Positions 1 through 64,000 of a stretch of DNA of 64,000 nt are shown here, one piece after another. Source of the DNA: Oopsacas minuta. Lineage: Eukaryota; Animalia; Porifera. The notes beneath the pieces were generated by a model, which saw only the letters and a list, made by a program, of their open reading frames with translations, had not been told where the DNA came from and made no database searches. Position 1 is the stretch's first letter, and every line of letters begins with the position of its first letter. A program made the position numbers and the translations under genes. Location: positions 528,121 to 592,120 of the forward strand of contig JAKMXF010000210.1 of assembly GCA_024704765.1 (NCBI GenBank), in the 5' to 3' direction.

Positions 1-681
1 TGTGTGCTTACCAACCTCAATCGCACATGATTCTTAAATTAGCGAATGTTGTGTTTCACTACTGTCATGTGATAAATTCCCTTCGCTGTTTACATTGTGA
101 AGAATTCCATTCACATCCCTTTCAATGAAGCCAATTTTTATTGAACTTTCATTGCATAACATTATTTAAATGGTGTTACGGTATTATGATTTAATATATA
201 TATTGCATAGACTCAATTAATACGTAGTATCCCGAAATTATATTAAACTGTGTAATCGAAAGAGAATATGAAATCATTTAGTGTATTTGTTATATTACTA
301 CTACAGTATGCTATGAGCAATAGATCTACTATACTGTAAGTATATTGAAAGTAGTTATTCGACTTATGTTAAACTGGATATCTCATATAAATATTGCGAT
401 ATTAATCTTCATACAGCGTGACTGACTATACTCTGGGATGTTATTGAAATTGAAATTCATGGAGGATTAATTCTCACTCTTATGTGATGATTATATTACC
501 GTCTGTACGGTAAATTGACTTGTGTTTAGTTTTTTTATTATCTAATGGGAACTGAAAATCAAGTTGTAATAATATTGTGTACTCTATGTTTTTGTAAGCA
601 AATAATTCATATAAATAAAAGAAGCCAAACCTTTACATATAGCGGAAAATAATTAAAGCATTAACTATATTTGATAATATA

Positions 682-1152
682 ATGGCACAGATAATTTCTA
701 CAATCGGCACGAATAGTGATACGTGTAATATTATGTTATTACAAGAATCTAGGTTAGATATACAATCTGTTTGTACTCAGGAAAAATGTCGACTTGCTTC
801 ATCCATTTTGAAACCTGACTATGCATCCAAAAAGCATCTCCCGTTTCTTGATTTAGTGGACATTGGTCTACTCTCAATTCTCACTAGTGGTCAATTAAAA
901 TCAAAAATCGAGAATATTCATTTCTCCGATAAGGAGCAGACCTTCTTGTTAGAATCTAGAAGAAGGTGGAAAAACAGAATGTCTGCCATCAAGTCCCGTA
1001 AGCGACATGATATCGATATTATGCAGCTTACCAAAGAACAGGCTGATCTTAGAAAAAAACGCAATGATCTATTGCGTGAGAAACAAATTTTAACTAAAGA
1101 AATTGAATCTTATTCAGCCCTTATGTGTAAACTAGCAACGCCCTCTTTTTAA
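682..1152 (+). CDS. Maf-family (small-Maf-like) bZIP transcription factor, possibly the terminal exon only
   Basis: ORF of 156 aa. Basic region RRRWKNRMSAIKSRKRHD is followed by heptad leucines (LTKEQADLRKKRNDLLREKQILTKEIESY). The region preceding the basic stretch aligns with the small-Maf extended homology region (LS..G.L.....I..FSDKEQ..L.ESRRR.KNR). The Maf signature NRGYAxxCR is divergent here (NRMSAIKSR). Confidence 0.55.
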   Translation: MAQIISTIGTNSDTCNIMLLQESRLDIQSVCTQEKCRLASSILKPDYASKKHLPFLDLVDIGLLSILTSGQLKSKIENIHFSDKEQTFLLESRRRWKNRMSAIKSRKRHDIDIMQLTKEQADLRKKRNDLLREKQILTKEIESYSALMCKLATPSF

Positions 1153-2135
1153 TGTTATCAACTTTGCATTACTCTGTAATCTTATTAATGATAGTATTAT
1201 GTGCTCATAGATTATTGGAAATATGATGAATTATATAAATTGTATCAAATTCGTATCTATTATTCATGAGTTTGAATATTGTATAATTACTGAATTTAAT
1301 AAATTATTGTTCTATTATGTTAAAGTGATTCTCGCAACATATTTGTGTGTGCCAATTGACCAAGGATTAACTATATCCGCTTACACAGTTACTTTCATTG
1401 CACTTAGGGATAAATCCGATATTTCCATTACAACGATTCTATTAATATTCTATGTACTTTCATAATGGATATGCAAAATGTGCTTTAACTCCAGAGCAAG
1501 AAATTTTGAATAGTTGTTTGGGCTCACATTATATTCCTTTTAGAAAGTATTACGTCCTTGCTCCCTATGATGTGCACTCAAGTAATGTTTCTGATATTTA
1601 TCGAAACGTATACTTTAAACTATTAATACTAATATAACCTTTTATGGTCAAAGCTATAGAATTTACTTCAATCGGCGGCTGTATGCTTGTTTGTTTCAAA
1701 GGATTTAGTAATTTTATTAATGCTTAGTTCTTGATTTCACGCTTATTACTAAAGAAATGAATATAACTAAAGTATTTCATTAATCATACTTACGTATTTG
1801 AAGCACCATATGTCGTTTACAAAATTATAAAAGTTGCCGCCTACCACAGATCTAATTTAAACAAATTCAAGAATATTGGACGAAATGATAAAGTGTGTGA
1901 TTTTTCTGATATTTTGTAATACGTATGTGGTATAACTCTGTTAGAAATTGAATATTCTGTCAATGGCACAATGGCGTCTATAATATTGCGTTGACACTGA
2001 TTCTTCACATTGGATTGTCGTCATACATGCTTTCAATATTCTAAATATTTTTTACTTACATAATCTGCTCCATTATTAGAACATTTCTCCACTCTATTGT
2101 AGTCTGAATTATTTTAACGTAACGCTAGTTAATGT

Positions 2136-2154
2136 CATCACGTGATGTGACTCA
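2136..2154. promoter_or_regulatory. palindromic E-box CATCACGTGATG followed directly by a TRE/MARE-core TGACTCA; a second CACGTG lies at 2230-2235
   Basis: Read directly from the sequence. It lies about 340 bp upstream of the ATG at 2484 and about 1 kb downstream of the Maf-like bZIP gene. Function is inferred only. Confidence 0.25.
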
Positions 2155-2483
2155 CCAAAAAGATTTGGTATTTTGAGTTAAAATTAATTTATATATAGTA
2201 TTAGGGATGTTGTGTAATTCACAAGCCCACACGTGTTTGCAGATTGGGCTTATAACTAAAATTTGAATAGGTTTCATCTATACGTGTAGTCCACCAATAA
2301 AGACGTAATACTTCTACAATGCTAATGAAGTACAGTTTTCTTTCAACAGGATTCATCAATGCTGTTGTACGTATAGTCTAAGCTGATTTGTATAAATAGA
2401 CAAATCTCCTATCAAAGGCCAAAATCTAATATTATATACATCAATCCACGATTTTTATCGATTTATTTTCGTAACTCAGCGAT

Positions 2484-3476
2484 ATGGATACAGAAAAAAT
2501 CACCAAGGGTCTTCTCGACCTCTCTCTAGCCCAGCTAAATATTTTCAGTTGGTTTATGTGTGTAGATGGTTCTTTGCCTAGCGGGTTGGATATGGTTCAT
2601 CTCCTGCTTTTCCCTTCCAAAAGTGTCAGCGATAAACCTGAGTGGGATAAACTCTGTCGTGCATCCAAAATGATTGAACTACCCCTTCCCGTGAAGGAAA
2701 TAGTTGGAGCTGAGAAACATAACAATTTATTTAATATTAATGAATTGTTTGATTCCCTTACGTGTCTCGCTTTAGCCACTGTTCTCTTTATTATTTTCAG
2801 TTATTTCTTGCATTTCGTGTTGAATAGAACTGTCAAAGTATTCCGTAACATTTATCCCGTGCATAAGAAATGGTATGTCATTGCTAATATCCTCAAGGCT
2901 TGTCTTCTTGCATTTATCTGCCTCAATACCCAATTTTACTTCGGTATATACGCCCTTGCTACTGGGGGATTTGTACCTATGATTGAATTGAAAAGAACCA
3001 CTGTCTTATACATTGTCTCTGACTTTGCAGGTCTCATTATGGTTCCAAGACTCCCATTCACTACTAAAATGCATCATTATGTCACCTTTTTCATTGGTAT
3101 CTTGATATGGTCTAGCAACTTGAATTCCCCCGGATTCACTGGTGTGATTGGCGTAGCGAAGATGGCTTTTATTTATGGGTTATTCAGCTGTATCCCTTTC
3201 TTGGTTAATTTGTTTCTCGGATTACGTATTTGTGTCCCAAAGAATAAAGCTATGGTTGTTTTAAGTTTCATTGCGTTTCTTACCTATATCCTGTGCTGTG
3301 CTCTCAACTGGTCATCTCACTTAGTTTGGCTCATAAATTGCATTATCTCATTTGACATTACTATCTGGGCCATTTTATACCTGTTAATGTTGGTATATAT
3401 TGTCAGAGACGATCTGATCCTTATGAACTTTCTCAGGAAGTATAGCCTCTCCAACTTTATGAAGAAGAAGCAATAA
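2484..3476 (+). CDS. multi-pass transmembrane protein of about 7 TM helices, possibly a TLC-domain (TRAM/LAG1/CLN8-type) family member
   Basis: Intronless ORF of 330 aa with multiple hydrophobic helices and an HH pair in a TM helix (TTKMHHYVTFFIG) reminiscent of TLC domains. The family assignment is tentative. Confidence 0.4.
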   Translation: MDTEKITKGLLDLSLAQLNIFSWFMCVDGSLPSGLDMVHLLLFPSKSVSDKPEWDKLCRASKMIELPLPVKEIVGAEKHNNLFNINELFDSLTCLALATVLFIIFSYFLHFVLNRTVKVFRNIYPVHKKWYVIANILKACLLAFICLNTQFYFGIYALATGGFVPMIELKRTTVLYIVSDFAGLIMVPRLPFTTKMHHYVTFFIGILIWSSNLNSPGFTGVIGVAKMAFIYGLFSCIPFLVNLFLGLRICVPKNKAMVVLSFIAFLTYILCCALNWSSHLVWLINCIISFDITIWAILYLLMLVYIVRDDLILMNFLRKYSLSNFMKKKQ

Positions 3477-3953
3477 CAAATTATCCACATACTCTATCAT
3501 CATACATAAATATTCTTAATCATAAACTGTACAGATAGCCTGCTTACTGATCATGTTTGAGCTATCAAAACACTCTACATATTTCTACTTACATTTCAAA
3601 CATTTATTCCCTGATTCTTTTTCCCTCTAACATTATAACATACACTAGTTCTGTACATTAAACTTCATTTCTAATATACAAACTTTTTTTTACAGGTCTA
3701 ATGTATGGTTAATTCTAAATAAGAAATTTTTAGTCAAGGATTTTTTGTTTCAGCCGCCACTGATATTTGCTATGGTTGGTATCTTAAATTCTTATTATAT
3801 TATGAGTACAATAGACAGGACATTTAATTTATTAGCTAATAATGTGGGTGTATAATAAATCTTCACAACTATTTAACAGACAGCAACCTCCACTCTGACC
3901 CTAAATATTCAATACATTTATTAGAGCAGCAATGAATACAAAATATATTGTAG

Positions 3954-6345
3954 TCAATATTCTTCATCTGATGACCCGTCGTCAGTATCATTTGTTAGAC
4001 TAGTGTAATCCTTTTCAATTACTGCTAATGTATCTCTCGCCTCGACAAATTCTCCTTCTTCCATACCCTCACCAACATACCTACAAGATATAGCAAATTA
4101 TGTAGTAATTTCAAACACTTATGTGGTTAATTGTATTAAGACTGAGTTTAATTAAATTGAGGGCTTACTGTATTATTTTAAAATAGCGTTACTTTAAATT
4201 CCCTATACTAATAATATGGGTCATGAAAGGTTTGTTAATCATGAGCAATTCACGTAGAAGCATGCTTTTCTTTATCAGAATTGGGGCTGTCGATATCAAG
4301 TTTGTCTCTGGGATATTTCCATTAAACTAATTGTTTCCAAAGGAATTAGTATGGTTGTACAATTATGATGTGGATTCTTACCAGTGTACAAATGCTCTCT
4401 TATCAAACATTAGATCGAATTTACAGGACAACCTCCTCCAAGCCTCCGCAATAGCAGTCGTATTAGAAAGCATACATACTGCCCTACTAAGCTCTCCCAT
4501 ATCACTCCCTTTCACTACAGATGGTGCCTTCGTGTTTATTCCTATCTTGAATCCAGTAGGACACCAGTCCACAAAACTTATAGATTTTCTCGTTTTAGCT
4601 GTTGCTACAGCTTGATTCACATCTTTAGGTACTACATCTCCTGTTGAGTGAATTATAAGTAATTAATAAATGATTCTAGGGTTTTAATTAGAAATAATTA
4701 ATTACCCCTATAGAGAAGACAGCATGCCATATACTTCCCGTCGCCTGGCTTGCATTTTATCATTTGATTATTAGAATCAAAACATGCTAACGTTATCTCT
4801 GAAACACTCATCTGTTCATGTCGAATATTCTGTTTGGATACAATTGGAGCGAAAGCAGCTAGGGGATAATGTATGGATGGAAATGGTACTAGATTTGTTT
4901 GAAACTCTGCTAAATCTACGTTCAATGCTCCTTGAAATCTAAGCAAATATATTTCTCTTGTACATATCAATTCTCTGTTCATACAACAAAATATTTATGA
5001 TTCTAAATTACCTTAAAGATGCAGTAATAGAAGACACAACTTGTCCAAGCATTCTGTTCAGATTTTGGTAACTCGGCCTTTCCAACTCTAGGTTTTTATG
5101 ACAAATATCATATATCGCTTCATTATCGAACATGAAGCTGCACTGTGCATGTTCTACAGTATTCTGTATAGTATGGACTGCGTTATAAGGCTCCACCACT
5201 GCAGTTGATACCTAAAACAACAGAATTATTCACTTTCTTAAATTAATATAATAAATTTGTTATGATATACCTTTGGTGCGGGATATATTGCAAATTCTAA
5301 TTTACTCTTTTTACAGAAATCGGCTGCGAGTTTCTGGAAGATGAGAGAGGTGAATCCAGATCCAGTGCCTCCCCCGAAAGAATGGAAGATCAGAAATCCT
5401 TCTAATCCATCACTTGCCTCTACCATCTTTCTTATCCTATTCATAACATTTTCGATGTAGAAGCGACCTACAGTGTAGCATCCTCTCGCGAAATTATTCG
5501 CAGCATCTTCTTTGCCAGTAATCAGCTGTTCCGGATGGTAGAGAGCTCTATAATGTCCATTCCTTATCGTATCTATAGCAACACTCAACAGGTCACAACT
5601 TATTAATTGCTATTTGTAGTGTATCTTGAATATGACATACCAATAACTGATGGTTCTAAATCTACGTAGAGAGCTCTTGGGATACATCGTCCATCTCTCG
5701 TTTGTTGGTAGAAAGAACTGAATGAATCAGGTAAAGCTGTACTATTAAGTGTGCTATCATCTATTATTCCATCAGGACCTATTCCATGTTCTAGGCAGTA
5801 CAGCTCCCAACAAGACTTCCCTATCTGTACACCTGCCTGTCCAATGTGTAGCGAAATTACTTCTCTCTAAATCAATATTGTTCATTGTCACGCACTTTAA
5901 TGTCGATTGAATGTATAGCAATGCTTATTACCTCATGTGATATACTTAATTAAAACATTATAGGTCTACACTGTTTGAGCATAAAAGAAAATCTCGTCAG
6001 TCGTTGTAAAGCAAATTTTCAATATTTCACGTTGCGTTTGTCACTCGAGTAGTATATCCAACCATATTCTCAGAGAAACCTGTTTAATTAATTTAATTTT
6101 GGCATTTTCTTTCCAAAATGGTTACGATTCTCCTAAACGACAACCAGATACTGGTTTCTCTAGCCAGATACTAAATTATAATAGGCTGTAATTCACTTTT
6201 ACATTTGACATATAAAGAAACTCATGCAAGTATTTTTAAAATATTAATTCATTGTTTTTCCTTCATTCTCCTATCTCACGCATTTTGCTATAACGTATAT
6301 TTGTAAACCCGATCACGAAAAAGTTATATTATCTCAACTCACCAT
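3954..6345 (-). CDS. TUBA: alpha-tubulin, 7 exons, about 449 aa
   Basis: Minus-strand exons with phase-checked GT-AG splice sites: 6343-6345 (ATG only, donor GTGAGT); 5641-5866 ([28 protein letters not shown]...LEPSVIG); 5271-5572 ([27 protein letters not shown]...GGGTGSGF...YPAPK); 5012-5211 ([10 protein letters not shown]...SITASL); 4706-4938 ([10 protein letters not shown]...CCLLYRG); 4382-4640 ([31 protein letters not shown]...KRAFVHW); 3954-4080 ([11 protein letters not shown]...SSDEEY stop). Exon lengths sum to 1350 nt, in frame. Exon 1 placement is less certain; an alternative ATG at 6063-6065 has the weak donor GTTGGA. Confidence 0.85.
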
Positions 6346-6877
6346 ACTTTTGTCACGTCGATAGTACCTTGGTTATTGATAGGAGGTTTGATTTGTACCA
6401 GTAAAATTATGCTCCACGATCCTGCTGGCTTATATTTGCTATATTTTTCGTTCAATAAGTTTAATACGATGGCCTATCCATCACTTGAATCAGTATAACA
6501 GAAAAAATCCCTTCTTTTGGATAATGAGGTATTCTTCTATATAATTGTATTATACCTTCTGGCTTCGTGTTAGTTAACCACTAAACTGAAATATTTTAGT
6601 TCTGTACTCATCTTTTCTACGTAAAATAGTATCGAATTCTTAGCAGATTTATTTCATCAGCCCTTTACTGATCTCGAAGGTTTCTATTAATAACGTGAAC
6701 ACATGTAGTATTATATAGCAAGTTTATCCCTGATTCGTTAAGGGTGATATAGTTTATAGGATATTTACTAAACTAACCGCTACAATAACTAAAGTAAGAT
6801 TCCTTTCTTGACCATTTTCATGGCTGTGCTTTGTCCCTTAATCATTTTTTGCATGCGTAACATCTTATCCATTAGCG

Positions 6878-8404
6878 ATGTCTCTTTACGCTAATACATA
6901 CACGCAGCCTTGTTTCCATGTTGATGAGTTTGATACGTCTTTATCTACCTTCATACACACTCTCATCAAAATATGCTTTGAATATAATATTCAACAGAAC
7001 TCTAATAGGTTGTCTGAGCTTCAAGTTGAAGAAGATGAAAGAATTGAGCAACTTCTGAAAAGAAACATACCTTTTAGTATTCAAATATTTAATTTTGCAT
7101 TTAACCCTTGGGAAGAATCTTCCATTCAAACCGAAGCGCTGCAAATTGAATGGAATTTTCAAAAGGTTCGTCATAAGAATTGTTGTGGGTTATACCCTAA
7201 CGAGGTTCTTGAGACTTTAAGACCTAGCGGGATACTTCGTGATATAATATTCCCAGATCATGTTGACAATATTTCTGCTAGATTCACAGCTCCTGGGGAA
7301 TCTGATTATCTCAACTTTTCTTCTTCTCCTCTCCTCACTAAGCATCACATCCTATTTCCATACAATTTCTGTGTAGAACTAACAATATCCAATGAGAATA
7401 GTTTCCAAATAGAAAGAGCTCTGTCAGTTCCTAAATCAATTGTTCCTGATGTTAATCCTTCTGAAAACTTTATCTGTAGAAGTCCTAAGTTTTCACTGCC
7501 AATAGATTTGAACTTATCTGGCTGTCGTAATGAAGAATTCGAAAGTCCTCTCTCTTCTGACTACTCAGTGCGTTCTGTTGAAATTCCTTACAACATCCAA
7601 TGTCTTACATTTTCTGAACCAATTTCGCTGAAACGAAAAGAAAGTTTTGCAACTGATAGTTTCTCAAAACGTCTCAGGTTTCAAGCTGAGCAGGAGCACG
7701 CTGCTACTCCCACTCCCAATAGAACTAGGTCTTTCTCTCTTCCCTTTCCTGGTTCTCCTATACCTACAGCAAGGACGAAGTTTAATTTCCAAAGAAGTTT
7801 ATCGCTCACCGATCCTAACAAAACTCACTGTCTTCTTGGCTCATTTCAAGAATCTATGATTAACGGCCGTCTACAACCATTGGGTATGTTAAATGGGTTT
7901 AAGATAGAGTTAGCTGCTTCGGGAACTTTTTGTCCAAAGCATTGGTCATTAGACCTAAGCACAGCTTTCTTTACCAGCAGCACTAAGGAGAGAGGACCTT
8001 CTCAGTATTTCGGACAATCTGATCTATCTAGTCTTGGTAAGCATGGTTATCACATACCAAAGAAAGGCACCGTTCAAATGACACTATTCAATCCCAATCA
8101 AACTGTCATTAAGGTATTTTTCATTCGGTTTGACATGACTGACATGCCTGTCAGAACTCAAACTTTCATACGACAGCGCACCTTAGCCATTGACAAGTTC
8201 GGCAATTCATGCCTGCAATATCTCATTCATTTGAGTTTTATTTGTACAAAATCGAATAAACTTTATTTACACAACAACATTCGAGTCATTTTTACTCCGT
8301 CAGGAATTGATCTTGATACCAAAATCACTACTGAAATCGAGCAACCAAACAACCCAAAATACTCACTCATATCGCAACAGGACAGAACTACATCTAAACT
8401 ATAA
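6878..8404 (+). CDS. Atos/FAM214-like protein with a DUF4210-type C-terminal domain
   Basis: ORF of 508 aa. The C-terminal block LLGSFQESMINGRL...GFKIELAASGTFCPKHW...GYHIPKKGTVQMTLFNPNQTVIKVFFIRFDMTDMPVRTQTFIRQRT resembles the conserved Atos/FAM214 C-terminal module. Assigned from memory of the family; not searched. Confidence 0.5.
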   Translation: MSLYANTYTQPCFHVDEFDTSLSTFIHTLIKICFEYNIQQNSNRLSELQVEEDERIEQLLKRNIPFSIQIFNFAFNPWEESSIQTEALQIEWNFQKVRHKNCCGLYPNEVLETLRPSGILRDIIFPDHVDNISARFTAPGESDYLNFSSSPLLTKHHILFPYNFCVELTISNENSFQIERALSVPKSIVPDVNPSENFICRSPKFSLPIDLNLSGCRNEEFESPLSSDYSVRSVEIPYNIQCLTFSEPISLKRKESFATDSFSKRLRFQAEQEHAATPTPNRTRSFSLPFPGSPIPTARTKFNFQRSLSLTDPNKTHCLLGSFQESMINGRLQPLGMLNGFKIELAASGTFCPKHWSLDLSTAFFTSSTKERGPSQYFGQSDLSSLGKHGYHIPKKGTVQMTLFNPNQTVIKVFFIRFDMTDMPVRTQTFIRQRTLAIDKFGNSCLQYLIHLSFICTKSNKLYLHNNIRVIFTPSGIDLDTKITTEIEQPNNPKYSLISQQDRTTSKL

Positions 8405-9858
8405 CGTAATTAACTTAATATAATATTTATTTTATGGCATTGCCTTTACACTTGGTTTCACTGGCCTATCTTCCATGTATATAGTGAACTCGGTAGGGTA
8501 CTCTTTCATGTTTTCATTTGCTTTCTCTTTTTGCTAACTTAATCAACTACTCATCATATCGTAATACTGCTTGTCCTCAACTTCATAGGGGTCTACACTC
8601 TTTTTGCTGATTTTATTGACTTAATATATTGTTATGTAAATACATTGTGTTCTTCTTTTGTTTATACTGCGTATTATTTCTCTTCGATAAATGATCTTAA
8701 AATATTTATACAAATCTTAGTTTGTTTGGTTATTTGATTATTTGGGGGGTAATAATGCATTAACTTTGGATAACTTTATTTAATTCTGTGATACAATTTT
8801 TCTTGGTCTAAAGAACTTTTAGTAATCTCAGACCACGGATTCATCAAATCGATAGCTCTGTTCAAATCCTGAACAAGGTACGGTACATTATTATTATGAA
8901 TATTACGCATATATATACACACACACACAGTAAAACTTGGTTTATACCTACTCTGTATTAGTACATATTTTCTTCCAAAATGGTTTATCAATTCTTATAC
9001 AAATGTATGGGAAGAATATTCGGTTAAGACATACTAATTTTCATTTCCCAAGGGTGTACGTCTTATCCGAGTTCCCTTGTATTTATTTGCAAGGTTTACG
9101 ACTTGGTTTCTCGCATATTACGACATCCTTCAAAGTTAATTATTGCTAAATTATCCTCTCAATTTATATTCCTAGATCAACCAGTAGCTTTAGGGGACAG
9201 TTGTATTTTTGAAATTTTGTTGCATAATACATAATTGGTTTAAATTATAACTGTAAATAATGTCGTAAGTTTCATACTCAATATCTTACATCATATTTTT
9301 ATTTTTTCGCATGTAACATCTTGATTATTGCACAGTTATACGATGTTTGATTGTAGAAATAATCTTCTGGAAATCATTACCTGGAAGAGGAAAATTTATA
9401 CGTTTCAATCTTACTATTCTTGCTAGAATAATGCTATGTTGTGAATTGTAACAGGGGAAGTATTGTTATTTAATAAATTTTGTAAAATCAGGTTGATTGA
9501 TTTTACACTTTATTTTGAGAAATTTTTTATGTATTTTTCCAAATTATTTGCTAACTATTATTATGCAATTTAATTGTTTACCAATTTATGAGCATAAAAT
9601 TTCTCTGGGATTTTCATGTAATTATTATTTTCAATATCAAATTTTAAATTGTAATGTTTGTGGATAGAAATTTTCAAGGTTGAGAAGTTCTCTATGTATA
9701 TATACCTAAATATTAATATATAAATACTAGAGTGAGTTTGGCTTCGATTATTGAGAAGTATATACATTTATATGCTTTATTCAAATATATAAATATTATT
9801 TTGATATTAAATTTCTATATTTTTGCTTGGCTCATTCATAGAATATTTGTACCTAAAA

Positions 9859-11872
9859 ATGGTAAGGATTTTCTTCTTGAAATTCTTTGAAAAGTATATA
9901 TAGGTTTTGTGTGTTAAACCTGTGTTTGTATAATTTTTTTCAAACAGGCTACGATTGAAACAACAACTACTTGGAATCAAACACACACACATCCATTCCA
10001 ATTCCAGCCCAAAAAGCGACTAGATAGATGGAAAGTTTGTGTAGACTTCCAAAATGGTAATTGTGATAAAAAGGAGAATGATTGTGAGTTCGCACACCCT
10101 TCTTCTCAGAAGGAAATACGGGCAGGCATCGTGACTGTGTGCATGGATCATGTTAATGACCAATGTGTGAGACCAAATTGTAAGTATCTTCACCCACCTA
10201 CACATATTTGTGCCCAGATTCACGACCATAAGAAGCGACCATATCCTGCTAGGAGTAGGTCAACTACTTCTACAGATGGAGAACATCATGTAAGTATATT
10301 ACATTAGCTTTATCAACTCTCAATTTTTTAGTCTCCAAATTTTAGAAAATTCGTTAGTATTTTTATTATTCTAATTATATGTATTACTATTAATTATTTT
10401 TATTAGGTATTTACTTCTCATCCTGAGGATTTTCTTTCGCAATACCAATACCCTTATCAATTTTTCTATCCGAATACTCAACCAGGCCCAGTCTACTTTC
10501 CTCATTTCTCTAATAACCAACTGAATATTCCAGGTACTTTGTTTGCTGTTCTTCTGTACTATTATTTATTTATTTAGCACATCTAATGACTGGATTGTTC
10601 AATTATTGTTTGTACAATTTTATTTATCAATTTTAATGATGTGTTTTGTAATTTGTTTAAGTTTGTAAATTATTTACAATTCATTAAAATTTTGTGACGA
10701 AACATAAGCTTGTATTTACACATATTATTACTATTGACCGTTTATATTCCCGTATTGAACAATATTTTCATTATTTTACCATTTGTATCGAGTACGCGTT
10801 GTTACTTACCTACCTTTATTTATCAAATTATGTTGTTCTATATAGGCCAAGGATTCGGAAGTTCTCACCAATATCAGGTAAAACCGCTTCTACTCTAATT
10901 TATTTATATTTTTCGAATTTCAATGTTTGTAAATAATCGGTTTATGACTGTCTCCATTAACCAAGTTTCGCTATTTTATTTATGTAAAAATATTTATCTT
11001 ACATTTCCTTGTAGAGTCAATTGTCTACTGGAATACAAGGTATGTGATTATTCCATTTGTTTGTGCTTAAGATTATGCTACCTTAACTAATGTTTAATTA
11101 CAATATTTTCTTTGAAATTTGTTCACTCAACCAAATAATGACAATTAATCTCAACATTTCTCTTTATACATCTATTAACTGGCTTGTAATCTAAATTCTT
11201 TTTTTCGAATCAGTGAATTGAAATATTTTTCTTTGTTTCATAAGTTATCTTCTACTCACATGTTCACTACAATGTATTGTGTGGCTAGAATGCTTGGCTT
11301 CCGACCTTGTAAATCGTATATGGGTGTCCTATACATTCTATCACATCTTTATGGATTTGGTTGATATTAATGGTTGAATGTTCACGATTATTTAATTATT
11401 TGGCTGACTTTATCCATTGCCTCTTTGTGTTTTATTTTAAAGCATTGAAGTGTGGTAATTAGTTGAATAGAATTGCATTCGTATTGGAGAAAATATAACC
11501 ATCCTTTTGTAAAAGATTAGCTTTCTTAGCTCAGCTAATTTCCTCATGATTTCTCGTAGAGTCAGGGGAGGAACAGAGCTCTCTCCAAAGTTGCCCAGAC
11601 GATCCGCTTCAGTATCCGATGTGCCAATTATTCCTCCCTCAATTCTATCCTCCTATCATAACCAATTAGCCACATCTCCTCTCTTCAACCCGCATCCACA
11701 CACTAAACTCCCTCATTCCTTCTCTAGCGAGTTCTCTTCATTAAATCCGCCTTTTCAGCAAACCCTGCCAGCAAGCATCGAATCTAATCTCAAAGATAAT
11801 GTTGCTACAGATCTTGAGACTGCTTTTGATGATCAAGCAATCAATAACTTAGCCTTTAATAAACATAATTAG
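9859..11872 (+). CDS. MBNL: muscleblind-like CCCH zinc-finger splicing regulator, about 6 exons including two micro-exons
   Basis: Proposed exons: 9859-9861 (ATG followed by GTAAGG); 9948-10289, encoding ...RLDRWKVCVDFQNGNCDKKENDCEFAHP...VTVCMDHVNDQCVRPNCKYLHPPTHI, a CX7CX6CX3H finger pair of ZnF3/4 type; 10407-10533; micro-exons 10846-10877 (32 nt) and 11015-11039 (25 nt); terminal exon 11562-11872 (Pro/Ser-rich, ends NKHN stop). Phases are consistent. An N-terminal ZnF1/2 pair was not found upstream. Confidence 0.6.
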
Positions 11873-12949
11873 TCTAATCTAGATGTAATAAACTATCTCA
11901 TATTATTAGATTTATCGAATAATTGCAATTGTTTAGGTTCTCAGGCAAATGTGTATATTTGTTTGTTAATAATTTCTAATAATCCAACAGTTATTTGTAA
12001 ATGGAGGTTTGATAATTATATATCATATCCACTGCCTTATTTATACGTATATGTATATTTAATACCAGTTGATTGCCCCAATCCTATATTGGACTGCTAT
12101 ATTCTCCTGTGTGCTTAACCACCACTTAAAATTATATATTACGCACTACATCCTTCTAATCCATGATTTGGTTCGTATAAATAGTAGAAGTAAAGCTGTA
12201 TTTAAGTTATAATTGATTGACTTGGGCGGATTTCGAAGTTGATTTACTTGTTGGCGATGTGGACATCTGGTTAAGGTATATTTCACAACGGATGTGTGGT
12301 CATATTTTGTATAATATATTGTTGTCATACAGATCATACTGTCAAATTGTTAGTGACAATATGATAAATTAGATTATTTTATTGTTTGTCTTTCCTCAAC
12401 CATTAAACAATTAATTACATTTCCCTAGAATGAGCTACAACTTTCCTCATATTCAATCTAAGGTAGATTGAATTAGACTACACGTATTACTCTATCAGAC
12501 ATTTCTTCTACAAATCTATCTAATCCATATTATATACGTATAGCTAGCACTACATTATCATTTGTTCTAATTCTGCAACTGCCAGCATAGTAGAGTTCTC
12601 CTAATAATGTACTAATTAAACTCTTTACATTTTAGATTGCTAGTTTAGTCAAGAAATACACAAAATTAGTACATTCACTTCTCATTATCTTCCTGCCTTT
12701 GTGCAATACCATATATGCAAAATCTATTAATTTATTGAAACATGATGATTTCCTTTCTGATAAACAGTACAGTATACCAATGATAGCTTGCAATTATAAG
12801 TAATCTGATAATTTACATATTAAATATTTGGTCTCAAAGCGAATTTGAATTCTACTTTGTCTCTTCAACTCAAATTACGGAAAAATTACTTACTTTATGA
12901 TTCATATCCTTTAAAATTAATCATCGTATGGCCAAATTAGAACATTGTT

Positions 12950-13717
12950 ATGGCAGGGATTAGCAAGGAAACTTCCCTTACTACTTGCAAGGACAAGTTC
13001 CCAATAAGTGACGTGGTAGAATCTGATATTTTCCCAGATCTAGCTACCAATACCTTCAAAAGTCAGAAGGATGTTTCAGTTGGTAAATATGATAGCAGTT
13101 TAGGTTTAATTGAAATAACGAAATCGAAAGGTTCTGCCTGGAGGAATATTGGAGGCAATGTGGGTTCTAAGTTGTACTTGTTCCCTGAGGAAGCTCTCTT
13201 CCTTTTTGAATGCAACAAACTTCAAATATATGGGGAGTCAGAACTACTCTCAAGCGAAGATATTTGGAGTGCTTTGTGCCCGAGTAAGCAAGCATTCAAC
13301 AAGTATATTGCATATGCTCAGTTGAAAAGGATGGGATATATTGTTATTAGACATGGGGCATATAAATCTACACATCAAAATATATACACGGAGTATATTA
13401 TTAATAATAAAGGCAATGTGCAAGTTGGGTTGGACGCTCCAGCCAAAAGAAGTAAACTTGATTATGACGAACAGGCTGAGTCTAAGAACTCTGATTTCCC
13501 TACACCTTCATTTGACCTATATCAAGCTGGGGAATATTACATGAAAACTGCTCTCCTTAAGCCTGATAATTCTATCGCTGTGGTGGCTAGCTCGGAACCA
13601 TTTCCATCGAAAGACATGATGGACAAACTCAGTCTTCATCCGAATCTGTTATTAGCCCTGGTTACCGAATGTAATGCAAATATATTTTCTTTTCAAGGTG
13701 GATTGGAGTCTATTTAG
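12950..13717 (+). CDS. TSEN54: tRNA-splicing endonuclease subunit Sen54-like
   Basis: ORF of 255 aa. The N-terminal block WRNIGGNVGSKLYLFPEEALFLFECNKLQIY...AYAQLKRMGYIVIRH and the C-terminal block FDLYQAGEYYMK...LLLALVTECNANIFSFQ match the two conserved Sen54 ends. Confidence 0.6.
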   Translation: MAGISKETSLTTCKDKFPISDVVESDIFPDLATNTFKSQKDVSVGKYDSSLGLIEITKSKGSAWRNIGGNVGSKLYLFPEEALFLFECNKLQIYGESELLSSEDIWSALCPSKQAFNKYIAYAQLKRMGYIVIRHGAYKSTHQNIYTEYIINNKGNVQVGLDAPAKRSKLDYDEQAESKNSDFPTPSFDLYQAGEYYMKTALLKPDNSIAVVASSEPFPSKDMMDKLSLHPNLLLALVTECNANIFSFQGGLESI

Positions 13718-13899
13718 CTTACTAATCCAATATCCATTGTATTAATTGTCAATTCATTGAATACTTATTTTGAACTAACATGCTTCACTTACTAGGTCGC
13801 TGTACGACAGCTTGGAGCGTCCGATTTAGCTTAAGTAGGAAACACAGTCAAGTATTATGAAATGCTCAAAAATTTCGAATTTTGTTTGTATTTATCGTA

Positions 13900-13957
13900 C
13901 CATCATGATGACGTAATAATCCCATGATGGGTTAGTCTTTGGACAAGATCATGACGT
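13900..13957. promoter_or_regulatory. pair of CRE-like TGACGT half-sites (TGACGTAA at 13909-13916, TGACGT at 13952-13957) within inverted CCATCATGATG/CATGATGG repeats
   Basis: Read from the sequence. It sits 100-150 bp upstream of the ATG at 14054. Function is inferred. Confidence 0.25.
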
Positions 13958-14053
13958 TAGAACATGTGGCATATTGAGGAGTATCTATGATTCAAATTTC
14001 AACCATCTAACATATATATTGGGTATTTATCAGCACAAATATTTACTGTCTCA

Positions 14054-15013
14054 TTGCCGCTTAGAATGTTAGTTAATGTCAAAATTATTAAAGGTGAAGA
14101 GATCTCAGTCAATGTTTCGGAAAATGCAACTGTTGCAGAATTGAAAGAAGAGATTTCAAATTTCCTCTCACATCCAGTTTCACAAATTAAAGTACTCAAA
14201 CCAAGCGGGGGGGTTCTCCCTGCAAGCTCGCTTGTCACTGATATTTACTCACATCCAACTCCGCTAAAAGTCATTTTAGGCGTCGATACAGACCACATTT
14301 CCATAAAAACTAAATTGCTGAATAGTTCCTCAGAACACTCACTTTCTTTTCCATCGAATACTCTCCTTACTACTTTCAAAGAAAAGGTTTCTTACATGCA
14401 TGGCATAGACAAATCTGTTCTTAGCTTCCTTCACAATGGACTAGCTCTCACTAAAGATAATTTAACTCTGAAAGTTTTGAATATACGGAATGGTGCTACA
14501 ATTATGCTAAAACAGAAGAAACCCGCTAAGGACTTATCTTTAAATATTTGTGCAGCCAACGGTTTGCATTTCCAACTCTCTCTCTCTGCAGCAACTACTT
14601 TATCAGAACTTAGAAAGATAATTTCCTCTAAACTTCAGACAAATGTTGATAACATTCATATACGGAAATCTGAAATATCTCTCACTGATGATAACAAAAA
14701 TTTGAGAGATTACGAAATTGAAGATGGACACAATATCCATGTTTTCCTCGATAATGATTATCCTAATGGAACTGTATCTGCTACTACTTCTAGTGAAGTT
14801 CTAACTGATATCAATATTAGGGCGAAATCACCTAATGATTTGGAACATCCTTTCTTCACAGAAATGGACAATATACTCACTAAACATATACCAGATGAGA
14901 GAGAACGTGTACGAGTAATGGAACATTTCTGCCAACACACAACTGCATACGTTAACTCTCTCAACCTGGAAGATATTGAGGAAATGACTCCTGATAGAAA
15001 CTTAACTAATTAG
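14054..15013 (+). CDS. protein with tandem ubiquitin-like domains
   Basis: Intronless ORF of 319 aa. It has at least two beta-grasp/UBL-like segments (MLVNVKIIKGEEISVNVSENATVAELKEEI...; LSLNICAANGLHFQLSLSAATTLSELRKIISSKLQ...IHIRKSEISLTDDNKNLRDYEIEDGHNIHVF). No closer family assignment is possible. Confidence 0.45.
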   Translation: MPLRMLVNVKIIKGEEISVNVSENATVAELKEEISNFLSHPVSQIKVLKPSGGVLPASSLVTDIYSHPTPLKVILGVDTDHISIKTKLLNSSSEHSLSFPSNTLLTTFKEKVSYMHGIDKSVLSFLHNGLALTKDNLTLKVLNIRNGATIMLKQKKPAKDLSLNICAANGLHFQLSLSAATTLSELRKIISSKLQTNVDNIHIRKSEISLTDDNKNLRDYEIEDGHNIHVFLDNDYPNGTVSATTSSEVLTDINIRAKSPNDLEHPFFTEMDNILTKHIPDERERVRVMEHFCQHTTAYVNSLNLEDIEEMTPDRNLTN

Positions 15014-15431
15014 CATCAAGATGAAACTTACAGCACTCTCACAAAGAGTTAAATGTCTTCAAATTTGTAAATTTGACACTGAATTAAATTTATAGATTCG
15101 CAGAAGTAAGCTTTAAAATAGATAATAAATAATTCTCTTTCTGTTCTAGTTATTGCAATACCCACTCGATACATTTTGTAGACCTAATCTCAATATATTC
15201 GTAGAATCCATATGTTATTTAATAAACCAAAGTTATTTGCGCTAAGATGTCTTGTTTGCATATATTTATTGTATTAACCACTGTAAATTGTAGATTGTAC
15301 AAATGAAACGACTGTCTATTTTGAAAATCATATGGAATACTGCATTAATAGCTGAACTGAGAGTTCATTACGAATCTTATTAATTGTGTTTTGAATTAAT
15401 TATATTAATTGCGATAAGATAGTTAATATTT

Positions 15432-16700
15432 ATGGCTGAAGCATCTGGGCAATCAGCAAAAATAAATGGTAACAGCGTTCAGGATCATACTACAACTGAA
15501 TTGGTAGTTGTAGATAAACTAAAGAAAAGAAAAGCACCTAGAGTATTGGGTAATAAGATCCCTCAGGAGATTTTAAATGACAAGGAACTTAATGAAGCGA
15601 TCAAGGCACTGCCTTATAATTATAATTTTGAAATTCATAAGACTATTTGGCATGTCCGTAAGAATAACTCTATCTGTGTAGCTCTACAGTTTCCAGAGGG
15701 GTTGTTAATGTATGGTTGCGTCATTTCGAGTATCATACACAAATTTACTTCTGCTGAAACTTTGATATTAGGTGACGTCACTTACGGAGCATGTTGTGTT
15801 GATGATTTCACTGCCAGAGCTCTTGGAGCTGATATGCTGGTGCATTATGGTCATAGTTGTCTCATTCCTATCGATACTACTCTGATTAAGATGCTGTATG
15901 TTTTTGTTGATATCCAAATTGATATCAAACATTTTATCGAGACTGTGAAGGTCAATTTCGAACTAGGTCAAAGGCTAGCTTTGTGTGGTACAATTCAGTT
16001 TATTTCCAGCCTCCAAGCTTCCACTCAGGAGCTACAGACTGATTTTCAGATCTCCATACCTCAGGTCAAACCCTTATCTCCTGGAGAGCTACTAGGTTGT
16101 ACATCTCCTAGATTGAATCATGAGTTAGTTGATGCAATAGTATATTTAGCTGATGGAAGGTTCCATTTAGAATCCATGATGATATCAAATCCTAGTATCC
16201 CTGCTTTCATGTACAATCCTTATGATAAGAAGTTCACCAAGGAGTCTTATGACCACAGCCAAATGCAGGCATTGAGAAAGGAAGCGATTAGTTGTGCTGT
16301 GAATGCGAAAACCTTTGGAGTAATATTCGGTACTTTAGGTCGCCAGGGAAGCCATGCAATACTCAACCAGCTTATTATGCGATTGGAAAAGAACGACAAG
16401 AAATATATAGTGATTGCTCTATCTGAAATTACTCAGGAAAAATTAGATCCGTTTGAAGAGATTGATGTGTTTGTCCAAACATCTTGCCCTAGATTATCCA
16501 TTGACTGGGGCTCACAATTCAATAAACCTCTGCTAACTCCTTACGAGCTCTCTGTGGCCTTTGACACTATAAAGTGGCAGACCGTATATCCAATGGATTT
16601 CTACGCGAATGACAGTCTTGGTCCTTGGACTGTTAAAAATCAGGAAAACCGAAATATTCGACAGACTCACAAACCTAAATCATCAATTCAACCTACCTAG
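15432..16700 (+). CDS. DPH1: diphthamide biosynthesis protein 1 (2-(3-amino-3-carboxypropyl)histidine synthase subunit 1)
   Basis: Intronless ORF of 422 aa with long collinear identity to DPH1: [11 protein letters not shown]...[16 protein letters not shown]...[35 protein letters not shown]...GCTSPRL...[11 protein letters not shown]...GTLGRQGS...CPRLSIDWG...PLLTPYE...[14 protein letters not shown]. Confidence 0.9.
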
Positions 16701-16943
16701 GTTCTAGTGGTCAAATTGCTTTATAGTTTTGTAATTTATATTTCAAAGTTTATCAAATTATTTGGACAAAGATACACTGACAATTTTACACATGTTTAAT
16801 AAATATATATAAATTAATATAAGAAGAATACACCAGCTGGTTACTAATAGCTAATAAATCCCAGCAAAAGCTATGCAAATTAATGGAGGTTATGAACTTA
16901 GGGTAATGTAAATGAGATGAATAGAGAGGTAGTAGTAGGCCGG

Positions 16944-19868
16944 TTAGTCTTTGTTCATTCTGTCTCCAAACAAGTTCACTGCCTTCTCCAGCTTGGTAAT
17001 TCTTTTATTGATATCATTTTCAACTGATACTATCTGTTCAGTTGCTCGCAGGTTTTGCCTTTCATCTCCCTCAACACGCTTAACGCAGTTGTTGATTTCC
17101 TTCAGCTGTCTATCTGTCTCATTATGGTTGGCTTGTGATTGAGCACTCAGCGTATCGATCTTCCTCGCAGCAGCAATAGTTTCTTTATCTTTATCTTCTC
17201 CATGTCCTAATTTCCTTAGTTCTTCATTTATCTCGAGTTTGTGCTTTCTCTGTTCCGACTGCACTTCATTCAACTTTAGAGCCAAATCTGCTTCTAGCGT
17301 ATCCACTTTCCTCATTAGCTCTTGTACATTTACCTCAATTTTCACGTGTGCATTCGTTACCTTGTTCACTTCAAATACCACACGATCCATCTCATCTTTT
17401 AGATCTAGTCCTCCAACCTGTGATACCTTCTGGTTTACGATTATAACTTCTTTGTGCACGTCATCAATTCGTCTGTTTGTATCATTCTGTCCCTCTGTAA
17501 GAATTTCAAGCATATCCCTCAAGGCATCAAACCTCTTGTCTAGTGCGTATATCCCAGCATTGAGGGCATCTTCTATTTGAGCAGAAATTGAATCGTGCTT
17601 ATCTCTCCCCTCCAAACACTGATCATCCTCCGCCATATACTTATCCCAATAGTAGAATGGTATGGATATTACCTCCAGGTCCTTCATCATCCTCCTTCTC
17701 ATAAAAGAGAGAATCGAGACTATAGAGCGTCTCTCGATGTGAACAATTACGTCCAGCTTGTATTGGTGTGGAAGTCCGAATGCTTCGCTGTAAGCGTGCA
17801 CGAATTGAGCATTCAGAACTCCAGCCAACAAGAGCCAGGCGAAAAACGCCAAACTTGCTAAGATTAACAATACAACGAACTTAGCACTCGTGGGACCGAC
17901 AATTGGGACTGCTAACAACGTCTGATCAAGGACAGTGAAGATACTGCCTTGAGCATTGCCTTCCAAAAAGTCGTACATTGTTTCGGAAGATTGCTGATAC
18001 TGAAGACTTGGGAAGATGGCTACATAGAATCCAAGGATTATTATGAACAGGATAAAGATTAGCTTCAGATACTGTCCTGTGAAGAGTTTTAGAATTCCCC
18101 CAGTGTATCTGCCGTGGCAAGAGAAATACATGGTAGCTTTGAAAAAACGTAGATAATTGATGAGTAGGACTATTGAGGCCAGTAAATACTGAGCCTGAGT
18201 GTTGAGGGCCCAGAAGGGAATCAGCAAAATTAGACTTACGCTGCCCAGCACATCAATAACGTTACGGATGTCACAGTAGTACACAGATATACTTTTACTA
18301 ATATTTTTCAGTTTTCGGAAAAACGCACGAATTGCTTTCCCAAACTTAAAGCAGACACCTGGACAGCAAAAACGAAGGCCTTTGTTCATCCTAAGCCAGG
18401 TTTCCTTCCTCTCTAGCTCAGAGTAAGCAGTGTATGTCGAGATGAGTTGTTCCATAACAGATACCAAGATATAACCAATAACCATTATGATCAGAAATAT
18501 TTGGCACACCAATCGGAAGAGATTTGCTGATGACTCAAATGCTGTTGCATTCGGTGCATACGCCCTATGGATGATGGTGAACGTCAAGAAGAAAAGGAAG
18601 ATGAGATAATAGATTAGGCAGAACCAAGGGTAAAAAGAGTAGACTGGGAATTTTCCATCTGCATATGCCTTGATTAGAGGATGGTTAACCAACTCAGAGG
18701 CTTTGTCAGTTGAGATACGATTCAGTAAAGTAGGTGACGTCATTGTCCAATGGTACCCGGGGATTTCTTGAGACTCTAGGATTCCAGGGCGTAGTTGTAC
18801 CTTCTTACTTCCCTGTTTCTGATCAACTTGTTTGTCAAACACGATCTTGAGTGTGTGGTAGCATTTCAGATTGTAGAGACAGTGTGCAAGGGTTGTACCT
18901 TTGAAATATCGAGTACTGAGTTGTTCTTGTAGCAGCTCGTTCGGTATTGTGTAGAGTAAATGGGCTAACATGTTGTCTTTCCCTGCTAACATCAAAACTT
19001 CTATTGCGTTCAAGTTATATGATGACATAGGTTCGAATATCTGGGACTCAATATCTGACTGGTCTAGCTGTTTCAAGAGGACAAGCATCGCTTCGTAGTT
19101 TCCATTCCACGCGGAAAGGAATAGAGCAGAGTATCCGCTACCACCAGAAGATACCTGTTCTTCTTCATCCGATTTCTCTACAACATCTCCTGTCAATTCG
19201 CTTAGCAACTTGTCATAGGATTCTAGTTTGTATCTGATAGTTGGATCACTTCCTGATTTCAGAAGGAGATTGCAAAGCAGTTCGTTTCCACTAATGCAAG
19301 CATAGGAGAATGCGTTGTGTCCATCTTGATCTACAGCATCTATTTCGGAAATTCTTGAAAGTAGGAATTTTGTAGAATTTATTTTTTCGTTCTTAACAGC
19401 TGCAATGAGTGGCGTTTGTTCGAGGTCATTTTTCTGATTCACATCTAATTGATCCTCACACTCTTCTACAAGATAGTCTATTAGCTTTAGATTATCAGAA
19501 ATAGCTGCAAAGTGTAGGAGATTATTCCCTGCAGTGTCTTTTACATCTGGGCTTAGTTTTTTGGAGTTTATGATAAGGACTACTACTTGCATATGCCCAG
19601 CTTTGGTAGCCTCTATAAGACATTCAGGTTCTAGGTCGTCTTCTCCATTTACTGCATCGCTAATTGCTGCAATCTTCCCTAGTCTAGCAGCACGAACCAA
19701 CTCGCTTTCTTGCGGCTTTTCCTCTTTTTCTTCAATGCCAATTGGGGAGGGGGTTTTCCTGTCACCGTCGAAAACCGTCTCTTGTATTTGATCTTTATCG
19801 GGTTCTCCCTTCTTATCATCATCTTCCTTAGCGGCTAGCTGTACGTATTCTTTGGATGTACTTGTCAT
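16944..19868 (-). CDS. ankyrin-repeat, multi-TM (TRP-channel-like) protein with a long C-terminal coiled coil
   Basis: Intronless ORF of 974 aa. It has N-terminal ANK repeats (GHMQVVVLIINSK..., GNNLLHFAAISDNLKLIDYLV..., QTPLIAAVKNEKINSTKFLL..., GHNAFSYACISGNELLCNLLL), a central block of about 6 hydrophobic helices, and a C-terminal heptad-rich region of roughly 200 aa. TRP-family assignment is by architecture only. Confidence 0.6.
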   Translation of the reverse strand: MTSTSKEYVQLAAKEDDDKKGEPDKDQIQETVFDGDRKTPSPIGIEEKEEKPQESELVRAARLGKIAAISDAVNGEDDLEPECLIEATKAGHMQVVVLIINSKKLSPDVKDTAGNNLLHFAAISDNLKLIDYLVEECEDQLDVNQKNDLEQTPLIAAVKNEKINSTKFLLSRISEIDAVDQDGHNAFSYACISGNELLCNLLLKSGSDPTIRYKLESYDKLLSELTGDVVEKSDEEEQVSSGGSGYSALFLSAWNGNYEAMLVLLKQLDQSDIESQIFEPMSSYNLNAIEVLMLAGKDNMLAHLLYTIPNELLQEQLSTRYFKGTTLAHCLYNLKCYHTLKIVFDKQVDQKQGSKKVQLRPGILESQEIPGYHWTMTSPTLLNRISTDKASELVNHPLIKAYADGKFPVYSFYPWFCLIYYLIFLFFLTFTIIHRAYAPNATAFESSANLFRLVCQIFLIIMVIGYILVSVMEQLISTYTAYSELERKETWLRMNKGLRFCCPGVCFKFGKAIRAFFRKLKNISKSISVYYCDIRNVIDVLGSVSLILLIPFWALNTQAQYLLASIVLLINYLRFFKATMYFSCHGRYTGGILKLFTGQYLKLIFILFIIILGFYVAIFPSLQYQQSSETMYDFLEGNAQGSIFTVLDQTLLAVPIVGPTSAKFVVLLILASLAFFAWLLLAGVLNAQFVHAYSEAFGLPHQYKLDVIVHIERRSIVSILSFMRRRMMKDLEVISIPFYYWDKYMAEDDQCLEGRDKHDSISAQIEDALNAGIYALDKRFDALRDMLEILTEGQNDTNRRIDDVHKEVIIVNQKVSQVGGLDLKDEMDRVVFEVNKVTNAHVKIEVNVQELMRKVDTLEADLALKLNEVQSEQRKHKLEINEELRKLGHGEDKDKETIAAARKIDTLSAQSQANHNETDRQLKEINNCVKRVEGDERQNLRATEQIVSVENDINKRITKLEKAVNLFGDRMNKD

Positions 19869-20729
19869 TATTTCAAAGTATGGATTTGAAGATGTAATAC
19901 TATTTGTGGAAAATCGTGCCTTTTATGCATTCTTGCCTGTTTAATCAATGCATATACTTTAGTGTAAAATTTGCAATTATCTCCCTTTATGTCAATCTAG
20001 CATGTCTATCGCACATAACTTCGACCACTGTAGTCTGAATGCTGAATTTGTTAGCCACATTGATCAATTTACAATCACTATAAGAGTAGTATTAGGTCAC
20101 CTTGTGAAGATATCTCTTTTGATTGTATTGCCGATTGTCGATTGCTCAGATAATTGAACAATTTTATTACCATCAAATCTATAAGCAATTATTATTCAAA
20201 TTTACTTTGAGGTGTTCAGCTTGAGTGTTAATTCAACTTTTCAGGTGTTCAAATAGGAATAAAATGCAAATTTGTTTGGCTCTGCAATCATTGCTTTAAT
20301 TTTTTCGTTTGCATTCTATAAAGCTCTCTGCCATCAGCTAATATTTGTGGCATGTGCTTCCATCTGTTTGTAATTTTGTCACTATGAACTTGCAGATATT
20401 GAACAGTTCTTTTGCAATTCAGTTAGTTTTTGAATTAGGCTTTATGTAGTTTGTATTAAATTTGAATGCGATTTCTTTTACACTGAACAAATAAGCCATT
20501 GAATCAATTATAATACCCTCTATCGATGTATAACTCATTGTTCTTATAGGGCTTTAATTAATTAATTATTTTTATCCCAGTTTATTTAGTAATTAATATA
20601 TCCACAGTAGTTAAGTAACATTTATTATGTCTCTTTGGTGTATGCGTTGCATTGATTATTCACTAATTACAATTCCATATTATAATCTAGCTATTCTAAT
20701 TTTATTTTCTTCTCATAATATTCTTACTC

Positions 20730-21921
20730 ATGTCTTCGAGGAATGGTATTGGTCCAAATAGGATATGCCAGTTCAAGCTGGTATTACTCGGTATGTGTAT
20801 ATTGGATTTGATTGAATGTGACGATTGTATGCTACGCTTCCTTTGTTTTGGTTAGGAGAATCAGCTGTGGGAAAATCTTCATTAGTCCTGAGGTTCGTCA
20901 AAGGGCAATTTCATGAATATCAGGAAAGTACAATTGGCGGTGAGTTCTTTTTCCTGTCACTTTTATGAATTATTTTACATAGTTATTTTGTTTTTATCTT
21001 CTTTAGCTGCCTTCTTGACGCAGACAGTTAATTCAGATGATGTGACTGTTAAATTCGAAATCTGGGATACAGCGGGCCAAGAAAATATCCTCCCAACGCG
21101 TTATTTATACTTATAGTTTACAAATATTATGATTACGTATTTAGTTTTGATGAGTTGTAGGTAAAAATGGCACCTGTACCATCCTACATAATTCAAAACT
21201 ATCACCATTTTCGTTTTCCGCTGAGATCGAAATAATATCGAAATTTGGCTAAATATATTTATTATAGTAATTGTTTGATTCTATTTTCCTAAACTCGGTG
21301 TAAGGTTCCATTCCCTCGCCCCAATGTATTACAGAGGAGCCCAAGCTGCTATCGTAGTGTACGATATCACAAATGTCGTAAGTATAAGTTTTATCTACAG
21401 CTCTGATCCTTTTTGTAATTTATCTTCCTGTGTGTTTCTATAGGATACATTCACAAGAGCGAAAAATTGGGTAAAAGAATTACAGCGTCAGGCAAACCCT
21501 GATATTGTAATCGCTTTAGCAGGGAACAAGGTAGATTTGGCAGGCAAGAGATCTGTAGAATTCACAGTAAGTAACTACCTTGATTCTATCAAACAAGTAT
21601 TTATCTCATATATTAATCCATTCTGTTTGATCACAGGACGCGCAGAGTTACGCTGACGATAACTCGCTCCTTTTCATGGAGACGTCGGCCAAGACAGCTC
21701 TTAATGTAAATGAAATGTTTGTCTCAATCGGTGAGTTCATTCGCTAGATATAATTTGAGTTATCAATAATTAAATTTAATAATTTCTTAGCAAAGAGATT
21801 ACCCAAAAATGAACCAGCACCACGACCTCCCGGTCTGAGTCAAGTGGGTGGAGCAGGCACATCATTCCCACTTCACAAAAGTGGCAAGAAATCAAAAGAA
21901 GGGTGTTGCAATAAGCAATAA
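20730..21921 (+). CDS. RAB5: Rab5 small GTPase, 7 exons, 214 aa
   Basis: Exons 20730-20790, 20856-20939, 21007-21084, 21304-21377, 21444-21566, 21637-21730 and 21791-21921. They total 645 nt, in frame. Translation: [180 protein letters not shown]...GCCNKQ. Five introns are GT-AG; intron 3 is noncanonical. Confidence 0.9.
21085..21303 (+). other. putative U12-type (minor-spliceosome) intron in Rab5 with AT..AA termini
   Basis: The 5' end ATATCCTC matches the U12 donor consensus RTATCCTT exactly where the Rab5 frame requires a splice. TTTTCCTAAAC, about 10 nt before the 3' end, matches the U12 branch consensus TCCTTAAC. Only AT(21085)...AA(21303) termini keep the conserved frame TAGQE|[13 protein letters not shown]; the adjacent AG acceptor would frameshift. 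Confidence 0.5.
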
Positions 21922-22339
21922 TTATCTCAGATAGACAATACTGTAACTATGTGTATAATACCAATTTACATTAACTTTGTCCCTATGATTGATTTCGCAT
22001 GCCGTGAGCACGAAATTGAATAGATGTTCGTGCTTTCTCCTAATATATTGCTAATTATATTTGTTTGTTTGTTTGGTCCTGTTCATTGAGGTATATTATA
22101 ATCAAGTATTGTACTCCTGTCTCAGTTATTGAGTTTTATAGTATTTTTATACAAACAAATAGCACTAATTAAACTCAATGTTGTCAATTATTCGTTTCTG
22201 TAGGGATTGTCATAGAAAATACGTCGCAGGTCTTGATATACATATATTCATGGCCTGTTAATTGTGTATGTTAGAATTCATTTAATTATTTCAATACGAG
22301 TAATTTGATATTTTTATTTCCATCACACAAGTATAGAGA

Positions 22340-24040
22340 ATGAGATCATCTCTAAGACATTTCGTTCATTGGAGACCTCAGATTTACAAATATACACTCC
22401 GCTTCATAACTCAAAGCTCGCTAACTAAGGTTGATCTGGGACAATATGACAATTGCACGCTTATGGACATGCTTATTGATCCGACTACTGATCCCGGAAT
22501 TAAACCTTACGTTTATAAGGAGAGTTACTACAGAATTCCTACAATGTCTCCTTCCTATTTGTTACAGCTATTTAGAATATTTGTAGACTCGAAAGTACCA
22601 AGAAATATCTGTGGGAAGGTTGCACAGGCTATTGTTCAGAAAATAAGTTCATTTTCCCCTGAGGAAAGAATTGAAGTGCTGAATATTATATTTGATAGTA
22701 GTTCACAAATTGTGGGCTATGGTAATGTAGTTAAGTTTATTCTTAGGGAGATAAACCCCCAGCGAATCAGTCCTGTTTTCTTGCTCAATATGTGGGCCAA
22801 ATCTACAGATCGACAAGCCAGTATTCATCCATTCAAGTTAATGTATGAATTACTAAATTTTACCGTTTCAAAGCTTCACGAGTTGACAGACGCTCAATTA
22901 CTAAAAATACTATTTTATCTTCGTAGTGTTAAAATAATCGAGCCTAAAAACATCTCAGCAATGCACTCTAATATTATGACTCATCGTGGAGATAGGCATG
23001 ACGTCATGGCAGGGCTTTTATTATTCCTAATGTGCTCGTTGAGATACGATAAAGATATAATCAATTCGTATTTAAAGATACTCTATAGATCTATACAGGA
23101 AGAAAACATATCACCTGCATCTATTACTTTAGCTTCTGTTATGTCGAAACAATGTTTTATTTACCCCAAGCTTTATGAAGATCTTGAGCCCTTTGTCACT
23201 AATTTCTATCAAGATAACACGCTACACAGAACTTGTGCTTATAGCTATTTATATGCTTCAATTATTGCTGATTATTTTCCTAAGAAATTTATTCAGTTGT
23301 ATTTTACTCCTGAAAAGCTTGCTGCAATCAAAAGGGATGTTGAATGTTCTCCTTTTCTAACATCTGGCGTAGAAGTGTGTACAGTTGTTGATTATGCCAG
23401 AGTTAAAGGAGTTGACCTAGGTTTATCAAATGAGGTATTAGGATTTATTGAAAAACTAGCTTATACTTTCTGTTTAAAAGCCTGGGAGTTTCACTGCAAC
23501 GAGCTGAATCCGTGGGAGAACAGAGCTATAGCTCTAGTCGCTGAAAAATTTCCTTTGTATGTATCTTGGCCAACTAGAGCAGGTTACTTCATGGATTGTT
23601 GTATATTCTTAGATGATGATTGTAATCCTATTACCCTTGATTCATCTGCCTCTGTCCTAAAACAAAGAGATGGGACAAAGTCTAGCACTTTTGATAAATC
23701 TGGACTTGAGAACAAACCTGATCCATCTCGAGTAAATTTCGATCTTATCTGGGATCTCATGAACAATGAAGATATCCTGAAACGTATACCCAATAAGATC
23801 GTAATAGAATTCAATGGACCCCACCACTTCCTAAGGCCAACTTATTTCGAAGGGCCAATACTTAATCATTATCGTGTGGAAGGAGCAACTATGCTACGTA
23901 GAAAGTACTTGCAGGCTAGTGGATGGGAGTACATTGGCATACCATTCTTTCAATTCGAGCAGAGGTATTCCTCCTCCTCTCTCTGTGATTTCATTCTAAG
24001 ACTGGCAAAACATGCGATAAAGTACAAAAATAATTCTTAG
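22340..24040 (+). CDS. FAST-kinase-like protein with a C-terminal RAP domain (mitochondrial RNA-binding family)
   Basis: Intronless ORF of 566 aa. The C-terminus NKIVIEFNGPHHFLRPTYFEGPILNHYRVEGATMLRRKYLQASGWEYIGIPFFQF fits a RAP domain, and the upstream region is helical and repeat-like as in FASTKD proteins. Confidence 0.5.
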   Translation: MRSSLRHFVHWRPQIYKYTLRFITQSSLTKVDLGQYDNCTLMDMLIDPTTDPGIKPYVYKESYYRIPTMSPSYLLQLFRIFVDSKVPRNICGKVAQAIVQKISSFSPEERIEVLNIIFDSSSQIVGYGNVVKFILREINPQRISPVFLLNMWAKSTDRQASIHPFKLMYELLNFTVSKLHELTDAQLLKILFYLRSVKIIEPKNISAMHSNIMTHRGDRHDVMAGLLLFLMCSLRYDKDIINSYLKILYRSIQEENISPASITLASVMSKQCFIYPKLYEDLEPFVTNFYQDNTLHRTCAYSYLYASIIADYFPKKFIQLYFTPEKLAAIKRDVECSPFLTSGVEVCTVVDYARVKGVDLGLSNEVLGFIEKLAYTFCLKAWEFHCNELNPWENRAIALVAEKFPLYVSWPTRAGYFMDCCIFLDDDCNPITLDSSASVLKQRDGTKSSTFDKSGLENKPDPSRVNFDLIWDLMNNEDILKRIPNKIVIEFNGPHHFLRPTYFEGPILNHYRVEGATMLRRKYLQASGWEYIGIPFFQFEQRYSSSSLCDFILRLAKHAIKYKNNS

Positions 24041-24396
24041 TTAGAAATATTTTATCTATCAATACGAGCACGATTACTTAGATGTAGCAATTAATCAATT
24101 ACCTTTGCAATGTTTTTATTAGGAATTTTAGATTTAACAATTGAGTCTCGTAAGTTGGCATTACCACTTATCTTTAATTTTGTATGTACCAGATTGCAAT
24201 ACGTTTCTAATTTTAGTTCATTGATGCAATTATTCAGAATCAGTTTAGTGACGAAATGCCATGTGCAGTTGTGCACCTATTCTAAATAATTTATTTGATT
24301 CTTCGTATATATATAATCATAAATATGCAGTCAGAAATGATGCAAGTCAAAACTTGGTAATTATAATTTAAGAAAAGTCGATATCTAAATTTACAC

Positions 24397-26911
24397 ATGT
24401 CCTCTAAGTTTATGCACAGCCTCAAGTTATTGAGCTGTGCTTGGATTCTTCTCATTTGCTACCTGTTGACTTCTGTCTCTCACACAGCTGACACCAGCGA
24501 GGGGGCGCAGGAGCTGCCCTATGATGTAAACTATAGCTTAGATAGTCTAGAACCTGCTCTTCCAGTTATCGAAGATGAACAGGAGGATTTACAAAACTCT
24601 GTTGGGGATGAAAGTGATATCTCGAGTGATTCTAGTAATGAAATCTCTATTGAATGGAAAGTAGGATTAGATAATGGATATTTAGAACAACAGATAGTAG
24701 ATAACATAGACATAATTGAGCAAAATACAGTCAGTAATGATCCTGTTATTGACCCAAATCTCAGTGAAGAAAACACTGATTCTGATCAAAATGATTTACT
24801 GCAGCTACCAACCATGGATGAGTTTATAACTCAGAATACTAATGGTGCAATAAACACAGATCCTCTTCCTTCTGATGGCATTCAAACTCCCACAACTTCT
24901 GCAACAAACTCATTTGAACAAAATACGAAAACACACGAGACTCCTCCTAAACAGAAGAATTATGCATCAGCTGATTGTGGGGCTAAGATAGTAGCTAGGA
25001 ATCCTGAGAGCAGGAATACAGCTGGTATTCTCAATGAGAACAGAGATGATTATATGTTAAATAAGTGCTCCTTAGAATCTATTTGGGTAACTGTAGAGTT
25101 ATGTGACTATATACAAGTTCTCAGTATAGAGTTATCCGTTCATGAACTGTTCTCTTCTCTTCCAGAGAACTTCACAATGAGTCTCAGTCTTCAGGGAGGT
25201 GTCAAGCCAGATGATTGGTTACCTCCTACTCTATTCACAGCTAAGAACATTAGAGGAGATCAAATATTCCGCGTACCTACACTTGATCAGCACCACGCAC
25301 GCTTCGTAAAGCTAAATCTGGTATCTCATTACGGTAATGAGCATTACTGCCCTATCACAACACTCAGAGTGTTTGGAGCAAACTACGTAGAAGTTCTAGA
25401 AGCAATTGAGAGAGGATCTGGTACACAAGCACCTGCTGTAGAGACTTCCCTACATCTGGATAATACTGATAGCGAACTTGATGAGTTTGAAAAAGAGCAA
25501 ATATTAGAAGGAGATAAACCCAAGGAAGGCTTCTTTACCAATGCACTAGATGGTTTGTATAAATACGTTTGGCCAGAGGATGAACAGAATCCATCTGTCA
25601 ATATCAATGTAACTCAAACTAGCTCTGATAATAATACAGTTAATCCTGAAATTATCACTGATGAAGTGATCGAGGAAGAAAAAGATCCTCCACTACCAGC
25701 TGATGATTTAACTACAGAGACATTAGAAAATGAATTTATTGATAGAGAGGAATCTGTCAGTGGATTAGTTAACCTGTCAAACGTAACTGAGGACTTTAAA
25801 ATACTATTAAATGATTATTCTCCGCATTCAATGGAAACTATTGAACCAGCAAATGAAATACATCTAAATGTAGAAGCAACTATACAAGAAGACACATATG
25901 ATGATGAAGACGAACATGAAAAATACAATAACAACGAAGAGAATATCAGTAATACTCCATCTGACGATAACTCGATAGAAGATACTGTCAGCTTAGAGAC
26001 AGATGAATTACAGAGCGATGCTACTCCTAAAATAGAATTATCTCAAGGGCAAACAGTAGAAGAAGCAAATTCTATGACATCAGATAACGAGGTTGAATTA
26101 TCGGATGACTCAACACAGAATATTACAGGTAAGTTTAGTTAAGATTGGTAAACTTATTCTATTACTTTTCTAAATATGTTTAGATTCAATCCCTACTATC
26201 AGTAATGCTACACATGTAGAAAACAACTCTCTACCTGATGCTGCTTCAAATTCAACTCCTAAGGATCCCCCTATACCCAGCACACCTCCTACATCTCAGA
26301 ACTACTTGGTACGCATGCAGGAGCGAATAGCTCGACTGGGAGAGAACGTTACTATCATTCACAAATATCTTGATCAGTTCAGACACTCTATTCAGAGAAA
26401 TGTAAACCGTACAGAAGAAGTACAGCGTAGCTTGGAGAGGAAGCTCTCTCAGCTAGAAGATCTGGTTAATTTAACTTTACTCAACAGTTATATACAATCT
26501 GAAGAAGTTGAAATTACAAAAATATACTGGACAGATATAATAACCAGTCTCACATATGAAATACAATACTTTAAGGCACAATTATTGCTTTGTTTCTTAA
26601 CTACTCTTATAATAATCATTATTATAGCTGCCATATCTGTTAAACGATCTAATGCCAAACTCAGACAAGAAATGAACTCTCTTTGTAAACAACTTAATGG
26701 TGAAATTCAAAAATTATTATATATTATACAGGAAGATAGGAAGAAACTAAAGAATGGATATATTCGTAATTATGAGAATGATTATTTTGAAGGTCAACTG
26801 ACAGACCAAGGAGTTCTCTCTGATTCCAATCTAAACTCATATGTTAATCACACTGCTAAGAAGAAGAAGAAAACTCGGAAGAACTCTAACCTTGTCCTAC
26901 CCTATCCTTAA
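24397..26911 (+). CDS. SUCO: SUN-like-domain single-pass membrane protein, SUCO/Slp1 family, 2 exons, about 819 aa
   Basis: Exon 1 is 24397-26128 (donor G|GTAAGT). Exon 2 is 26184-26911 (acceptor TTTAG), after a 55 bp intron. It has a signal peptide; a SUN-like core (DCGAKIVARNPESRNTAGILNENRDDYMLNKCS...WVTVELCDYIQV...GNEHYCPITTLRVFGA); an acidic low-complexity region; then a coiled coil and TM helix (LLLCFLTTLIIIIIIAAISV) in exon 2. Confidence 0.65.
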
Positions 26912-27683
26912 TTATTTCTAGTTCAATTGCCAATCCCTCGAGCAAGCTGATTCTACCCTTATATACACGCAGTTGCAATTATTTTAGTAATGTATCACAA
27001 TTTTGGACAAATTTGAATTATACTAAGTACAAGAAATATTTTAAGATTTTAATTTAGGGATAATTCCTACTTTGGGTTAGAGGACAGTTATCTAGATTAT
27101 GAGTTCTGTACACATAGAGGAACTTGTCCACAACGAAACCGTCATAAATAATTGCCCCGGTAAACTCAGTTGCAAAGAGTTTAGATATCTGACTGAACTC
27201 AATATCTGACAGAGGCTAGACATTTCGTTAATTGCCTGTCCATCGATTTCGTTACCCTCTAAAGTCTAAATCTATAATAGAACTAAGGACATTCCTGAAT
27301 CGCTCACCATAGCAACATAAGAGCTGGTCTATTTAATCTTATTATTTTATGTATTTTACTATTAAAACTGTCAAATTTTGAGCTACGAATAATATAATTC
27401 TGACACAGTAGGGAACAGGGAAAGGGCAGTTTATTTTCACACCCCATGGCCCTGCAGTTCATTGATTAACAAGGGTATATTACGGATAATAGCTATGTTC
27501 AATTCCAGTTTCTACCTGCGTTATTAACTACTACAAATAGTTAGATAGCTAATTAGTGCCTAATTAGATAGTGGATAAATCATCCCTGACTTTACCTAAT
27601 ACGATATGATCATTCTAGCTAATATTTCCCTATTAAATTATCCGATTTATACAAATTATTATATAATACATTTCTAGCTAGCA

Positions 27684-30600
27684 ATGAGATATGTCCTTGT
27701 GAGTATCCTATGTTGCGTATCTCTCTTCGCCCCGTTACTACTCGCTACTGACACTAACTGTACGTTAGGAGGATTAGATTTGAGTTCTCTATCCGGAGAC
27801 TGGCAAACAGTTGGCTATGAGACATGTATCGGATGTAGCAGTAATGTGTATCTAAACCTGTCTATATGTAGTGCACTACAAGATCAAACATGTGGAGAGG
27901 GGGTGTCTGTCTGCTATTTGAATATTATATTGGAGAGTGTTACCCCAAAGGGAGTACCTGCTGGTAGCTATAGCTCTGAGTCTGTAGAGTATTTTAATGA
28001 TAATAAAACAATGGAGATTACATTTGACTACCATCTACAGAATCATCAAGTAACATTATTTGTATTTTACTCTCTATTGTTTCGTTACTAACACACACAT
28101 TCTTTATAGGGAACTACTACAATAGTACTTTTCTGTGGTAAACATTTAGGGATACCCATAGTCACAGACTCTACCATAGAATCATTTCACATGTTGATAG
28201 AATGGGAGACTAATGCTCTGTGTAAATCTGTAGATGTGATAGAGAATAAATGCTACTTAGTGCTGTATGATTACGCTTATTTCCAGCCTTATCTGTATGA
28301 TTTTACTCCTCTCATTAAGACTAAAGGCGCTTATATTATCACACAGAACGGAGATTCTACTAAATACGCTCTTAATCTCTGTCAAGAAATAGTACCAGAT
28401 TCAGGGGCTGTTTCTCTAACTGGGTGTGAAGGCGCTGTATTATGTAGACTGAGTGATACAGGTAATCATCAGCTGATTCTAGCAGGTAGTACAGATGGAT
28501 TACAGAGTGTAGGAGGAGTTATTTCTATTATATACTCGTCTACTCTTACTGACCAATCTCAAGTAAGTTAGATTTATACGGACGCGAGCCCTCATAACAT
28601 GATGTTATGATCTGTATGTGTAGTGTAACGGTGATGCTATTCTGAGTATATTTTTCCACTGTCCATACGAGTTTGACGTATCTCCAGGCCCCAGATTAGT
28701 AGTAAGAGACTCTGTATGCTATTTCCACATAGACTGGTACACTGAACACGCTTGTGCTCAGAAATACACTAAGAGTGAAGGCTGTGTGATAGAAGGAACT
28801 ACTAATAATCCTTTCAAGTTTGATCTAACCCCTTTAGGAAACCTATACTCTATTACTGGAGCAGACTACACTTATGATATAATTATATGTACTGATACAG
28901 GTGTGGATTGTGGTACAGGGACTGCAAAGGTTTGGCTTTAATTAGAAAACTGTCATATATTGTGTTCTATATTCACGTTTTCATATTTGTTGTATTACAA
29001 ATTTAGAATAATTATAACTTAATTATTTTGAAATATTTGAGTTTTTAGGTTTGTCAGAAGAAAGCTGATAACTTCGCGAAGAGTTTAGGATCAGATAACG
29101 GAGAGTTGTACTACGCAGATGGAGAATTAACTCTCTCTTATCATCGCGGAGATGTTTGTAGCTCGAATTATCAGAGGTCTTCAATATTTCGATTTGTTTG
29201 CTCTCAGAATAGCTCGCTAGGTCCTAGTTTCGTAGAGGAGGATCATTGTAGTTATTTCTTTGAATGGCCTACTCCATTAGCCTGTATATCGAGCACTACA
29301 CAGACAGGGACATGTCAGGATATCACGTATGGACAATCAAGATACGATCTGTCATACTTAAAGCGAGGAGAAGAGAGTAACTGGGTAGCTGGTATAGGAG
29401 CTAATCTCATTACAGAAGCTAAGAGCAGATTTATCCTCAACTTGTGTGGAACACTTAATTCGGGAGGAAGTGACCAGAGCTCTGCACCGCATGAGTGTGT
29501 AAGCTACGGAGTATGTGAAATAACAGGTATACTATTATTTTCAATAGCATTTTATTTCTGTGATATAACGATACTATTATTTAGAGACTGGAGATGCGTA
29601 TGGTATTGGAAAGTTTAACAATGTATTTGCTCGTACTGGTAATGTACTAGTAGTGGAGTATACGGATGGTGTGTGTCCCACTCACAGCGATAAGGTAGCT
29701 AGAGTGAACCTAGTTATCATCTGCAGAATAGGCGTAACGGATAGCTCTCCTGTCTATGTGGGTATGCTTGAGGAATGTTTCTATGAATTCCAATGGGAAC
29801 ATACAGCAGCATGTCCTACTGCTAATCATGTTACTTATGGAGATGAGTGTAAGGTAAATACGGATATGTGTGTATTTATTCTATGGTATATTATTATTAT
29901 TATTATTATATGTAGGTACGAGATCCTTCTACCCTCTATACCTACAATCTGTCACCACTCAGTGATGCTGTATACAGTCTTGTGTCAAACTCTTATACAT
30001 ACAGACTGTCTATATGTTCAGCTCTCGGAGACTCTGTTAGCAGTGAGTGTACTGCAGCAGGAGCTTGTCAGACCAAGGGCACTACTTCTCACTCATTAGG
30101 AGGACCTAACTCAACTCTAACCTTTGCTAATGGGAGTCTTCAAATGAGTTATGAGGGGGGAGACACATGCAGTGGAGGTGTAAAGAGGATGACACTTGTA
30201 TCATTTACATGTGACCTCAATACCACTGGGATTAAAGAGGCAGGTTGTGTATAGCTAACGTATCCATGGTGTTTATACGGTCTTTACAGGTAGAAGACCC
30301 AGAGGTTTCACATTGTTCTTATTTCTTCATTTTCTATACTGACAAAGCCTGCCCTTTCGAATACTTATTTGTTGACTGTTCTTACACAGATACAAGCGGA
30401 CACACATTTGACTTATCACCTCTCATCAGACAGTTTGATAACTGGAATGGCACAGTCACTAGTGGTATAACATCTGCTTTTTCGAGTGCTAAGTTCTATT
30501 TGAATGTATGTCGACCTGTAACTAATATCCCAGGCTGTCATCCCTTGAGTTCTGCTTGTATGAGCATACAAGTTGGAGAAGATATGAAATGGGTGAGTAC

Positions 30601-33600
30601 TGGATATGATAAGAAATCAACTTCTTATATATTGTATTATATGATTTTCTTAGGCCAGCATTGGTAAGCCTAAGACAGGCTTGAAGCCACTAGCGGGTAA
30701 TGTTCATAACGGACTGAGAATTCTATACACAGAAGATGAGCCTCTAGATCTTGCTGGGGTGTGTGACGTTACCAAACCACAGACTGGAATTACGTTTTTG
30801 TGTCCGAAGAGCAGTGAAACTTCTAAACTTGATTATCCACGGTTGATTGGGGTGGATATCAGTGGATGTATATTCGAATTTGAGTGGTACACAAAGCTAG
30901 CCTGTACTGAAACAGGAACACCTGTGTCTACTCCATGTGCTTTCCAGGACCCTGTTAGTGGATTTGTATTCTCTTTATTGTCTCTAGAAGGTACAACACC
31001 AGTGAAATATGATGGTGAGTTATTTTATACAATAAAACATCATAGAAATGCCGTGAGCACTTGAATACTTGAAGCAAAGTTTCGCGAAGTTTCGTACCTG
31101 AAAGGATATGCGCAAGGGTGCTTATTCAGTCAGAAAATTAGCCACGTATGCTCGTGAATTACTTAATTAACTTTTGCTGTAAAATTGCGCAAAAAAAATG
31201 CCCACGACAGGGATCGAACCTATGACATTCGGCTTATTAGACCGACGCTCTAACCAACTGAGCTACGTAGACAAATATTATATTTTAATTCTAATTCAAA
31301 ACTTTGTTAGTTGTCTTTCCAGTTCATCTAGACAAAAAGACTGCCCCCGACAGGGCTCGAACCTGTGACCTTGGGCTTATTAGACCCACGCTCTAACCGA
31401 CTGAGCTACGAGGGCAGATAATATTCCTTTCCAATTCACCAATTTTTATATCATGTTACAATTACACCCTTTCTATAGAGAATACAAACGCTGACTCTCC
31501 TTTCTTCTACCTATCTATATGCTCTACTATTGACTCAGATCTCCTTCAATCTTCTATAAACCCAAAGTCTGGGGCTGTTCTTCTTTACCCAAATACTGTA
31601 TCTGATGCTAAGAACTCGAGTTTAGGAGAAGCTAACTCAAACCTGTTGTACAGTGATAGTGAGCTAATACAGCTCAGATACATTGAAGGAAGTGCATGTT
31701 CAAGTGGCAAGGTTATGTATTAATGTTCACTTCCTTCATGAATACAATTGTTATTATTCTTATCGTTTTTCAGAAATCAACTCTAATCACCTTTGTGTGT
31801 TCACATCTTATAGCCTCGAGTGTGTCTTACATTAGCTCTCTGCCATCAGATGACACCTGTCTATTTGAGTTTGAATACAAGACAATCCTTGCTTGTCCTC
31901 CCATCACAACAGAATGTGTCATAACTTCTAATGATGGACAATTGTATGATCTTACCAGACTGAAGCAACTCTCTGGGACCGGGTTCCCTGTCTATATTTC
32001 TGGCCAGTATAGCGATATACCTCAATTATCTTCTCTACGAATTTCGGTGAGCAATGTTTAGCATACTACCGTTAGATATTCTACAATAGTTACGAGTGTA
32101 TGCATTAGATATGTCAACCATTGGAAGCTGGTAGTACCGAAACATGTACTAATGGATCTGCATCTTGTCTGAGCTATGACAATCATATATTCGATCTGGG
32201 ACATGTAACAGGAGACCTACAGCTGAGTCAGCAGGGAGAACTCCAGCTGATATACTCAGGAGGTACAGGTTGTAGTAAGAGCGCGCTTACAGTGATAACT
32301 TTTCGGTGTGATCGTAGTGTTGGAGTTGGACAGCCTCTTCTTAGTCTACATAGGAACACGAGTGGGTCTTGTTACTATGATATTGTTTGGGACTCTGAGT
32401 ATGCTTGTGCAGTATTACCCAGTGAGGAATCTAACTGTGCTGTGACAGATACAGATTCAGGTATTATACAAATATTATAGAATGTTGTGAGGTGATGATC
32501 TAAATACTTTTTCGGATTCTATATACATACTCTGAACTTATAAATATTTTCCATTAACCTGTCAAGGTAATTGAGTTATTCATTACTACTATACTGGCTT
32601 GAAACCTGTTATCTTTAGATATGTTATTACAAGATTTTACAACATCCTCTTATCTTACATATTCTTCTAGGATTTGTATATAACTTTACAAGTTTGAGTA
32701 AATTACCAGATATACACATACAACCTGACTCTACAGTTACCTCAGATGATTACAGCTTCACTATCTCTATTTGTCGTCCTATAACATCATCATGTGGAGA
32801 TGGTAGTGCTCATGCAGGAGCTTGTCAATATTCTGATAACACCCAGCATGTTACAGGTAAGATAACCTTATTACCATGACAGATATAGAATTATATTTGT
32901 GTTATTATGTAGGATTATATAGCTCTACACTTATACTGAGTGATGGAGAAGTTCAGCTGGTATATTCTGGGGGTCAAGCATGTCATAGTAACAATGTTAA
33001 CAGAACAACAATAATACGTTTCTATTGTGACAAGACAGCAACTTCTCCTCGAGCTGTAGTACTACCTGAATTGACACATTGTCTCTATGAAATTATGCTA
33101 TATACTAATCTAGCTTGTCCTCCTAGCCAACCTACGTTCAAATGCAATGCTAACAATCCTGATAACGGAAACACTTACGATCTGTCTAGCTTACAACACA
33201 AAGCTTATTTTGAAGTATACTCTACAGATAGTATTGTGTACTACTTTAGTGTTTGTAACCTTCTACCTTCTCAATATGGTAATAAGGGTGTACACTGTGT
33301 TACTGGTTCTAGCTTCTGTGTGTTACATAAGAACAGCAATAATGTGAGTATTTACTAAGTAGACTGTATCGTTAATAGAATGATGGTTACTAGTTTGTAT
33401 TGTAGATATGGAAAGCTACTAATCTCGGTACAATGACACACTCCCCTTACCTACTACGGGATAATCTTCTCCTACTCTCCTACTCAACTGAGGATGCGAA
33501 ATATAACACTACCGTGGGATTAGAGTGTTCTGAAGAGTCACAATCGGTTACAGATCCAATTCTTGTTTATCATAGTGCTGACTTTTCTACGAATATATTC

Positions 33601-36251
33601 TCATGGCTAACGCTAGCAGCTTGTCAGAGCGAGGCATCTGACAGCTGTCAAGTTGTGCAATACAGCACTGGATTTACTATAGACTTAGACAGCTTCAAAG
33701 CAGTTAGTATTCAGTCTCAATCTAATGACGTAGGAGATAAGTTAGCTATTTCTCTTTGTGGTGCTCTAACAGATCCTAGCTTAGGAGATTGCTATAGTAA
33801 TAACAATACTGCAGTGTGTTACTCAAAGGGTAGCGATCACTATCCTATTGCTACCTCTAATACTTCTAAATGGTTCTACGGAGATGAAATAGTAGTTTCT
33901 TATTATAATGGATTTAACTGTTTGGACCAATCTTCTCCATTCAAGAGCTCTGTAGAGCTTACGTTACAATGTGGTGATAGTGAAAGCCAATCATTCGTAG
34001 AGCCTTCTAATGAGTGTGTGTATCAGGTTCTATGGCAGAGTCCTCTGTTATGTCAGTATCAAGTTGAATGCAGTGTTACACATAACGGATATGATTACGA
34101 TCTGAATTGGCTGAAAGCATATGATAGCAATTGGAGAGTTAGTTTGTCTGATAAAAAATTTCTTATTAACGTGTGTCACAATCTATTGCCAGAAGAAACA
34201 CAAACTTGTGACAGTACAGCTGCTATTTGCATGATTAGTGGTAATCATGCAGTTAATTTAGGTCAGGTTACTAATGGGCCTCAGTATGTTAGTGAAGGAG
34301 CCCTTCAGATTGAGTATAAGAATGGAGATGAGTGTGGAGATGGGACATACAGTTCTACTATTCAGTTTAATTGCCAGAAAGGAGCTGATTTAGAAGATTA
34401 TATCACTCAATCAGTGAATGTAAGTTTATGCTAACACTATTTATTAAATACGTTTATTATATCTTCTTCTTGTTATAGGGGTGTCACTATATGTTCATCT
34501 GGGATACACACGTGGCTTGTGAAGATGCTGGAGGTACTATTATTGGTAAATGTGAGATAGAAGACACAGTAACAGGAGATGTATATGATCTTAAACCTAT
34601 TTTTGATGTAGGGATAATTAATGTCACTATTGAACCATTATTACAGATTATTGCTTGTCAAACTATAAAAAGGTGTGGAGGAGCGGTATGTTATGACAAT
34701 TCTATTAGCTATGGTAAATATACTGATTCTAGTCTCAAGTTAGTGAATCATGTCCCTACACTTGAGTACAAGGATGGTAGTCCTTGTGGTAACAGCAAGT
34801 ACAAGTCTAACATAGAATTTATTTGTAACAAGAGTGCAATAGATCACAAGTATGTAGAGCATTTGCCAATAGACGGTTGTATACACTATTTTTTATGGCA
34901 TACTCCATTAGCTTGTGCTTCTACTGTCACTGAGTGTAAACTGACAGTTGACAACCGTATAGTTGATATTACAGATTTGAATAGGAAATTTGGTGCTTGG
35001 GAGGTTGACGTGAAAGGTGATAAGTTATACTTTAATCCTTGCGCTGGTATGAGTTCTTTCTTGATTAACACAAATCTGAAGAGTGAATCTTGTTCCTCTG
35101 ACTCTCTTGCTTGTCTTCTATCGAAAGAAACTTTGCAAGAAGTAGGAGCTCTGGACACAGCTGTTCTTAAACTCAGTATAGATGGAAAATATCCTATAGA
35201 AACAGCTCGTAGCCAAACTAAATGTATTCTTGATAAATCTAAAACAAAGTCAATTCAAATACTCTTCTATCCAGGCTCTGCTATGATAGAAACTCCTGTA
35301 TTCCAGGGTCTCCATCGTACAACTAGCTCATGTGTGATTAGTATTGTATTCAGTACTTCTCTAGTCGGAGAATCTTCTCCTATCAATGAACATAATGAAC
35401 TTATAACCACAGAGACACCAGGAACATGTCATAATGTACTTGTGAAGCTGAATAAAAATAAGGATTATCACATAAGTAGTGATTTGAATGGAGAAACTCT
35501 TGATTTCTACGTAAATTTCTGTTCACATACAAGTGTGGAAGGTTGCAAAGAAGGTACAGTGTGTCTCATAAGGACTCAAGGTAGTAAAAAATCCGATCCA
35601 ATTGCTCTCAGTTCTTATAAAAAACAGAGAATAAATGCTGTTAATAATTCTTATATAGAATTAATCATTAGTTCTGTTAACAAGTCATGTCCATTTACAA
35701 ATAAACACATCCTTACAGTATTCTATATATCTTGTTCTTCCCACTATACCGCAGTGAGTATTGAATTCGAATTCACTTCTCCTACAGGCTGTCTCTATGT
35801 ATTCAATGTGTTAGCGCCTTCATCAGTTTGTCTTTCATACGAACCTACTGATGCGCCTCCTGGAGAATCTATAAATAGCGCTGGTAAGACTGCTGTCGTG
35901 TTTATTGTAGTCCTGATTGTTTGTTTGTTAGGGATATTCCTTGCTATCCTAATCACACTCTGCTTCTATAAGCGCTCTACCAAGGGCGATCGCATGTTCT
36001 ACAAGCTTAGAGCTTATCTCTCTCGTGTACCAGACGTACAGTTTAGATTCCAGAAGGTTGACGGATCTGAAATGGGTCATTTGATTACTAATATGAGTGG
36101 GAGTGAGTCTGAGGATGAAACTGTATCTGAGATTGGACCTGTGGGTACAAGAATTGAGCCTGCTGGGTTGGACAAGTTTTCTATTTCTGATCCTCCTGCT
36201 GGAAAAGAGGGAGGAGATGGTTCTGAAGATGAAGATTTTATTAAACTCTGA
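27684..36251 (+). CDS. IGF2R: cation-independent mannose-6-phosphate receptor-like giant receptor with about 15 MRH repeats, 15 exons, about 2376 aa
   Basis: Phase-checked exons: 27684-28049, 28110-28562, 28624-28929, 29049-29526, 29585-29853, 29916-30248, 30290-30592, 30654-31014, 31479-31711, 31774-32046, 32109-32460, 32671-32856, 32913-33343, 33406-34419 and 34479-36251. They total 7131 nt, in frame. It has a signal peptide and repeated MRH-type modules with recurring motifs (C..Y.F.W.T..AC, VxFxCD/K, GD.C). One TM helix (AVVFIVVLIVCLLGIFLAILITLCFY) is followed by a cytoplasmic tail ending GSEDEDFIKL, an acidic-cluster dileucine motif like CI-MPR sorting signals. All introns are GT-AG and 41-465 bp long. 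Confidence 0.8.
29890..29907. repeat. (ATT)6 microsatellite inside a 62 bp intron of the receptor gene
   Basis: Read directly from the sequence. Confidence 0.7.
31199..31272 (-). tRNA. tRNA-Ile (anticodon AAU)
   Basis: Reverse complement GTCTACGTAGCTCAGTTGGTTAGAGCGTCGGTCTAATAAGCCGAATGTCATAGGTTCGATCCCTGTCGTGGGCA. It folds as a cloverleaf: 7 bp acceptor stem with two G-U pairs; D-arm GCTC/GAGC; anticodon loop CTAATAA (anticodon AAT); T-arm with GGTTCGATCC; discriminator A. It lies inside intron 8 of the receptor gene. Confidence 0.85.
31342..31415 (-). tRNA. tRNA-Ile (anticodon AAU), second copy
   Basis: Reverse complement GCCCTCGTAGCTCAGTCGGTTAGAGCGTGGGTCTAATAAGCCCAAGGTCACAGGTTCGAGCCCTGTCGGGGGCA. 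Same cloverleaf and the same anticodon loop CTAATAA. It is 70 bp from the first copy, same orientation, same intron. Confidence 0.85.
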
Positions 36252-36424
36252 TAATTATTTTCATAACATTAGCTAATAATTCTTGCAGGGGTTGAGTAAT
36301 ATTTGTCTATATGTCTAGTGGATCAATATACACGTCATGTGAATTTATATATCTTCATACGGGATTACGTATATATTAATTATAGCTTATTCTCGTAAAT
36401 TTCATATTTTGACCTTATATCTTC

Positions 36425-37660
36425 ATGCTAGCCGAAATATACCTTTATACTATACATCGAGAGGTTGTCATGTCCTTAACTTTGAAGCAAATTTGTCAAA
36501 TCTATTATATTGCTTTCCTCCTATCTTATTCTATGAGAGTTTCCTGTGAATTCATCCCCCCATCTAATCAGATATGTATGGACGAATCTATTACTTTTGA
36601 TTGTTTACTTACTGGAACTTTTCCAACTGTACAATTATTTGTCCTCAATAATACAACAATCAATTTATTTCAATTAAATAATATTGATAGTTTCTTCGGG
36701 ATAGATCTAACCCGTCTAAGTGCTACAGTTGATAATACTCTAGATCAGAATACAGGTCTGTACACATTACTCCGTGCTAACATTACACTTGTAAATATTA
36801 CAAAGGGAGATAATGGTACACTGATAGGATGTACTGCAACTACTTCTGGTAATGTTTTACTGGAAGATTCAGATACTCTTTATCTAGCTTCTCCTCCTTC
36901 TGAACTTGACATTATATTATCCCCTATACCCTCTAATTGTAGTGTTAAAGTATCATGGACTTATCCTATACAGTCTACTCTACCTATAACTGAAGAGATT
37001 ACAGATTCTGTTACTAACATTATTACTTATGATCGGGTATATTTCTCGAACTTCCTAACAGCTGGACAAGATTATACTTACACTTTAACTACCAGCAACT
37101 GTTTAGGAGACTCTATAACAGCTGATACTCAGCTGTTCTCTCTTCCTTCTCAACCTGATGCTTACACCTGTTCTGCTAAATATGGGTCTGAAAATAGAAT
37201 ACTAGTTTTACAGCTGTTTGGCTATACTTCTGAGTATGCTATTGAGACTAGTTTTACATTATCTGAAGACAGTGATAATACCATTAATTTGTCTGATACT
37301 TTTACTGAACCACGTTACTATTCTAAACAGATGTTTAATCTACCATCAACAAGAAACTATACAGTTATGTTTACATCTATATTGAGAGATTGTATTAGAT
37401 CCCTGCAAACAACTTGTGAAACCAAACTTAATATTACTGCTAGAGTTACACCAAATCCCTCCCCTCCTCCCTTAACGAATACATTCGTAACCACCAGTCC
37501 TTCCACATGTAATTATATTCTCAATACCAATGACTTTAGTATATTTAATGCAATGTTCTGGGTTAGTATCATTGGGTCGATTTTGCTGTGTTTCCTCAAT
37601 ATTACCGTTTGTATTAGTTTTATTTTAATCTGTCTGAACCAATTTAGACTGGTGTTTTGA
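36425..37660 (+). CDS. Ig-like/FN3-like single-pass glycoprotein, paralogue A (short tail)
   Basis: ORF of 411 aa; the likely real start is the in-frame Met at 36470 (MSLTLKQICQIYYIAFLLSYSMRVSCEF, signal-peptide-like). The Ig-like module is ITFDC...DNGTLIGC (a D.G.Y.C-like motif). The FN3-like module is PSNCSVKVSWTYP...YTYTLTTSNCLGDS. There are more than 15 N-x-S/T sites, a C-terminal TM helix and a very short tail. Outside two variable patches it is over 90% identical in nucleotides to copies B and C. Confidence 0.55.
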   Translation: MLAEIYLYTIHREVVMSLTLKQICQIYYIAFLLSYSMRVSCEFIPPSNQICMDESITFDCLLTGTFPTVQLFVLNNTTINLFQLNNIDSFFGIDLTRLSATVDNTLDQNTGLYTLLRANITLVNITKGDNGTLIGCTATTSGNVLLEDSDTLYLASPPSELDIILSPIPSNCSVKVSWTYPIQSTLPITEEITDSVTNIITYDRVYFSNFLTAGQDYTYTLTTSNCLGDSITADTQLFSLPSQPDAYTCSAKYGSENRILVLQLFGYTSEYAIETSFTLSEDSDNTINLSDTFTEPRYYSKQMFNLPSTRNYTVMFTSILRDCIRSLQTTCETKLNITARVTPNPSPPPLTNTFVTTSPSTCNYILNTNDFSIFNAMFWVSIIGSILLCFLNITVCISFILICLNQFRLVF

Positions 37661-37767
37661 TACGTTTGTATATTTTGAGCATTTTAAAGCTATCTTTGTA
37701 TTATAATTTCAGCTAATCAATTGAATTGAATATATTTAATGAGTGACTTATATATTTAGCTTTTCCA

Positions 37768-39117
37768 ATGAATAACCTACTCTTACTTCTACTCTTATTA
37801 TCCCTCTTGCTATGTTATATGAGAGTTTCCTGTGAATTCATCCCTCCATCTAATCAGATATGTATGGACGAATCTATTACTTTTGATTGTTTACTTCCTG
37901 GAACTTTTCCAACTATACAATTATTTGTCATCAATAATACAACAGTCAATTTATTTCAAATAAATAATATTGATAGTTTCTTCGGGATAGATCTAACCCG
38001 TCTAAGTGCTACAGTTGATAATGCTCTAGATCAGAATACAGGTCTGTACACAGTACTCCGTGCTAACATTACACTTGTAAATATTACAAAGGGAGATAAT
38101 GGTACACTGATAGGATGTACTGCAACTACTTCTGGTAATGTTTTACTGGAAGATTCAGATACTCTTTATCTAGCTTCTCCTCCTTCTGAACCTGACATTA
38201 TATTATCCCCTATACCCTCTAATTGTAGTGTTAAAGTATCATGGACTTATCCTATACAGTCTACTCTACCTATAACTGAAGAGATTACAGATTCTGTTAC
38301 TAACATTATTACTTATGATCGGGTATATTTCTCGAACTTCCTAACAGCTGGACAAGATTATACTTACACTTTAACTTCCAGCAACTGTTTAGGAGACTCT
38401 ATAACAGCTGATACTCAGCTGTTCTCTCTTCCTTCTCAACCTGATGCTTACACCTGTTCTGCTGAATATGGGTCTGAAAATAGAATGCTAGTTTTACAGC
38501 TGTTGGGCTATACTTCTGAGTATGCTATTGAGACTAGTTTTACTTTATCTGAAGACAGTGATAATACCACTAATTTGTCTGATACTTTTACTGAACCACG
38601 TTACTATTCTAAACAGATGTTTGATCTACCATCAACAAGAAACTATACAGTTGTGTTTACATCTGTATTGAGAGATTGTATTGGATCCCTGCAAACAACT
38701 TGTGAAGCCAAACTTATTATTACTGGTATAGTTACACCAACTTCCCCCCCTATTCCAACACCTACTCCCTCCATGACTATTCCAACTCAGAGTCCACAGG
38801 ATTACCTAGTATACATCATAATAGCAGTAGTTCTCTTCCTACTGTTATTATTCCTATCTTTTGTTATAATCTTGCTTACTTGTCTACTAAACAGAGGGAA
38901 AATATTCAGAAATAGAACTTCTCCTCAGAATGCTAAGGGTTTTTCTAAGCGGGTTGCAGCTCCCGCGAAAATCTCTGATTCAAATGAAAACGGGGATGAG
39001 CTAAATTACCTAAAACCAGAATTTGGTTCCAATCCTAAGAAACCTAATGCTCCTATCCCTAAGACTCTGTATGCAGATATTAAGCATATGCCTTCTGACT
39101 ACGCTACCCTACAGTAG
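37768..39117 (+). CDS. Ig-like/FN3-like single-pass glycoprotein, paralogue B, with an ITAM-like cytoplasmic tail
   Basis: ORF of 449 aa. The signal peptide is MNNLLLLLLLLSLLLCYMRVSC and the ectodomain matches A. A Pro/Thr-rich stalk is followed by the TM helix YLVYIIIAVVLFLLLLFLSFVIILLTCLL. The tail ends ...LNYLKPEF...KTLYADIKHMPSDYATLQ. The segment YADI-x6-YATL matches the canonical ITAM YxxI/L-x(6-8)-YxxL, and SDYATL also fits an ITIM-like pattern. Confidence 0.75.
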   Translation: MNNLLLLLLLLSLLLCYMRVSCEFIPPSNQICMDESITFDCLLPGTFPTIQLFVINNTTVNLFQINNIDSFFGIDLTRLSATVDNALDQNTGLYTVLRANITLVNITKGDNGTLIGCTATTSGNVLLEDSDTLYLASPPSEPDIILSPIPSNCSVKVSWTYPIQSTLPITEEITDSVTNIITYDRVYFSNFLTAGQDYTYTLTSSNCLGDSITADTQLFSLPSQPDAYTCSAEYGSENRMLVLQLLGYTSEYAIETSFTLSEDSDNTTNLSDTFTEPRYYSKQMFDLPSTRNYTVVFTSVLRDCIGSLQTTCEAKLIITGIVTPTSPPIPTPTPSMTIPTQSPQDYLVYIIIAVVLFLLLLFLSFVIILLTCLLNRGKIFRNRTSPQNAKGFSKRVAAPAKISDSNENGDELNYLKPEFGSNPKKPNAPIPKTLYADIKHMPSDYATLQ

Positions 39118-39420
39118 TTATGCCTTTGTACTTGTTAGTGGTTTTATTCTTATCTAAGGTATTAATTCAGCTTAAATCTAATCCTGCTGGTATGACCTAT
39201 TAGTAATTATCCTCCCCCTTCTCTACTAAATGGATTTATATTGAATTGTTTATTTCTTTACTTTCTTTGTATAATATCTAGTGAACTGTTTACCTTATAT
39301 AACTTGTATGTATAGGATATGTAGTATTTGTTTGTTGTTTTGTTTACTTTATAATAATCATACTATCCAGAATTATTTGCACAACCAAACAATTCATATC
39401 TTCGTTCATTTTCTTACTAG

Positions 39421-39540
39421 TTAGCTATGGCTAGCACTACATGTCCACATGTAACTAACCAAGGTCTAGAGATGGATCTTGGTAACTTATCGGCTACTGA
39501 CATAGATTTCCATCTAACTAATGAGGGAGGCTGTGTTTCC
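39421..39540 (+). pseudogene. duplicated 5' fragment of RRS1 (ATG plus 39 codons), fused at the duplication junction to copy-A tail sequence
   Basis: Segment 39421-39540 is near-identical to 41101-41220 (MASTTCPHVTNQGLEMDLGNLSATDIDFHLTNEGG). It then reads into CVSSILPFVLVLF stop, a 48-codon chimeric ORF. Confidence 0.7.
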
Positions 39541-39711
39541 TCAATATTACCGTTTGTATTAGTTTTATTTTAATCTGTCTGAACCAATTTAGACTCGTGT
39601 TTTGATACGTTTGTATATTTTGAGCATTTTAAAGCTATCTTTGTATTATAATTTTAGCTAATCAATTGAATTGAATATATTTATGACTGATTTATTTATT
39701 TAGCTATTCAA

Positions 39712-40680
39712 ATGAATAACTTACTCTTACTTCTACTCTTATTATCCCTCTTGCTATGTTATATGAGAGTTTCCTGTGAATTCATCCCTCCATCTAATCA
39801 GATATGTATGGACGAATCTATTACTTTTGATTGTTTACTTCCTGGAACTTTTCTGCTTGTACAAGTATTTATCGTCAATTCTACACTAGTCAATTTATTT
39901 CAAATAAATAATATTGATAGTTTCTTCGGGATAGATCTAACCCGTCTAAGTGCTACAGTTGATAATACTCTAGATCAGAATACAGGTCTGTACACAGTAC
40001 TCCGTGCTAACATTACACTTATTGATATTACCAAGGAAGATAATGGTACACTGATAGGATGTCAAGCGACTAATTCTGATAATGATTTAATTGAAGTTTC
40101 AGATACTCTTTATCTAGCTTCTCCTCCTGAACTTGACATTATATTATCCCCTATACCCTCTAATTGTAGTGTTAAAGTATCATGGACTTATCCTATACAG
40201 TCCACTCTACCTATAACTGAAGAGATTACAGATTCTGTTACTAACATTATTACTTATGATCGGGTATATTTCTCGAACTTCCTAACAGCTGGACAAGATT
40301 ATACTTACACTTTAACTTCCAGCAACTGTTTAGGAGACTCTATAACAGCTGATACTCAGCTGTTCTCTCTTCCTTCTCAACCTGATGCTTACACCTGTTC
40401 TGCTGAATATGGGTCTGAAAATAGAATGCTAGTTTTACAGCTGTTGGGCTATACTTCTGAGTATGCTATTGAGACTAGTTTTACTTTATCTGAAGACAGT
40501 GATAATACCACTAATTTGTCTGATACTTTTACTGAACCACGTTACTATTCTAAACAGATGTTTGATCTACCATCAACAAGAAACTATACAGTTGTGTTTA
40601 CATCTATATTGAGAAATTGTATTGGATCCCTGCAAACAACTTGTGAAACCAAACTTAATATTACTGCTTTAGTTCTATGA
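39712..40680 (+). CDS. Ig-like/FN3-like glycoprotein, paralogue C: truncated before the TM helix, either a secreted form or a young pseudogene
   Basis: ORF of 322 aa with the same signal peptide as B. Local indels near 40655-40680 create a stop (...CETKLNITALVL stop). Downstream remnants of the TM and tail are readable in other frames (LPYYLTYIIIAVVLYAF stop; ...MPSDYATLQ stop at 40780-40806). Relative to B, about 260 bp covering the TM helix and most of the tail are deleted. Confidence 0.55.
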   Translation: MNNLLLLLLLLSLLLCYMRVSCEFIPPSNQICMDESITFDCLLPGTFLLVQVFIVNSTLVNLFQINNIDSFFGIDLTRLSATVDNTLDQNTGLYTVLRANITLIDITKEDNGTLIGCQATNSDNDLIEVSDTLYLASPPELDIILSPIPSNCSVKVSWTYPIQSTLPITEEITDSVTNIITYDRVYFSNFLTAGQDYTYTLTSSNCLGDSITADTQLFSLPSQPDAYTCSAEYGSENRMLVLQLLGYTSEYAIETSFTLSEDSDNTTNLSDTFTEPRYYSKQMFDLPSTRNYTVVFTSILRNCIGSLQTTCETKLNITALVL

Positions 40681-41113
40681 ACTCCCTCCCTTACCTCCAT
40701 GACTACAAACACAGGTTTACCACCTCAGAGTCTACCGTATTACCTAACATACATCATAATAGCAGTAGTACTCTATGCCTTCTGACTACGCTACCCTACA
40801 GTAGTTATGCCTTTGTACTTGTTAGTGGTTTTATTCTTATCTAAGGTATTAATTCAGCTTAAATCTAATCCTGCTGGTATAACCTATTAGTAATTATCCT
40901 CCCCCTTCTCTACTAAATGGATTTATATTGAATTGTTTATTTCTTTACTTTCTTTGTATAATATCTAGTGAACTGTTTACCTTATATAACTTGTATGTAT
41001 AGGATATGTAGTATTTGTTTGTTGTTTTGTTTACTTTATAATAATCATACTATCCAGGATTATTTGCACAACCAAACAATTCATATCTTCGTTCATTTTC
41101 TTACTAGTTAGCT

Positions 41114-42248
41114 ATGGCTAGCACTACATGTCCACATGTAACTAACCAAGGTCTAGAGATGGATCTTGGTAACTTATCGGCTACTGACATAGATTTCCAT
41201 CTAACTAATGAGGGAGGTGTTCCTAATGAGCAGGAGTTATTGAACAGATCACAACAATGTGTTCAAACAATGTTCAGTCAGCTGTCTAAACTTCCTCACG
41301 AGAGAGACGGACATCTGTCAGTTGTCAAACTACCTGAACCTAAAACCCAGCTTCCAAGATATCAACCTCTTCCTCAACCTAAGCCTCTGACTAGATGGGA
41401 GAGATATTCCAAAGAGAAGGGAGTGAGTAATAAGAAGAGGAGTAGGATGGTGTGGGATGAAGGAGGACAGGAATGGAAACCAAGATGGGGATACAAGAAG
41501 GCTAGTAAGAGACCAGAGGATCAGTGGTTGGTTGAGGTAAGTACTAAGTTATTACTTATATATTAGATTAATTCTATCAATTATTATGCTATTAGATTCC
41601 AGACCAGAAGGATCCATATGAAGATTACTTTGAGAAGGCTAAAGAAGAGAAGAGAGAGAGGGTAGCTAAAAATGAGTACCAGAGAGTGAGGAACCTTATG
41701 AGAGACCATGAGGGTAAAATTAAAGCTCCACACCTCCTCACAAATCAGGGACAGAAAGGAGGAAGGAAGGAACTTAATATGATGACTAGCCTTGCAAAGG
41801 TTTCTACTCCATCTCTTGGAAAGTAAGTATTAGCTATATACACGTAGTTGTGATAATATTTATCTTCTGATATATTTATAGGTTTAGTGAGAAAGTTAAA
41901 GGAGAACCTAAATCCATCCGTGGGCAGAAGAGAAGGTTTGATCCTGTGTTAGGAGATTTAAAATCAGAACGAGACAAACAGTTGAAACTCTTAGAAACAA
42001 TATCAAGAGATAAACCCATAGTGAATGTTAGTAAAGCAGTCAACAGGTATATTGATAAGAAACAGAAGTCTAATAGACAGACAGAGGATAATTATGATAA
42101 TGAAGATACACAACCAAGACATAAAAGTAAGTTTGGTAAAAAGATGAAAGGGAAAACTCCCTTGAAAACGAAACTACCTAAAGCAGGTAAGAAAGTTGAG
42201 AAAAAACTGAAAAGATTGCAACAGACGAAAAGAAGAATGAAACTTTAG
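41114..42248 (+). CDS. RRS1: ribosome biogenesis regulatory protein Rrs1 homologue, 3 exons, about 338 aa
   Basis: Exons 41114-41536 (donor GAG|GTAAGT), 41596-41822 and 41882-42248. The translation contains ...KPLTRWERYSKEKGVSNKKRSRMVWDEGGQEWKPRWGYKKASKRPEDQWLVE|IPDQKDPYEDYFEKAKEEKRERVAKNEYQRVRNLMRDHEG...KVSTPSLGK|FSEKVKGEPKSIRGQKRRFDPVLGDLKSERDKQLKLL..., collinear with Rrs1. Confidence 0.85.
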
Positions 42249-42481
42249 TAAAATCCTTCCATCCAATTAGTTTAATCAAATCACTTTTTAATTATTGTGA
42301 TTTGTTTTGTAATTTAATTAATAATATAAAATTCCAATGATTAGGTTTATCATAGCTTTGTGCGTAATAAGATCTATCTTCTAATGAAATTCTAACTATA
42401 ATTATGTTTACGAACTTATAACGTAATTTGTAATTACTTATAAAAGCAATATTACAGTAGTGAGTATAGTTTAAGAAGGAT

Positions 42482-44209
42482 ATGTGGCTGTTTGACAGGT
42501 TTGTGCTATTCCGCGCGTTCTCATTGCGAGGGTTTCTCAATGATCTCCCGAGATACATTTTCGTGACTTTATGGATGCTTACGAATATCGGCCTATTTAT
42601 TGGGTTCTTTGTGCAATTTGAAACGTTCCCTCGATATTTCTACTTCCGTATGATTAGCCGTCAGGGTCTATCGTTTGCAAGAGCTCCTGCTGCTGTTATT
42701 AACTTCAACTCTATGCTTATTCTATTACCGGTGTGTCGGAATTTAATCTCGATTATCCGTGGAACATGTTTTCGTTGCTCTCGTAGTCTACGGAAAGCTC
42801 TTGACAAGAACATCAGTTACCACAAGCTATTTGCTTGGACTATCATTTTCTGCTCAGTCATACACACTGCTGCACATTATTACAACTACGAGTTTATCAT
42901 AACTGATGCTGCCAGTCCACAACGCTTCGAACAAGTTCCTTCTAATCCCCTAAGGAACAATCCTCTTATCTATCTTCGTCTGTTAGAGAATAGGTCTCTC
43001 GTCCTACCTCTTGATGCAGTCCTCTTAAACTACATGACGTATGCAGGTATAACAGGTCACATAATGTGGCTTATACTATTTCTAATGGCAACTTCTTCTG
43101 TTGAAGTTATACGTAAGAGTTTCTTCGAAATATTCTGGTATACTCATCACCTGTTTATTTTCTATTTTATTGCGCTTGGTATCCATCAGTTTCAAATGAT
43201 ACTTCCATTTCAATCCAATGTGGATGTGAGTGATCCTTTCAACTGCTCTAGATTACCTGTGGATACTACAGGTGAAGGGTGTGAAATATTGCCTACCTTT
43301 ACCGCTGCTCGCCCTAGTTCCTATAAATGGTTTGTTATCCCACTAGCTATCTATCTTGTAGAGCGATTGATCCGATTCATAAAGAGCCTTATTCCTGTAC
43401 AGATTGTTCATGTAGAAGAACATCCTTCTAGAACACTTGAGATTCGTATGAAACGTAGGTTCTTCCGTCAGGATGTAGGTCAGTATGTGTTCGTTAATAT
43501 TCCATCCATCAGCTTTCTAGAGTGGCACCCTTTCACACTCACTTCCTGTCCAGAGGACAATCCAGAATTCAGTGTCCACATCAGAATTGTAGGAGATTGG
43601 ACAGAAGCCCTGCTTAAGAAAGTTAGACAGAAGGGATCTAATGTTCGTAGCACTATAATTACTATTGATGGCCCTTTTGGTACAGCAAGTGAAGATGTGT
43701 TTGATTATGAGATAGCTATGCTGGTAGGAGCTGGTATCGGTGTAACTCCTTTCGCTTCTATTCTGAAATCGATTTATCATAAACGTAAGAATATGAACCT
43801 TAAGAAATTATCTCAGATATATTTCTTCTGGGTGTGCCCACAGCCTCAGTCATTTGAATGGTTTGCTACTCTCCTCAAAACGATTGAGAAATCTCTCCAA
43901 GATGAAGGTTGTCCAGATCTCATTAAGTATGAGATTTATCTAACTCGTGGATGGACTGCAGCGGAAGCACGAAATATCTACCTCCATGAGGACGACATTG
44001 AAGATCCGATCACCCGTTTGGGAGCTAAGACTAACTACGGACGACCTAAATGGGATGAGATATTCGCTACCATTGCTGAAAATCACTCTAAAAAGAAGGT
44101 GGGTGTGTTCTTCTGTGGACCGCCTATACTTTCAAAAGAACTACACTTCCAAGCTAACAAACACTCTACCAATAACTGTAGCTTTTCTTATAACAAAGAG
44201 AATTTCTAG
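42482..44209 (+). CDS. NOX: NADPH oxidase (NOX1-4 type catalytic subunit, no EF hands)
   Basis: Intronless ORF of 575 aa. It has a six-TM ferric-reductase domain with paired His residues; the FAD-binding HPFTLTS; the NADPH-binding GIGVTPFASILKS; and a C-terminal FFCGPP. There is no N-terminal EF-hand or peroxidase domain. Confidence 0.85.
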   Translation: MWLFDRFVLFRAFSLRGFLNDLPRYIFVTLWMLTNIGLFIGFFVQFETFPRYFYFRMISRQGLSFARAPAAVINFNSMLILLPVCRNLISIIRGTCFRCSRSLRKALDKNISYHKLFAWTIIFCSVIHTAAHYYNYEFIITDAASPQRFEQVPSNPLRNNPLIYLRLLENRSLVLPLDAVLLNYMTYAGITGHIMWLILFLMATSSVEVIRKSFFEIFWYTHHLFIFYFIALGIHQFQMILPFQSNVDVSDPFNCSRLPVDTTGEGCEILPTFTAARPSSYKWFVIPLAIYLVERLIRFIKSLIPVQIVHVEEHPSRTLEIRMKRRFFRQDVGQYVFVNIPSISFLEWHPFTLTSCPEDNPEFSVHIRIVGDWTEALLKKVRQKGSNVRSTIITIDGPFGTASEDVFDYEIAMLVGAGIGVTPFASILKSIYHKRKNMNLKKLSQIYFFWVCPQPQSFEWFATLLKTIEKSLQDEGCPDLIKYEIYLTRGWTAAEARNIYLHEDDIEDPITRLGAKTNYGRPKWDEIFATIAENHSKKKVGVFFCGPPILSKELHFQANKHSTNNCSFSYNKENF

Positions 44210-44709
44210 TAGCTCTACTCCTTGAGGTCTCCATAACGTGTGAATACTGTTTACTGTGTGTGTATGGATTATTTTATTTTGTATATACCTGTTTTGATGC
44301 TAGCCTTTGCTTTACAGCATAACATTCTTGCCATATAGATATTGTGTTATTTTATTTACTATTGCTGTTATTATCTGTTGTCTTAGCAGAGTTTATTTCT
44401 AGTACATTTGCCAGCTGGCCTACATCATGCAGTCATACTAACATATTTCGATTACAAACTATTAGTTTGTTTTGACCTTACAAATATTGTATATTCCCCT
44501 GTTAGGCAATAATTAGTTTGCATCATTTATCAAGGCTACATATATCATCAGCAGCAGCAACCAATGTGACTTTAACTTACAATATTAATGATGTGACGTT
44601 TAATACGTACATTCGTTGCAGGGTTATACTATTCCTTAATATTCTTAATATCAAATTACTAATTCTACAAATGAATGAAATATTACAATTTGTTTATGAT
44701 TAGAGAAGC

Positions 44710-47700
44710 ATGAGGAATCTCCAGTTATTCTCCTGTGGGAGTTATCATTTATTGAGGGGGATTTTCGCTATTGATGCTGATACAGGTGATATTTGGTTGA
44801 TAAGCGATAGTTTGAAACTGTTTTGTTACAAAGAATTGGGAAAAACTTGCAAGGAACATGTTAATCTATCTCTTGAAGCAAATCTTGAATCTTCTAACGC
44901 TGTTATAAGTTTAGATTATGTATTAGACTTAGAATCTGTGTATTTCGCTCTTAGAAATGGAGACATATACAAGTTCTCTGTTGAATCAGACGAGCTAGAT
45001 AATATTGGTTCTGTAGCTTGTGGTTTAGAGTGTGCTGTGTGGAGTCCTGATCAAGAGATTATAGTGCTAGTCTCTACAGAAGGGAAAGTTGTAATGCTTA
45101 GTAAAAACTGTGATCCTATTTCAGAATCTAACCTTTTAACTGGCGAATTCGGGGAAGCTAGTCCTATAGTGCTAGGATGGGGGAAGAGAGAGACTCAGTT
45201 CAAAGGGAAAGCTGGTAAATATGTAGATTTAAAGGATAAAGATAGTCAAGAATCTGTCAATATTCTGACAAGTGATGACAGGAAGGTTAGAATCTGTTGG
45301 AGAGGTGATGGGCAGTTTTTTGCTATTTCCTTTGTAAATATTTCAAAGGGTTTAAGAGAAATTAAGATATTCACCCGTGAGTGTGTGCTACACGCCACAA
45401 GTGAATCTGTTGCTGGTATCGGTCAGTCTCTATCTTGGAAACCTTCTGCTAACCTAATAACAACCAACCGTACTTCACACAGACAGGAGATTGTATTCTT
45501 TGAGAAGAATGGTTTGAGGTATGGAGAGTTCTCTCTACCCTGTCATGTTACAGAATATTTTGTGAGAGAGGTTGAATGGAATTCTAATTCTACGATACTT
45601 CTAGTACTGTTAGAGCCTCTGATTTCAGATACTAAAACTCTAGTTCAGCTATGGACATGTAACAACGCCCATTGGTACCTCAAACAAGAGATTTGCTTCC
45701 CATCTGTTAGCTCTCCTACACTAATCAGATGGAATACTATACAGCCTAATACTCTACATATTCTAACACAATCTGGCTCTTATCTTACTTACGAATTGAG
45801 AACTGTTGTAACTCAGTCAAATGAGTATGATAACTGGATAGCAGTGATTGACGGCTGTAGAGTATTGCTATCTCCATTTCGTGATCTTACAGTACCTCCC
45901 CCAATGTCCAGCTGTTCTGTGGAGTTGAGTAGACCCGTTATAGAGGTTATTTTCGGGAGAGAAGAATACAAAGATAGAATTCTTTGTCTGTTATCTAACT
46001 ATACAATAATAGAATTAAAACACAGCAAATCAGATGGAAATATAAATAATTCTGAATTCTTAGACAAGACAGGATTTTATAGCTTATCTAAACCATTCCA
46101 TTTCAGAGATAATACTACAGATATTTCATATCACACTATACGACATATCCAGTGGATAACTGTATATTTATTATTAGCTCTATCTTATAGCAGTGATGCC
46201 AAAGAACATAAGATAGAGCTTTATAATATTCTGAGTGAGGAGAGAGAAATTGTTCTTGTATCAGTTGTTACTACAATAAAACCTATTCTAACACTCATAT
46301 CTTGTTCCGATAGTTTAGCTGTAGAATTCATAGATGGAGAGGTGAACCGTGTTAGTTGTACTAACGAAACACTCTCGTTACAACCTTGGGTTAACTTGCT
46401 CTATCCATCACATCGCATTAGTATAGCTAGGTTTTCTGGAGAGGAACATATTTTGGGATTCACTGTTAACGGGAGATTGTTTCTAGACACAATTGAGTTA
46501 TGTTCTAATGCGACGTCTTATTACCTTCATAGTCACTTCCTTCTAATCACTACCAGTAGTCACTATTTACACTCAATCAATCTATCTACACCAATATATG
46601 AGCTACCAGCTATTCTACCTACTCAGTCTCATACAACTAATGATGCTGTACGTAGAGTAGAGAGAGGAGCAGAGATTATAACCGCAGTTAGTAACGATAG
46701 CAAAGTTGTTCTCCAGATGCCCCGTGGTAACCTCGAAGCCATTCATCCACGTGCTCTGATTCTAACCATTATAGCTAAGCTTCTAGACAATAGAGAGTAT
46801 TCTGTAGCATTTGCTATCCTTCGTAGGCAAAGAATAAATATGAATTTATTTCATGATTATAACCCTGAAATATTTATAAGTTCAATTCATGATTTCATAA
46901 CACAAGTCCACCAGCCTCAGTTCTTGAATATTTTCATAACAGAGCTATCAGATCAAGATATTTGTACTACGATGTATCCTAACATGAAGAGACATGTCAC
47001 TAATATTAATAGTGAGAATAAAGTTAACTCTGTGTGTGATATCATGGTAGAAACTTGTGAGAAAGCTAATAATACTAACTTATATCTGCTGCCTATATTA
47101 ACCGCTCTGATTAAGAGATCTCCGTCTCAGCTAGGAGAGGTTTTAACCCGAATTAAGAACATACCAGTAACAAGCAAAACTTCTCAAGAAGATGCTCTCA
47201 AATATATTTCTCTCCTTATTGATATGAAGCAGTTATATAAGGTAGCATTAGGTACTTATGACTTTGATATTATGTTACTTGTAGCCCAGAACTCTAATAT
47301 GGATCCTAAAGAGTATCTTCCTTTCATGAATAATCTCAAATCTCTAGAAGAAAATTACAGAGCTTATTTTATAGATTGTCATCTCTGTAAATATGAGAGT
47401 GCATTAGTACATATCCTGAAGTGTAGAGGCCGTGAGGAGGAATGTATCGCTTTTATCAATAAGCACGAGTTGTATAGCAAAGCATTAGAACAGATCCCTA
47501 CAGGAGATGGTGAGCTTATTCAAAGGGTCTCTTTGGCTTATGGGAATTGGCTTTGTTCAAAGGAGAAGTATCCTGAAGCTGGACTTGTATTTATACAAAT
47601 TGGAGAGCTCGCATTGGCCCTCAAAGCTTATAGAAAGAGTGATAACTATCATCGAGTACTATCACTTGCACTTCAACTTAATTTGCCAAAAGATTCATTC

Positions 47701-48585
47701 CATAAAATAGTCTATGAGTTAGTTAGTAAGCTAAAATCTATTAATGAGATTATGACTACATCTCAAATACTCTGTGAGTATACACAGGATTATGAAGATG
47801 CTATCTTCCTACTGATAGAGAACAATATATTTAATGAGGCATACAGACTTATATACAAATACTTACGGATAGATTTGCTGGAAACTCACTTCAAACCGAA
47901 GTTAACAGAAACTGCACAGAACATGCTTTCTATGCTAATCGAGTCTAGAACAATTGTAGAGAAGTATGTTAGTAGACTTGAAATAGTTTTGACAAACAAA
48001 CTTGAGGAAGGACAGACTTATTTTGAGGAGGGAGGTGACATAAGGGATCACGAGTTCTTTTCAGAGCAGAGCAGCGTAACAGGACAGTCTCAAACAAACT
48101 CTATAAGTTCTAAAGGTTCTAAGAGTAGCTCTAAATCTGCTAGAGGCAGTAGGAGTAGAAAGAAGCAAGAAAGGAAAAAGTATAGATTGAAGGAAGGGAG
48201 TGCTCATGAAGATATAGCTCTATTGGAAGAGATAAGGGGGGTAGTAGTCAGAGTTGATCAGATACAAGATGATTTGAATATTATTTTAGATCTGTTAATA
48301 ATAACGAATCAACGACTATTAGCACGAGACCTACAAACAAATGCTCGTGCTACCATCACCTATCTTGCTTCTATTATTCCCAAGACATGGCATAAACATA
48401 GACTAATAACAATATCTCTCTCATTAGTTCATGAGGATGGAATCATATCCAGTCCTAACCTGTGTACTGGTATTATAAATGTGTTAAAAGGAGGAGATTT
48501 ATTTCCAGCACAGACAGATGTAGAAATATCAGAACCATTAATTCGCAGTATAAAATGGGAGATTAGCTATCTATTGAGTTCATAG
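44710..48585 (+). CDS. ELP1: Elongator complex protein 1 (IKI3/IKBKAP family)
   Basis: Intronless ORF of 1291 aa. The N-terminus MRNLQLF... and the WD-propeller block with ICWRGDGQFFAISF match the ELP1 motif ISWRGDGQ(F/Y)FAVS. The C-terminal half is long and alpha-helical, and there is a basic Ser/Lys-rich patch (SKGSKSSSKSARGSRSRKKQERKKYR). Confidence 0.85.
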   Translation: MRNLQLFSCGSYHLLRGIFAIDADTGDIWLISDSLKLFCYKELGKTCKEHVNLSLEANLESSNAVISLDYVLDLESVYFALRNGDIYKFSVESDELDNIGSVACGLECAVWSPDQEIIVLVSTEGKVVMLSKNCDPISESNLLTGEFGEASPIVLGWGKRETQFKGKAGKYVDLKDKDSQESVNILTSDDRKVRICWRGDGQFFAISFVNISKGLREIKIFTRECVLHATSESVAGIGQSLSWKPSANLITTNRTSHRQEIVFFEKNGLRYGEFSLPCHVTEYFVREVEWNSNSTILLVLLEPLISDTKTLVQLWTCNNAHWYLKQEICFPSVSSPTLIRWNTIQPNTLHILTQSGSYLTYELRTVVTQSNEYDNWIAVIDGCRVLLSPFRDLTVPPPMSSCSVELSRPVIEVIFGREEYKDRILCLLSNYTIIELKHSKSDGNINNSEFLDKTGFYSLSKPFHFRDNTTDISYHTIRHIQWITVYLLLALSYSSDAKEHKIELYNILSEEREIVLVSVVTTIKPILTLISCSDSLAVEFIDGEVNRVSCTNETLSLQPWVNLLYPSHRISIARFSGEEHILGFTVNGRLFLDTIELCSNATSYYLHSHFLLITTSSHYLHSINLSTPIYELPAILPTQSHTTNDAVRRVERGAEIITAVSNDSKVVLQMPRGNLEAIHPRALILTIIAKLLDNREYSVAFAILRRQRINMNLFHDYNPEIFISSIHDFITQVHQPQFLNIFITELSDQDICTTMYPNMKRHVTNINSENKVNSVCDIMVETCEKANNTNLYLLPILTALIKRSPSQLGEVLTRIKNIPVTSKTSQEDALKYISLLIDMKQLYKVALGTYDFDIMLLVAQNSNMDPKEYLPFMNNLKSLEENYRAYFIDCHLCKYESALVHILKCRGREEECIAFINKHELYSKALEQIPTGDGELIQRVSLAYGNWLCSKEKYPEAGLVFIQIGELALALKAYRKSDNYHRVLSLALQLNLPKDSFHKIVYELVSKLKSINEIMTTSQILCEYTQDYEDAIFLLIENNIFNEAYRLIYKYLRIDLLETHFKPKLTETAQNMLSMLIESRTIVEKYVSRLEIVLTNKLEEGQTYFEEGGDIRDHEFFSEQSSVTGQSQTNSISSKGSKSSSKSARGSRSRKKQERKKYRLKEGSAHEDIALLEEIRGVVVRVDQIQDDLNIILDLLIITNQRLLARDLQTNARATITYLASIIPKTWHKHRLITISLSLVHEDGIISSPNLCTGIINVLKGGDLFPAQTDVEISEPLIRSIKWEISYLLSS

Positions 48586-48843
48586 TTTAGAATCTTTTTC
48601 TTGAATGAATTAATAGAATTGTGTAGGTAGTGGGCACCTTATTTTATTCCCAATTCTTACGTTTTTTAACTTTATTCAATGGCTCAAAGCCACTAACCAA
48701 GACATCTTTACATACTCGTACCTGTGTTAAGACCCCATGACCAAATAGCATTTATTTCTATTCCTTCGAACTGTGACATCAATGCCACATATGTTAGGCT
48801 TTATATTTTTATATAAATGTGATTTTTGCTCTCTTTTACATAA

Positions 48844-49296
48844 ATGGTTGCGAATAGTACATGTACCCAATTTGAAATGTCTTTTCAGACTCTTCAAGCA
48901 ATTCTATGGATTAATATTATTACATTAATCACTGTAATGTCTTTTTGGTTACTGGCACTATTATATGGCTTATGTTATTTGCAACGAAAATCCAACCTAA
49001 ATACTGTTACTTCGCCTCCTAGGTCAGTTTTAATACCTCCCCGACATTCAATATCATCTGTTGGAGGACTTAATTTAAGTGTGCGTGATGTAGTACGAAG
49101 AATTAGTACACATTCTAGACTTGATCAAGATGATTGTGTAACTATTGGTAACAATGGTGTTAAAGTGTCAGATAATTTGCATCTTATCAAATCTACCCAG
49201 TATCAAGAGCAGCCACTAGAAAGTGACTCTGACCTTGAATCTAATGCGATGATTAATCTCGAAGATGGAACCACATTAACTCAATCATCTATTTAA
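48844..49296 (+). CDS. small single-pass membrane protein, unknown function
   Basis: ORF of 150 aa with one hydrophobic helix (ILWINIITLITVMSFWLLALLYGLCYL). It fills the gap between ELP1 and the cyclin gene on the same strand. No family assignment. Confidence 0.3.
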   Translation: MVANSTCTQFEMSFQTLQAILWINIITLITVMSFWLLALLYGLCYLQRKSNLNTVTSPPRSVLIPPRHSISSVGGLNLSVRDVVRRISTHSRLDQDDCVTIGNNGVKVSDNLHLIKSTQYQEQPLESDSDLESNAMINLEDGTTLTQSSI

Positions 49297-49780
49297 TTAG
49301 TATTTTCTGCTTTCTTATATTGAGTGATATGTATTAAAATTGCTATATTTTGTGTAATTATTTGGTGAAGATTATATTGTGCGATGCAAGTTTTCGTGCT
49401 CCTGTTAGTTGGATTTGTGCATGCTTCTAAGAGGATCTTTGTTGACGATATGGTCTAATCTTTGTACGTAATTAATCCTTCTACATACTTATGTGTGTAC
49501 TTTGCTTTTGAAGAGCTCTGTAGAATTTCAATTATTTATGCCCTTTCCATCCGAATTCCAGCGCCAGGAATGTAAAGTCTAGGTTTTGAATACGATTGAA
49601 TAACCAATCAAATTCCAGCATTTACCGTCCATTGAAACGGGCCTAACTTCAAAATCTGTAGGTTATAAATACAAAGTTTTAAAAGATATATCCACAAACT
49701 TCTCACAAGTTCAGTACTTCTACCTTACAACCTTCTGCCTCTCAATCCCCGAACTACAACAAAAGTAAATACAATCAATC

Positions 49781-50776
49781 ATGCCGACAGTCGTTGTCCA
49801 TAACCTTGAAAACGCCCGAATTATACTCGGGAATGTAACAAATGAAATACAACCCCTAGATGTTAAAGATAAGACTAAACTTAATTTCCCTAGCAAAACA
49901 ACGGTAAAACCGAATGACAACAAGCCAATCCATATTCCCATTCCCTGTAGCAATGAATTGAAGGAATTCTCAGATATCTTCTCAGATCTTGAGTACAATA
50001 ACGAGTATATTCTAGAGGTGTACAGCAACACAGCTAAATTAGAGCACCGGTTCATACCGGTAGATTATTTCTCCGTAGAGCAGCATCGTGTAACTGAGAA
50101 GATGCGTACCATCCTGATTGAGTGGTTGGTTCAGATCCAAGAAGAGTTCCAGCTTTGTCACGAGACACTTTACAAAGCAGTCATCATAAAGGATCTGTAC
50201 TTATCACGCACAACGGATTGTATCAAGTTGGAAGAATATCAGCTGGTGGGTGCTTGCTCCCTCTGGATTGCCTCGAAATACGAGGAAATATATCCTCCAA
50301 ATCTTGCAAACTTCTCTTCTCTCTGTGACAACATTTACTCTAAGCGTCGCTTCATGCAAATGGAGAGAGACATAATGCGAACAATCGATTTCCAACTCTA
50401 CATGCCTGTTCCTTACACGCTGACTCGTGTACTGAATAAGATAGTAGATGGGAATATGGCTCTACTCACGCTAGCACGATATATCTGTGAATTAACACTA
50501 GTTAATTTCGACTGCTGCCAATTCGCTTCTTCTAGGGTAGCAACATCCTGCTTTTTCATAGCTTTGAAAATGTACGAACATGATTGGTCTCAAAAGATCC
50601 AAGAGTTCACAGGTTACTCCCCTTTCTCGCTCAAACCGGTAATTATTAAACTTAACGAAATCTTGCACGAATCCTTCCAGAACAAAAAGAAAACTCAAAT
50701 TCGTCTAAAGTATATTCATCCAGTGTTCTTCAAGGTTGCGCAGAAATCTCCAATTCCTACATCGGCCCTATTCTAA
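49781..50776 (+). CDS. cyclin (A/B-type cyclin box)
   Basis: Intronless ORF of 331 aa. The cyclin box reads MRTILIEWLVQIQEEFQLCHETLYKAVIIKDLYL...LVGACSLWIASKYEEIYPPNLANF..., and a second fold follows. Confidence 0.8.
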   Translation: MPTVVVHNLENARIILGNVTNEIQPLDVKDKTKLNFPSKTTVKPNDNKPIHIPIPCSNELKEFSDIFSDLEYNNEYILEVYSNTAKLEHRFIPVDYFSVEQHRVTEKMRTILIEWLVQIQEEFQLCHETLYKAVIIKDLYLSRTTDCIKLEEYQLVGACSLWIASKYEEIYPPNLANFSSLCDNIYSKRRFMQMERDIMRTIDFQLYMPVPYTLTRVLNKIVDGNMALLTLARYICELTLVNFDCCQFASSRVATSCFFIALKMYEHDWSQKIQEFTGYSPFSLKPVIIKLNEILHESFQNKKKTQIRLKYIHPVFFKVAQKSPIPTSALF

Positions 50777-50960
50777 TGGTTGATTGATTGTCTATTTGCT
50801 TTTTTGATGCTTGTAAAATTTCGAACTACACTGAACTGCTTGAAATCAATTAAACCTTACAACATGGTTGTACTATTTACTTTATTTTTAGTATAATAAT
50901 ATTAAGGGATAGAATAGCTAAAGTTGTTTATTATAATTATCCTGTTTATATTGGTAGAAA

Positions 50961-51875
50961 ATGGCGAATTCTAAAGAAAACGTGAGCTATACTCCTTGGG
51001 CCCCCGATCTATTCGAAGAATCGTTAGATTTTAATCTGGAATCAGTCATTAAAGCTAGCTTAGATAGAGATTTCGCTCTGACCGTAGCTAAGCCTACGCA
51101 CCTAGCCTCAGCTAATAAACCACATAAACTAGCTCCCACAGATTTGTATTATAGTATCCCAAATGTTTACAAAGAAAATATCAACTTGCTGAAGACCGCT
51201 AGATCTATCCATGTCCAAAACTCTTATATTCAATCCAAACTTAGTTCTGACCCCAGTTACAAACCCTCGGAGTTACAACAATCCACCGCTTCCCAATTTA
51301 TCCCTACACACTCCCTTGACAGGAATAACTTTACTCAAACTTTTCCTAAGTTAGATGAACGTAGTATTTATCAGATTGCTAGGAAGTCAGTATCTCTAAG
51401 TCTCTTAAATGCAGGATTTACACATTCTAAGTCATCAGCACTCGATAAACTGGTCGATTCGTTGAATACTTTTTTGCACAAACTTTGCATTATCCTTAAA
51501 TCTAACTCTCAACCAAATCCTGATAATAATTTCCTGGAAGACTTTGTAGATCCTCTTGAACAAACGCTCATAGAATTGGGATCTGATGGATATGAAGGTT
51601 TATTCGAGTTTTGGCAAGAACATATGGTTAATTACCATCAAAAGCTTGCTATAGCTGGGACTAAGTTAATTCAAGTCCAAGAAGGATTGGTCCATAGAGT
51701 TATTGGGAGTACTGAGCATACGGAAACTATCCCAGAGAATGTTGTAGAGATGAGTAGCTCGATGATAGAAGTAGCTGCCCATGGCTCTGTGCTTGAAGAC
51801 TCTCAGGATTCAAACGAATCTCCTTATTCAGATGAAAAGCCAAGCAAACATGTTAAGAGAATTAAATTATGTTGA
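50961..51875 (+). CDS. BTP/histone-fold-like protein (TAF8/SPT7L-like), tentative
   Basis: ORF of 304 aa. The segment YQIARKSVSLSLLNAGFTHSKSSALDKLVDSLNTFLHKL resembles the BTP histone-fold of TAF8/TAF3. The C-terminus is acidic and serine-rich. Confidence 0.4.
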   Translation: MANSKENVSYTPWAPDLFEESLDFNLESVIKASLDRDFALTVAKPTHLASANKPHKLAPTDLYYSIPNVYKENINLLKTARSIHVQNSYIQSKLSSDPSYKPSELQQSTASQFIPTHSLDRNNFTQTFPKLDERSIYQIARKSVSLSLLNAGFTHSKSSALDKLVDSLNTFLHKLCIILKSNSQPNPDNNFLEDFVDPLEQTLIELGSDGYEGLFEFWQEHMVNYHQKLAIAGTKLIQVQEGLVHRVIGSTEHTETIPENVVEMSSSMIEVAAHGSVLEDSQDSNESPYSDEKPSKHVKRIKLC

Positions 51876-51961
51876 CTGTTTAATTCATTAACTTATTTTA
51901 ATTATACTTAATAATATACATAAACGAATCTGTTATTTATCTTGTATAGTACAGTAAACTG

Positions 51962-52420
51962 TCACCATATTTGCTGTATAGTAGCTTGATTATAGGAATA
52001 AGAGTACAACGCATGTTTATATCGGCGTATTTCTGCCTCTAATTTTATTATTTCCTCTTTCAAGACATTCCTTTCAAAACGATTCTTCAATATGTCAATA
52101 TCGAGAAATGCAGTTTGAAACACCTTCTTACGAGCGTGTTTATTTGATGCCTTCTTTGCTTTTTCGCTTCTTCTGAGCTCTCTCATTCCATCCTTGAAGT
52201 CTTCTGGTACTAATCCCTGCTTTTCCAAATACTTGACTATGTCATCTAGTTCTTTCAAGGGAATTGACCTAACCTTCTCTCGATTCACAATCTTTTTAAT
52301 TTGGCTCCAACATTTATTTTTTAAGATAAATTGAAGTTTTTTATCAGATACACTCGAATTGAAAAGTTTCTTGACATTTATTTCACCACTGTCAGAGCGT
52401 TGGTATGTGTAACGGGCCAT
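51962..52420 (-). CDS. small basic coiled-coil protein, unknown family
   Basis: ORF of 152 aa, Lys/Arg-rich, with a C-terminal heptad region (VLKEEIIKLEAEIRRYKHALYSY). It converges on the 3' end of the upstream plus-strand gene. Confidence 0.4.
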   Translation of the reverse strand: MARYTYQRSDSGEINVKKLFNSSVSDKKLQFILKNKCWSQIKKIVNREKVRSIPLKELDDIVKYLEKQGLVPEDFKDGMRELRRSEKAKKASNKHARKKVFQTAFLDIDILKNRFERNVLKEEIIKLEAEIRRYKHALYSYSYNQATIQQIW

Positions 52421-52634
52421 GTGAATTATACATCAACGTTGAATTTTAATTTATATTTATATTTTCTATCTTTACAAATATTACATATTCCACAGTCAAA
52501 ATGTATGGAAATATTAAATTGATTTTTTGAAGTAATTAACTTACTCAATAATAATCATTCATTTAAAGGTGTGAATGATGTGATGTCAAATATCGAATTC
52601 GGGCTAATTTAATACTATTTTTATAATTAGCAAA

Positions 52635-53927
52635 TTGATGGGAGCAAATAGCTTCATAAGCCTGGTAGGTGGTGTAATATTAGCTCTCATCTTAGGAGGA
52701 TATTTTGGACACCCTTATCTCCCTGCTCCCAAGCCCTTAGTATTCGCGATTGATCTCGGTACAACCTATTCTAGCGCTGCTGTCTTCCTGCCTGGCCAAG
52801 GGATAGTTGAGGTCATTTCTGTTCAAAAGGCTTCCAGCATTCCAAGCGTCGTAGCGGTAACTAAGAAAACTGTTCTAGTAGGATATCCCGCTCTTCAACA
52901 GATTGAGAAGAACCCCAGATACACGTTCTATGACGCTAAGAGGTTTATTGGGAAGAAAATATCAAAAGATGAGTTTGATATAATCAGATCTCGCTACCTG
53001 TTTGATATGGATATTCTAGAAAGTTCTATTCAATTCAAATTACCGTCTATTAATCCACTTGACGCAATGAAAGAGTACATGTCTCCTCAAGAAATGAGTT
53101 CTATAATAATCGACGAATTAAAATCTTCAGTTCAAGAGTACCTACAATTAACTAATCTGAATAAAGTAGTGTTAGCCTTGCCTGCCGAATTTGATGCAGA
53201 ACAACGTGAAGCAACTATAGCAGCTGCGAATTTATCTAAACTGAATGTTCTTGCTGTTATAAGTGAGCCTACTGCTGCTGCTCTGGCCTACGGACTAGAT
53301 AAGCAGAGTAAAGTGGGGTCTATAATAGTTATAGATCTTGGAGGAGGAACTCTTGACGTATCACTACTGGAGAAGAGAGCTGCTACATTCTACACTGTAG
53401 CTATTGCTGGTAATAATCATCTCGGGGGACAAGACTTCACTGACAGACTATCTAGGTTCGTATTATCTAAAATAGAGGACAGAGAGTTGAGTAGTGAAGT
53501 TTTACAAGAAATTAAGAGAGAGTCTGAATTAGTAAAACTAATTCTGACTAATAAGACTACAGCTGAATTCCAATTGAACACTGATGGAGTTAAGTTGAGG
53601 TTTGAAATAAGTAGGAAAGAATTTGAGAAGATGAATGAGGATCTATTTGATAAGATAACTGAACCTATTAGTGTAGTGTTAGATTTCGCAGAAATCACAA
53701 CTGAAGCTGTTGACGAAGTTATTCTAGTAGGAGGTTCAACTAGAATCCCACGAGTGAGGGAACTCATAAGTTATTACTTCAAAGGGAAGAGACTTGACAT
53801 CTCTGTAGACCCAGAACTAGCTGTGGTTAAAGGGGTAGCGTTACATGCAGGTGTGGTCAGTGGATCATGGCCTCTTAGAGTAGCAGCTATTGATGTACCT
53901 ACTTCTGTTAAAAAGATTGAAATATAG
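52635..53927 (+). CDS. HSPA13: Hsp70-family ATPase-core-only protein (HSPA13/STCH-like) with an N-terminal hydrophobic anchor
   Basis: Intronless ORF of 430 aa. It has an Hsp70 nucleotide-binding domain: AIDLGTTYSSAAVF; DAKRFIGKK; IDLGGGTLDVSLL; EVILVGGSTRIPRV. It stops after the NBD with no substrate-binding domain. The N-terminus MMGANSFISLVGGVILALILGGYFG is a signal/anchor. Confidence 0.7.
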   Translation: MMGANSFISLVGGVILALILGGYFGHPYLPAPKPLVFAIDLGTTYSSAAVFLPGQGIVEVISVQKASSIPSVVAVTKKTVLVGYPALQQIEKNPRYTFYDAKRFIGKKISKDEFDIIRSRYLFDMDILESSIQFKLPSINPLDAMKEYMSPQEMSSIIIDELKSSVQEYLQLTNLNKVVLALPAEFDAEQREATIAAANLSKLNVLAVISEPTAAALAYGLDKQSKVGSIIVIDLGGGTLDVSLLEKRAATFYTVAIAGNNHLGGQDFTDRLSRFVLSKIEDRELSSEVLQEIKRESELVKLILTNKTTAEFQLNTDGVKLRFEISRKEFEKMNEDLFDKITEPISVVLDFAEITTEAVDEVILVGGSTRIPRVRELISYYFKGKRLDISVDPELAVVKGVALHAGVVSGSWPLRVAAIDVPTSVKKIEI

Positions 53928-55971
53928 AAGACAACTTTAATTGTTTGATCTATCTCACAGGTATAGATATATTGTATTTTGCTTGCTTTCGGTAAGATTG
54001 TTGTGTTTAATGATTTTTACAACCATAATGCCATTTGAATTTCTAGAAATCTGTCAATATTTTGTTGATTACATCACTCAATTAATACAATGTATTTTGG
54101 CTGTATAGAATGTAGATATACTATCTATGGTTTGCATAACCTGTATTCTATCTAATTTGCTGATTATCCATTGTACTTTGAGTTAAAATTGTTGTGTAAG
54201 ACTGTAAGTAATTACAAAGAACTCAAGAATAATTACCAATCTTTTGTGACCTTTATCGAATCTAATATAACGAAAGTTTACTGTGTCAATTAATGATAGT
54301 TATTCTTTTTCTAAGAAACTAAGTTCAGCATGTTGTGTGTAGAATTCAGTAAAACAGAATTGTATATTCTAAGAATAAATTGTGAGTTGTATTTTCTTAT
54401 TTCCAGGTTAAAGATCAATTCACACCGAAATATTATCTTATTTTATTTTGACATAATCACTACTTACTAGTTCTAATCTGTATCAAATCCTGAAAGTGTT
54501 ATTATTTGTTTATTGAAAATTATTCTGATAATAGTTAGGTTGCATTAAAGTATTTCTGCCACAAAAAGCCATTACAATATGACATTAAATTATGAATTCT
54601 AGGCATTAACGTGATGAAGCACTGCAATCGATTTTGGAGAATTTTTACAATTAGCCATGAATATGCTAAATTAGTTAACTTAGGCCACTGAATGCCAAGA
54701 TTGAAGTTCACAATCTTCTGGCATTACGATGTCATTATAAGTTGTAATCGAACATCAGCCTTACGAAATTCATATGAGATATCTCAGTGATGGTTCTGAA
54801 TTCTCACTACAGGTTGGGAAATGGTGATCTGAAGGCATTGTTAATAAATAGTGAAATTCTCATTAAATATTGTTTATATTTTCTTTGAAGTGCTATTTTG
54901 AATCAAAACGCATTAATCGCTAATAATTGTAAAATGACATCGGTACTGGCTCATTTCTAACTTATTTTGTTTGTATCTTTACAAGCTCCAGGCACACTAG
55001 TCATTGCATTCAAATATTAATTAGAGAGATAGTTTCCTAGAATATAGATGTTCCCAGCTCTACTCGGTGGTTTATCTTTATCAAACAGGGTCAACAATTA
55101 TGTGGTGTCAAAAAGTAATGGTTTCTAAGCAATATATTATATCGTTGCGACTTTCGTAACTGTCCTTCTATGTTATATTCATTACCATATTGGTATTAAT
55201 TTGGTTGAATTTAGTCAACCACATTTCAATTGAAGATTTTTTTGATATATTTATCTAGTCTGGTACAGTGATTGGAATTAATTCTAACCTGTTTTTGAAT
55301 ATATTTTAGTTCCCCCAGGATTAGTTACTTGGACATTCAGGCAGATGACAGCTGGCTGCTAATTGTAACAAATGAACAAATGCGGCAAAAAATTCATAAA
55401 TTAAAATGTGATTATGTGCCGCTGACTGTACTAGTAAGACAAATAAGAGATTAGAGCCCTATCAATGCCTGTTTCTGAGTAATTAAATTACATTATCTGT
55501 ATAGTACATAGTACTCGTGTCATATCAATCAAATCCTTACTTTACTATTCTTTCTTCCAATGCGCTGAATCCTGCAAACAATCATTGGATGTGCTGCTTA
55601 CTTCCTCGTGTTGCTTTCATGTAAGAATTCACTATACAATGAGTGTGAAATCTGGCTAATTGTGTGGATATTCATCAAATCTACTGATTAAACCATACTG
55701 CATTCTCTAATACATTTAGAATGGTAATTTATTTCATTTATGACTTCTCCAAGAAAATCATATGAAATCTTAATGTGCACACCATCAGTGACTCATTGTC
55801 TTAAACAAATCATTGAGATATTATTGAACCCTAGGCAAGTTTCCCATAATTATATAATTATGTCCATTGGCTTTATTATGGCTCTACACAGGTGCTAATT
55901 ATTATCACTATGTCACATTCATGTATAATTCATTAATAATGACAATTAAGTAAATTAGACCTGTCAGCTTA

Positions 55972-57069
55972 TTGGCTATGGGAATTAGAAAGCGTGCCCG
56001 CGCGCTTGTTCTCACCATACTCTCTCTCACGAGGAATCCGAACACAACCCAGCTAGAGTCCTGCATGAACTGTATGGACCCCTGTCTCAAAGTGTTCGAG
56101 AAGCTTATCCTTGTGATTGGTCCTGTCTGTGTGTTACTGGTAATGTTAGGGGTTTCATTTGTAGTATACACCATGTATTGCTATATTGTACCAATCCTCC
56201 AGAAGAGACATCCTATTATTTTCTTCTCAGAGGTGCTCTATGGTCACTGGCTGTTAGTTAATGTTGTGTTTCATTACTATAAGGGCGTAATGACCAAACC
56301 TGGCTCTCCACTGCCAGCGCAGCGTATTGACGAATCTCTTCTGGAAGATGGCTGGAGTATTTGTAAAAAGTGTGATCAGCCGCGGCCAGCTAGAGCTCAC
56401 CACTGCAGACTCTGTGGGGTTTGTGTGTTGAAAATGGATCATCACTGTCCCTGGCTTAACAATTGTGTTGGACATTACAATCATAGACATTTCATGCTAT
56501 TCATAATCTATATTTGGCAAGCAGTATTGTTTGTTATGTGTACTTCTGGAAATTATGCACTGAGCGTGATGGTTGGCTCTCGCAGTCTCGCTCACTGGCT
56601 TCTTTCAGAAACTCCTTTCAGATTCATTTTGGCACTTTTTGCCACCAATCCAGAGCTACATACCAGAACCATAGGAGAGGTAACTATGGTAATGTTACTG
56701 TTCTTCATATGCTTTGGAGTTTGGATCGGTTTAACAATTCTTGGAGGGTGGCATCTATATCTCATCTCTAATGCAGAGACCTCTATCGAATGGAATGACA
56801 ACCGTATTATGTCAATGGAATTCTCCCGTAGGGGCAAAGTATTCGTTAACCCATACAATTACGGGCTTAAGAACAATTGGAAACTATTCTTAGGTTTGGT
56901 CCATAACAGAAACATATTTCGTCACGTCCTCCTCCCTTCTGGGCACCCCCCAGCTGGTAGTGGTTCCAACTGGAAGTTGGGCTACCTTGTTAAAGCTCCA
57001 GAGCCTGTACAGCCTCGTCAAGGTTATCAAACAACTACAGACAATAATGGAAAAGTATTTCCTGTTTAA
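55972..57069 (+). CDS. ZDHHC: zDHHC-type protein S-palmitoyltransferase
   Basis: Intronless ORF of 365 aa with 4 TM helices and the cysteine-rich domain CKKCDQPRPARAHHCRLCGVCVLKMDHHCPWLNNCVGHYNHRHF. Confidence 0.85.
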   Translation: MAMGIRKRARALVLTILSLTRNPNTTQLESCMNCMDPCLKVFEKLILVIGPVCVLLVMLGVSFVVYTMYCYIVPILQKRHPIIFFSEVLYGHWLLVNVVFHYYKGVMTKPGSPLPAQRIDESLLEDGWSICKKCDQPRPARAHHCRLCGVCVLKMDHHCPWLNNCVGHYNHRHFMLFIIYIWQAVLFVMCTSGNYALSVMVGSRSLAHWLLSETPFRFILALFATNPELHTRTIGEVTMVMLLFFICFGVWIGLTILGGWHLYLISNAETSIEWNDNRIMSMEFSRRGKVFVNPYNYGLKNNWKLFLGLVHNRNIFRHVLLPSGHPPAGSGSNWKLGYLVKAPEPVQPRQGYQTTTDNNGKVFPV

Positions 57070-57497
57070 GTTGTGTTCATTGAATGCATTGTCAATGCTA
57101 TTGTTTGTTTATTAACTAATTGCAGTGATGGCTAGAAATGTTTAACTGATTTAATTCATTTATATTTTTATATTTTATAACCTAAATCATCTGGTCAAGA
57201 GATTATTTTAATTTTTATCTCTTAAGAATGCTCTGACATCTTTACAATATGCATCTTCATAATATGGATATTCATGTTAGGAATTACATAGCCTCTTGAT
57301 ATGTATAGTTATTTTGACGTTCTCCCTCCCTCATTTGTTATTGTATAGTAAACACTACATTTCTCGCCAATTACTTATCATTTAATACATTCGTTGCAAC
57401 ATTGAGATTCCGCATGATTTTGTACTTGCTTATTGACAACTAAACCAGTTGTGACTTTCAATTGTGATACATACATAAAGCTTGTTAATTAATTAAT

Positions 57498-60344
57498 ATG
57501 GCTAATGTGATGACTCAAAAACTTCACAGTCATGAAGTTCCAAATAAAACCGCAATTAATCGGCAGGAAGCTAATAATGCAATAATCTCACTCAATAAAT
57601 ATTTTCGTTCCCCTAACATCAGTGAACAGTGTGAAGCTATAGTCAGACTTGGGCCAATAATATCCTCCTATCCATTTCCGTCAATTGTGAACACAGCTTT
57701 TCATAAGCTCGCAGATATTTACTCAAAATGTTCCAACACACTAAGAATTGCTATTCTCCAAGTATTCGATCAGTGGGCTGAGCATTTTAATAAGATATCA
57801 ATGTTGGATGAATTCTATCGTAAAATATTTGGTGTGTCTGTGACCACTGATCCTGTGGCTCGCGCGATCACCTTACGCGTACTAGGGCATATTTCTAGAA
57901 TTTTCCCTGAGAAGAAGAATGCTCATCGCTTTATCCATCTATCTTTTGATTCCACGTACAAAGAAGAGGTTATTGCAGCTATTTTCGCTGCCAATTGCTT
58001 TTGTGAGCACTCACAGACGTTTTGTGCCGGTGTATGCCCGCGGTTAATCGAGATGATCCAGGAGATATCTACTCCCATTGACGTCAAGCTTGAACTCCTG
58101 AGGGTATTCGAGCACATGGGACATGATCCAGAAACTGCGTTACAAGTTAAGAATTTCTGCGTACAAATGTTGCATAGTTATTCTTCGAAAGACTTCACAT
58201 CAACTTTACTGAATACAATCACTAAGCTCAGTATAAAATCGATGTTACTTGTTGTGGATAATCTCGCTATTCTTTGCAATATTTCCTTACAAGATACTCG
58301 TAAATCAATTCAACTTGTTTGCTGTAAGAATCTACAACTTTTAGCCCAAAATGCATCGCATCTATGGAATAAGGAGAGTATGTCTAATCTACTGAAATTA
58401 GCAGAAATGACTCCACATAGCATAATTCGTGCAGAAGCTCTCTTTGTAATATTCAGACTTGCTCAAGTGGACTTTATGGATACTTTATTTGATGAGTTAA
58501 ACATATTTGAGCGTTGTTCTACTCTAGCATACCACAAGGACATACGAGTATGCTTATCTGCATGTAAGGTATTAGTCGAAGTAGTCACACGAAAATATGA
58601 GATAGGAAATTATCAGTCAAATGACAATGCTAGTTTACAGAGTTTAGTAGACCAGACTGATTCTAGAGTTGTCCCTTTGTTTGGTATTATGTTTATAGAC
58701 GAAGAGTCTTCTGAATTTATAAAGAGTAGTATTATATCTCTTGCCCAGAGGTTATCTCAGATCAACCAATTATTTGCACAGCGATTGTCCTCTGTCATTT
58801 CTACTACTTTATCAAATCTACCTACTCCATGTGAAAAATCAGAAGCTCTTTACAGAACATTGACTGTAATTTTAGTATCTTCTTCGCTAGATTTATCTCA
58901 TCTCATTCCATTGCTTATTTCTCATTTAGAGAGTACAGAAACTCTTCAATACATTTTCTCAATAATTCACTTGTTAATGCTAATACATTATGCTCCTCTT
59001 AATCTCTCCACCAGATCCTCTTTCAGAATTGATGTGCTCCCTGTGATTATCCGCGTATTGAATAGCCTGGAACATCCTAACAAATTATGGTTTCAATATA
59101 GGATAGCTAAGCTAGCTCTCACCAATAATTTCCATGAACTGTCTTTGCCTATAATTTCCTCTCTCTCAAGACTTCCCACTACAGAACAATACCGTATATT
59201 CTTTCAATCAATTGCTGCATTTAGTCGGGCTGAGACCCTGCTAATGGTTTCTTGTGACTCTATAGAGGTTAACCACCATATGGAAATAGATAACGAGTCA
59301 TATGATGGGACATTATGTTCATTTGATCCTTCAATTCTCCTTAATGTAATTAAACTATATTGTTGTGGCATTTCTAGTCTGCAAACTTGTCGCACTCTCC
59401 CTAATAGAGAATTTTGGGAGTGTTTTCTCCAGTTGCGTAGTGACCTGCTGTCATTTCTGCATCAAGTCCTAATAGCTTGCAATCAGATAAGACTAATGCC
59501 TCGCTCTACCCTGTCACAGCCTGATAGAACTGTTCAAATATTCAATAAGTGTATAAAGAAGATATCCATCTCTCTTGATCTTCTGCAGGAGTGTAGATAT
59601 AGAAGTTTTAGCGCTGATTCATCCACTCTCTCATATCTAAATATTATAGAACTCTCTTATAACACCCTTGTCATGCTTATCCGTAAGATTATCCTTAAAG
59701 AAGATTATAATCTGCAATTAATTAGAGATAAGTTACTGAAAGCCCCTAAACTAAAGTTCCTCAGACAATACACGGATCTATGTGAAGTCAGTCTAACTCA
59801 CCTCTCCAAAAACTTACATTTTATTAATGATCCAGTTTCTCATCAACATATTAATTTTATTAAAACTTTCTGTTTTTCTCTAATTGTTACACCATTCTAT
59901 TTCCCTCTCTACTTCTTCCACTGCAGACATAATCTTCAGATTCAATTGTCTTTCTCAAACTTGCCAGAGAAACCACAGGACCCCATCACTTTGTCCCTTG
60001 ACACTAGTTTGTCATTCTCAGTTGAAGGAATTATCTCTGAAAAACAGGTCGCCAGCTCATCACAGAAGATAAAGGGGGTTACGGTGAAGACACATGTGCG
60101 TCCAGATAATAATTCAGTTCGTTCTAGTCCCTCTCCAAATACACAAACTTTAACGAAACAGGCTGATCTCCAGCAAGATAATTTTAATGCTTCCTTCCTT
60201 ATTCACTTTACACATCCGAGCCATTATTATCTTGACATATCAGTTCATCTAGTTGATGAAGATGGTACCACGTGGTTAGCTACCAATTTAGACTCAAAGC
60301 CTCCTCAATGGAGAGTTCTCTATGCAATAGAGGATAACCCATGA
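57498..60344 (+). CDS. INTS7: Integrator complex subunit 7
   Basis: Intronless ORF of 948 aa. The N-terminus is collinear with INTS7: EQCEAIVRLGPIISSYPFP...NTAFHKLADIY...DPVARAITLRVLGHISRIFPEKKNAHRFI...EVIAAIFAANCFCEHSQTF...CPRLIEMIQEISTPIDVKLELL. Confidence 0.85.
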   Translation: MANVMTQKLHSHEVPNKTAINRQEANNAIISLNKYFRSPNISEQCEAIVRLGPIISSYPFPSIVNTAFHKLADIYSKCSNTLRIAILQVFDQWAEHFNKISMLDEFYRKIFGVSVTTDPVARAITLRVLGHISRIFPEKKNAHRFIHLSFDSTYKEEVIAAIFAANCFCEHSQTFCAGVCPRLIEMIQEISTPIDVKLELLRVFEHMGHDPETALQVKNFCVQMLHSYSSKDFTSTLLNTITKLSIKSMLLVVDNLAILCNISLQDTRKSIQLVCCKNLQLLAQNASHLWNKESMSNLLKLAEMTPHSIIRAEALFVIFRLAQVDFMDTLFDELNIFERCSTLAYHKDIRVCLSACKVLVEVVTRKYEIGNYQSNDNASLQSLVDQTDSRVVPLFGIMFIDEESSEFIKSSIISLAQRLSQINQLFAQRLSSVISTTLSNLPTPCEKSEALYRTLTVILVSSSLDLSHLIPLLISHLESTETLQYIFSIIHLLMLIHYAPLNLSTRSSFRIDVLPVIIRVLNSLEHPNKLWFQYRIAKLALTNNFHELSLPIISSLSRLPTTEQYRIFFQSIAAFSRAETLLMVSCDSIEVNHHMEIDNESYDGTLCSFDPSILLNVIKLYCCGISSLQTCRTLPNREFWECFLQLRSDLLSFLHQVLIACNQIRLMPRSTLSQPDRTVQIFNKCIKKISISLDLLQECRYRSFSADSSTLSYLNIIELSYNTLVMLIRKIILKEDYNLQLIRDKLLKAPKLKFLRQYTDLCEVSLTHLSKNLHFINDPVSHQHINFIKTFCFSLIVTPFYFPLYFFHCRHNLQIQLSFSNLPEKPQDPITLSLDTSLSFSVEGIISEKQVASSSQKIKGVTVKTHVRPDNNSVRSSPSPNTQTLTKQADLQQDNFNASFLIHFTHPSHYYLDISVHLVDEDGTTWLATNLDSKPPQWRVLYAIEDNP

Positions 60345-61320
60345 TTAGCTATATTCCTTACGTATGAAATTATAGGTTGATCAGTGGGAGTTGCATCTCT
60401 TTGCAATCTCATTGAAATCTGAAAATCGTTTAGCTGTTATTAATACGTATCTTGGTTAATATTTATTTACGTATTGAGTGCACGTACTGCATCATTAGAT
60501 TTGATCAGCCCTCTCAATACAGCTAAGCTGATTAATGAAATTAGTGCTTTTCACAAATTCTTATAAAGCACTTTTAACACTTTCTATTATTTGTTAAATA
60601 ATTTGTTATTTGATCCAACATGTGATGGTCTTTGCACGGACAGTATATTTAGTCTAATTTAATATTCTAATTATGCTACATTAGAAATCTACTGGATATA
60701 CCATTTCATATATTATTGAAAGTCATTGAGCAGTCTTAGCAGGGGTTAAGTATGGTAGAACTACTATCACTGATTGAAAATCAAGTTAAATGCCTTAAAT
60801 TATACTTCGTATCGAATAACAATTAGTTTCTAAAAGGCAGGCAACAGGCTAGTCATCACAGACAATGAGTTTCTTAGCATGTACTAGGCGCAAAAGGCGA
60901 CATGCACTAGGCGCAATAGGTCAGTATATGTTCTTCATGCAGACGTAAACTTGCCTGTATTAACCTGCCTCTTATTCCTAATTTTAGTATTAGGTTTCCA
61001 GTGCCATCTCTGTACAATTATTATCGTTGTTACAGAGTTGTGCTAATTAGCTTGATCAGTTGTATGAATCTATTTTACACTAGTTTGTAAGGACATATCT
61101 AGTTGTAGTGACTTTCTCTCTGCTAATCCAATCGATATTACGGATTCCCCTAAAGCATGGCAACTATTGCTACTTAGAAATGTATTGTTATCAATGAATA
61201 CATAGCACATTATTACGCTAATTGGTTGGTAATTGTTCAACAAGTTAACATTCGCAGAGTTAACATTCTCAGAGTTAATAATCTATTGATTAATTATCTT
61301 AATTAAAAAAAGGCTGTGAG

Positions 61321-62052
61321 ATGTATAACCTTATTCAAAGGTTGAGACTTCTCACTGCTTATAGACATTATTGTAATGTAGATTGCTCTGCGATTAATTC
61401 TTGTTTGTTTTACACCAGAATACCTTACCGAATATCGTATCAATCTATGGCTCAATCGAAGAGTGCTATCCCACAGGTCGTGTTTGTATTAGGACCACCA
61501 GGCTCTGGGAAGGGTACACAGTGTGCTAAACTTGTTGAAGAGTTTAAGTTCACTCATTTGTCTGCTGGAGAATTGCTACGAGGAGAGATCACGAAGGGTT
61601 CAAAGGACGGTGCTCTTATACAGAAATTGATGGATGAGGGTAAAATAGTGCCTGTAGACATTACTTGCCGTTTGTTATATAACTCTATGCAAGAGAGCTC
61701 TTCTAATAGATTCTTGATTGACGGATTTCCAAGAAATAAGGATAATGTTGATGGATGGGAACGTATAGTTGGTGATAAAGCTGACGTTAAATTCTGTCTG
61801 TTCCTGGACTGTCCAAAGGAGGTGTGTCTCTCTCGGATAATGTCTAGGCACGAAGGACGTACTGATGATACACCAGAGAAGTTCAAATTAAGGATTGACA
61901 CATATTTCAAAGAAACAGTTCCAATAATTGAACATTTTGGTACAATTAATAAACTCCGTTCTATTCCAAGTGACCGTACTATTGAACATGTGTATGCTGA
62001 TGTAAAGACTGCTATCGGATCGGAATTCGAAATTGGGAAGTTCGAGCCTTGA
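61321..62052 (+). CDS. CMPK1: UMP-CMP kinase (adenylate kinase family); the probable mature start is the in-frame Met at 61447, with a 42-aa N-terminal extension if 61321 is used
   Basis: VVFVLGPPGSGKGTQCAKLVEEFKFTHLSAGELLRGEI...GKIVPVDIT...FLIDGFPRNKDNVDGWERIVGDKADVKFCLFLDCPKEVCLSRIMSR...DDTPEKFKLRIDTYF is collinear with CMPK1. The upstream extension MYNLIQRLRLLTAYRHY... is Arg/Leu-rich with no acidic residues. Confidence 0.85.
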   Translation: MYNLIQRLRLLTAYRHYCNVDCSAINSCLFYTRIPYRISYQSMAQSKSAIPQVVFVLGPPGSGKGTQCAKLVEEFKFTHLSAGELLRGEITKGSKDGALIQKLMDEGKIVPVDITCRLLYNSMQESSSNRFLIDGFPRNKDNVDGWERIVGDKADVKFCLFLDCPKEVCLSRIMSRHEGRTDDTPEKFKLRIDTYFKETVPIIEHFGTINKLRSIPSDRTIEHVYADVKTAIGSEFEIGKFEP

Positions 62053-63914
62053 AATTACCTTGAGTAGTAATGCTAGATAATATATTGCTTTAGTAATTCT
62101 GTATTAGTTACATTGTATTCAATGAGAAGTTGTATATGACAATTTCCTAGACATTATACGCATTTGCATTAAATATTGAACTACGTAACTGTGAAACAAA
62201 CATATATGCTACCTTTCTCAATTTCAATTGTATACATTTCCATAATTAATGATGAGGTCCTCTATAGGTTATAATGTATAGTGTTATTGAATTTGTGAAT
62301 TTTGTGTCTTCTAATTTCCTTACCCCTAAATCTGTATTGTTCTGTTTTTAGCTTAGTTATCCTAAAACCAATTGAAACTTTATATCTGGGAAAATTGAGA
62401 TCCTATTGATCCTCCTTTGACCCCTAGAGGTATATAGATATTGTTTCATTTATCCTTCCTTTGTTGTGCTTACATAATCTTAGTTTGGATAGCTCTTAAT
62501 TACACGTTATACTCTGCAACTCCTTCCCTGGGCGTGAGTACTGTAAACACAAAAGGTAACTAAGTGTTGTTCTTCCTTTCTCTACTGTGAGATTGTTCAA
62601 TTTGTTTAAGCAAGCTATAATTAAACTCTTATTTAAAGGTTAATTAAACAGTTTTGACTCTAAAGGATTTACCCACTCATGTTTTACTTCCAGTGATTCA
62701 GTCATCATGATTATATTTCAATACAGCACTTTTATGCAAAGATAAATTATCAATAGCAATTTTCGAATGTTTCTCCGTTCAATTTAAGTATTATGACCAT
62801 CATAGCTTGATCTTCTGACAAGCATTTTATTAATTATTCAGATCTTGTATGTTGCTTACAGAATATGCCTTCAAAATCTGATTTAATGAAATTTTATATT
62901 AAAGTTATTGGAATTCATTAAATATTATAAACTAAGCTAACAAACTTTGCTAGAAGTCAATATAGTATATTTCCTTTCTATAATCATTATTGGTAATTAG
63001 TTCATTGGAATAATTATATTTATTAATTGTCTACTGTCGCATTCTTAAATAATCATAGGGGCAAACCTTCCCGCTACGAAGCAGGATGCGTTAGTATGCA
63101 AAAATTAATCATACCTACTAATAATTTTATTGTAAAATCATCCCTTGATACTTTGTTGATAATTTCTGCGAAGTTGTGATTCTAATATTACATATGACCT
63201 CCCTCAATTTTGTATAGTGTATTGTGAGTTTAGCTATTACTTGATTATGTATTTCTAATTAGAGGTCGATAAACCAAGCCTGATCTATATACTAGATATT
63301 TACTCCATCCTTAGGGTGGTGCTAAAAGTAATCAAGAAAGTCATCTTAATATCATGATAATATTATTATAGTAAATACACACTCTATCCCTCCCCTTTGC
63401 CTGATATCAGGTTATTAATTGGATTTATCTATACAGCTCATATACTAGTCTGGTTCGAAATTAGAACCGCCTTGCGTGAGATACGTAATATTGCCAGTTT
63501 TAATATTGTTTTTCTGAGGACTCATTCTGATTTGATTTCTAAGCACATGCTTACTTTTGCCATGTTGTAATATATGAATTATATACTGACAAATTATATT
63601 TATAATTTATAGTGACGTAAGAATTCAATTACTTTTTAAAACAAGATTTGACCTCTTGCGAGACAAGATAAGGTTGTATTTATAGAATTTTATGATAAAG
63701 GTGGATATTTAATGCTTATGTGAAGTTTTCCAGTGCCATCTGAAATTGTGACTTAAAATCACGATTGCTCGTACAAGTAAGCAGTAATTCTATTTTGATT
63801 ATATCCACTTGCGAATACTCACATTACTGTAGCATTTATACTAATATACTGTATCTTAATATTCACAATTACAATGATGTATCATTTTAGACTGAACACT
63901 ACAGTTATACTAAC

Positions 63915-64000
63915 ATGACTGATTTAGAACCTCCTCCACTTGAAGATTCCTCACACACTGTACCAATAGTCCCTACCATTGAGAATGAGTCCCCTGAGGC
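63915..64000 (+). CDS. possible 5' end of a further gene (partial; runs off the window)
   Basis: The ATG at 63915 opens a frame MTDLEPPPLEDSSHTVPIVPTIENESPEA that continues to the window edge. There is no other support. Confidence 0.2.
   Translation, partial: MTDLEPPPLEDSSHTVPIVPTIENESPE

Follow-up and report, generated by a model that had tools for sequence, protein, structure and literature searches.

A Rab5 intron with AT-AA termini in the glass sponge Oopsacas minuta is very probably of the U12 type

The window analyzed here, a 64-kb stretch of DNA, comes from Oopsacas minuta, a glass sponge (Hexactinellida). It contains a Rab5 gene on the + strand, which runs from the ATG at 20730 to the stop codon ending at 21921 and is composed of seven exons and six introns. 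The exons of the spliced coding sequence are located at 20730-20790, 20856-20939, 21007-21084, 21304-21377, 21444-21566, 21637-21730 and 21791-21921. Once spliced, the coding sequence is 645 nt long including the stop codon and encodes 214 amino acids. The G-motifs are all present in the translation, including GNKxD and ETSAK, and the protein ends in a CCxxx prenylation box (CCNKQ). It is 74-88% identical to proteins named Rab-5A, Rab-5B or Rab-5C that carry the Pfam Ras domain (PF00071). Introns 1, 2, 4, 5 and 6 are all GT-AG introns of 59-70 nt. Intron 3 (21085-21303, + strand) is 219 nt long; its first two bases are AT and its last two are AA. A first-pass annotation of this DNA, made from the letters alone, had proposed that the exon sum of 645 nt and 214 aa with a CCxxx end is obtained with this intron removed, and splicing together with the five flanking GT-AG introns bears this out.

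Five open reading frames (ORFs) of the window exactly match Oopsacas minuta proteins encoded on a single contig of 722,285 bp, namely KAI6655202 (DPH1), KAI6655206, KAI6655212, KAI6655213 (ELP1) and KAI6655214 (cyclin B3). Single uninterrupted ORFs are found at 15432-16700 (DPH1), 16944-19868 on the minus strand (an ankyrin protein of 974 aa), 22340-24040 (a RAP-domain protein), 24397-26142 (a SUN-domain protein), 42482-44209 (a NOX-like reductase), 44710-48585 (ELP1, 1291 aa), 49781-50776 (cyclin B3) and 57498-60344 (INTS7, 948 aa). The Oopsacas genome is compact (PMC10280926). Among these single-ORF neighbors, Rab5 keeps six introns in a coding sequence of 645 nt, which makes intron retention in this compact genome very uneven. 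The genome had been called intron-poor from the window; this holds for the neighboring genes, many of which are single ORFs, but not for Rab5 with its six introns. Two adjacent tRNA genes, at 31199-31272 and 31342-31415 (minus strand; 63 and 70 bits), are the sole Rfam matches at gathering level in the window. At 36425-40680 (+ strand), three consecutive ORFs of 411, 449 and 322 aa are present without a Pfam match. Identical short segments recur in this region at approximately 37072, 38358 and 40299, and again at 38394 and 40335. The region thus seems to hold a gene family of unknown function that arose by tandem duplication.

In GenBank, the Rab5 gene appears as two proteins. KAI6655204.1 ("Rab5 protein", 84 aa) comprises exons 1-3 and 10 residues that are read through from intron 3 to the first stop. 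KAI6655205.1 ("Ras-related protein Rab-5C", 133 aa) is the remainder of the gene from Met82. The full 214-aa Oopsacas Rab5 is absent from the protein collection. Since intron 3 is not a GT-AG intron, the public annotation split one Rab5 gene in two.

Exon 3 ends in GGCCAAGAAA at 21084 and exon 4 starts with GGTTCCATTCC at 21304. Intron 3 is a phase 1 intron, located inside the Arg codon of DTAGQE-R. It opens with ATATCCTCCC. The 5' splice site, ATATCCTCC (21085-21093, + strand), is a donor of the U11/U6atac type. Its octamer ATATCCTC (21085-21092) matches the consensus RTATCCTT at 7/8 positions; position 8 is C, where the consensus has T. The branch-site motif TTTTCCTAAAC (21284-21294, + strand) ends 9 nt before the end of the intron. 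Within it, the octamer TCCTAAAC (21287-21294) has one mismatch against the branch consensus (TCCTTAAC or TCCTTRAY). The likely branch A is at 21292/21293, which is 10-11 nt before the end of the intron; in U12 introns the branch-site consensus is expected at roughly 10-20 nt from this end. The nine bases after the branch block are TCGGTGTAA, and the last two of them are the terminal AA (21302-21303, + strand). The exon then continues with GG. On re-inspection of the sequence, the coordinates and motifs of the first-pass annotation were all found as claimed, although it had described the 5' splice-site motif as perfect, a slight overstatement. The signals are of the U12 type, but the donor and the branch site each depart from the consensus at one position.

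The Rab5 frame is kept solely with boundaries at 21085-21303 or with their equivalents at a distance of 1-2 nt. No GT-AG pair restores the frame and rescues the protein, as had been stated from the sequence. Shifting the two boundaries upstream by 1 nt or by 2 nt (AA-TA or AA-GT) leaves the mRNA unchanged. The AT-AA termini thus preserve the frame, as proposed, but not as the one exact solution. Because the shifted boundaries yield the same mRNA, the assignment to AT-AA rests on the donor motif and on homology with AT-AC orthologues (see below). An AG is observed at 21303-21304, one base downstream of the AA. It is out of frame; the earlier expectation that this AG would shift the frame was correct, and its use would give a truncated product.

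How far such signals could arise by chance was estimated within the window. RTATCCTY has 8 matches across the 64 kb against 13 expected, so there is no enrichment. Motif frequencies in the window give a rough probability of approximately 7e-6 for the two signals to coincide, with an RTATCCT donor at any of the three offsets allowed and a branch-like octamer 6-14 nt from the 3' end. The significance of the intron 3 signals comes from their position. Conservation in relatives is far stronger evidence, and it settles the question. A loose scan of the window for donor-plus-branch pairs returned, besides Rab5 intron 3, pairs without coding context. One further candidate donor, ATATCCTT at 12904, lies 46 nt upstream of a Sen54-like ORF and was rejected for want of a plausible acceptor. 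Rfam found no minor-spliceosome snRNAs in the 64-kb window and approximately 72 kb of five related loci, the latter being free of Rfam matches of any kind, a result that says nothing on whole genomes.

The relatives were reached via the neighboring single-exon RAP-domain gene (22340-24040), for which six homologues with 51-61% identity were found on large ENA contigs. Five distinct syntenic loci were compared (L007, L008, L009, L011 and L012); L010 has the same sequence as L009. The gene order DPH1, ankyrin gene, Rab5, RAP gene, SUN gene is common to all five. In each of them, Rab5 is interrupted by intron 3 at the same site, with a length of 143-275 nt. The donor ATATCCTCC is invariant in the six glass-sponge species (Oopsacas and the five relatives). 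The branch block is TTTTCCTTAAC in the five relatives, an exact match to the consensus that includes the octamer TTCCTTAAC, and TTTTCCTAAAC in Oopsacas. The number of bases after the branch block is always nine. In the relatives these are GCGGTGTAA, GCGTCGTAA or GCGCTGCAA. The 7 nt before the terminal AA vary, and the AA itself is invariant (6/6 species). It is followed by GG in all six, so the adjacent AG is always present. The interior of the intron is barely alignable among the six species (alignment A1). In the Vazella-like introns an inverted repeat of 10-12 bp, AACCAGGGGC...GCCTCTGGTT, is found in the interior (L007 4895-4960, L009 4905-4975) with an imperfect version in L008. This could be a local hairpin or what is left of an inserted element.

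The U2-type introns 1, 5 and 6 of the same genes served as a control. In intron 3, 10/14 positions at the 5' end and 17/28 at the 3' end are invariant in the six species, against 5-6/14 and 4-5/28 in the control introns. After removal of the AT-AA intron and the five GT-AG introns, the six genes encode intact proteins, 212-214 aa in length and with 92-99% identity. The deep lineages differ from one another at 48-64% of third codon positions and at 1-6% of first and second positions. Third positions have thus diverged and the other two have been kept, and both halves of Rab5 are therefore under purifying selection. Judged from this comparison, intron 3 must be removed in frame, and its signals have stayed unchanged although the neutral background is close to saturation.

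Transcript-level support comes from the sister species Vazella pourtalesii. When the AT-AA intron (L007 4846-5060) is removed from Rab5 at this locus, the product is identical at 213/213 residues to P0122, a Vazella pourtalesii protein deduced from a transcriptome assembled de novo with Trinity (EukProt EP00800). P0122 does not originate from a genome annotation. It is thus independent evidence that in the sister species the mRNA joins ...CAAGAAA to GGTTCC.... The match supports the AT-AA junction at the transcript level, and we infer removal of the intron in Oopsacas itself. Vazella also has a second transcript isoform, whose protein P0001 (207 aa) begins differently (MPVQTGPISLLWLG...); some of this N-terminus is read-through from the 3' end of Vazella intron 1 (L007 4566-4626). 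This suggests an alternative first exon or acceptor.

Outside the glass sponges, the other five intron positions match those in Rab5 of Amphimedon, Nematostella, Acanthaster and mammalian RAB5C where introns are present there. The intron 3 site differs. The Rab5 genes of these four animals have a single uninterrupted exon across DTAGQERYHSLAP, whereas glass sponges and Oscarella retain an extra minor intron there. Intron 3 is absent from Rab5 of Amphimedon (a demosponge), Nematostella, the starfish Acanthaster and from mammalian RAB5C. These absences suggested a gain specific to the glass-sponge lineage. Such a gain is ruled out by an AT-AC orthologue in Oscarella and by metagenomic Rab5 genes. 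In Oscarella lobularis (Homoscleromorpha), a 76-nt AT-AC intron is found at the same site and in the same phase (L004 894-969). It reads gaaa/ATATCCTCTTTT...TTATTCCTTAACTTTCTTCTCTCGCAC/gatatcac (slashes mark the splice sites), with the donor ATATCCTC, which is also that of the glass sponges, and the branch motif TTCCTTAAC. By its signals, this is a textbook AT-AC U12 intron.

Metagenome contigs were scanned for DTAGQE codons followed by one base and then RTATCCT. The scan gave 16 loci (L013-L028), of which 15 belong to the Rab5 family and fall into four sequence groups. In all four groups, which come from at least four eukaryotes, ATATCCTT occupies the intron 3 site. The intron can be read from end to end in three groups (L013, 238 nt; L016, 141 nt; L015, 66 nt), and in all three it ends in AC. 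In the fourth group (L021), which has an animal-type Rab5, the contig stops inside the intron. The branch motif of the L015 intron is TTTTCCATAAC. The L015 protein is closest to Rab-5A of Balamuthia mandrillaris (78%) and other amoebozoan-like sequences. In L013 and L016, the best match to TCCTTAAC is 36-51 nt from the AC end, which is unusually far for a U12 intron; closer but weaker branch candidates are present in L013. Orthologous U12 introns are thus found in Oscarella and in the metagenomic lineages. The simplest reading of this distribution is that a U12 intron has occupied the intron 3 site since before animals and would have been lost in many animal lineages. Likewise, the sampled glass sponges would most simply descend from an ancestor in which the last base of the intron went from C to A, and would have kept this A since.

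Taken together, we conclude with high confidence that intron 3 of Oopsacas Rab5 (21085-21303) is real and belongs to the U12-type (minor-spliceosome) introns, AT-AA subtype. The U12-type reading of the first-pass annotation is upheld by signals that are invariant in six glass-sponge genomes, by the Vazella junction and by AT-AC orthologues at the same codon phase. The intron belongs to an already known class and was previously unannotated; it is not a new kind of element. With U12-type introns of the AT-AC class it shares the ATATCCT donor and a TTCCT(T/A)AAC branch block 10-11 nt from the 3' end. It is in phase 1, is longer than the neighboring U2-type introns and is orthologous to canonical AT-AC introns. 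It differs from that class in its last base (A, not C), in donor position 8 (C, not T) and, in Oopsacas, in one mismatch of the branch motif.

AT-AA is a documented U12 subtype, with 3 human, 4 mouse and 1 Arabidopsis introns (PMC1557818 Table 2). [quoted passage not shown] The AT-AA introns of human and mouse RASGRP4 and of human MSH3 have the same terminal pair (PMC1557818). MSH3 has AT-AA in human and AT-AC in mouse (PMC1557818), the same kind of subtype switch as in Rab5 intron 3. The difference is that the glass-sponge AA is fixed in six sampled genomes from at least four deep lineages, and is not a contrast within a single species pair. In the literature searched, no report links Rab5 to U12-type introns, and none discusses U12 introns in sponges or minor splicing in Hexactinellida. 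The Oopsacas genome paper (PMC10280926) mentions neither U12, nor splicing, nor Rab5.

The way in which this intron is spliced can be proposed from its signals. In U12 splicing, U11 and later U6atac pair with ATATCCT, and U12 pairs with the TTTTCCT...AAC block. The 3' site is selected mainly by its nearness to the branch point. Since the 3' site is set mainly by this distance, termini other than AC or AG are tolerated in U12 introns. In Oopsacas Rab5, the donor ATATCCTCC would be recognized by U11 and then by U6atac, and the block TTTTCCTAAAC would pair with U12 snRNA, bulging the branch adenosine. The T-to-A change in the Oopsacas branch motif would leave seven contiguous bases (TTTTCCT) for this pairing, if the branch-recognition sequence of U12 is the one that other animals have. 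The 3' site would be chosen by the short distance of 10-11 nt from the branch point and not by YAG. Splicing would then join GAA-A to GG-TTC, and the codon AGG (Arg) of DTAGQER would be restored. The AG one base past the AA could compete, giving a frameshifted transcript. Intron 3 would thus depend on the minor spliceosome, and a functional minor spliceosome is to be expected in the Oopsacas genome.

The interior of intron 3 contains an arrangement that resembles a box C/D snoRNA (21138-21234, + strand). It is made up of a stem TATTTAGTTT, a C box (TGATGA, 21148-21153), a D box (CTGA, 21221-21224) and a stem GATCGAAATA. A U12-type intron that also hosts such a snoRNA would explain why intron 3 is threefold longer than its neighbors. 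The flanks pair at 8/10 positions, and the arrangement, on the sense strand, is the sole C/D-like match in the 128 kb searched (window), against 0.095 expected in shuffles, with thresholds that were set post hoc, when the candidate had already been seen. Approximately 58 nt separate its end from the branch site, as is typical of C/D snoRNAs located in introns. However, the C and D boxes are absent from the aligned intron 3 of the five relatives, which are also long. There is no Rfam sense-strand match for 21138-21234 at E<=10, and the terminal stem is not formed in the minimum-energy fold. We therefore regard a hosted snoRNA as unlikely. The arrangement is either species-specific or due to chance, and probably the latter.

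Other searches of the intron for known elements were also negative. For intron 3 as a whole, known RNAs in Rfam (E<=10) gave matches at chance level, the best being an antisense snoRNA model with E=2.8. A mobile or repeated insertion was considered and rejected, as blastn against the window gave short AT-rich matches alone and no second copy. Terminal inverted repeats were not seen by eye.

Assignment of intron 3 to the minor spliceosome has to be weighed against removal by the major one. Termini alone do not assign the spliceosome, since both process some non-canonical termini (PMC10639083), and a T-rich stretch is located upstream of the intron 3 end. That the major (U2-type) spliceosome removes this non-canonical intron, as it does the rare U2-type AT-AC introns, is nevertheless very improbable. 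The donor ATATCCTCC is the U12-class consensus, unlike the GTAAGT, GTGAGT and GTATGT donors of the same gene. Across the six species, exactly 9 nt separate the consensus branch block from the 3' end, and the orthologues are textbook AT-AC U12 introns.

A further reading accepts the U12 type and takes the AG at 21303-21304 as the main 3' site in Oopsacas. Most of the transcript would then be frameshifted and non-productive, with AT-AA used in a minority. AT-AG introns, too, are on record among those of the U12 type (PMC1557818 Table 2), the AG is within the permitted distance from the branch, and AA is followed by GG in all six species. The AG is conserved beside the AA because of the Arg codon AGG. 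A frameshift at this point truncates the product, yet the downstream exons are strongly conserved, and the assembled Vazella transcript has the in-frame junction. We consider predominant use of this AG highly unlikely. That there is no intron at all, and that the locus holds two separate or broken genes (an 84-aa N-terminal product reading into the 219 nt and a 133-aa product from Met82), is scarcely credible even though GenBank has exactly these proteins, KAI6655204.1 and KAI6655205.1: neither fragment would be a complete GTPase because the G1-G3 and G4-G5 motifs would be separated, purifying selection acts equally on the two halves in six species, the Vazella transcript encodes a continuous 213-aa protein, and the 10 read-through residues stem from non-conserved intron sequence.

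With intron 3 taken as a U12-type AT-AA intron, a wider possibility concerns glass sponges as a class, whose minor spliceosome might have altered or relaxed 3'-site recognition. The idea arises because AT-AA replaced AT-AC and is invariant across deep lineages beside a competing out-of-frame AG. We consider it unlikely. If it were true, and if the same bias were found in other glass-sponge minor introns, it would amount to a lineage-specific change in U12 3'-site choice.

The finding corrects the public record for a core endocytosis gene. Oopsacas Rab5 was deposited as fragments of 84 and 133 aa because the annotation pipeline disallowed a non-GT-AG intron. In a genome noted above all for lacking core metazoan genes, gene models broken up by minor introns contribute, to a small but real extent, false losses or truncations. 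The analysis also identifies an old minor intron in Rab5 and dates its switch from AT-AC to AT-AA. Two classes of sponges share this intron with one more animal-like lineage and an amoebozoan-like one; a demosponge, a cnidarian, an echinoderm and a mammal have lost it. It therefore offers a clean marker for studying how minor introns are lost and how they switch subtype. For the Hexactinellida, it provides strong indirect support that minor splicing has been retained, in genomes where many genes have lost all of their introns.

Follow-up and report, generated by a model that had tools for sequence, protein, structure and literature searches.

A candidate paired-receptor locus in the glass sponge Oopsacas minuta, with tail-less and tailed membrane glycoproteins whose ectodomains evolve in concert

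The locus described here has, side by side, genes of a glass sponge whose products share one extracellular part and differ in the way they end. The window (the whole 64-kb stretch of Oopsacas minuta DNA that was analysed) contains three intronless paralogous ORFs in tandem, A, B and C (Table 1). DNA self-comparison paired 36529-37465 (A) with 37815-38751 (B) at 97.1% identity, 36529-37470 (A) with 39759-40698 (C) at 94.2%, 37585-38836 with 39530-40774 at 93.9%, and 39087-39534 with 40774-41220 at 99.3%; no segmental duplication besides these four pairings and no extra receptor copy was found in the 64-kb window. The three tandem copies reported by the initial annotation were thus borne out by ORFs and self-comparison, as were their differing C-termini (A near tail-less, B tailed, C stopped by a TGA in the stalk). 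The signal peptide that it had described as common to all three is shared by B and C, and A has its own. ORF B matches a portion of NCBI KAI6655209.1 (LOD99_2497) with 100% identity, and gene C corresponds to KAI6655210.1 (LOD99_2498), whose annotation begins at an internal Met. The start of A was moved from 36425 to 36470, most likely the true initiation codon (ATG), because orthologous A-type signal peptides align there.

Table 1. Coordinates, in the window, of the features of the three genes and of the duplicated segments
Feature	Position	Strand	Remarks
Gene A	36470-37660	+	A-type, tail-less, 396 aa; ORF list
A signal peptide	36470-36547	+	A-specific; MSLTLKQICQIYYIAFLLSYS...
Homogenised tract in A (gene conversion)	36529-37465	+	Mature ectodomain; partners 37815-38751 (B), 39759-40698 (C)
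A S/T/P stalk	37433-37534	+	After Ig-FN3-D3 ectodomain
A hydrophobic C-terminal anchor	37535-37636	+	FSIFNAMFW...ILICL, 34 aa, then 7 residues NQFRLVF
Duplication unit 1	37585-39534	+	A anchor CDS 3' end, spacer, B, 3' flank, first ~107 nt of RRS1 CDS copy
Gene B	37768-39117	+	B-type, tailed, 449 aa; ORF list
B signal peptide	37768-37833	+	Shared with C; MNNLLLLLLLLSLLLCY...
B D1, V-like Ig	~37834-38175	+	AF2 model and fold searches
D1 region where C departs from A and B	37910-38153 (B coordinates)	+	Two clusters
B D2, FN3	~38176-38433	+	AF2 model and fold searches
B D3, beta-sandwich	~38434-38733 (aa 223-322)	+	AF2 model and fold searches
B stalk	38734-38802	+	
B TM helix	38803-38889 (aa 346-374)	+	
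B cytoplasmic tail	38890-39114	+	75 aa; contains YADIKHMPSDYATL at aa 435-448
Tail motif ELNYLKPEF	38998-39024	+	Consensus E-L-x-Y-[ILM]-x-P-x-F; best-conserved tail block
Tail motif TLYADI	39064-39081	+	Consensus T-x-Y-x-x-[ILM]; ITSM-like, also fits YxxPhi sorting form
Canonical ITAM string YADI-KHMPSD-YATL	39070-39111	+	Second half YATL specific to O. minuta
Pseudo-RRS1 5' fragment	39427-39530	+	MASTTCPHVTNQGLEMDLGNLSATDIDFHLTNEGG; joined at duplication junction to A-anchor fragment
Duplication unit 2	39530-41220	+	A-anchor CDS fragment, spacer, C, 3' flank, real RRS1 start
Gene C	39712-40680	+	322-aa ORF, B-type duplicate; ORF list
C stop TGA	40678-40680	+	In-frame, within stalk
Degenerate C remainder	40681-40804	+	In-frame stalk and TM start (TPSLTS...YLTYIIIAVVL), 250-bp deletion junction, out-of-frame MPSDYATLQ*

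A, B and C follow a common plan (signal peptide, V-like Ig domain, FN3 domain, third beta-sandwich, mucin-like stalk), in which the third extracellular domain is an addition to the Ig and FN3 modules first proposed. Pfam HMMs stayed below threshold for all 17 family members; the folds were supported by structure search and by the family profile, which matches FN3 repeats via D2 (E down to 2.6e-16), including 17 stretches in one protein having 17 Pfam fn3 stretches. In the AF2 model, pLDDT was 85-94 for D1 and low (about 40) for D2. Among the listed Foldseek matches at E<=1e-3, all were tandem beta-sandwich arrays and almost all Ig/FN3 receptors (gp130, IL-23R, LepR, contactin and PTPdelta among them). 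Together with 9 N-x-S/T sequons in the B ectodomain, these results uphold the description of an Ig-like and FN3-like type I membrane glycoprotein. The V-like Ig domain of the A and B products is membrane-distal and the stalk is of O-glycan type. The best whole-ectodomain matches were tall class I cytokine receptors (gp130, IL-6Ralpha, IL-23R, LepR Ig-CRH2), which likewise begin with an Ig-like domain, continue with two FN3-type domains and cross the membrane once, but TM-scores were low (0.2-0.3) with 10-13% identity; the WSxWS and four-cysteine patterns were not visible in the aligned sponge sequences, and Box1 was not recognised.

A search returned O. minuta LOD99_2497/2498 and 14 ENA relatives, and a profile search among 1.84 billion (1.84e9) representatives gave only about 6 full-length relatives, confined to ENA assemblies with hexactinellid synteny (a fragment, P0018, was unplaced), in agreement with the suggestion of a lineage-specific, unnamed family. 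One cluster includes Vazella pourtalesii transcripts of B-type, the only transcripts found for the family. Eight other hexactinellid contigs, apparently from six species, have an A-type and then a B-type gene in the interval from CI-MPR to RRS1-NOX-ELP1, and the order CIMR - A-type(s) - B-type - RRS1 - NOX - ELP1 - cyclin was read in L001-L004, L006, L008, L009 and the window; one haplotype (L005) has a single hybrid gene in place of the pair. The A/B split is older than the divergence of the sampled species. A diversifying multigene family, as initially envisaged, is not what was found: copy number is 1-3 genes per haplotype, paralogues are homogenised within each genome, and dN/dS among them (0.5-3.3) does not depart significantly from 1 in any comparison.

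Within each genome, A and B share ~85-100% nucleotide identity over the ~960 bp of the ectodomain (66% in the lowest 60-nt window), and identity falls sharply to about 40% on either side, in O. minuta as in L001-L004 and L006. Between species, ectodomain protein identity is 45-69%, versus 83-90% for NOX. In NJ trees, ectodomains cluster by species (bootstrap 80-100) and C-termini by type (84-100), which indicates concerted evolution. In every genome, recurrent gene conversion or unequal crossing-over keeps the mature ectodomain DNA of A and B near-identical while the signal-peptide, stalk, anchor and tail segments remain type-specific, and the same recombination yields hybrid genes and copy-number variants. 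Such hybrids are L002 A2 and a frameshifted middle copy of L003 (B-type 5' end, A-type 3' end), and assembly ERZ25072740 has two contigs 98-99% identical, one with A and B, the other with a single gene of A-type 5' and B-type 3' sequence. Together with this heterozygous haplotype that has one gene and the raised divergence between haplotypes, the hybrids show that recombination is ongoing. Tract boundaries lie at nearly identical positions in six lineages, suggesting selection against conversion of signal peptide, anchor and tail. No significant positive selection was detected in dN/dS among paralogues or between species (0.36-0.54).

The reading that we prefer, with a probability of roughly 0.6, is that of a hexactinellid-specific locus for paired type I membrane glycoproteins, receptors with one ectodomain, a shared ligand and different outputs. 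The likeness to paired-receptor clusters proposed initially is stronger than it had seemed, a tail-less/tailed pair being syntenic at every hexactinellid locus examined, with an ectodomain evolving in concert. By analogy, A and B may act as receptors that bind one fast-changing ligand through D1; B would signal via tyrosine phosphorylation and SH2-domain effectors, and A would be a non-signalling competitor or decoy, or would use its conserved anchor to couple with a partner. This is the way in which vertebrate paired receptors operate. Against this reading, tandem genes can show concerted evolution without selection, the L005 haplotype means that both forms are not obligatory per chromosome, and the vertebrate hallmarks (a charged TM residue in A, a conserved canonical ITIM/ITAM in B) are missing.

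A possible, though unlikely, alternative is that A and B are self-recognition, adhesion or allorecognition molecules and not pathogen or ligand sensors; the ectodomain would bind itself, or A would bind B, in trans between syncytial sponge tissues. Concerted evolution would preserve the fit between the two partners, and alleles would diverge from one individual to another. D1 has its best structural matches in a set that includes homophilic IgCAM domains (OBCAM, NCAM, nectin-like, Kirrel, MPZ), its variation is concentrated around the BC and FG loops, allorecognition occurs in hexactinellids although the demosponge Aggregation Factor genes are absent (PMC5400394), and the Alr allodeterminants of Hydractinia are also cryptic Ig and Fn3-like proteins with Tyr-motif tails (PMC9546547). 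The receptor ectodomain also diverges more between haplotypes (dS 0.055-0.088, dN 0.033-0.054) than neighbouring genes do (dS 0.016-0.040, dN 0.003-0.014), a comparison of two haplotype pairs, each from a single assembly that is perhaps not one individual. Set against this, allelic dN/dS is 0.4-0.8, below 1, and exchange between paralogues can by itself inflate allelic divergence. Known allodeterminants, moreover, carry tens to hundreds of alleles.

The C-termini bear on a second alternative. In the predicted proteins, A-types have their own signal peptide, a conserved hydrophobic C-terminal anchor and no cytoplasmic tail. In B-types a plain TM helix leads into a tail of ~70-85 aa, in which two tyrosine motifs are conserved. 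The A-type C-terminus carries [ILV]F[NSY]x[MV]FW in all ten proteins seen, followed, after the hydrophobic stretch, by 2-8 residues in 9/10 (11-14 in P0014 and P0055); a charged TM residue is absent from A, with merely an Asn in 7/10 A-type anchors. In the tails, YxxP occurs in 8/8 B-types and in L006, the column entropy of ELxY[ILM]xPxF (0.62) is as low as that of the Ig core, and TxYxx[ILM] is found in every B-type (strict TxYxx[VI] in 6/8 plus L006). The A terminus could be a GPI-attachment signal instead of a TM helix, and the locus might then encode one adhesion or receptor molecule in two anchoring forms, its ectodomain identity a neutral by-product of tandem homology, with no opposing signals implied. 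Few trailing residues, an omega near 1 among paralogues and a one-gene hybrid haplotype tolerated when heterozygous agree with this, but it is improbable, as the A anchor with its FNxMFW is conserved in all species (unusual for a cleaved GPI signal), the near-constant tract boundaries imply selection, and the tail motifs match the Ig core in conservation. The NCAM and contactin IgCAMs offer the parallel of an Ig and FN3 architecture in tail-less and tailed membrane forms, and D1 superposes on Ig1 of NCAM, contactin and OBCAM. The anchoring forms of NCAM arise by alternative splicing of a single gene, whereas those of the sponge are two genes in concerted evolution; the sponge protein, unlike these IgCAMs, has a single Ig domain, and GPI anchoring of A is putative.

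Copy C derives from B through a recent tandem duplication and is not a third conserved class; it has no counterpart in the other species examined, so that the activating, tail-less and soluble classes initially distinguished are not supported. Its origin in O. minuta was a tandem duplication, mediated by microhomology, of 1.95 kb running from the end of A through B into the start of RRS1; C then gained its stop codon and a 250-bp deletion (corresponding to B 38837-39086, aa 357-440). The second unit begins with 24 codons of the A anchor (39531-39602, 100% identical), and the true RRS1 starts at ATG 41114 (Pfam identification at 41114-41566). In D1, 24/39 C-specific sites fall in clusters at 37910-37943 and 38077-38153 (aa 48-59 and 104-129; BC loop/C-C' strands and E-F/F-G hairpin), with a 3-nt indel 30 nt downstream at 38183-38185; across species, too, D1 varies most in its FG-loop block. 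C is most likely a pseudogene, and could at most serve as a secreted ectodomain or as a store of D1 variants on which conversion could draw. It is quite improbable that C is a second B haplotype set in tandem by the assembler, which would leave O. minuta with only A and B, like most others: the hybrid assembly was built by SPAdes from Illumina and PacBio CLR reads without haplotig purging (PMC10280926), identity in the duplicated flanks is 96% (5') and 99% (3') and the interior differences are allele-like, but the junction of RRS1 CDS to A-anchor CDS, with microhomology and no Ns, needs reads across a novel adjacency, comparable three-gene arrangements occur in other species, and low heterozygosity is expected in the sampled population.

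The ITAM noted in B does not extend to the family, in which no canonical ITIM or ITAM is conserved among B-type tails; the canonical string occurs in 1/9 tailed orthologues (O. minuta B only) and a long-spacer version (YTDI-x11-YAYI) in one distant species (L006), and the two tyrosine motifs above are what is conserved of the tail tyrosines. The view of an ITAM-signalling, diversifying immune-type family with B activating, A tail-less and C soluble is accordingly very doubtful, since, although shuffling the O. minuta B tail yields an ITAM in just 0.2-0.5% of cases, the distant species has its own version and the Ig and FN3 folds are confirmed, 7/9 B-type tails lack an ITAM of either spacing (the second tyrosine being absent), C is unmatched and degenerate, the 1-3 genes are homogenised and positive selection is not significant.

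Among cnidarians, the IgSF genes of the Hydractinia Alr (allorecognition) complex resemble the paired sponge receptors proposed here in being a non-bilaterian, lineage-specific, clustered family, with Ig domains missed by sequence HMMs and recognised by structure prediction, an Fn3-like membrane-proximal fold, a type I TM, ITAM/ITIM strings in a subset of the tails, and a cluster that includes pseudogenes (PMC9546547). They differ in the size of the family, tens of genes and pseudogenes, and in the diversity of its ectodomains and tails, where the sponge has 1-3 genes with homogenised ectodomains, and no sequence relationship to Alr appeared in the profile search, whose strong-E-value matches were all hexactinellid. 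Gene-converted vertebrate paired receptors (PMC5701461; see also PMC4042635, PMC2832619 and PMC5112662), such as Siglec-11/16, Siglec-5/14, CEACAM1-related pairs and CD300A/C, are likewise linked genes with near-identical Ig-type ectodomains and differing TM/cytoplasmic parts, in which conversion is independent per lineage, grouping follows species for the ectodomains and type for the tails, the converted region is under relaxed constraint, and non-functional copies lie in the cluster. Unlike them, the sponge genes are single-exon and without sequence homology, the ectodomain comprises Ig, FN3 and a third domain instead of Ig only, the tail-less member lacks a charged TM residue and a known DAP12/FcRgamma-type partner, the tail has YxxP and TxYxx[ILM] and no conserved ITIM/ITAM, and immune cell lineages are not known in the sponge host. 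The neighbouring A/B pair of glass sponges, putatively of receptors, is previously undescribed, and its layout, a tail-less and a tailed protein with matching ectodomains, is otherwise known from the immune "paired receptors" of vertebrates.

The main new result is the concerted evolution of the A and B ectodomains. In the window, which comes from the glass sponge Oopsacas minuta, the ORFs of the three receptor-like genes A, B and C are arranged head to tail (see table), and DNA self-comparison detected no segmental duplication in the 64 kb other than the A/B/C repeats; additional receptor copies were searched for in the 64-kb window and none was found. Within each genome, A and B DNA are ~85-100% identical over precisely the mature ectodomain (~960 bp; lowest single 60-nt window, 66%), and beyond it, over the signal peptide and 5' flank as well as over the stalk, anchor and tail, identity drops abruptly to ~40%; on contig L006 the block of identity takes in the signal peptide too. 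This combination of near-identical ectodomains with differing transmembrane (TM) and cytoplasmic parts was observed in the window and on L001-L004, L006, L008 and L009 (hexactinellid contigs from ENA assemblies). Between species, ectodomain protein identity is 45-69%, and that of the neighbouring proteins is 83-90% (NOX), 64-94% (RRS1) and 62-87% (CI-MPR). Neighbour-joining trees cluster the ectodomains by species (bootstrap 80-100) and the stalk/anchor/tail regions by type (84-100). The identity blocks and the discordant trees therefore indicate that the A/B split predates these species, and that the ectodomain has been homogenised repeatedly by gene conversion or unequal crossing-over. In every lineage the tracts have almost the same end points, implying selection that keeps the termini of the A-type (tail-less) and B-type (tailed) genes distinct.

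Coordinates and gene content of the receptor locus (window nucleotides, or residues of B where marked aa)
Feature	Position	Strand	Description
CI-MPR (cation-independent mannose-6-phosphate receptor), last exons	33433-36251		upstream of A
Gene A	36425/36470-37660	+	intronless ORF
Gene B	37768-39117	+	intronless ORF, 449 aa
Gene C	39712-40680	+	intronless ORF, 322 aa
RRS1	41114-		downstream of receptor genes
NOX-type NADPH oxidase	42482-44209		downstream of receptor genes
ELP1	44710-48585		downstream of receptor genes
Cyclin	49781-50776		downstream of receptor genes
Repeat	36529-37465 = 37815-38751		97.1%, DNA self-comparison
Repeat	36529-37470 = 39759-40698		94.2%, DNA self-comparison
Repeat	37585-38836 = 39530-40774		93.9%, DNA self-comparison
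Repeat	39087-39534 = 40774-41220		99.3%, DNA self-comparison
Spacer upstream of B and C	37585-37738 = 39530-39683		99% identical
3' flank downstream of B and C	39087-39426 = 40774-41113		99% identical
RRS1 coding-start copy	39427-39530		between B and C; 104 nt, 35 codons, ATG intact
B signal peptide	aa 1-22		
B D1	aa ~23-136		
B D2	aa ~137-222		
B D3	aa ~223-322		
B stalk	between D3 and TM		S/T/P-rich
B TM helix	aa 346-374		
B cytoplasmic tail			75 aa
Receptor genes, L001 and L004			A, B
Receptor genes, L002 and L009			A1, A2, B
Receptor genes, L003			A, frameshifted A-like copy, B
Receptor genes, L006 (more distant species)			A, B
Receptor genes, L008			A, B
Receptor genes, L005			single gene

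Several copies combine A-type and B-type ends. The A2 gene of L002 and the middle copy of L003 are hybrids with a B-type 5' flank and signal peptide and an A-type anchor. Assembly ERZ25072740 contains two contigs that are 98-99% identical, L008 with A and B and L005 with one gene, in which an A-type signal peptide is joined to a B-type tail; the L005 gene is the reciprocal deletion product. All these copies are direct traces of non-allelic recombination.

Gene order was compared over the window, L001-L006, L008 and L009, the distant species of L006 included, and all retrieved loci agree: CI-MPR comes first, followed by the A-type gene(s), the B-type gene, RRS1, NOX, ELP1 and cyclin. On L005 (11000-12800), the one-gene haplotype, the sole NOX call is a 206-aa fragment accompanied by small ORFs in opposite orientation; on L008 (10979-12703) NOX is intact (574 aa). 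The DNA of the two is colinear at 98.8%, so that a frameshift, a nonsense mutation or a sequencing error is the probable cause. The genes of this conserved block are compact with very short introns; for instance, ~56 nt separate the CI-MPR ORFs at 34434 and 34491. In searches of a 5.8-billion-protein set and in an exhaustive profile search of 1.84 billion representatives, full-length relatives were confined to O. minuta and to ENA assemblies of the same gene order; a further profile search of the 5.8-billion-protein set gained only a fragment, P0054. One family cluster holds Trinity transcripts of Vazella pourtalesii (Hexactinellida) of the B-type, which identifies a taxon and shows B-type transcription. 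A literature search returned no account of this receptor family in hexactinellids. In one species, the remote paralogue P0033 occurs away from the paired locus, at an unrelated site (L007 8001-9113, assembly ERZ25069837); the receptor family may be older than the paired locus. P0033 matches the family profile at E 8.5e-5, resembles the family in its D1 motif (GVDLSRYS...DDENTLIGC), carries a TM helix with a tail of 11 residues, and lies next to OTU, CD36, thrombospondin-repeat and I-set genes.

The initial annotation had proposed an Ig-like and an FN3-like module, to be verified by HMMER/Pfam and structure prediction. Pfam gave no significant family for A, B or C or for any of the 17 aligned family members; the folds were therefore tested by other means. 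The first domain (D1) has a V/I-set beta-sandwich topology and superposes on solved Ig domains. In the family alignment, C41 is nearly invariant and C117, K108, D110, N111 and T113 are invariant, and the AF2 model places the two cysteines on strands 37-47 and 114-120, i.e. the B and F strands. The KxDNxT..C motif on the predicted F strand is D-x-G-x-Y-x-C-like, its DNGTLIGC form being one residue longer than the classical one. Pfam ig reached E = 0.1 in one of the 17 members, under the cut-off, and the Ig matches of a PDB profile search (JAM-A, SYG-2, TrkC) were all sub-threshold (E 0.02-0.1). AF2 performed poorly on full-length B (mean pLDDT 53); on the ectodomain alone, pLDDT was 85-94 for D1, ~65 for D3 and ~40 for D2, an improvement for D1 and not for D2, whose model is of low confidence (~40-55 over both models). 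With both models, the Foldseek matches listed at E<=1e-3 are essentially Ig/FN3 receptor ectodomains only, the best being gp130 D1-D3, IL-23R, LepR Ig-CRH2 and IL-6Ralpha, together with contactin FN1-3, PTPdelta Ig-Fn, Axl and RAGE.

For the second domain (D2), the family profile was searched against 1.84 billion representatives and, outside the family, matched FN3-repeat proteins through D2 (positions ~130-240). P0019 (E 2.6e-16) has 17 matched stretches and 17 Pfam fn3 stretches, and in P0023 the profile matches 1345-1441, where Pfam places an fn3 at 1344-1421; UniRef labels both O. minuta proteins of the family as 'Fibronectin type-III domain-containing'. No family member has a Pfam fn3 match, and hhalign of the ectodomain profile with fibronectin FN10 gave the correct register in a non-significant match (Prob 0.4). 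The Foldseek, D2 profile and D1 model results taken together, the Ig-like and FN3-like assignments hold, and D1 belongs by its predicted fold to the immunoglobulin superfamily; a third beta-sandwich domain (D3) is present in addition. A class I cytokine receptor was considered for the gp130 and IL-23R matches and rejected, as the WSxWS and four-cysteine pattern is lacking (two Cys in D2, three in D3, no W-S-x-W-S in any aligned member); the likeness is in domain order and fold only.

The C-terminus of A consists of the stalk, a hydrophobic segment of 34 residues (FSIFNAMFW...ILICL) and seven further residues. The anchor motif [ILV]F[NSY]x[MV]FW is common to all A-types, as are the TM and tail to all B-types. 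K, R, D and E are absent from the A-type anchors, and 7/10 have an Asn. With its 2-8 trailing residues, the A-type hydrophobic stretch fits a GPI signal loosely; it is ~30 residues long with a sequence kept across species, and GPI signals have 15-20 hydrophobic residues. The mucin-like stalk varies freely in length and sequence, from species to species and between A and B, and the stalks of L003 A (P0016) and L006 A (P0017) contain short tandem peptide repeats (e.g. TTTPPYTVV ~3x, TTPHFSFSLTT 2x).

The B gene of O. minuta encodes a canonical ITAM, YADIKHMPSDYATL (aa 435-448; YADI-KHMPSD-YATL), under the pattern Yxx[LI]-x6-8(12)-Yxx[LI], which arises in 0.2-0.5% of shuffles of this tail. Initially taken as a feature of the family, the ITAM is not shared: its second tyrosine is missing from seven of the nine B-type tails, the sole other ITAM-like tail is the long-spacer YTDI-x11-YAYI of L006, and elsewhere in the window A is without a tail and that of C is deleted. 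Two other tail motifs are conserved, E-L-x-Y-[ILM]-x-P-x-F, which is of YxxP type (column entropy 0.62, as low as the Ig core), and the ITSM-like T-x-Y-x-x-[ILM], which matches the YxxPhi form of sorting signals as well. On general knowledge of phosphotyrosine motifs, these are candidate SH2-docking sites. A conserved ITIM ([SIVL]xYxx[IVL]) was not found in the B-type tails, the only instance being SDYATL in O. minuta.

Paralogue-pair dN/dS (Nei-Gojobori, five species) lies between 0.5 and 3.3, with few differences per pair, and in no case exceeds 1 significantly; orthologue dN/dS is 0.36-0.54 (Nei-Gojobori). There being no significant non-synonymous excess, diversifying or positive selection is not claimed, and with ectodomains that are homogenised, the diversifying multigene family of the initial annotation is not upheld. 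Between contigs of single assemblies that are taken as haplotypes of one individual (two pairs), receptor ectodomains have dS 0.055-0.088 and dN 0.033-0.054, and flanking genes of the same two pairs have lower values (dS 0.016-0.040, dN 0.003-0.014). Across species, D1 varies most in the block of the FG loop (aa 121-130).

The best-supported reading is that of an IgSF receptor pair specific to this lineage, in which one member is tail-less, the other has a Tyr-motif tail, and both share a putative ligand-binding ectodomain maintained by gene conversion. Its closest known analogues are the vertebrate paired receptors, such as Siglec-11/16 and the related cases of Siglec-5/14 and the CEACAM pairs. 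The locus resembles these in its linked genes with near-identical ectodomains and different TM/cytoplasmic regions, and in the lineage-specific gene conversion that keeps the ectodomains similar; it differs in that B is without a conserved ITIM or ITAM and tail-less A without a charged TM residue. The sponge genes have no sequence homology to Siglec-11/16, Siglec-5/14 or the CEACAM pairs and are not members of these families. The ligand-binding region of Siglec-11/16 was reported to have undergone gene conversion in every primate examined, with relaxed constraint and a non-functional allele serving as conversion donor (PMC5701461). Compatible with such a pair, the sponge proteins might act in self-recognition or allorecognition, a possibility that we regard as tentative, with the odds against it. 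It is favoured by the IgCAM-like D1, by the raised haplotype divergence in the receptor ectodomains, by the allorecognition shown by hexactinellids although they are without the demosponge Aggregation Factor genes (PMC5400394), and by the parallel with Hydractinia Alr, whose proteins combine cryptic Ig domains with an Fn3-like fold and tails of ITAM/ITIM kind (PMC9546547).

Copy C is a tandem duplicate of B. The unit 37585-39534, comprising the coding end of the A anchor, the spacer, B with its 3' flank and ~107 nt from the start of RRS1, is repeated as 39530-41220, and at the junction (~39531) an RRS1 5' fragment (MASTTC...TNEGG) is fused to the last 24 codons of the A anchor, with a microhomology of few bases and no Ns. 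That C is an assembly artefact, a second B haplotype set in tandem, is quite improbable: C is known from one assembly, a SPAdes hybrid with unpurged haplotypes, but the novel junction speaks against it. The RRS1 coding-start copy is a by-product of the duplication, and its frame differs from that of the anchor codons it abuts. C terminates at a TGA within the stalk, past which the stalk and the TM start are still in frame, and a 250-bp deletion (= B 38837-39086, aa 357-440) removed the remaining TM and the tail. C is a damaged duplicate, and the three functional classes initially proposed, with C as a soluble form beside an activating B and a tail-less A, are not supported. As the flanks of both units are near-identical, its putative promoter and 3' end are intact and the coding region is damaged.

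Although the duplicated flanks are 96% (5') and 99% (3') identical, there are 39 sites at which C matches neither A nor B, 24 of them in two D1 patches (aa 48-59 and aa 104-129) that span the BC/C-C' region and the E-F/F-G hairpin. Post-duplication mutation cannot account for these patches. C may retain an older or other D1 variant, B having been converted later by A, or may have taken up a conversion from a divergent allele.

The gene models currently deposited at NCBI for this locus are wrong. ORF B is part of KAI6655209.1 (LOD99_2497) at 100% identity, and ORF C matches KAI6655210.1 (LOD99_2498). LOD99_2497 (P0001, 592 aa; window 37100-39117) is a chimera of the C-terminal half of A and the whole of B, its predicted intron joining A (...NCLGDS to ...TTSPST) to B and bypassing the A anchor; the first half of A apparently has no protein annotation at NCBI. 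LOD99_2498 begins C at an internal Met, so that the signal peptide is missing from the model. The family also escapes domain-based surveys, because Pfam misses its Ig and FN3 domains.

We put at roughly one in five the probability that a polymorphic system of paired receptors for self/non-self discrimination arose independently in glass sponges. In such a system, tailed and tail-less genes would share a V-like domain for ligand binding, which gene conversion keeps matched and whose CDR-like loops differ among haplotypes and species; truncated, C-like copies would donate D1 variants, and the role would be in tissue fusion in a syncytial animal or in symbiont or pathogen recognition. Paired receptors, with matched ectodomains and divergent signalling ends that gene conversion keeps in step, are considered a hallmark of innate immunity in vertebrates, shaped by host-pathogen conflict. 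Paired-receptor logic in glass sponges, apparently in seven species, would make it a recurrent animal solution rather than a vertebrate speciality; if true, this would be its earliest-branching animal example and a candidate for the hexactinellid allorecognition system. With its hybrid genes, heterozygous copy-number variant and raised haplotype divergence, the locus offers the study of recognition in Hexactinellida a small, concrete candidate that is accessible to experiment.

Follow-up and report, generated by a model that had tools for sequence, protein, structure and literature searches.

The question raised by the receptor locus of the glass sponge Oopsacas minuta is how a segment that begins inside one gene and ends inside another came to lie there twice, head to tail, and what this duplication made and left behind. 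The window, by which we mean the whole stretch of DNA that was analysed (64,000 nucleotides with about 35% G+C), contains two related receptor genes, copy A and copy B, then the start of an RRS1 gene, then a third receptor copy, C, and finally the intact RRS1 gene (Table 1). Our answer, which is very probably correct, is that a genuine tandem duplication, specific to the Oopsacas lineage, was made by a non-homologous join in a locus whose ancestral order was copy A, copy B and RRS1.

Table 1. Coordinates of the genes, duplicated units and breakpoints at the receptor locus (positions in the window)
Feature	Position	Strand	Remarks
CI-MPR-like repeats	to 36251	+	
Receptor copy A	36470-37660	+	396 aa from Met 36470; short-tail type, C-terminal transmembrane segment, no cytoplasmic tail
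Receptor copy B	37768-39117	+	449 aa; long-tail type
Receptor copy C	39712-40680	+	B-type; 322-codon ORF, TGA at 40678-40680 just before the stalk
Deletion scar in copy C	40773/40774	+	251 nt lost relative to copy B 38836-39086; junctional identity of 1 nt (T)
Duplication unit 1	37586-39530 (1945 nt)	+	A tail, A-B spacer, copy B, B-RRS1 spacer, first 104 nt of RRS1
Duplication unit 2	39531-41217 (1687 nt)	+	Copy of A tail, spacer, copy C, spacer, first 104 nt of true RRS1
Left parental breakpoint	37585/37586	+	Transmembrane-coding tail of copy A, after codon 372 of 396; 24 codons and stop remain (register alignment, frame arithmetic)
Right parental breakpoint	41217/41218	+	RRS1 codon 35, coding nucleotide 104 (register alignment)
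Novel junction	39530/39531	+	RRS1-derived to the left, A-tail-derived to the right
Duplicated RRS1 upstream sequence	39087-39426	+	End of B coding sequence and complete 309-nt B-RRS1 spacer; presumed RRS1 promoter
Chimeric 48-codon ORF	39427-39573	+	35 RRS1 residues and 13 out-of-frame A-tail residues; ends with TAA
Intact RRS1	41114-42248	+	Exons 41114-41536, 41596-41822 and 41882-42248; 338 aa (spliced translation)
NOX (NADPH-oxidase-like, LOD99_2500)	42482-44209	+	
ELP1	44710-48585	+	

The two units and what they contain

When the region 36200-41300 was compared by self-BLAST with the whole 64-kb window, the only repeats found were the blocks of two adjacent direct units and the ectodomain homology among copies A, B and C; the window holds no further copy of the unit. 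The first block (37585-38836 against 39530-40774) is 93.9% identical and the second (39087-39530 against 40774-41217) is 99.55% identical, i.e., 442 of 444 nucleotides, with both mismatches located upstream of the RRS1 ATG. Unit 2 thus follows directly on unit 1, as a first-pass annotation of this DNA had proposed, and the same annotation was right to place the left breakpoint within the last codons of copy A. The copy A tail at this point is real coding sequence because it encodes a transmembrane tail that is conserved in other species. Two of the positions given earlier have to be moved, however: register alignment puts the novel junction 10 nt to the left of the 39540/39541 first reported, and frame arithmetic puts the RRS1 breakpoint at coding nucleotide 104 and not 106.

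At the junction, the sequence can be read directly in register with both parents. It matches the true RRS1 through G39530 and the copy A tail from G39530 on, and this G is the sole base that can be assigned to both of them. Because both unit boundaries fall inside coding sequences of the same orientation, the junction carries the 5' part of RRS1 followed by DNA of the A tail.

We picture the event as follows. The ancestral order was copy A, copy B and RRS1, all on the + strand, and a 1945-nt segment, reaching from 24 codons before the stop of copy A to RRS1 nucleotide 104, was copied head to tail. At the single new junction, two unrelated sequences meet with one base in common. Here broken ends may have been joined, or a template switch may have taken place for which essentially no homology was needed. 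With both boundaries in coding sequences of the same orientation, the join fused the RRS1 upstream region, the ATG and 35 codons to copy A tail DNA.

The downstream, true RRS1 is untouched by the duplication. It has two introns of 59 nt each, both GT-AG, and its product matches the RRS1 Pfam profile (PF04939) over positions 2-165 of 165 (E = 4.7e-52). The second RRS1 start lies at 39427, and its 35 residues are 100% identical to those of the true gene starting at 41114, so the earlier statement that the RRS1 upstream region, ATG and 35 codons were duplicated upstream of copy C holds. The spacer in front of this stub differs from the one in front of the true gene by two substitutions only, both upstream of the ATG, and the duplicated upstream region plausibly keeps promoter activity.

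The chimeric ORF of 48 codons also exists as described, but it does not follow the reading frame of the copy A tail. The junction base, G39530, falls in codon position 2 when read in the stub and in codon position 3 when read in copy A; the 13 residues added to the RRS1 fragment are CVSSILPFVLVLF, where copy A itself reads LCFLNITVCISF... (LCFLNITVC...). The ORF stops after these 13 further codons because the A-tail DNA is read out of frame, and the product is not an in-frame chimera that keeps the peptides of both parents. The 48-aa product has no Pfam match at E <= 1, and the stub is not covered by the retrieved NCBI gene models (LOD99_2497, LOD99_2498 and LOD99_2500). It is a by-product with no recognisable RRS1 function, a fragment and not a member of the RRS1 family.

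The three receptor copies differ in what follows the ectodomain. Copies A and B are 97.1% identical over 937 nt of ectodomain sequence (36529-37465 against 37815-38751) and are unrelated elsewhere. Copy B has a predicted signal peptide, three beta-sandwich domains, a transmembrane helix and a tail with TLYADI and SDYATL. It is 100% identical to part of LOD99_2497, an O. minuta hypothetical protein at NCBI, and this gene model wrongly fuses copy A with copy B. Copy C corresponds to LOD99_2498 (100% over part of the sequence), which is annotated from the second Met. These two models and LOD99_2500 are all on one O. minuta scaffold of 722,285 bp.

The AlphaFold (AF2) model of copy B has a mean pLDDT of 56.6, with confident prediction limited to the N-terminal domain and the transmembrane helix. 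A Foldseek search with the model returned generic Ig/FN3 strings with low TM-scores, which speak to the fold class only. The N-terminal domain is modelled with confidence as Ig-like, and two further beta-sandwich domains are predicted.

Two lesions can be read directly in copy C. Beyond the TGA, the frame continues unbroken through the B-type stalk and into the beginning of the transmembrane segment, up to the 251-nt deletion. This deletion shifted the frame and took away the larger part of the transmembrane segment together with the entire cytoplasmic tail. The presence of two independent disabling lesions, a nonsense codon and a frameshifting deletion, suggests that copy C is a pseudogene or, at best, encodes a secreted ectodomain.

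The locus in other glass sponges

A search for homologues added 14 members to the family, each of them in an ENA assembly, and four of the contigs (L001-L004) were compared with the window. The four are syntenic with it, having CI-MPR, an A-type receptor, a B-type receptor, RRS1, NOX, ELP1, a small ORF and a cyclin. Two of them, L001 and L003, have the order A-B-RRS1, L002 has A-A2-B-RRS1 and L004 has A-fragment-B-RRS1. The RRS1 N-terminus is present once per locus in all four and twice in the window only, and the B-RRS1'-C arrangement (with RRS1' for the stub) is absent from the loci of these four other species. Because the four contigs keep A and B, with or without an extra element between them, ahead of a single RRS1 start, their gene order makes A-B-RRS1 the ancestral state and the B-stub-C arrangement specific to the Oopsacas lineage. 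One of the B-type protein clusters includes transcripts of Vazella pourtalesii, from which we take the relatives to be glass sponges and the receptor family to be transcribed.

The number of receptor copies has changed in three of the five species, and not always in the same manner. For example, the middle gene of L002 resembles the upstream region of B at 241 of 252 nt and the 3' end and downstream region of A at 447 of 473 nt, and it is thus a classic unequal-crossover hybrid. A profile search of 1.84 billion representatives recovered six full-length clusters of the family only; the rest were weak matches to the central FN3-like domain.

Inside any one of the five species, the ectodomain DNA of copy A is 90-97% identical to that of copy B, whereas orthologues are 46-57% identical in protein. 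The neighbouring genes are 65-90% identical between species. As the A and B ectodomains are nearly identical within a species even though the orthologues are far apart, these comparisons clearly point to concerted evolution at the receptor locus.

Divergence between the units

The duplication had been described as young enough for both units to be alignable base for base. Most of the alignment agrees with this description. Copies B and C and their surroundings differ at 2 of 149 sites in the 5' flank, 1 of 47 in the signal-peptide region, none of 94 in 37815-37908, 4 of 521 in 38186-38706 and 2 of 444 in the 3' flank and stub, giving a background of 9/1255 (0.7%). However, three patches differ by 10-27% between the units: one just 5' of the ATG (5/32), one in the N-terminal domain at 37909-38185 (28/274 and a 3-nt indel) and one in the stalk and transmembrane region at 38707-38836 (34/126). 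That is, 67 of the 76 substitutions are packed into the 432 nt of the patches (Fisher p = 6e-32). Youth is therefore what the background indicates and the patches contradict, and base-for-base alignment holds outside the three patches and the 251-nt deletion. Recent copying and steady, clock-like decay are together not enough to describe the two units, because most of the unit differs by 0.7% and the patches by 10-27%.

The relationships among the three copies also change along the sequence. In the N-terminal patch (39854-40100 in copy C), A and B differ by 2.2% and C is about 10% from both. Outside this patch, B and C group together at 0.8%, and A is 2.1% away. When the states specific to copy C in the patch are compared with the outgroup species, they are ancestral at 13 sites and derived at 15. 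Since they match the outgroups about half of the time, the copy C patch goes back to an old lineage of sequence, as opposed to a burst of fresh mutation, and the 13 to 15 split of polarisable states leads us to reject rapid new mutation in a decaying copy C as its sole cause. A recent conversion of B by A after the duplication, which could account for the likeness of A and B in the patch, is disfavoured; the two differ there at 6 sites when about 2 would be expected (Poisson p = 0.016).

All six of these A-B differences are non-synonymous and none is synonymous. The patch differences are 23 non-synonymous to 5 synonymous (a dN/dS ratio of 1.5), and the A and B ectodomains differ by 18 to 2. 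These numbers are suggestive of positive selection, with counts that are too small to claim it.

What, then, produced the mosaic? Three histories fit it. In one, a young duplication was followed by conversion of copy C from a donor that is not seen here; in another, the duplication itself was an exchange between two chromosomes that carried divergent B alleles. The third history, possible but doubtful, is that the duplication is old, that its age is recorded in the 10-27% patches and that gene conversion later re-homogenised most of the unit. Concerted evolution is demonstrably active at the locus in five species, the grouping of A with B in the N-terminal patch and of B with C elsewhere is what such conversion could leave, and the copy C patch has ancestral-looking states. 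However, at least four separate conversion tracts would be needed, of which two would have to cross non-coding DNA and stop precisely at the unit boundaries, and the four other species do not have the B-RRS1'-C arrangement, so the event can be no older than the split from them.

How the units were joined

Unequal crossing-over between the receptor ectodomains, homologous though they are, is not how the join was made. Homology between A and B is confined to 36529-37465 and 37815-38751, and the breakpoints, in the A tail and in RRS1 codon 35, have no homology to each other and are not in the extended homology that NAHR would use. Because the joined sequences are unrelated and have one base in common, we infer a non-homologous join.

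A source in mobile DNA or structured RNA was also considered and rejected. Rfam and Tandem Repeats Finder gave no match over the junction region, a search for inverted repeats of 30 nt or longer came back empty and the units are not flanked by repeats or mobile-element signatures.

The first-pass annotation had seen TGTT(T)CCT microhomology at the junction and had taken it as typical of replication-based or microhomology-mediated duplication. The resemblance is real in that the two parental sites do hold GTGTTTCCTCAAT and GTG-TTCCT-AAT, respectively. However, the exact identity at the crossover is 1 nt (the G), and random pairs of sites in the window have at least 1 nt in 47% of cases and at least 2 nt in 18%. 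As for TGTT(T)CCT, the similarity needs two gaps, and on the A side its beginning is displaced 3 nt rightward from the crossover because the junction keeps the CTG of copy A ahead of it. Among random site pairs, 12.6% show a local similarity within 15 nt on either side that is as good or better (p = 0.126). Exact identity of at least 2 nt at the crossover, beyond what chance would give, is thus not present, and the microhomology and the mechanism drawn from it do not survive the comparison with chance.

It follows that MMEJ or a template switch of the FoSTeS/MMBIR type, guided by the TGTT(T)CCT similarity, is unlikely. Replication-based mechanisms can work with very short or imperfect homology, the single G common to both parents is exactly at the junction, and replication-based formation of segmental duplications has been described in yeast (PMC2518615). 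On the other hand, the switch took place 3 nt to the left of the similarity that would have guided it, both the similarity and the one-base identity are of a size often met in random pairs, and the junction has no templated insertion, multiple switch or other complexity, with each base traced to one parent. The sequence supports a non-homologous join, and it neither requires nor demonstrates a microhomology mechanism; a template switch relying on 1 nt, or on the imperfect similarity nearby, would be indistinguishable from such a join.

One might also ask whether the two units are alleles of a single B-RRS1 region that were laid end to end during assembly, each chromosome having one unit only. 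The DNA for the O. minuta genome was pooled from specimens that were not clonal, and it was assembled with hybrid SPAdes (k = 21-99), then with SSPACE at a minimum overlap of 15, and then with Pilon (PMC10280926). Non-clonal DNA and hybrid assembly raise the prior for stacked alleles, and the units differ as alleles might, with a 0.7% background, an indel and hypervariable patches. However, the two sides of the junction have 1 nt in common, and a de Bruijn edge at k = 21-99 requires reads that contain the join, while SSPACE was run with a 15-nt minimum overlap. SSPACE leaves unmerged joins as Ns. The 64-kb window has no N bases, and no unit boundary is at a gap, a scaffold join or a common sequence. 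In addition, a chimeric long read that joins points 1.9 kb apart, in direct orientation and within the same locus, is improbable, and false haplotype duplications normally end at contig joins and not inside two coding sequences. JGI metagenome contigs contained neither the junction 35-mer nor the parental RRS1 36-mer taken as a control, so this organism is not represented among them and the missing junction carries no weight. We consider an assembly artefact to be very unlikely.

Finally, a history in two steps, in which a deletion from RRS1 nucleotide 105 to the A tail cut down a larger duplication that had taken in the whole of RRS1 and the whole of a second copy A, is extremely improbable, for although it gives the identical final sequence, and although secondary deletions inside duplicates are common (PMC4069613) and unit 2 already has its 251-nt deletion, it needs two events where one is enough and has left no independent trace in the window.

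Known duplications and the receptor pair

The Oopsacas event is an ordinary duplication scar of an already known kind, and tandem duplications of this sort are well documented in flies, worms and humans. Surveys in Drosophila have found that tandem duplications with boundaries in parallel coding sequences make chimeric genes and gene fragments and that secondary 'modifying deletions' are common in them (Rogers et al. 2014, PMC4069613). The sponge locus resembles these cases in its direct tandem copies with a single novel junction, in the way this junction sets the beginning of RRS1, the gene downstream (its 5' end with promoter and start codon), in front of 3' sequence from copy A, the gene upstream, in the 'modifying' deletion in one copy and in the membership of the gene in a fast-evolving receptor class. 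It differs in that its fusion is out of frame, adding 13 novel codons and recruiting no domain of copy A, and in that it is one case in a single glass-sponge assembly, whereas the Drosophila surveys rest on population data. What the junction offers is a clean, resolved example in which an extra gene copy, a stub with its presumed promoter and a short novel ORF arose at once.

Comparison with the common mechanisms leads to a similar mixture. Like NAHR in tandem receptor clusters, the Oopsacas event changed the copy number among near-identical receptor genes, and the extra copies in two other glass sponges are products of NAHR. It is not a NAHR product, because its junction is outside the common ectodomain homology and joins unrelated sequences. 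Like the products of MMEJ and FoSTeS/MMBIR, it doubled a few kb in a plain head-to-tail layout, and its breakpoints fall in unique sequence; unlike them, it has neither microhomology of at least 2 nt nor templated insertions.

The duplicated receptor pair is more interesting than the junction itself. In vertebrates, paired immune receptors include, e.g., KIR, SIRP, Siglec-5/14 and CEACAM1/3 (reviewed in PMC3533184). As in these families, A and B are adjacent and have near-identical, concertedly evolving Ig/FN3-type ectodomains joined to unrelated transmembrane and cytoplasmic parts, and a near-identical ectodomain with unrelated remaining parts is also present in the four other species. One partner, B, has a tail with the tyrosine motif T-x-Y-x-x-I/L (and, in O. 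minuta, also S-x-Y-x-x-L); the other, A, has a transmembrane anchor only, and the pair shows rapid evolution and repeated changes in copy number.

EELHY[IM][TQ]P is a conserved element of B-type tails, most of which also keep T[LVQ]Y[AST]D[IL]. SDYATL is present in the tail of O. minuta copy B only, and the tyrosine motifs are to be read as pattern matches to the ITIM/ITSM type. In other glass sponges, too, the A-type tail keeps its ..FN.MFW.. pattern. Unlike the vertebrate receptors, the pair has no sequence homology to any vertebrate family, and the A-type transmembrane segments (..MFW[VI]..LL..LN..) contain no charged residue (K, R, D or E) of the sort that recruits an ITAM adaptor. The resemblance is one of architecture only, and we do not claim membership in these families.

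Judging from these comparisons, the A/B pair, which is restricted to glass sponges and evolves fast and in concert, is a reasonable candidate for an immune-type or allorecognition function in a lineage that branched early among animals. One could go further and regard the locus as a snapshot of glass-sponge 'paired receptor' diversification, in which an ancient, hexactinellid-restricted A/B pair underwent an illegitimate exchange between homologous chromosomes with very different B alleles, both of which were then fixed in cis. This proposal is quite improbable as a whole. If such an exchange did occur, the 99.3% identity outside the N-terminal-domain and stalk patches would be explained in one step, and the locus would be highly polymorphic and possibly related to self/non-self discrimination.

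As a separate observation, the A/B pair evolves much faster than the genes next to it.

Organisation of the receptor locus

An A-type and a B-type receptor gene form a conserved pair in five glass sponges, namely in the window and in the syntenic loci of four other assemblies (L001-L004). The A-type protein is short, with a transmembrane anchor at its end, and the B-type protein continues beyond its transmembrane segment into a tail with the conserved motifs EELHY[IM][TQ]P and T-x-Y-x-D-[IL]. The order CI-MPR, receptor pair, RRS1, NOX, ELP1, small ORF and cyclin is kept in all five loci (positions 33000-49000 of the window). The genes are intron-poor and very compact; for example, ELP1 (1291 aa) and NOX (575 aa) are each single ORFs. 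The three ORFs of the CI-MPR-like gene are presumably exons of a single multi-repeat receptor, and the same split is seen in the syntenic loci.

Positions of the receptor genes and the CI-MPR-like gene
Feature	Locus	Positions	Remarks
CI-MPR-like gene	window	32876-36251	upstream of receptor pair; consecutive long ORFs of 160, 333 and 586 aa
Receptor pair	window	36470-39117	
Receptor pair	L001	8436-11392	
Receptor pair	L002	6415-11341	
Receptor pair	L003	8341-11317	
Receptor pair	L004	7243-11428	
Extra receptor copy	L002	8391-9530	middle gene of locus; B head + A tail hybrid
Extra receptor copy	L004	8628-9275	215-aa fragment, B-type signal peptide

The deposited O. minuta gene model LOD99_2497 (P0001; 592 aa, window 36470-39117) fuses the whole of copy B to the 3' portion of copy A, the A-type gene, by a spurious splice. 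Copies A and B are distinct genes: both encode a signal peptide and both have a stop of their own. The duplicated RRS1 start (ATG and 35 codons at 39427) lies outside every gene model retrieved in this analysis.

Evolution of the ectodomains and of the B tail

Within each species, the ectodomains of the two partners share 90-97% DNA identity, a similarity which indicates that they evolve in concert. Between species, the ectodomains share just 46-57% protein identity, as against 65-90% for the adjoining genes. The differences between the O. minuta ectodomains (37815-38706 versus 36529-37420) are nearly all non-synonymous (18 to two synonymous, pN/pS about 2.8), which hints at selection for divergence of the partners in spite of homogenisation, the counts being too few for a formal claim.

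Copy B ends in TLYADIKHMPSDYATL (39060-39114), which is found in O. minuta B only. Its two Y-x-x-[IL] motifs lie six residues apart, and this spacing is also compatible with the ITAM pattern. The second tyrosine is absent from the B-type tails of the other species.

Extra receptor copies

Receptor copy number is altered in three of the five lineages. Extra copies arose independently at the same locus in the L002 and L004 species, and the hybrid in L002 has the structure expected of a product of unequal crossing-over. In O. minuta, copy C, the extra B-type copy, has two separate disabling lesions (40678-40800), a TGA ahead of the stalk and a frameshifting deletion of 251 nt; its ectodomain ORF of 322 codons remains intact.

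Follow-up and report, generated by a model that had tools for sequence, protein, structure and literature searches.

Copy C, the third of three tandem receptor genes of the glass sponge Oopsacas minuta, is probably a mosaic, in which a young backbone resembling its neighbour B is combined with tracts of an older b-type lineage, the likely cause being gene conversion or recombination. The two patches that hold most of the ectodomain differences between B and C represent two old sequence lineages, and there was no recent burst of change in C. The locus belongs to a family of paired receptors found at the same chromosomal position in other glass sponges, and the family provides the outgroups for this conclusion.

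The receptor locus and its tandem duplication

The window, a stretch of 64,000 nucleotides from O. minuta (contig JAKMXF010000210.1, positions 528,121 to 592,120), is AT-rich and contains many genes. In it, the gene for the cation-independent mannose-6-phosphate receptor (CIMR) is followed by the three receptor paralogues A, B and C in tandem, and then by an RRS1-like gene, NADPH oxidase (NOX) and ELP1. Copy A (36425-37660, forward strand) is an open reading frame of the a-type, encoding a signal peptide, an Ig-like domain (D1), two FN3-like domains (D2 and D3), a stalk and a transmembrane segment (TM), with a cytoplasmic tail of almost no length. Its TM (MFW...LN...) is of the a-type that is kept across other sponges. 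Copy B (37768-39117, forward strand) is a b-type open reading frame with a long cytoplasmic tail bearing the motifs LNYLKP, TLYADI (ITSM-like) and SDYATL (ITIM consensus), and it matches part of NCBI LOD99_2497 at 100% identity. The ectodomain of A (36529-37465) is 97.1% identical to that of B. Copy C (39712-40680, forward strand) is a truncated b-type duplicate of 322 amino acids that ends past D3. It corresponds to NCBI LOD99_2498 (P0002), whose database model of 305 amino acids starts at Met18 of C. The receptor genes are annotated as 'hypothetical protein', and the O. minuta genome paper makes no mention of the receptor family (PMC10280926).

The preliminary description derived C from a duplication of B with near-identical flanks, and this origin is borne out by the repeated unit delimited by self-BLAST and alignment. 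The first unit (37585-39530) consists of the 3′ end of A, the whole of B and a 5′ fragment of the RRS1-like gene, and the second (39530-41217, from self-BLAST) of C and the start of the genuine RRS1-like gene. In self-BLAST the two units are 93.9% identical over 1253 bp and 99.55% identical over 444 bp; mismatches in the flanks amount to 2 in 444 bp on the 3′ side and 2 in the first 153 bp on the 5′ side. The junction of the duplication is marked by the duplicated RRS1-like coding fragment (39427-39530, forward strand), which is identical to 41114-41217, the unit thus taking in the first 104 coding bases of RRS1 and its upstream region. The full RRS1-like gene (41114-41566) was taken from the list of open reading frames, and RRS1 Pfam matches were obtained at the orthologous loci.

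The same junction bears on whether C is a real gene copy or an allele of B, or sequence of another individual in pooled tissue, misplaced in tandem during assembly. The O. minuta assembly was made from Illumina and corrected PacBio reads with hybrid SPAdes and then scaffolded (PMC10280926), which speaks for such an error, as does the resemblance of the B/C difference profile to that of two collinear contigs from a single sample of a related sponge (L002 and L006, see below). However, the junction at 39530, where the RRS1 5′ fragment meets the 3′ end of A, is clean and novel; it contains no Ns and lacks a long shared k-mer. Such a junction would not result from the collapse or expansion of a bubble, and low heterozygosity was expected by the genome authors (PMC10280926). 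An assembly artefact is therefore decidedly unlikely.

Distribution of the differences between B and C

Among 906 aligned nucleotides of the ectodomain, B and C differ at 35, and 27 of these are confined to 39853-39888 and 40021-40098. Patch 1 (39853-39888, forward strand; amino acids 48-59 of C) holds 12 nucleotide and 8 amino acid differences from B, and patch 2 (40021-40098, forward strand; amino acids 104-129) holds 15 and 9, respectively. When 35 differences were placed at random in 20,000 permutations, the observed maxima in 36- and 80-nt windows were never reached (scan statistic, p<=5e-5). The two clusters of change first described in C are thus confirmed, and the peptides quoted for them are correct. 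The in-frame deletion of two amino acids described at the same time proved to be a loss of one: 3 bp, a Ser codon, are missing between 40126 and 40127, and together with a neighbouring replacement of P by L this converts PPSEPD into PPELD. Patch 2 probably extends to 40134, so as to include this deletion and Leu141, a position at which C equals A and B differs.

C had also been taken to be unchanged outside the two patches, which does not hold, since two further diverged tracts were found at the 5′UTR and start and in the stalk. The first, tract 0, covers the 5′UTR and first codons of C (39683-39721, forward strand), where about 40 bp contain 7 differences from 37738-37777 of B. The other, tract 3 (40606-40774, forward strand), was defined by alignment and runs from the end of D3 through the stalk and a TGA stop codon to a deletion junction at 40773/40774. 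It includes four sites at the end of D3 where C equals A but not B, and in the stalk (40668-40774) C differs from B at 37 of 113 bp. The TGA at 40678-40680 truncates C. In addition, a deletion of 251 bp relative to 38836-39087 of B has removed most of the TM segment and the entire cytoplasmic tail. Downstream of the stop codon, an in-frame b-type stalk and TM start can still be read (ALVL*TPSLTSMTTNTGLPPQSLPYYLTYIIIAVVL); apart from the TGA, the stalk of C is in frame and leads into a typical b-type stalk/TM start (…LPPQSLPYYLTYIIIAVVL). Because this in-frame sequence persists although one third of the positions differ, the stalk of C must have evolved as b-type coding sequence. The B-like backbone of C, by comparison, shows about 6 differences in about 1330 bp.

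Substitution rates in the patches

Recombination would confound site models such as those of PAML or FUBAR. Substitution rates between B and C were obtained from Nei-Gojobori counts, used alongside the scan statistic, a test of site patterns and polarisation by outgroups. In the patches, 5.0 synonymous differences fall on 27.8 sites (dS 0.205) and 22 nonsynonymous differences on 86 sites (dN 0.31), giving a dN/dS of 1.5 that does not differ significantly from 1 (p=0.46). In the background there is 1 synonymous difference in 185 sites (dS 0.005) and 7 nonsynonymous differences in 607 sites (dN 0.012; dN/dS 2.1). Synonymous divergence is thus about 40-fold higher in the patches than in the background (Fisher p=1.5e-4); the 95% intervals of pS are 0.06-0.37 and 0.0001-0.03, respectively, and the numbers are small, with only 5 synonymous differences in the patches. 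Taken separately, a single synonymous difference in patch 1 stands against 11 nonsynonymous ones (dN/dS about 5), and patch 2 has a dN/dS of 0.83.

The clustered changes had been read as a sign of positive selection on C. Under this reading, diversifying selection would have fixed many new point mutations in the binding loops of C after the recent duplication. In its favour are the excess of nonsynonymous differences in patch 1, the coincidence of the replaced positions with positions variable throughout the family, and a pooled dN/dS across the family of 1.05 in the variable (HV) regions, a value biased upwards because these regions were picked post hoc, against 0.22 in the D1 framework and 0.60 in D2-D3. 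However, synonymous changes cluster in the very same patches, an outcome that the preliminary description had named as speaking against selection, the ratio for both patches together is not significant, and that of patch 2 is below 1. The diverged tracts are also present in non-coding and stalk sequence, and C has a premature stop and lacks most of the TM and the whole tail. Finally, the polarity of the differences, described in the next section, is at odds with new mutations in C. Synonymous sites and polarity between them largely refute this reading, and selection of new mutations in C is very unlikely.

Polarity and genealogy of the patches

The homology search recovered 14 further family members, all in ENA assemblies, and the 27 patch differences were polarised against 14 ectodomains from six glass-sponge loci. 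The nucleotide held by the majority of outgroups is that of C at 8 sites and that of A and B at 12, and at 7 it is neither. About one third of the differences (8 of 27) are thus derived in A and B and not in C, and among them is a codon that is two steps away from the A/B codon and identical to the outgroups. This is Ser57, encoded by TCT in C and in 12 of 14 outgroups and replaced by AAT in A and B. Since TCT is two steps from AAT, it is not a new mutation from Asn to Ser, which would give AGT. The synonymous ACC codon of Thr107 in C is likewise that of 10 of 14 outgroups, and C keeps the family codons ATC (Ile54), GAA (Glu109) and GTA (Val50) in addition to this ACC. The core of patch 1 (39858-39882) is identical at 24 of 25 positions to a b-type gene of another sponge (locus L005), and it matches B at just 18 of 24 aligned codon positions. 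Derived states are thus shared by A and B to the exclusion of C, and others are peculiar to C, so that two old lineages are present in the patch sequence.

The same follows from the distribution of site patterns among the three copies. Within the patches, 25 sites place A and B together and C apart, whereas beyond them B and C go together at 14 sites, A and C at 6 and A and B at only 2 (Fisher p=2.7e-10). The genealogy is therefore ((A,B),C) in the patches and mainly ((B,C),A) in the background. The sites shared by A and C lie in or beside diverged tracts (one in patch 1, Leu141 by the indel and four at the end of D3), and only one is isolated; they fit a history in which the C tracts had separated before the changes peculiar to B arose. 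Discordant genealogies of this kind, together with co-clustered synonymous and nonsynonymous differences, are the mark of a gene-conversion mosaic.

The codon matches also bear on untemplated local hypermutation, for example by error-prone synthesis in the duplication event. The differences are indeed very dense, reaching 35% over 34 bp, and many are adjacent double substitutions inside codons. Against this, the changes show no single-base or strand bias, C matches family-consensus codons far more often than random change would allow, and the stalk tract retains its reading frame and family motifs. Such hypermutation is the least probable of the readings considered. Mechanisms of the DGR or deaminase type were rejected for the absence of base bias and for the family-consensus codons of C. 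Template switching to another local sequence was also rejected, as no alternative local template was found.

Origin of the mosaic

The mosaic structure of C was probably produced by gene conversion or recombination. In the proposed sequence of events, the backbone and flanks of C would be a very young copy of B, diverged by about 0.45%, and four short tracts would come from a much older b-type lineage with a synonymous divergence of about 0.2. These tracts would be the two patches, the second together with the 3-bp indel beside it, the 5′UTR and start, and the end of D3 with the stalk. Three routes may be envisaged: the tracts may have been imported from a divergent b-type allele or paralogue outside the window, an unequal exchange may have captured a divergent allele, or an older C may have been homogenised by B except for these islands. 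A point against the mosaic is that four separate tracts would need either several events or one long heteroduplex that was patchily repaired.

Short exchanges of this kind are known from other systems. In micro gene conversion of MHC class I and II genes and in the use of pseudo-V donors by chicken Ig genes, tracts of tens of bp move between paralogues and leave clustered substitutions, including synonymous ones, in an otherwise identical background, and truncated copies can serve as reservoirs. C differs from these cases in that no donor was found for it and in that there is no evidence of C donating to A or B. The preliminary description had offered gene conversion from an unseen paralogue as an alternative to selection; of this suggestion, the conversion and the mosaic structure are upheld by the discordant genealogy, and the paralogue did not come to light. 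No donor was found within the window or in the related loci that were fetched (tblastn, and blastn-short with the C tracts), where these searches returned only homologous positions and the ancestral-like match in L005. Nor was a further Oopsacas copy or C-type patch sequence found among 5.8 billion proteins searched with B or in a profile search of 1.84 billion representatives; the protein searches returned only the model of C itself (P0002, E=1.1e-160) and family members of other species. One distant member of a paralogous family, P0033, lies on another contig in a related sponge and was rejected as a donor for being far too divergent.

The direction of the exchange may also be considered in reverse. 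If two micro-conversion tracts from A had overwritten the patches of B after the B/C duplication, C would keep the original b-lineage patches and B would be the converted copy. A and B are in fact identical over patch 2 (0/78) and differ at two positions in patch 1, they have derived states in common where C is ancestral-like, and their ectodomains are homogenised with each other in every species examined. Such conversion would, moreover, explain the two patches without an unseen donor. However, it leaves the divergence of B and C in the 5′UTR and stalk unexplained, because A has no homology there and cannot have been the source. In addition, A and B diverge to the same degree in the patches (2/114) as in their background (2.5%), and no less than B and C do in theirs. 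An old b-lineage patch would still be needed, so that the proposal amounts to a version of the mosaic described above. It is thus unlikely that A converted B, and an old b-type contribution to C is the reading retained here.

Predicted structure of D1 and placement of the patches

An AlphaFold2 model built from a 17-sequence alignment (mean pLDDT 74, and 80-87 over most of D1, residues 41-100) predicts three beta-sandwich domains. The strands assigned to D1 are 37-47, 52-55, 58-61, 79-83, 86-88, 93-103, 113-121 and 127-135. In the 17 sequences, Cys41 is nearly invariant and Cys117 invariant; they are 76 residues apart, which fits the V-set, and in the model D1 appears as a two-sheet beta-sandwich with a B-F disulfide pair. 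Foldseek matches were to tandems of Ig and FN3 domains, for example titin, D1-D3 of CNTFR-alpha/gp130, and NCAM2. At the sequence level, a Pfam scan of A, B and C gave nothing significant; the Ig family PF00047 was matched by A alone at E=0.11 and 13.3 bits, under a cut-off of 21.8, and B and C had no match to it. Among curated Ig profiles of Pfam and the PDB there was likewise no significant match, the best being to JAM-A (PDB 1nbq) at E=0.022, below significance. This alignment runs from strand E to the PPSxP linker between the domains, taking in the EF turn (xED), strand F and its Cys, the FG loop and strand G. Unlike JAM-A and V-set domains in general, the sponge protein has Phe53 in place of the strand-C Trp and an offset DxGxYxC motif, and its downstream domains are FN3-like, unlike the Ig domain of JAM-A. 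From the model, we infer that D1 may be a V-set-like ligand-binding domain.

Loops and strands were assigned from the DSSP string of the model and the weak JAM-A alignment. The replaced residues of patch 1 fall in the BC loop (48-50), strand C (52, 54 and 55), the CC′ turn (57) and strand C′ (59). Those of patch 2 fall at the end of strand E and in the EF turn (104, 105 and 109), in strand F past Cys117 (118 and 121), in the FG loop (123 and 125) and in strand G (127 and 129). Thus, the earlier placing of the changes in loops next to the conserved Cys applies to the replacements in the BC and FG loops and in the CC′ turn, and does not apply to those in strands C, C′, F and G, in the EF turn or where strand E ends. 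Loops account for about half of the replaced residues, and the EF turn is situated at the membrane-proximal end. In the C-C′ and F-G hairpins the replacements are spaced i, i+2, which suggests that, if the model is correct, they lie on one face of the GFCC′ sheet. It would appear that the BC loop and the C-C′ and F-G hairpins of D1 tolerate or favour diversity. C has also lost the conserved glycosylation sequon N105-I-T, which 13 of 14 outgroups retain. If C is expressed, its product would be a secreted ectodomain offering an alternative surface on D1, and if not, C would be a decaying copy.

The receptor family in glass sponges

The order CIMR - a - b - RRS1 - NOX - ELP1 is conserved at six loci in five assemblies, with one or two a-type genes and one b-type gene, and the clusters consist of two to three intronless receptor genes within 5 kb. 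A seventh, more distant locus has the same gene order, and its a and b ectodomains are 93.3% identical over 1013 bp. At the six loci, the nucleotide identity of a and b ectodomains is 90-98.6% within a locus and 60-79% between loci. The signal peptides and the TM and tail regions, by contrast with these ectodomains, form two classes (a and b) that are conserved across species at all seven loci. Concerted evolution is thus restricted to the ectodomain, and a and b ectodomains have been homogenised within the locus at all seven sampled loci. Near-identical ectodomains attached to distinct TM and tail classes, and kept so across species, are the features of a paired cluster.

A motif of the b-type tails is TxYxD[I/L]. 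LxYxxP is present in 9 of 9 and a cytoplasmic TxYxx[VI], the ITSM pattern, in 7 of 9, and a canonical ITIM ([SIVL]xYxx[IVL]), SDYATL, is found in Oopsacas B alone; these are motif matches only. In the a-type TMs an Asn is conserved in 6 of 8, and Lys, Arg and Asp are absent, so that no charged residue of the kind that recruits adaptors was seen in them.

Variation between close copies is concentrated in D1. For example, L2_a1 and L2_a2 differ at 20 positions in D1 and at 3 elsewhere. Between L002 and L006, collinear contigs from one sample that are possibly haplotypes (coverage 285x and 299x), the difference is 1-2% in the flanking genes, 6-10% in the 5′ halves of the receptor genes and about 9% in the stalk and TM of the first a-type gene; dS between them is about 0.11 in D1 and 0.016-0.075 in D2-D3. 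Close pairs of this kind (close paralogues and the same-sample contigs L002 and L006 in other sponges) were compared with the 17 residues replaced in C. These residues are enriched in columns that vary between close pairs, both against all other columns (p=1.2e-4) and within D1 (p=0.004). The mean close-pair variability is 2.12 in the columns replaced in C, 1.10 in D1 outside the patches and 0.65 in D2-D3, and entropy between species is also higher in the replaced columns (p=9e-4).

Overall, the receptor family evolves fast. Amino acid identity between species is about 52-60% for the ectodomains, compared with 83-90% for NOX and 68-74% for ELP1. The profile search of the 1.84 billion representatives gave six family-level matches (E<=1e-30), the remainder being generic FN3 proteins and a few weak matches in the D1 region, such as P0033, and a scan of JGI metagenomes gave no relatives. 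The family therefore appears to be restricted to glass sponges.

Comparison with known receptor systems

In the paired IgSF clusters of vertebrates, such as KIR, LILR/PIR, SIRP and the paired Siglecs, ectodomains are kept alike by gene conversion. The sponge locus resembles them in several respects. Near-identical ectodomains in tandem are joined to unrelated signal peptides and TM/tail regions; the long tail of one member bears tyrosine motifs (TxYxD[I/L], and SDYATL in Oopsacas B) and the other member is nearly tail-less; ectodomains evolve in concert within species; variation is focused on the membrane-distal Ig-like domain; and truncated or soluble copies occur. Unlike the vertebrate receptors, the sponge family has no detectable sequence homology to them (the Pfam 'ig' match being that of A alone), combines an Ig-like domain with two FN3-like domains, and has a conserved Asn in its a-type TM in place of an adaptor-recruiting Lys or Arg. 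By analogy, the sponge locus may work like a paired-receptor cluster, and membership of a vertebrate family is not claimed.

The nearest analogue outside bilaterians is Hydractinia Alr. Alr proteins are transmembrane members of the IgSF in which a V-set-like D1 is combined with an FN3-like region next to the membrane and with tails of ITAM/ITIM type, and they are encoded in a cluster with truncated pseudogenes (PMC9546547). Sequence is exchanged there between Alr2 and adjacent pseudogenes. The likeness is one of architecture, and no sequence similarity is claimed. The Alr complex is also unlike the small sponge cluster in its 11.8-Mb size, its dozens of genes and its proven allorecognition genetics.

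Significance

The case of C illustrates how apparent positive selection in a young duplicate dissolves after synonymous sites and outgroups are checked, and how the sequence then turns out to be templated and old. The conversion mechanism is of a known kind; the sponge gene family and its paired organisation appear to be undescribed. Paired architecture, conserved synteny, concerted ectodomains and divergence focused on D1 are usually traits of immune or allorecognition receptors. It may tentatively be proposed, as a speculation, that the interval between CIMR and RRS1 houses a lineage-restricted paired-receptor system, made up of a tail-less and an ITSM-like-tailed receptor with a hypervariable V-like D1, for recognition of self and non-self or of microbes, in which truncated copies act as soluble decoys or cassette reservoirs. 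If this is true, reservoirs such as C would exchange old D1 tracts with functional genes via gene conversion, and the locus would be a sponge counterpart of the pseudogene shuffling of Hydractinia Alr or of vertebrate paired receptors. Should a functional role be confirmed, the logic of paired receptors would reach one of the earliest-branching animal lineages, and the compact, intronless cluster would offer a convenient locus for its study.

Gene models and exon structure

The NCBI gene model LOD99_2497 (P0001, 592 aa; window 36425-39117) joins the C-terminal half of copy A, the first of the three tandem receptor paralogues, to the entire copy B, the second. The N-terminal half of copy A is absent from every gene model returned. 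This fusion of A and B is probably an annotation error, and its probable cause is that the ectodomains of the two copies are nearly identical. Each receptor gene is a single uninterrupted ORF, as are NOX (42482-44209) and ELP1 (44710-48585). The upstream CI-MPR (CIMR-repeat) gene (29653-36251) is split over many ORFs with shifting frames, and thus short introns are present in this region.

Substitutions and glycosylation sequons

Outside the two patches in which the differences between B and the third copy, C, cluster, changes among A, B and C (36529-37465, 37815-38751 and 39759-40668) comprise about 20 nonsynonymous against 3 synonymous ones. The ratio for these regions is about 2, and its excess over 1 is not significant (p = 0.32). 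At the end of D3, an FN3-like domain, B carries a derived cluster of its own (TCEAKLIITG, 38712-38725), whereas A (37426-37439) and C (40653-40666) both read TCETKLNITA. This cluster destroys in B the KLNIT glycosylation sequon, which is conserved in the family. Another sequon, N-I-T at residue 105, is kept in A, B and 13 of the 14 orthologous sequences, and is gone from C (40024-40032) by an N to D change. The loss in C could reflect relaxed constraint in the older lineage from which patch 2 (40021-40098) came.

Relatives in other sponges

A distant relative of the family, P0033 (L008 8001-9113, ENA ERZ25069837), lies at an unrelated genomic location, with OTU, CD36 and TSP1-repeat genes as its neighbours. 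It shares the family motifs of the Ig-like domain D1 (GVDLSRYS…ANIT…DDENTLIGC), and also has an EPP linker, a membrane segment (TM) and a short tail. In a related sponge, the receptor locus itself is present on each of two collinear contigs of similar coverage, L002 and L006, both of ENA ERZ25072730. They diverge by 1-2% in the flanking genes versus 6-10% in the 5′ halves of the receptors, and may be haplotypes or sibling genomes. In the locus L003, a frameshift divides a middle copy (8628-9960): one reading frame encodes D1 together with most of D2, and another encodes D3 followed by an a-type TM, that of the nearly tailless receptors. This copy is likely a pseudogene, so that truncated or decaying copies occur beyond Oopsacas. 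P0013, the second a-type gene of a related sponge (L002 8391-9530), combines an a-type TM with a signal peptide of the long-tailed b-type (MRIVSVLLLLLSCSLNVSCEF), which resembles that of P0006. Thus, shuffling of whole ends between the two gene classes also happens.
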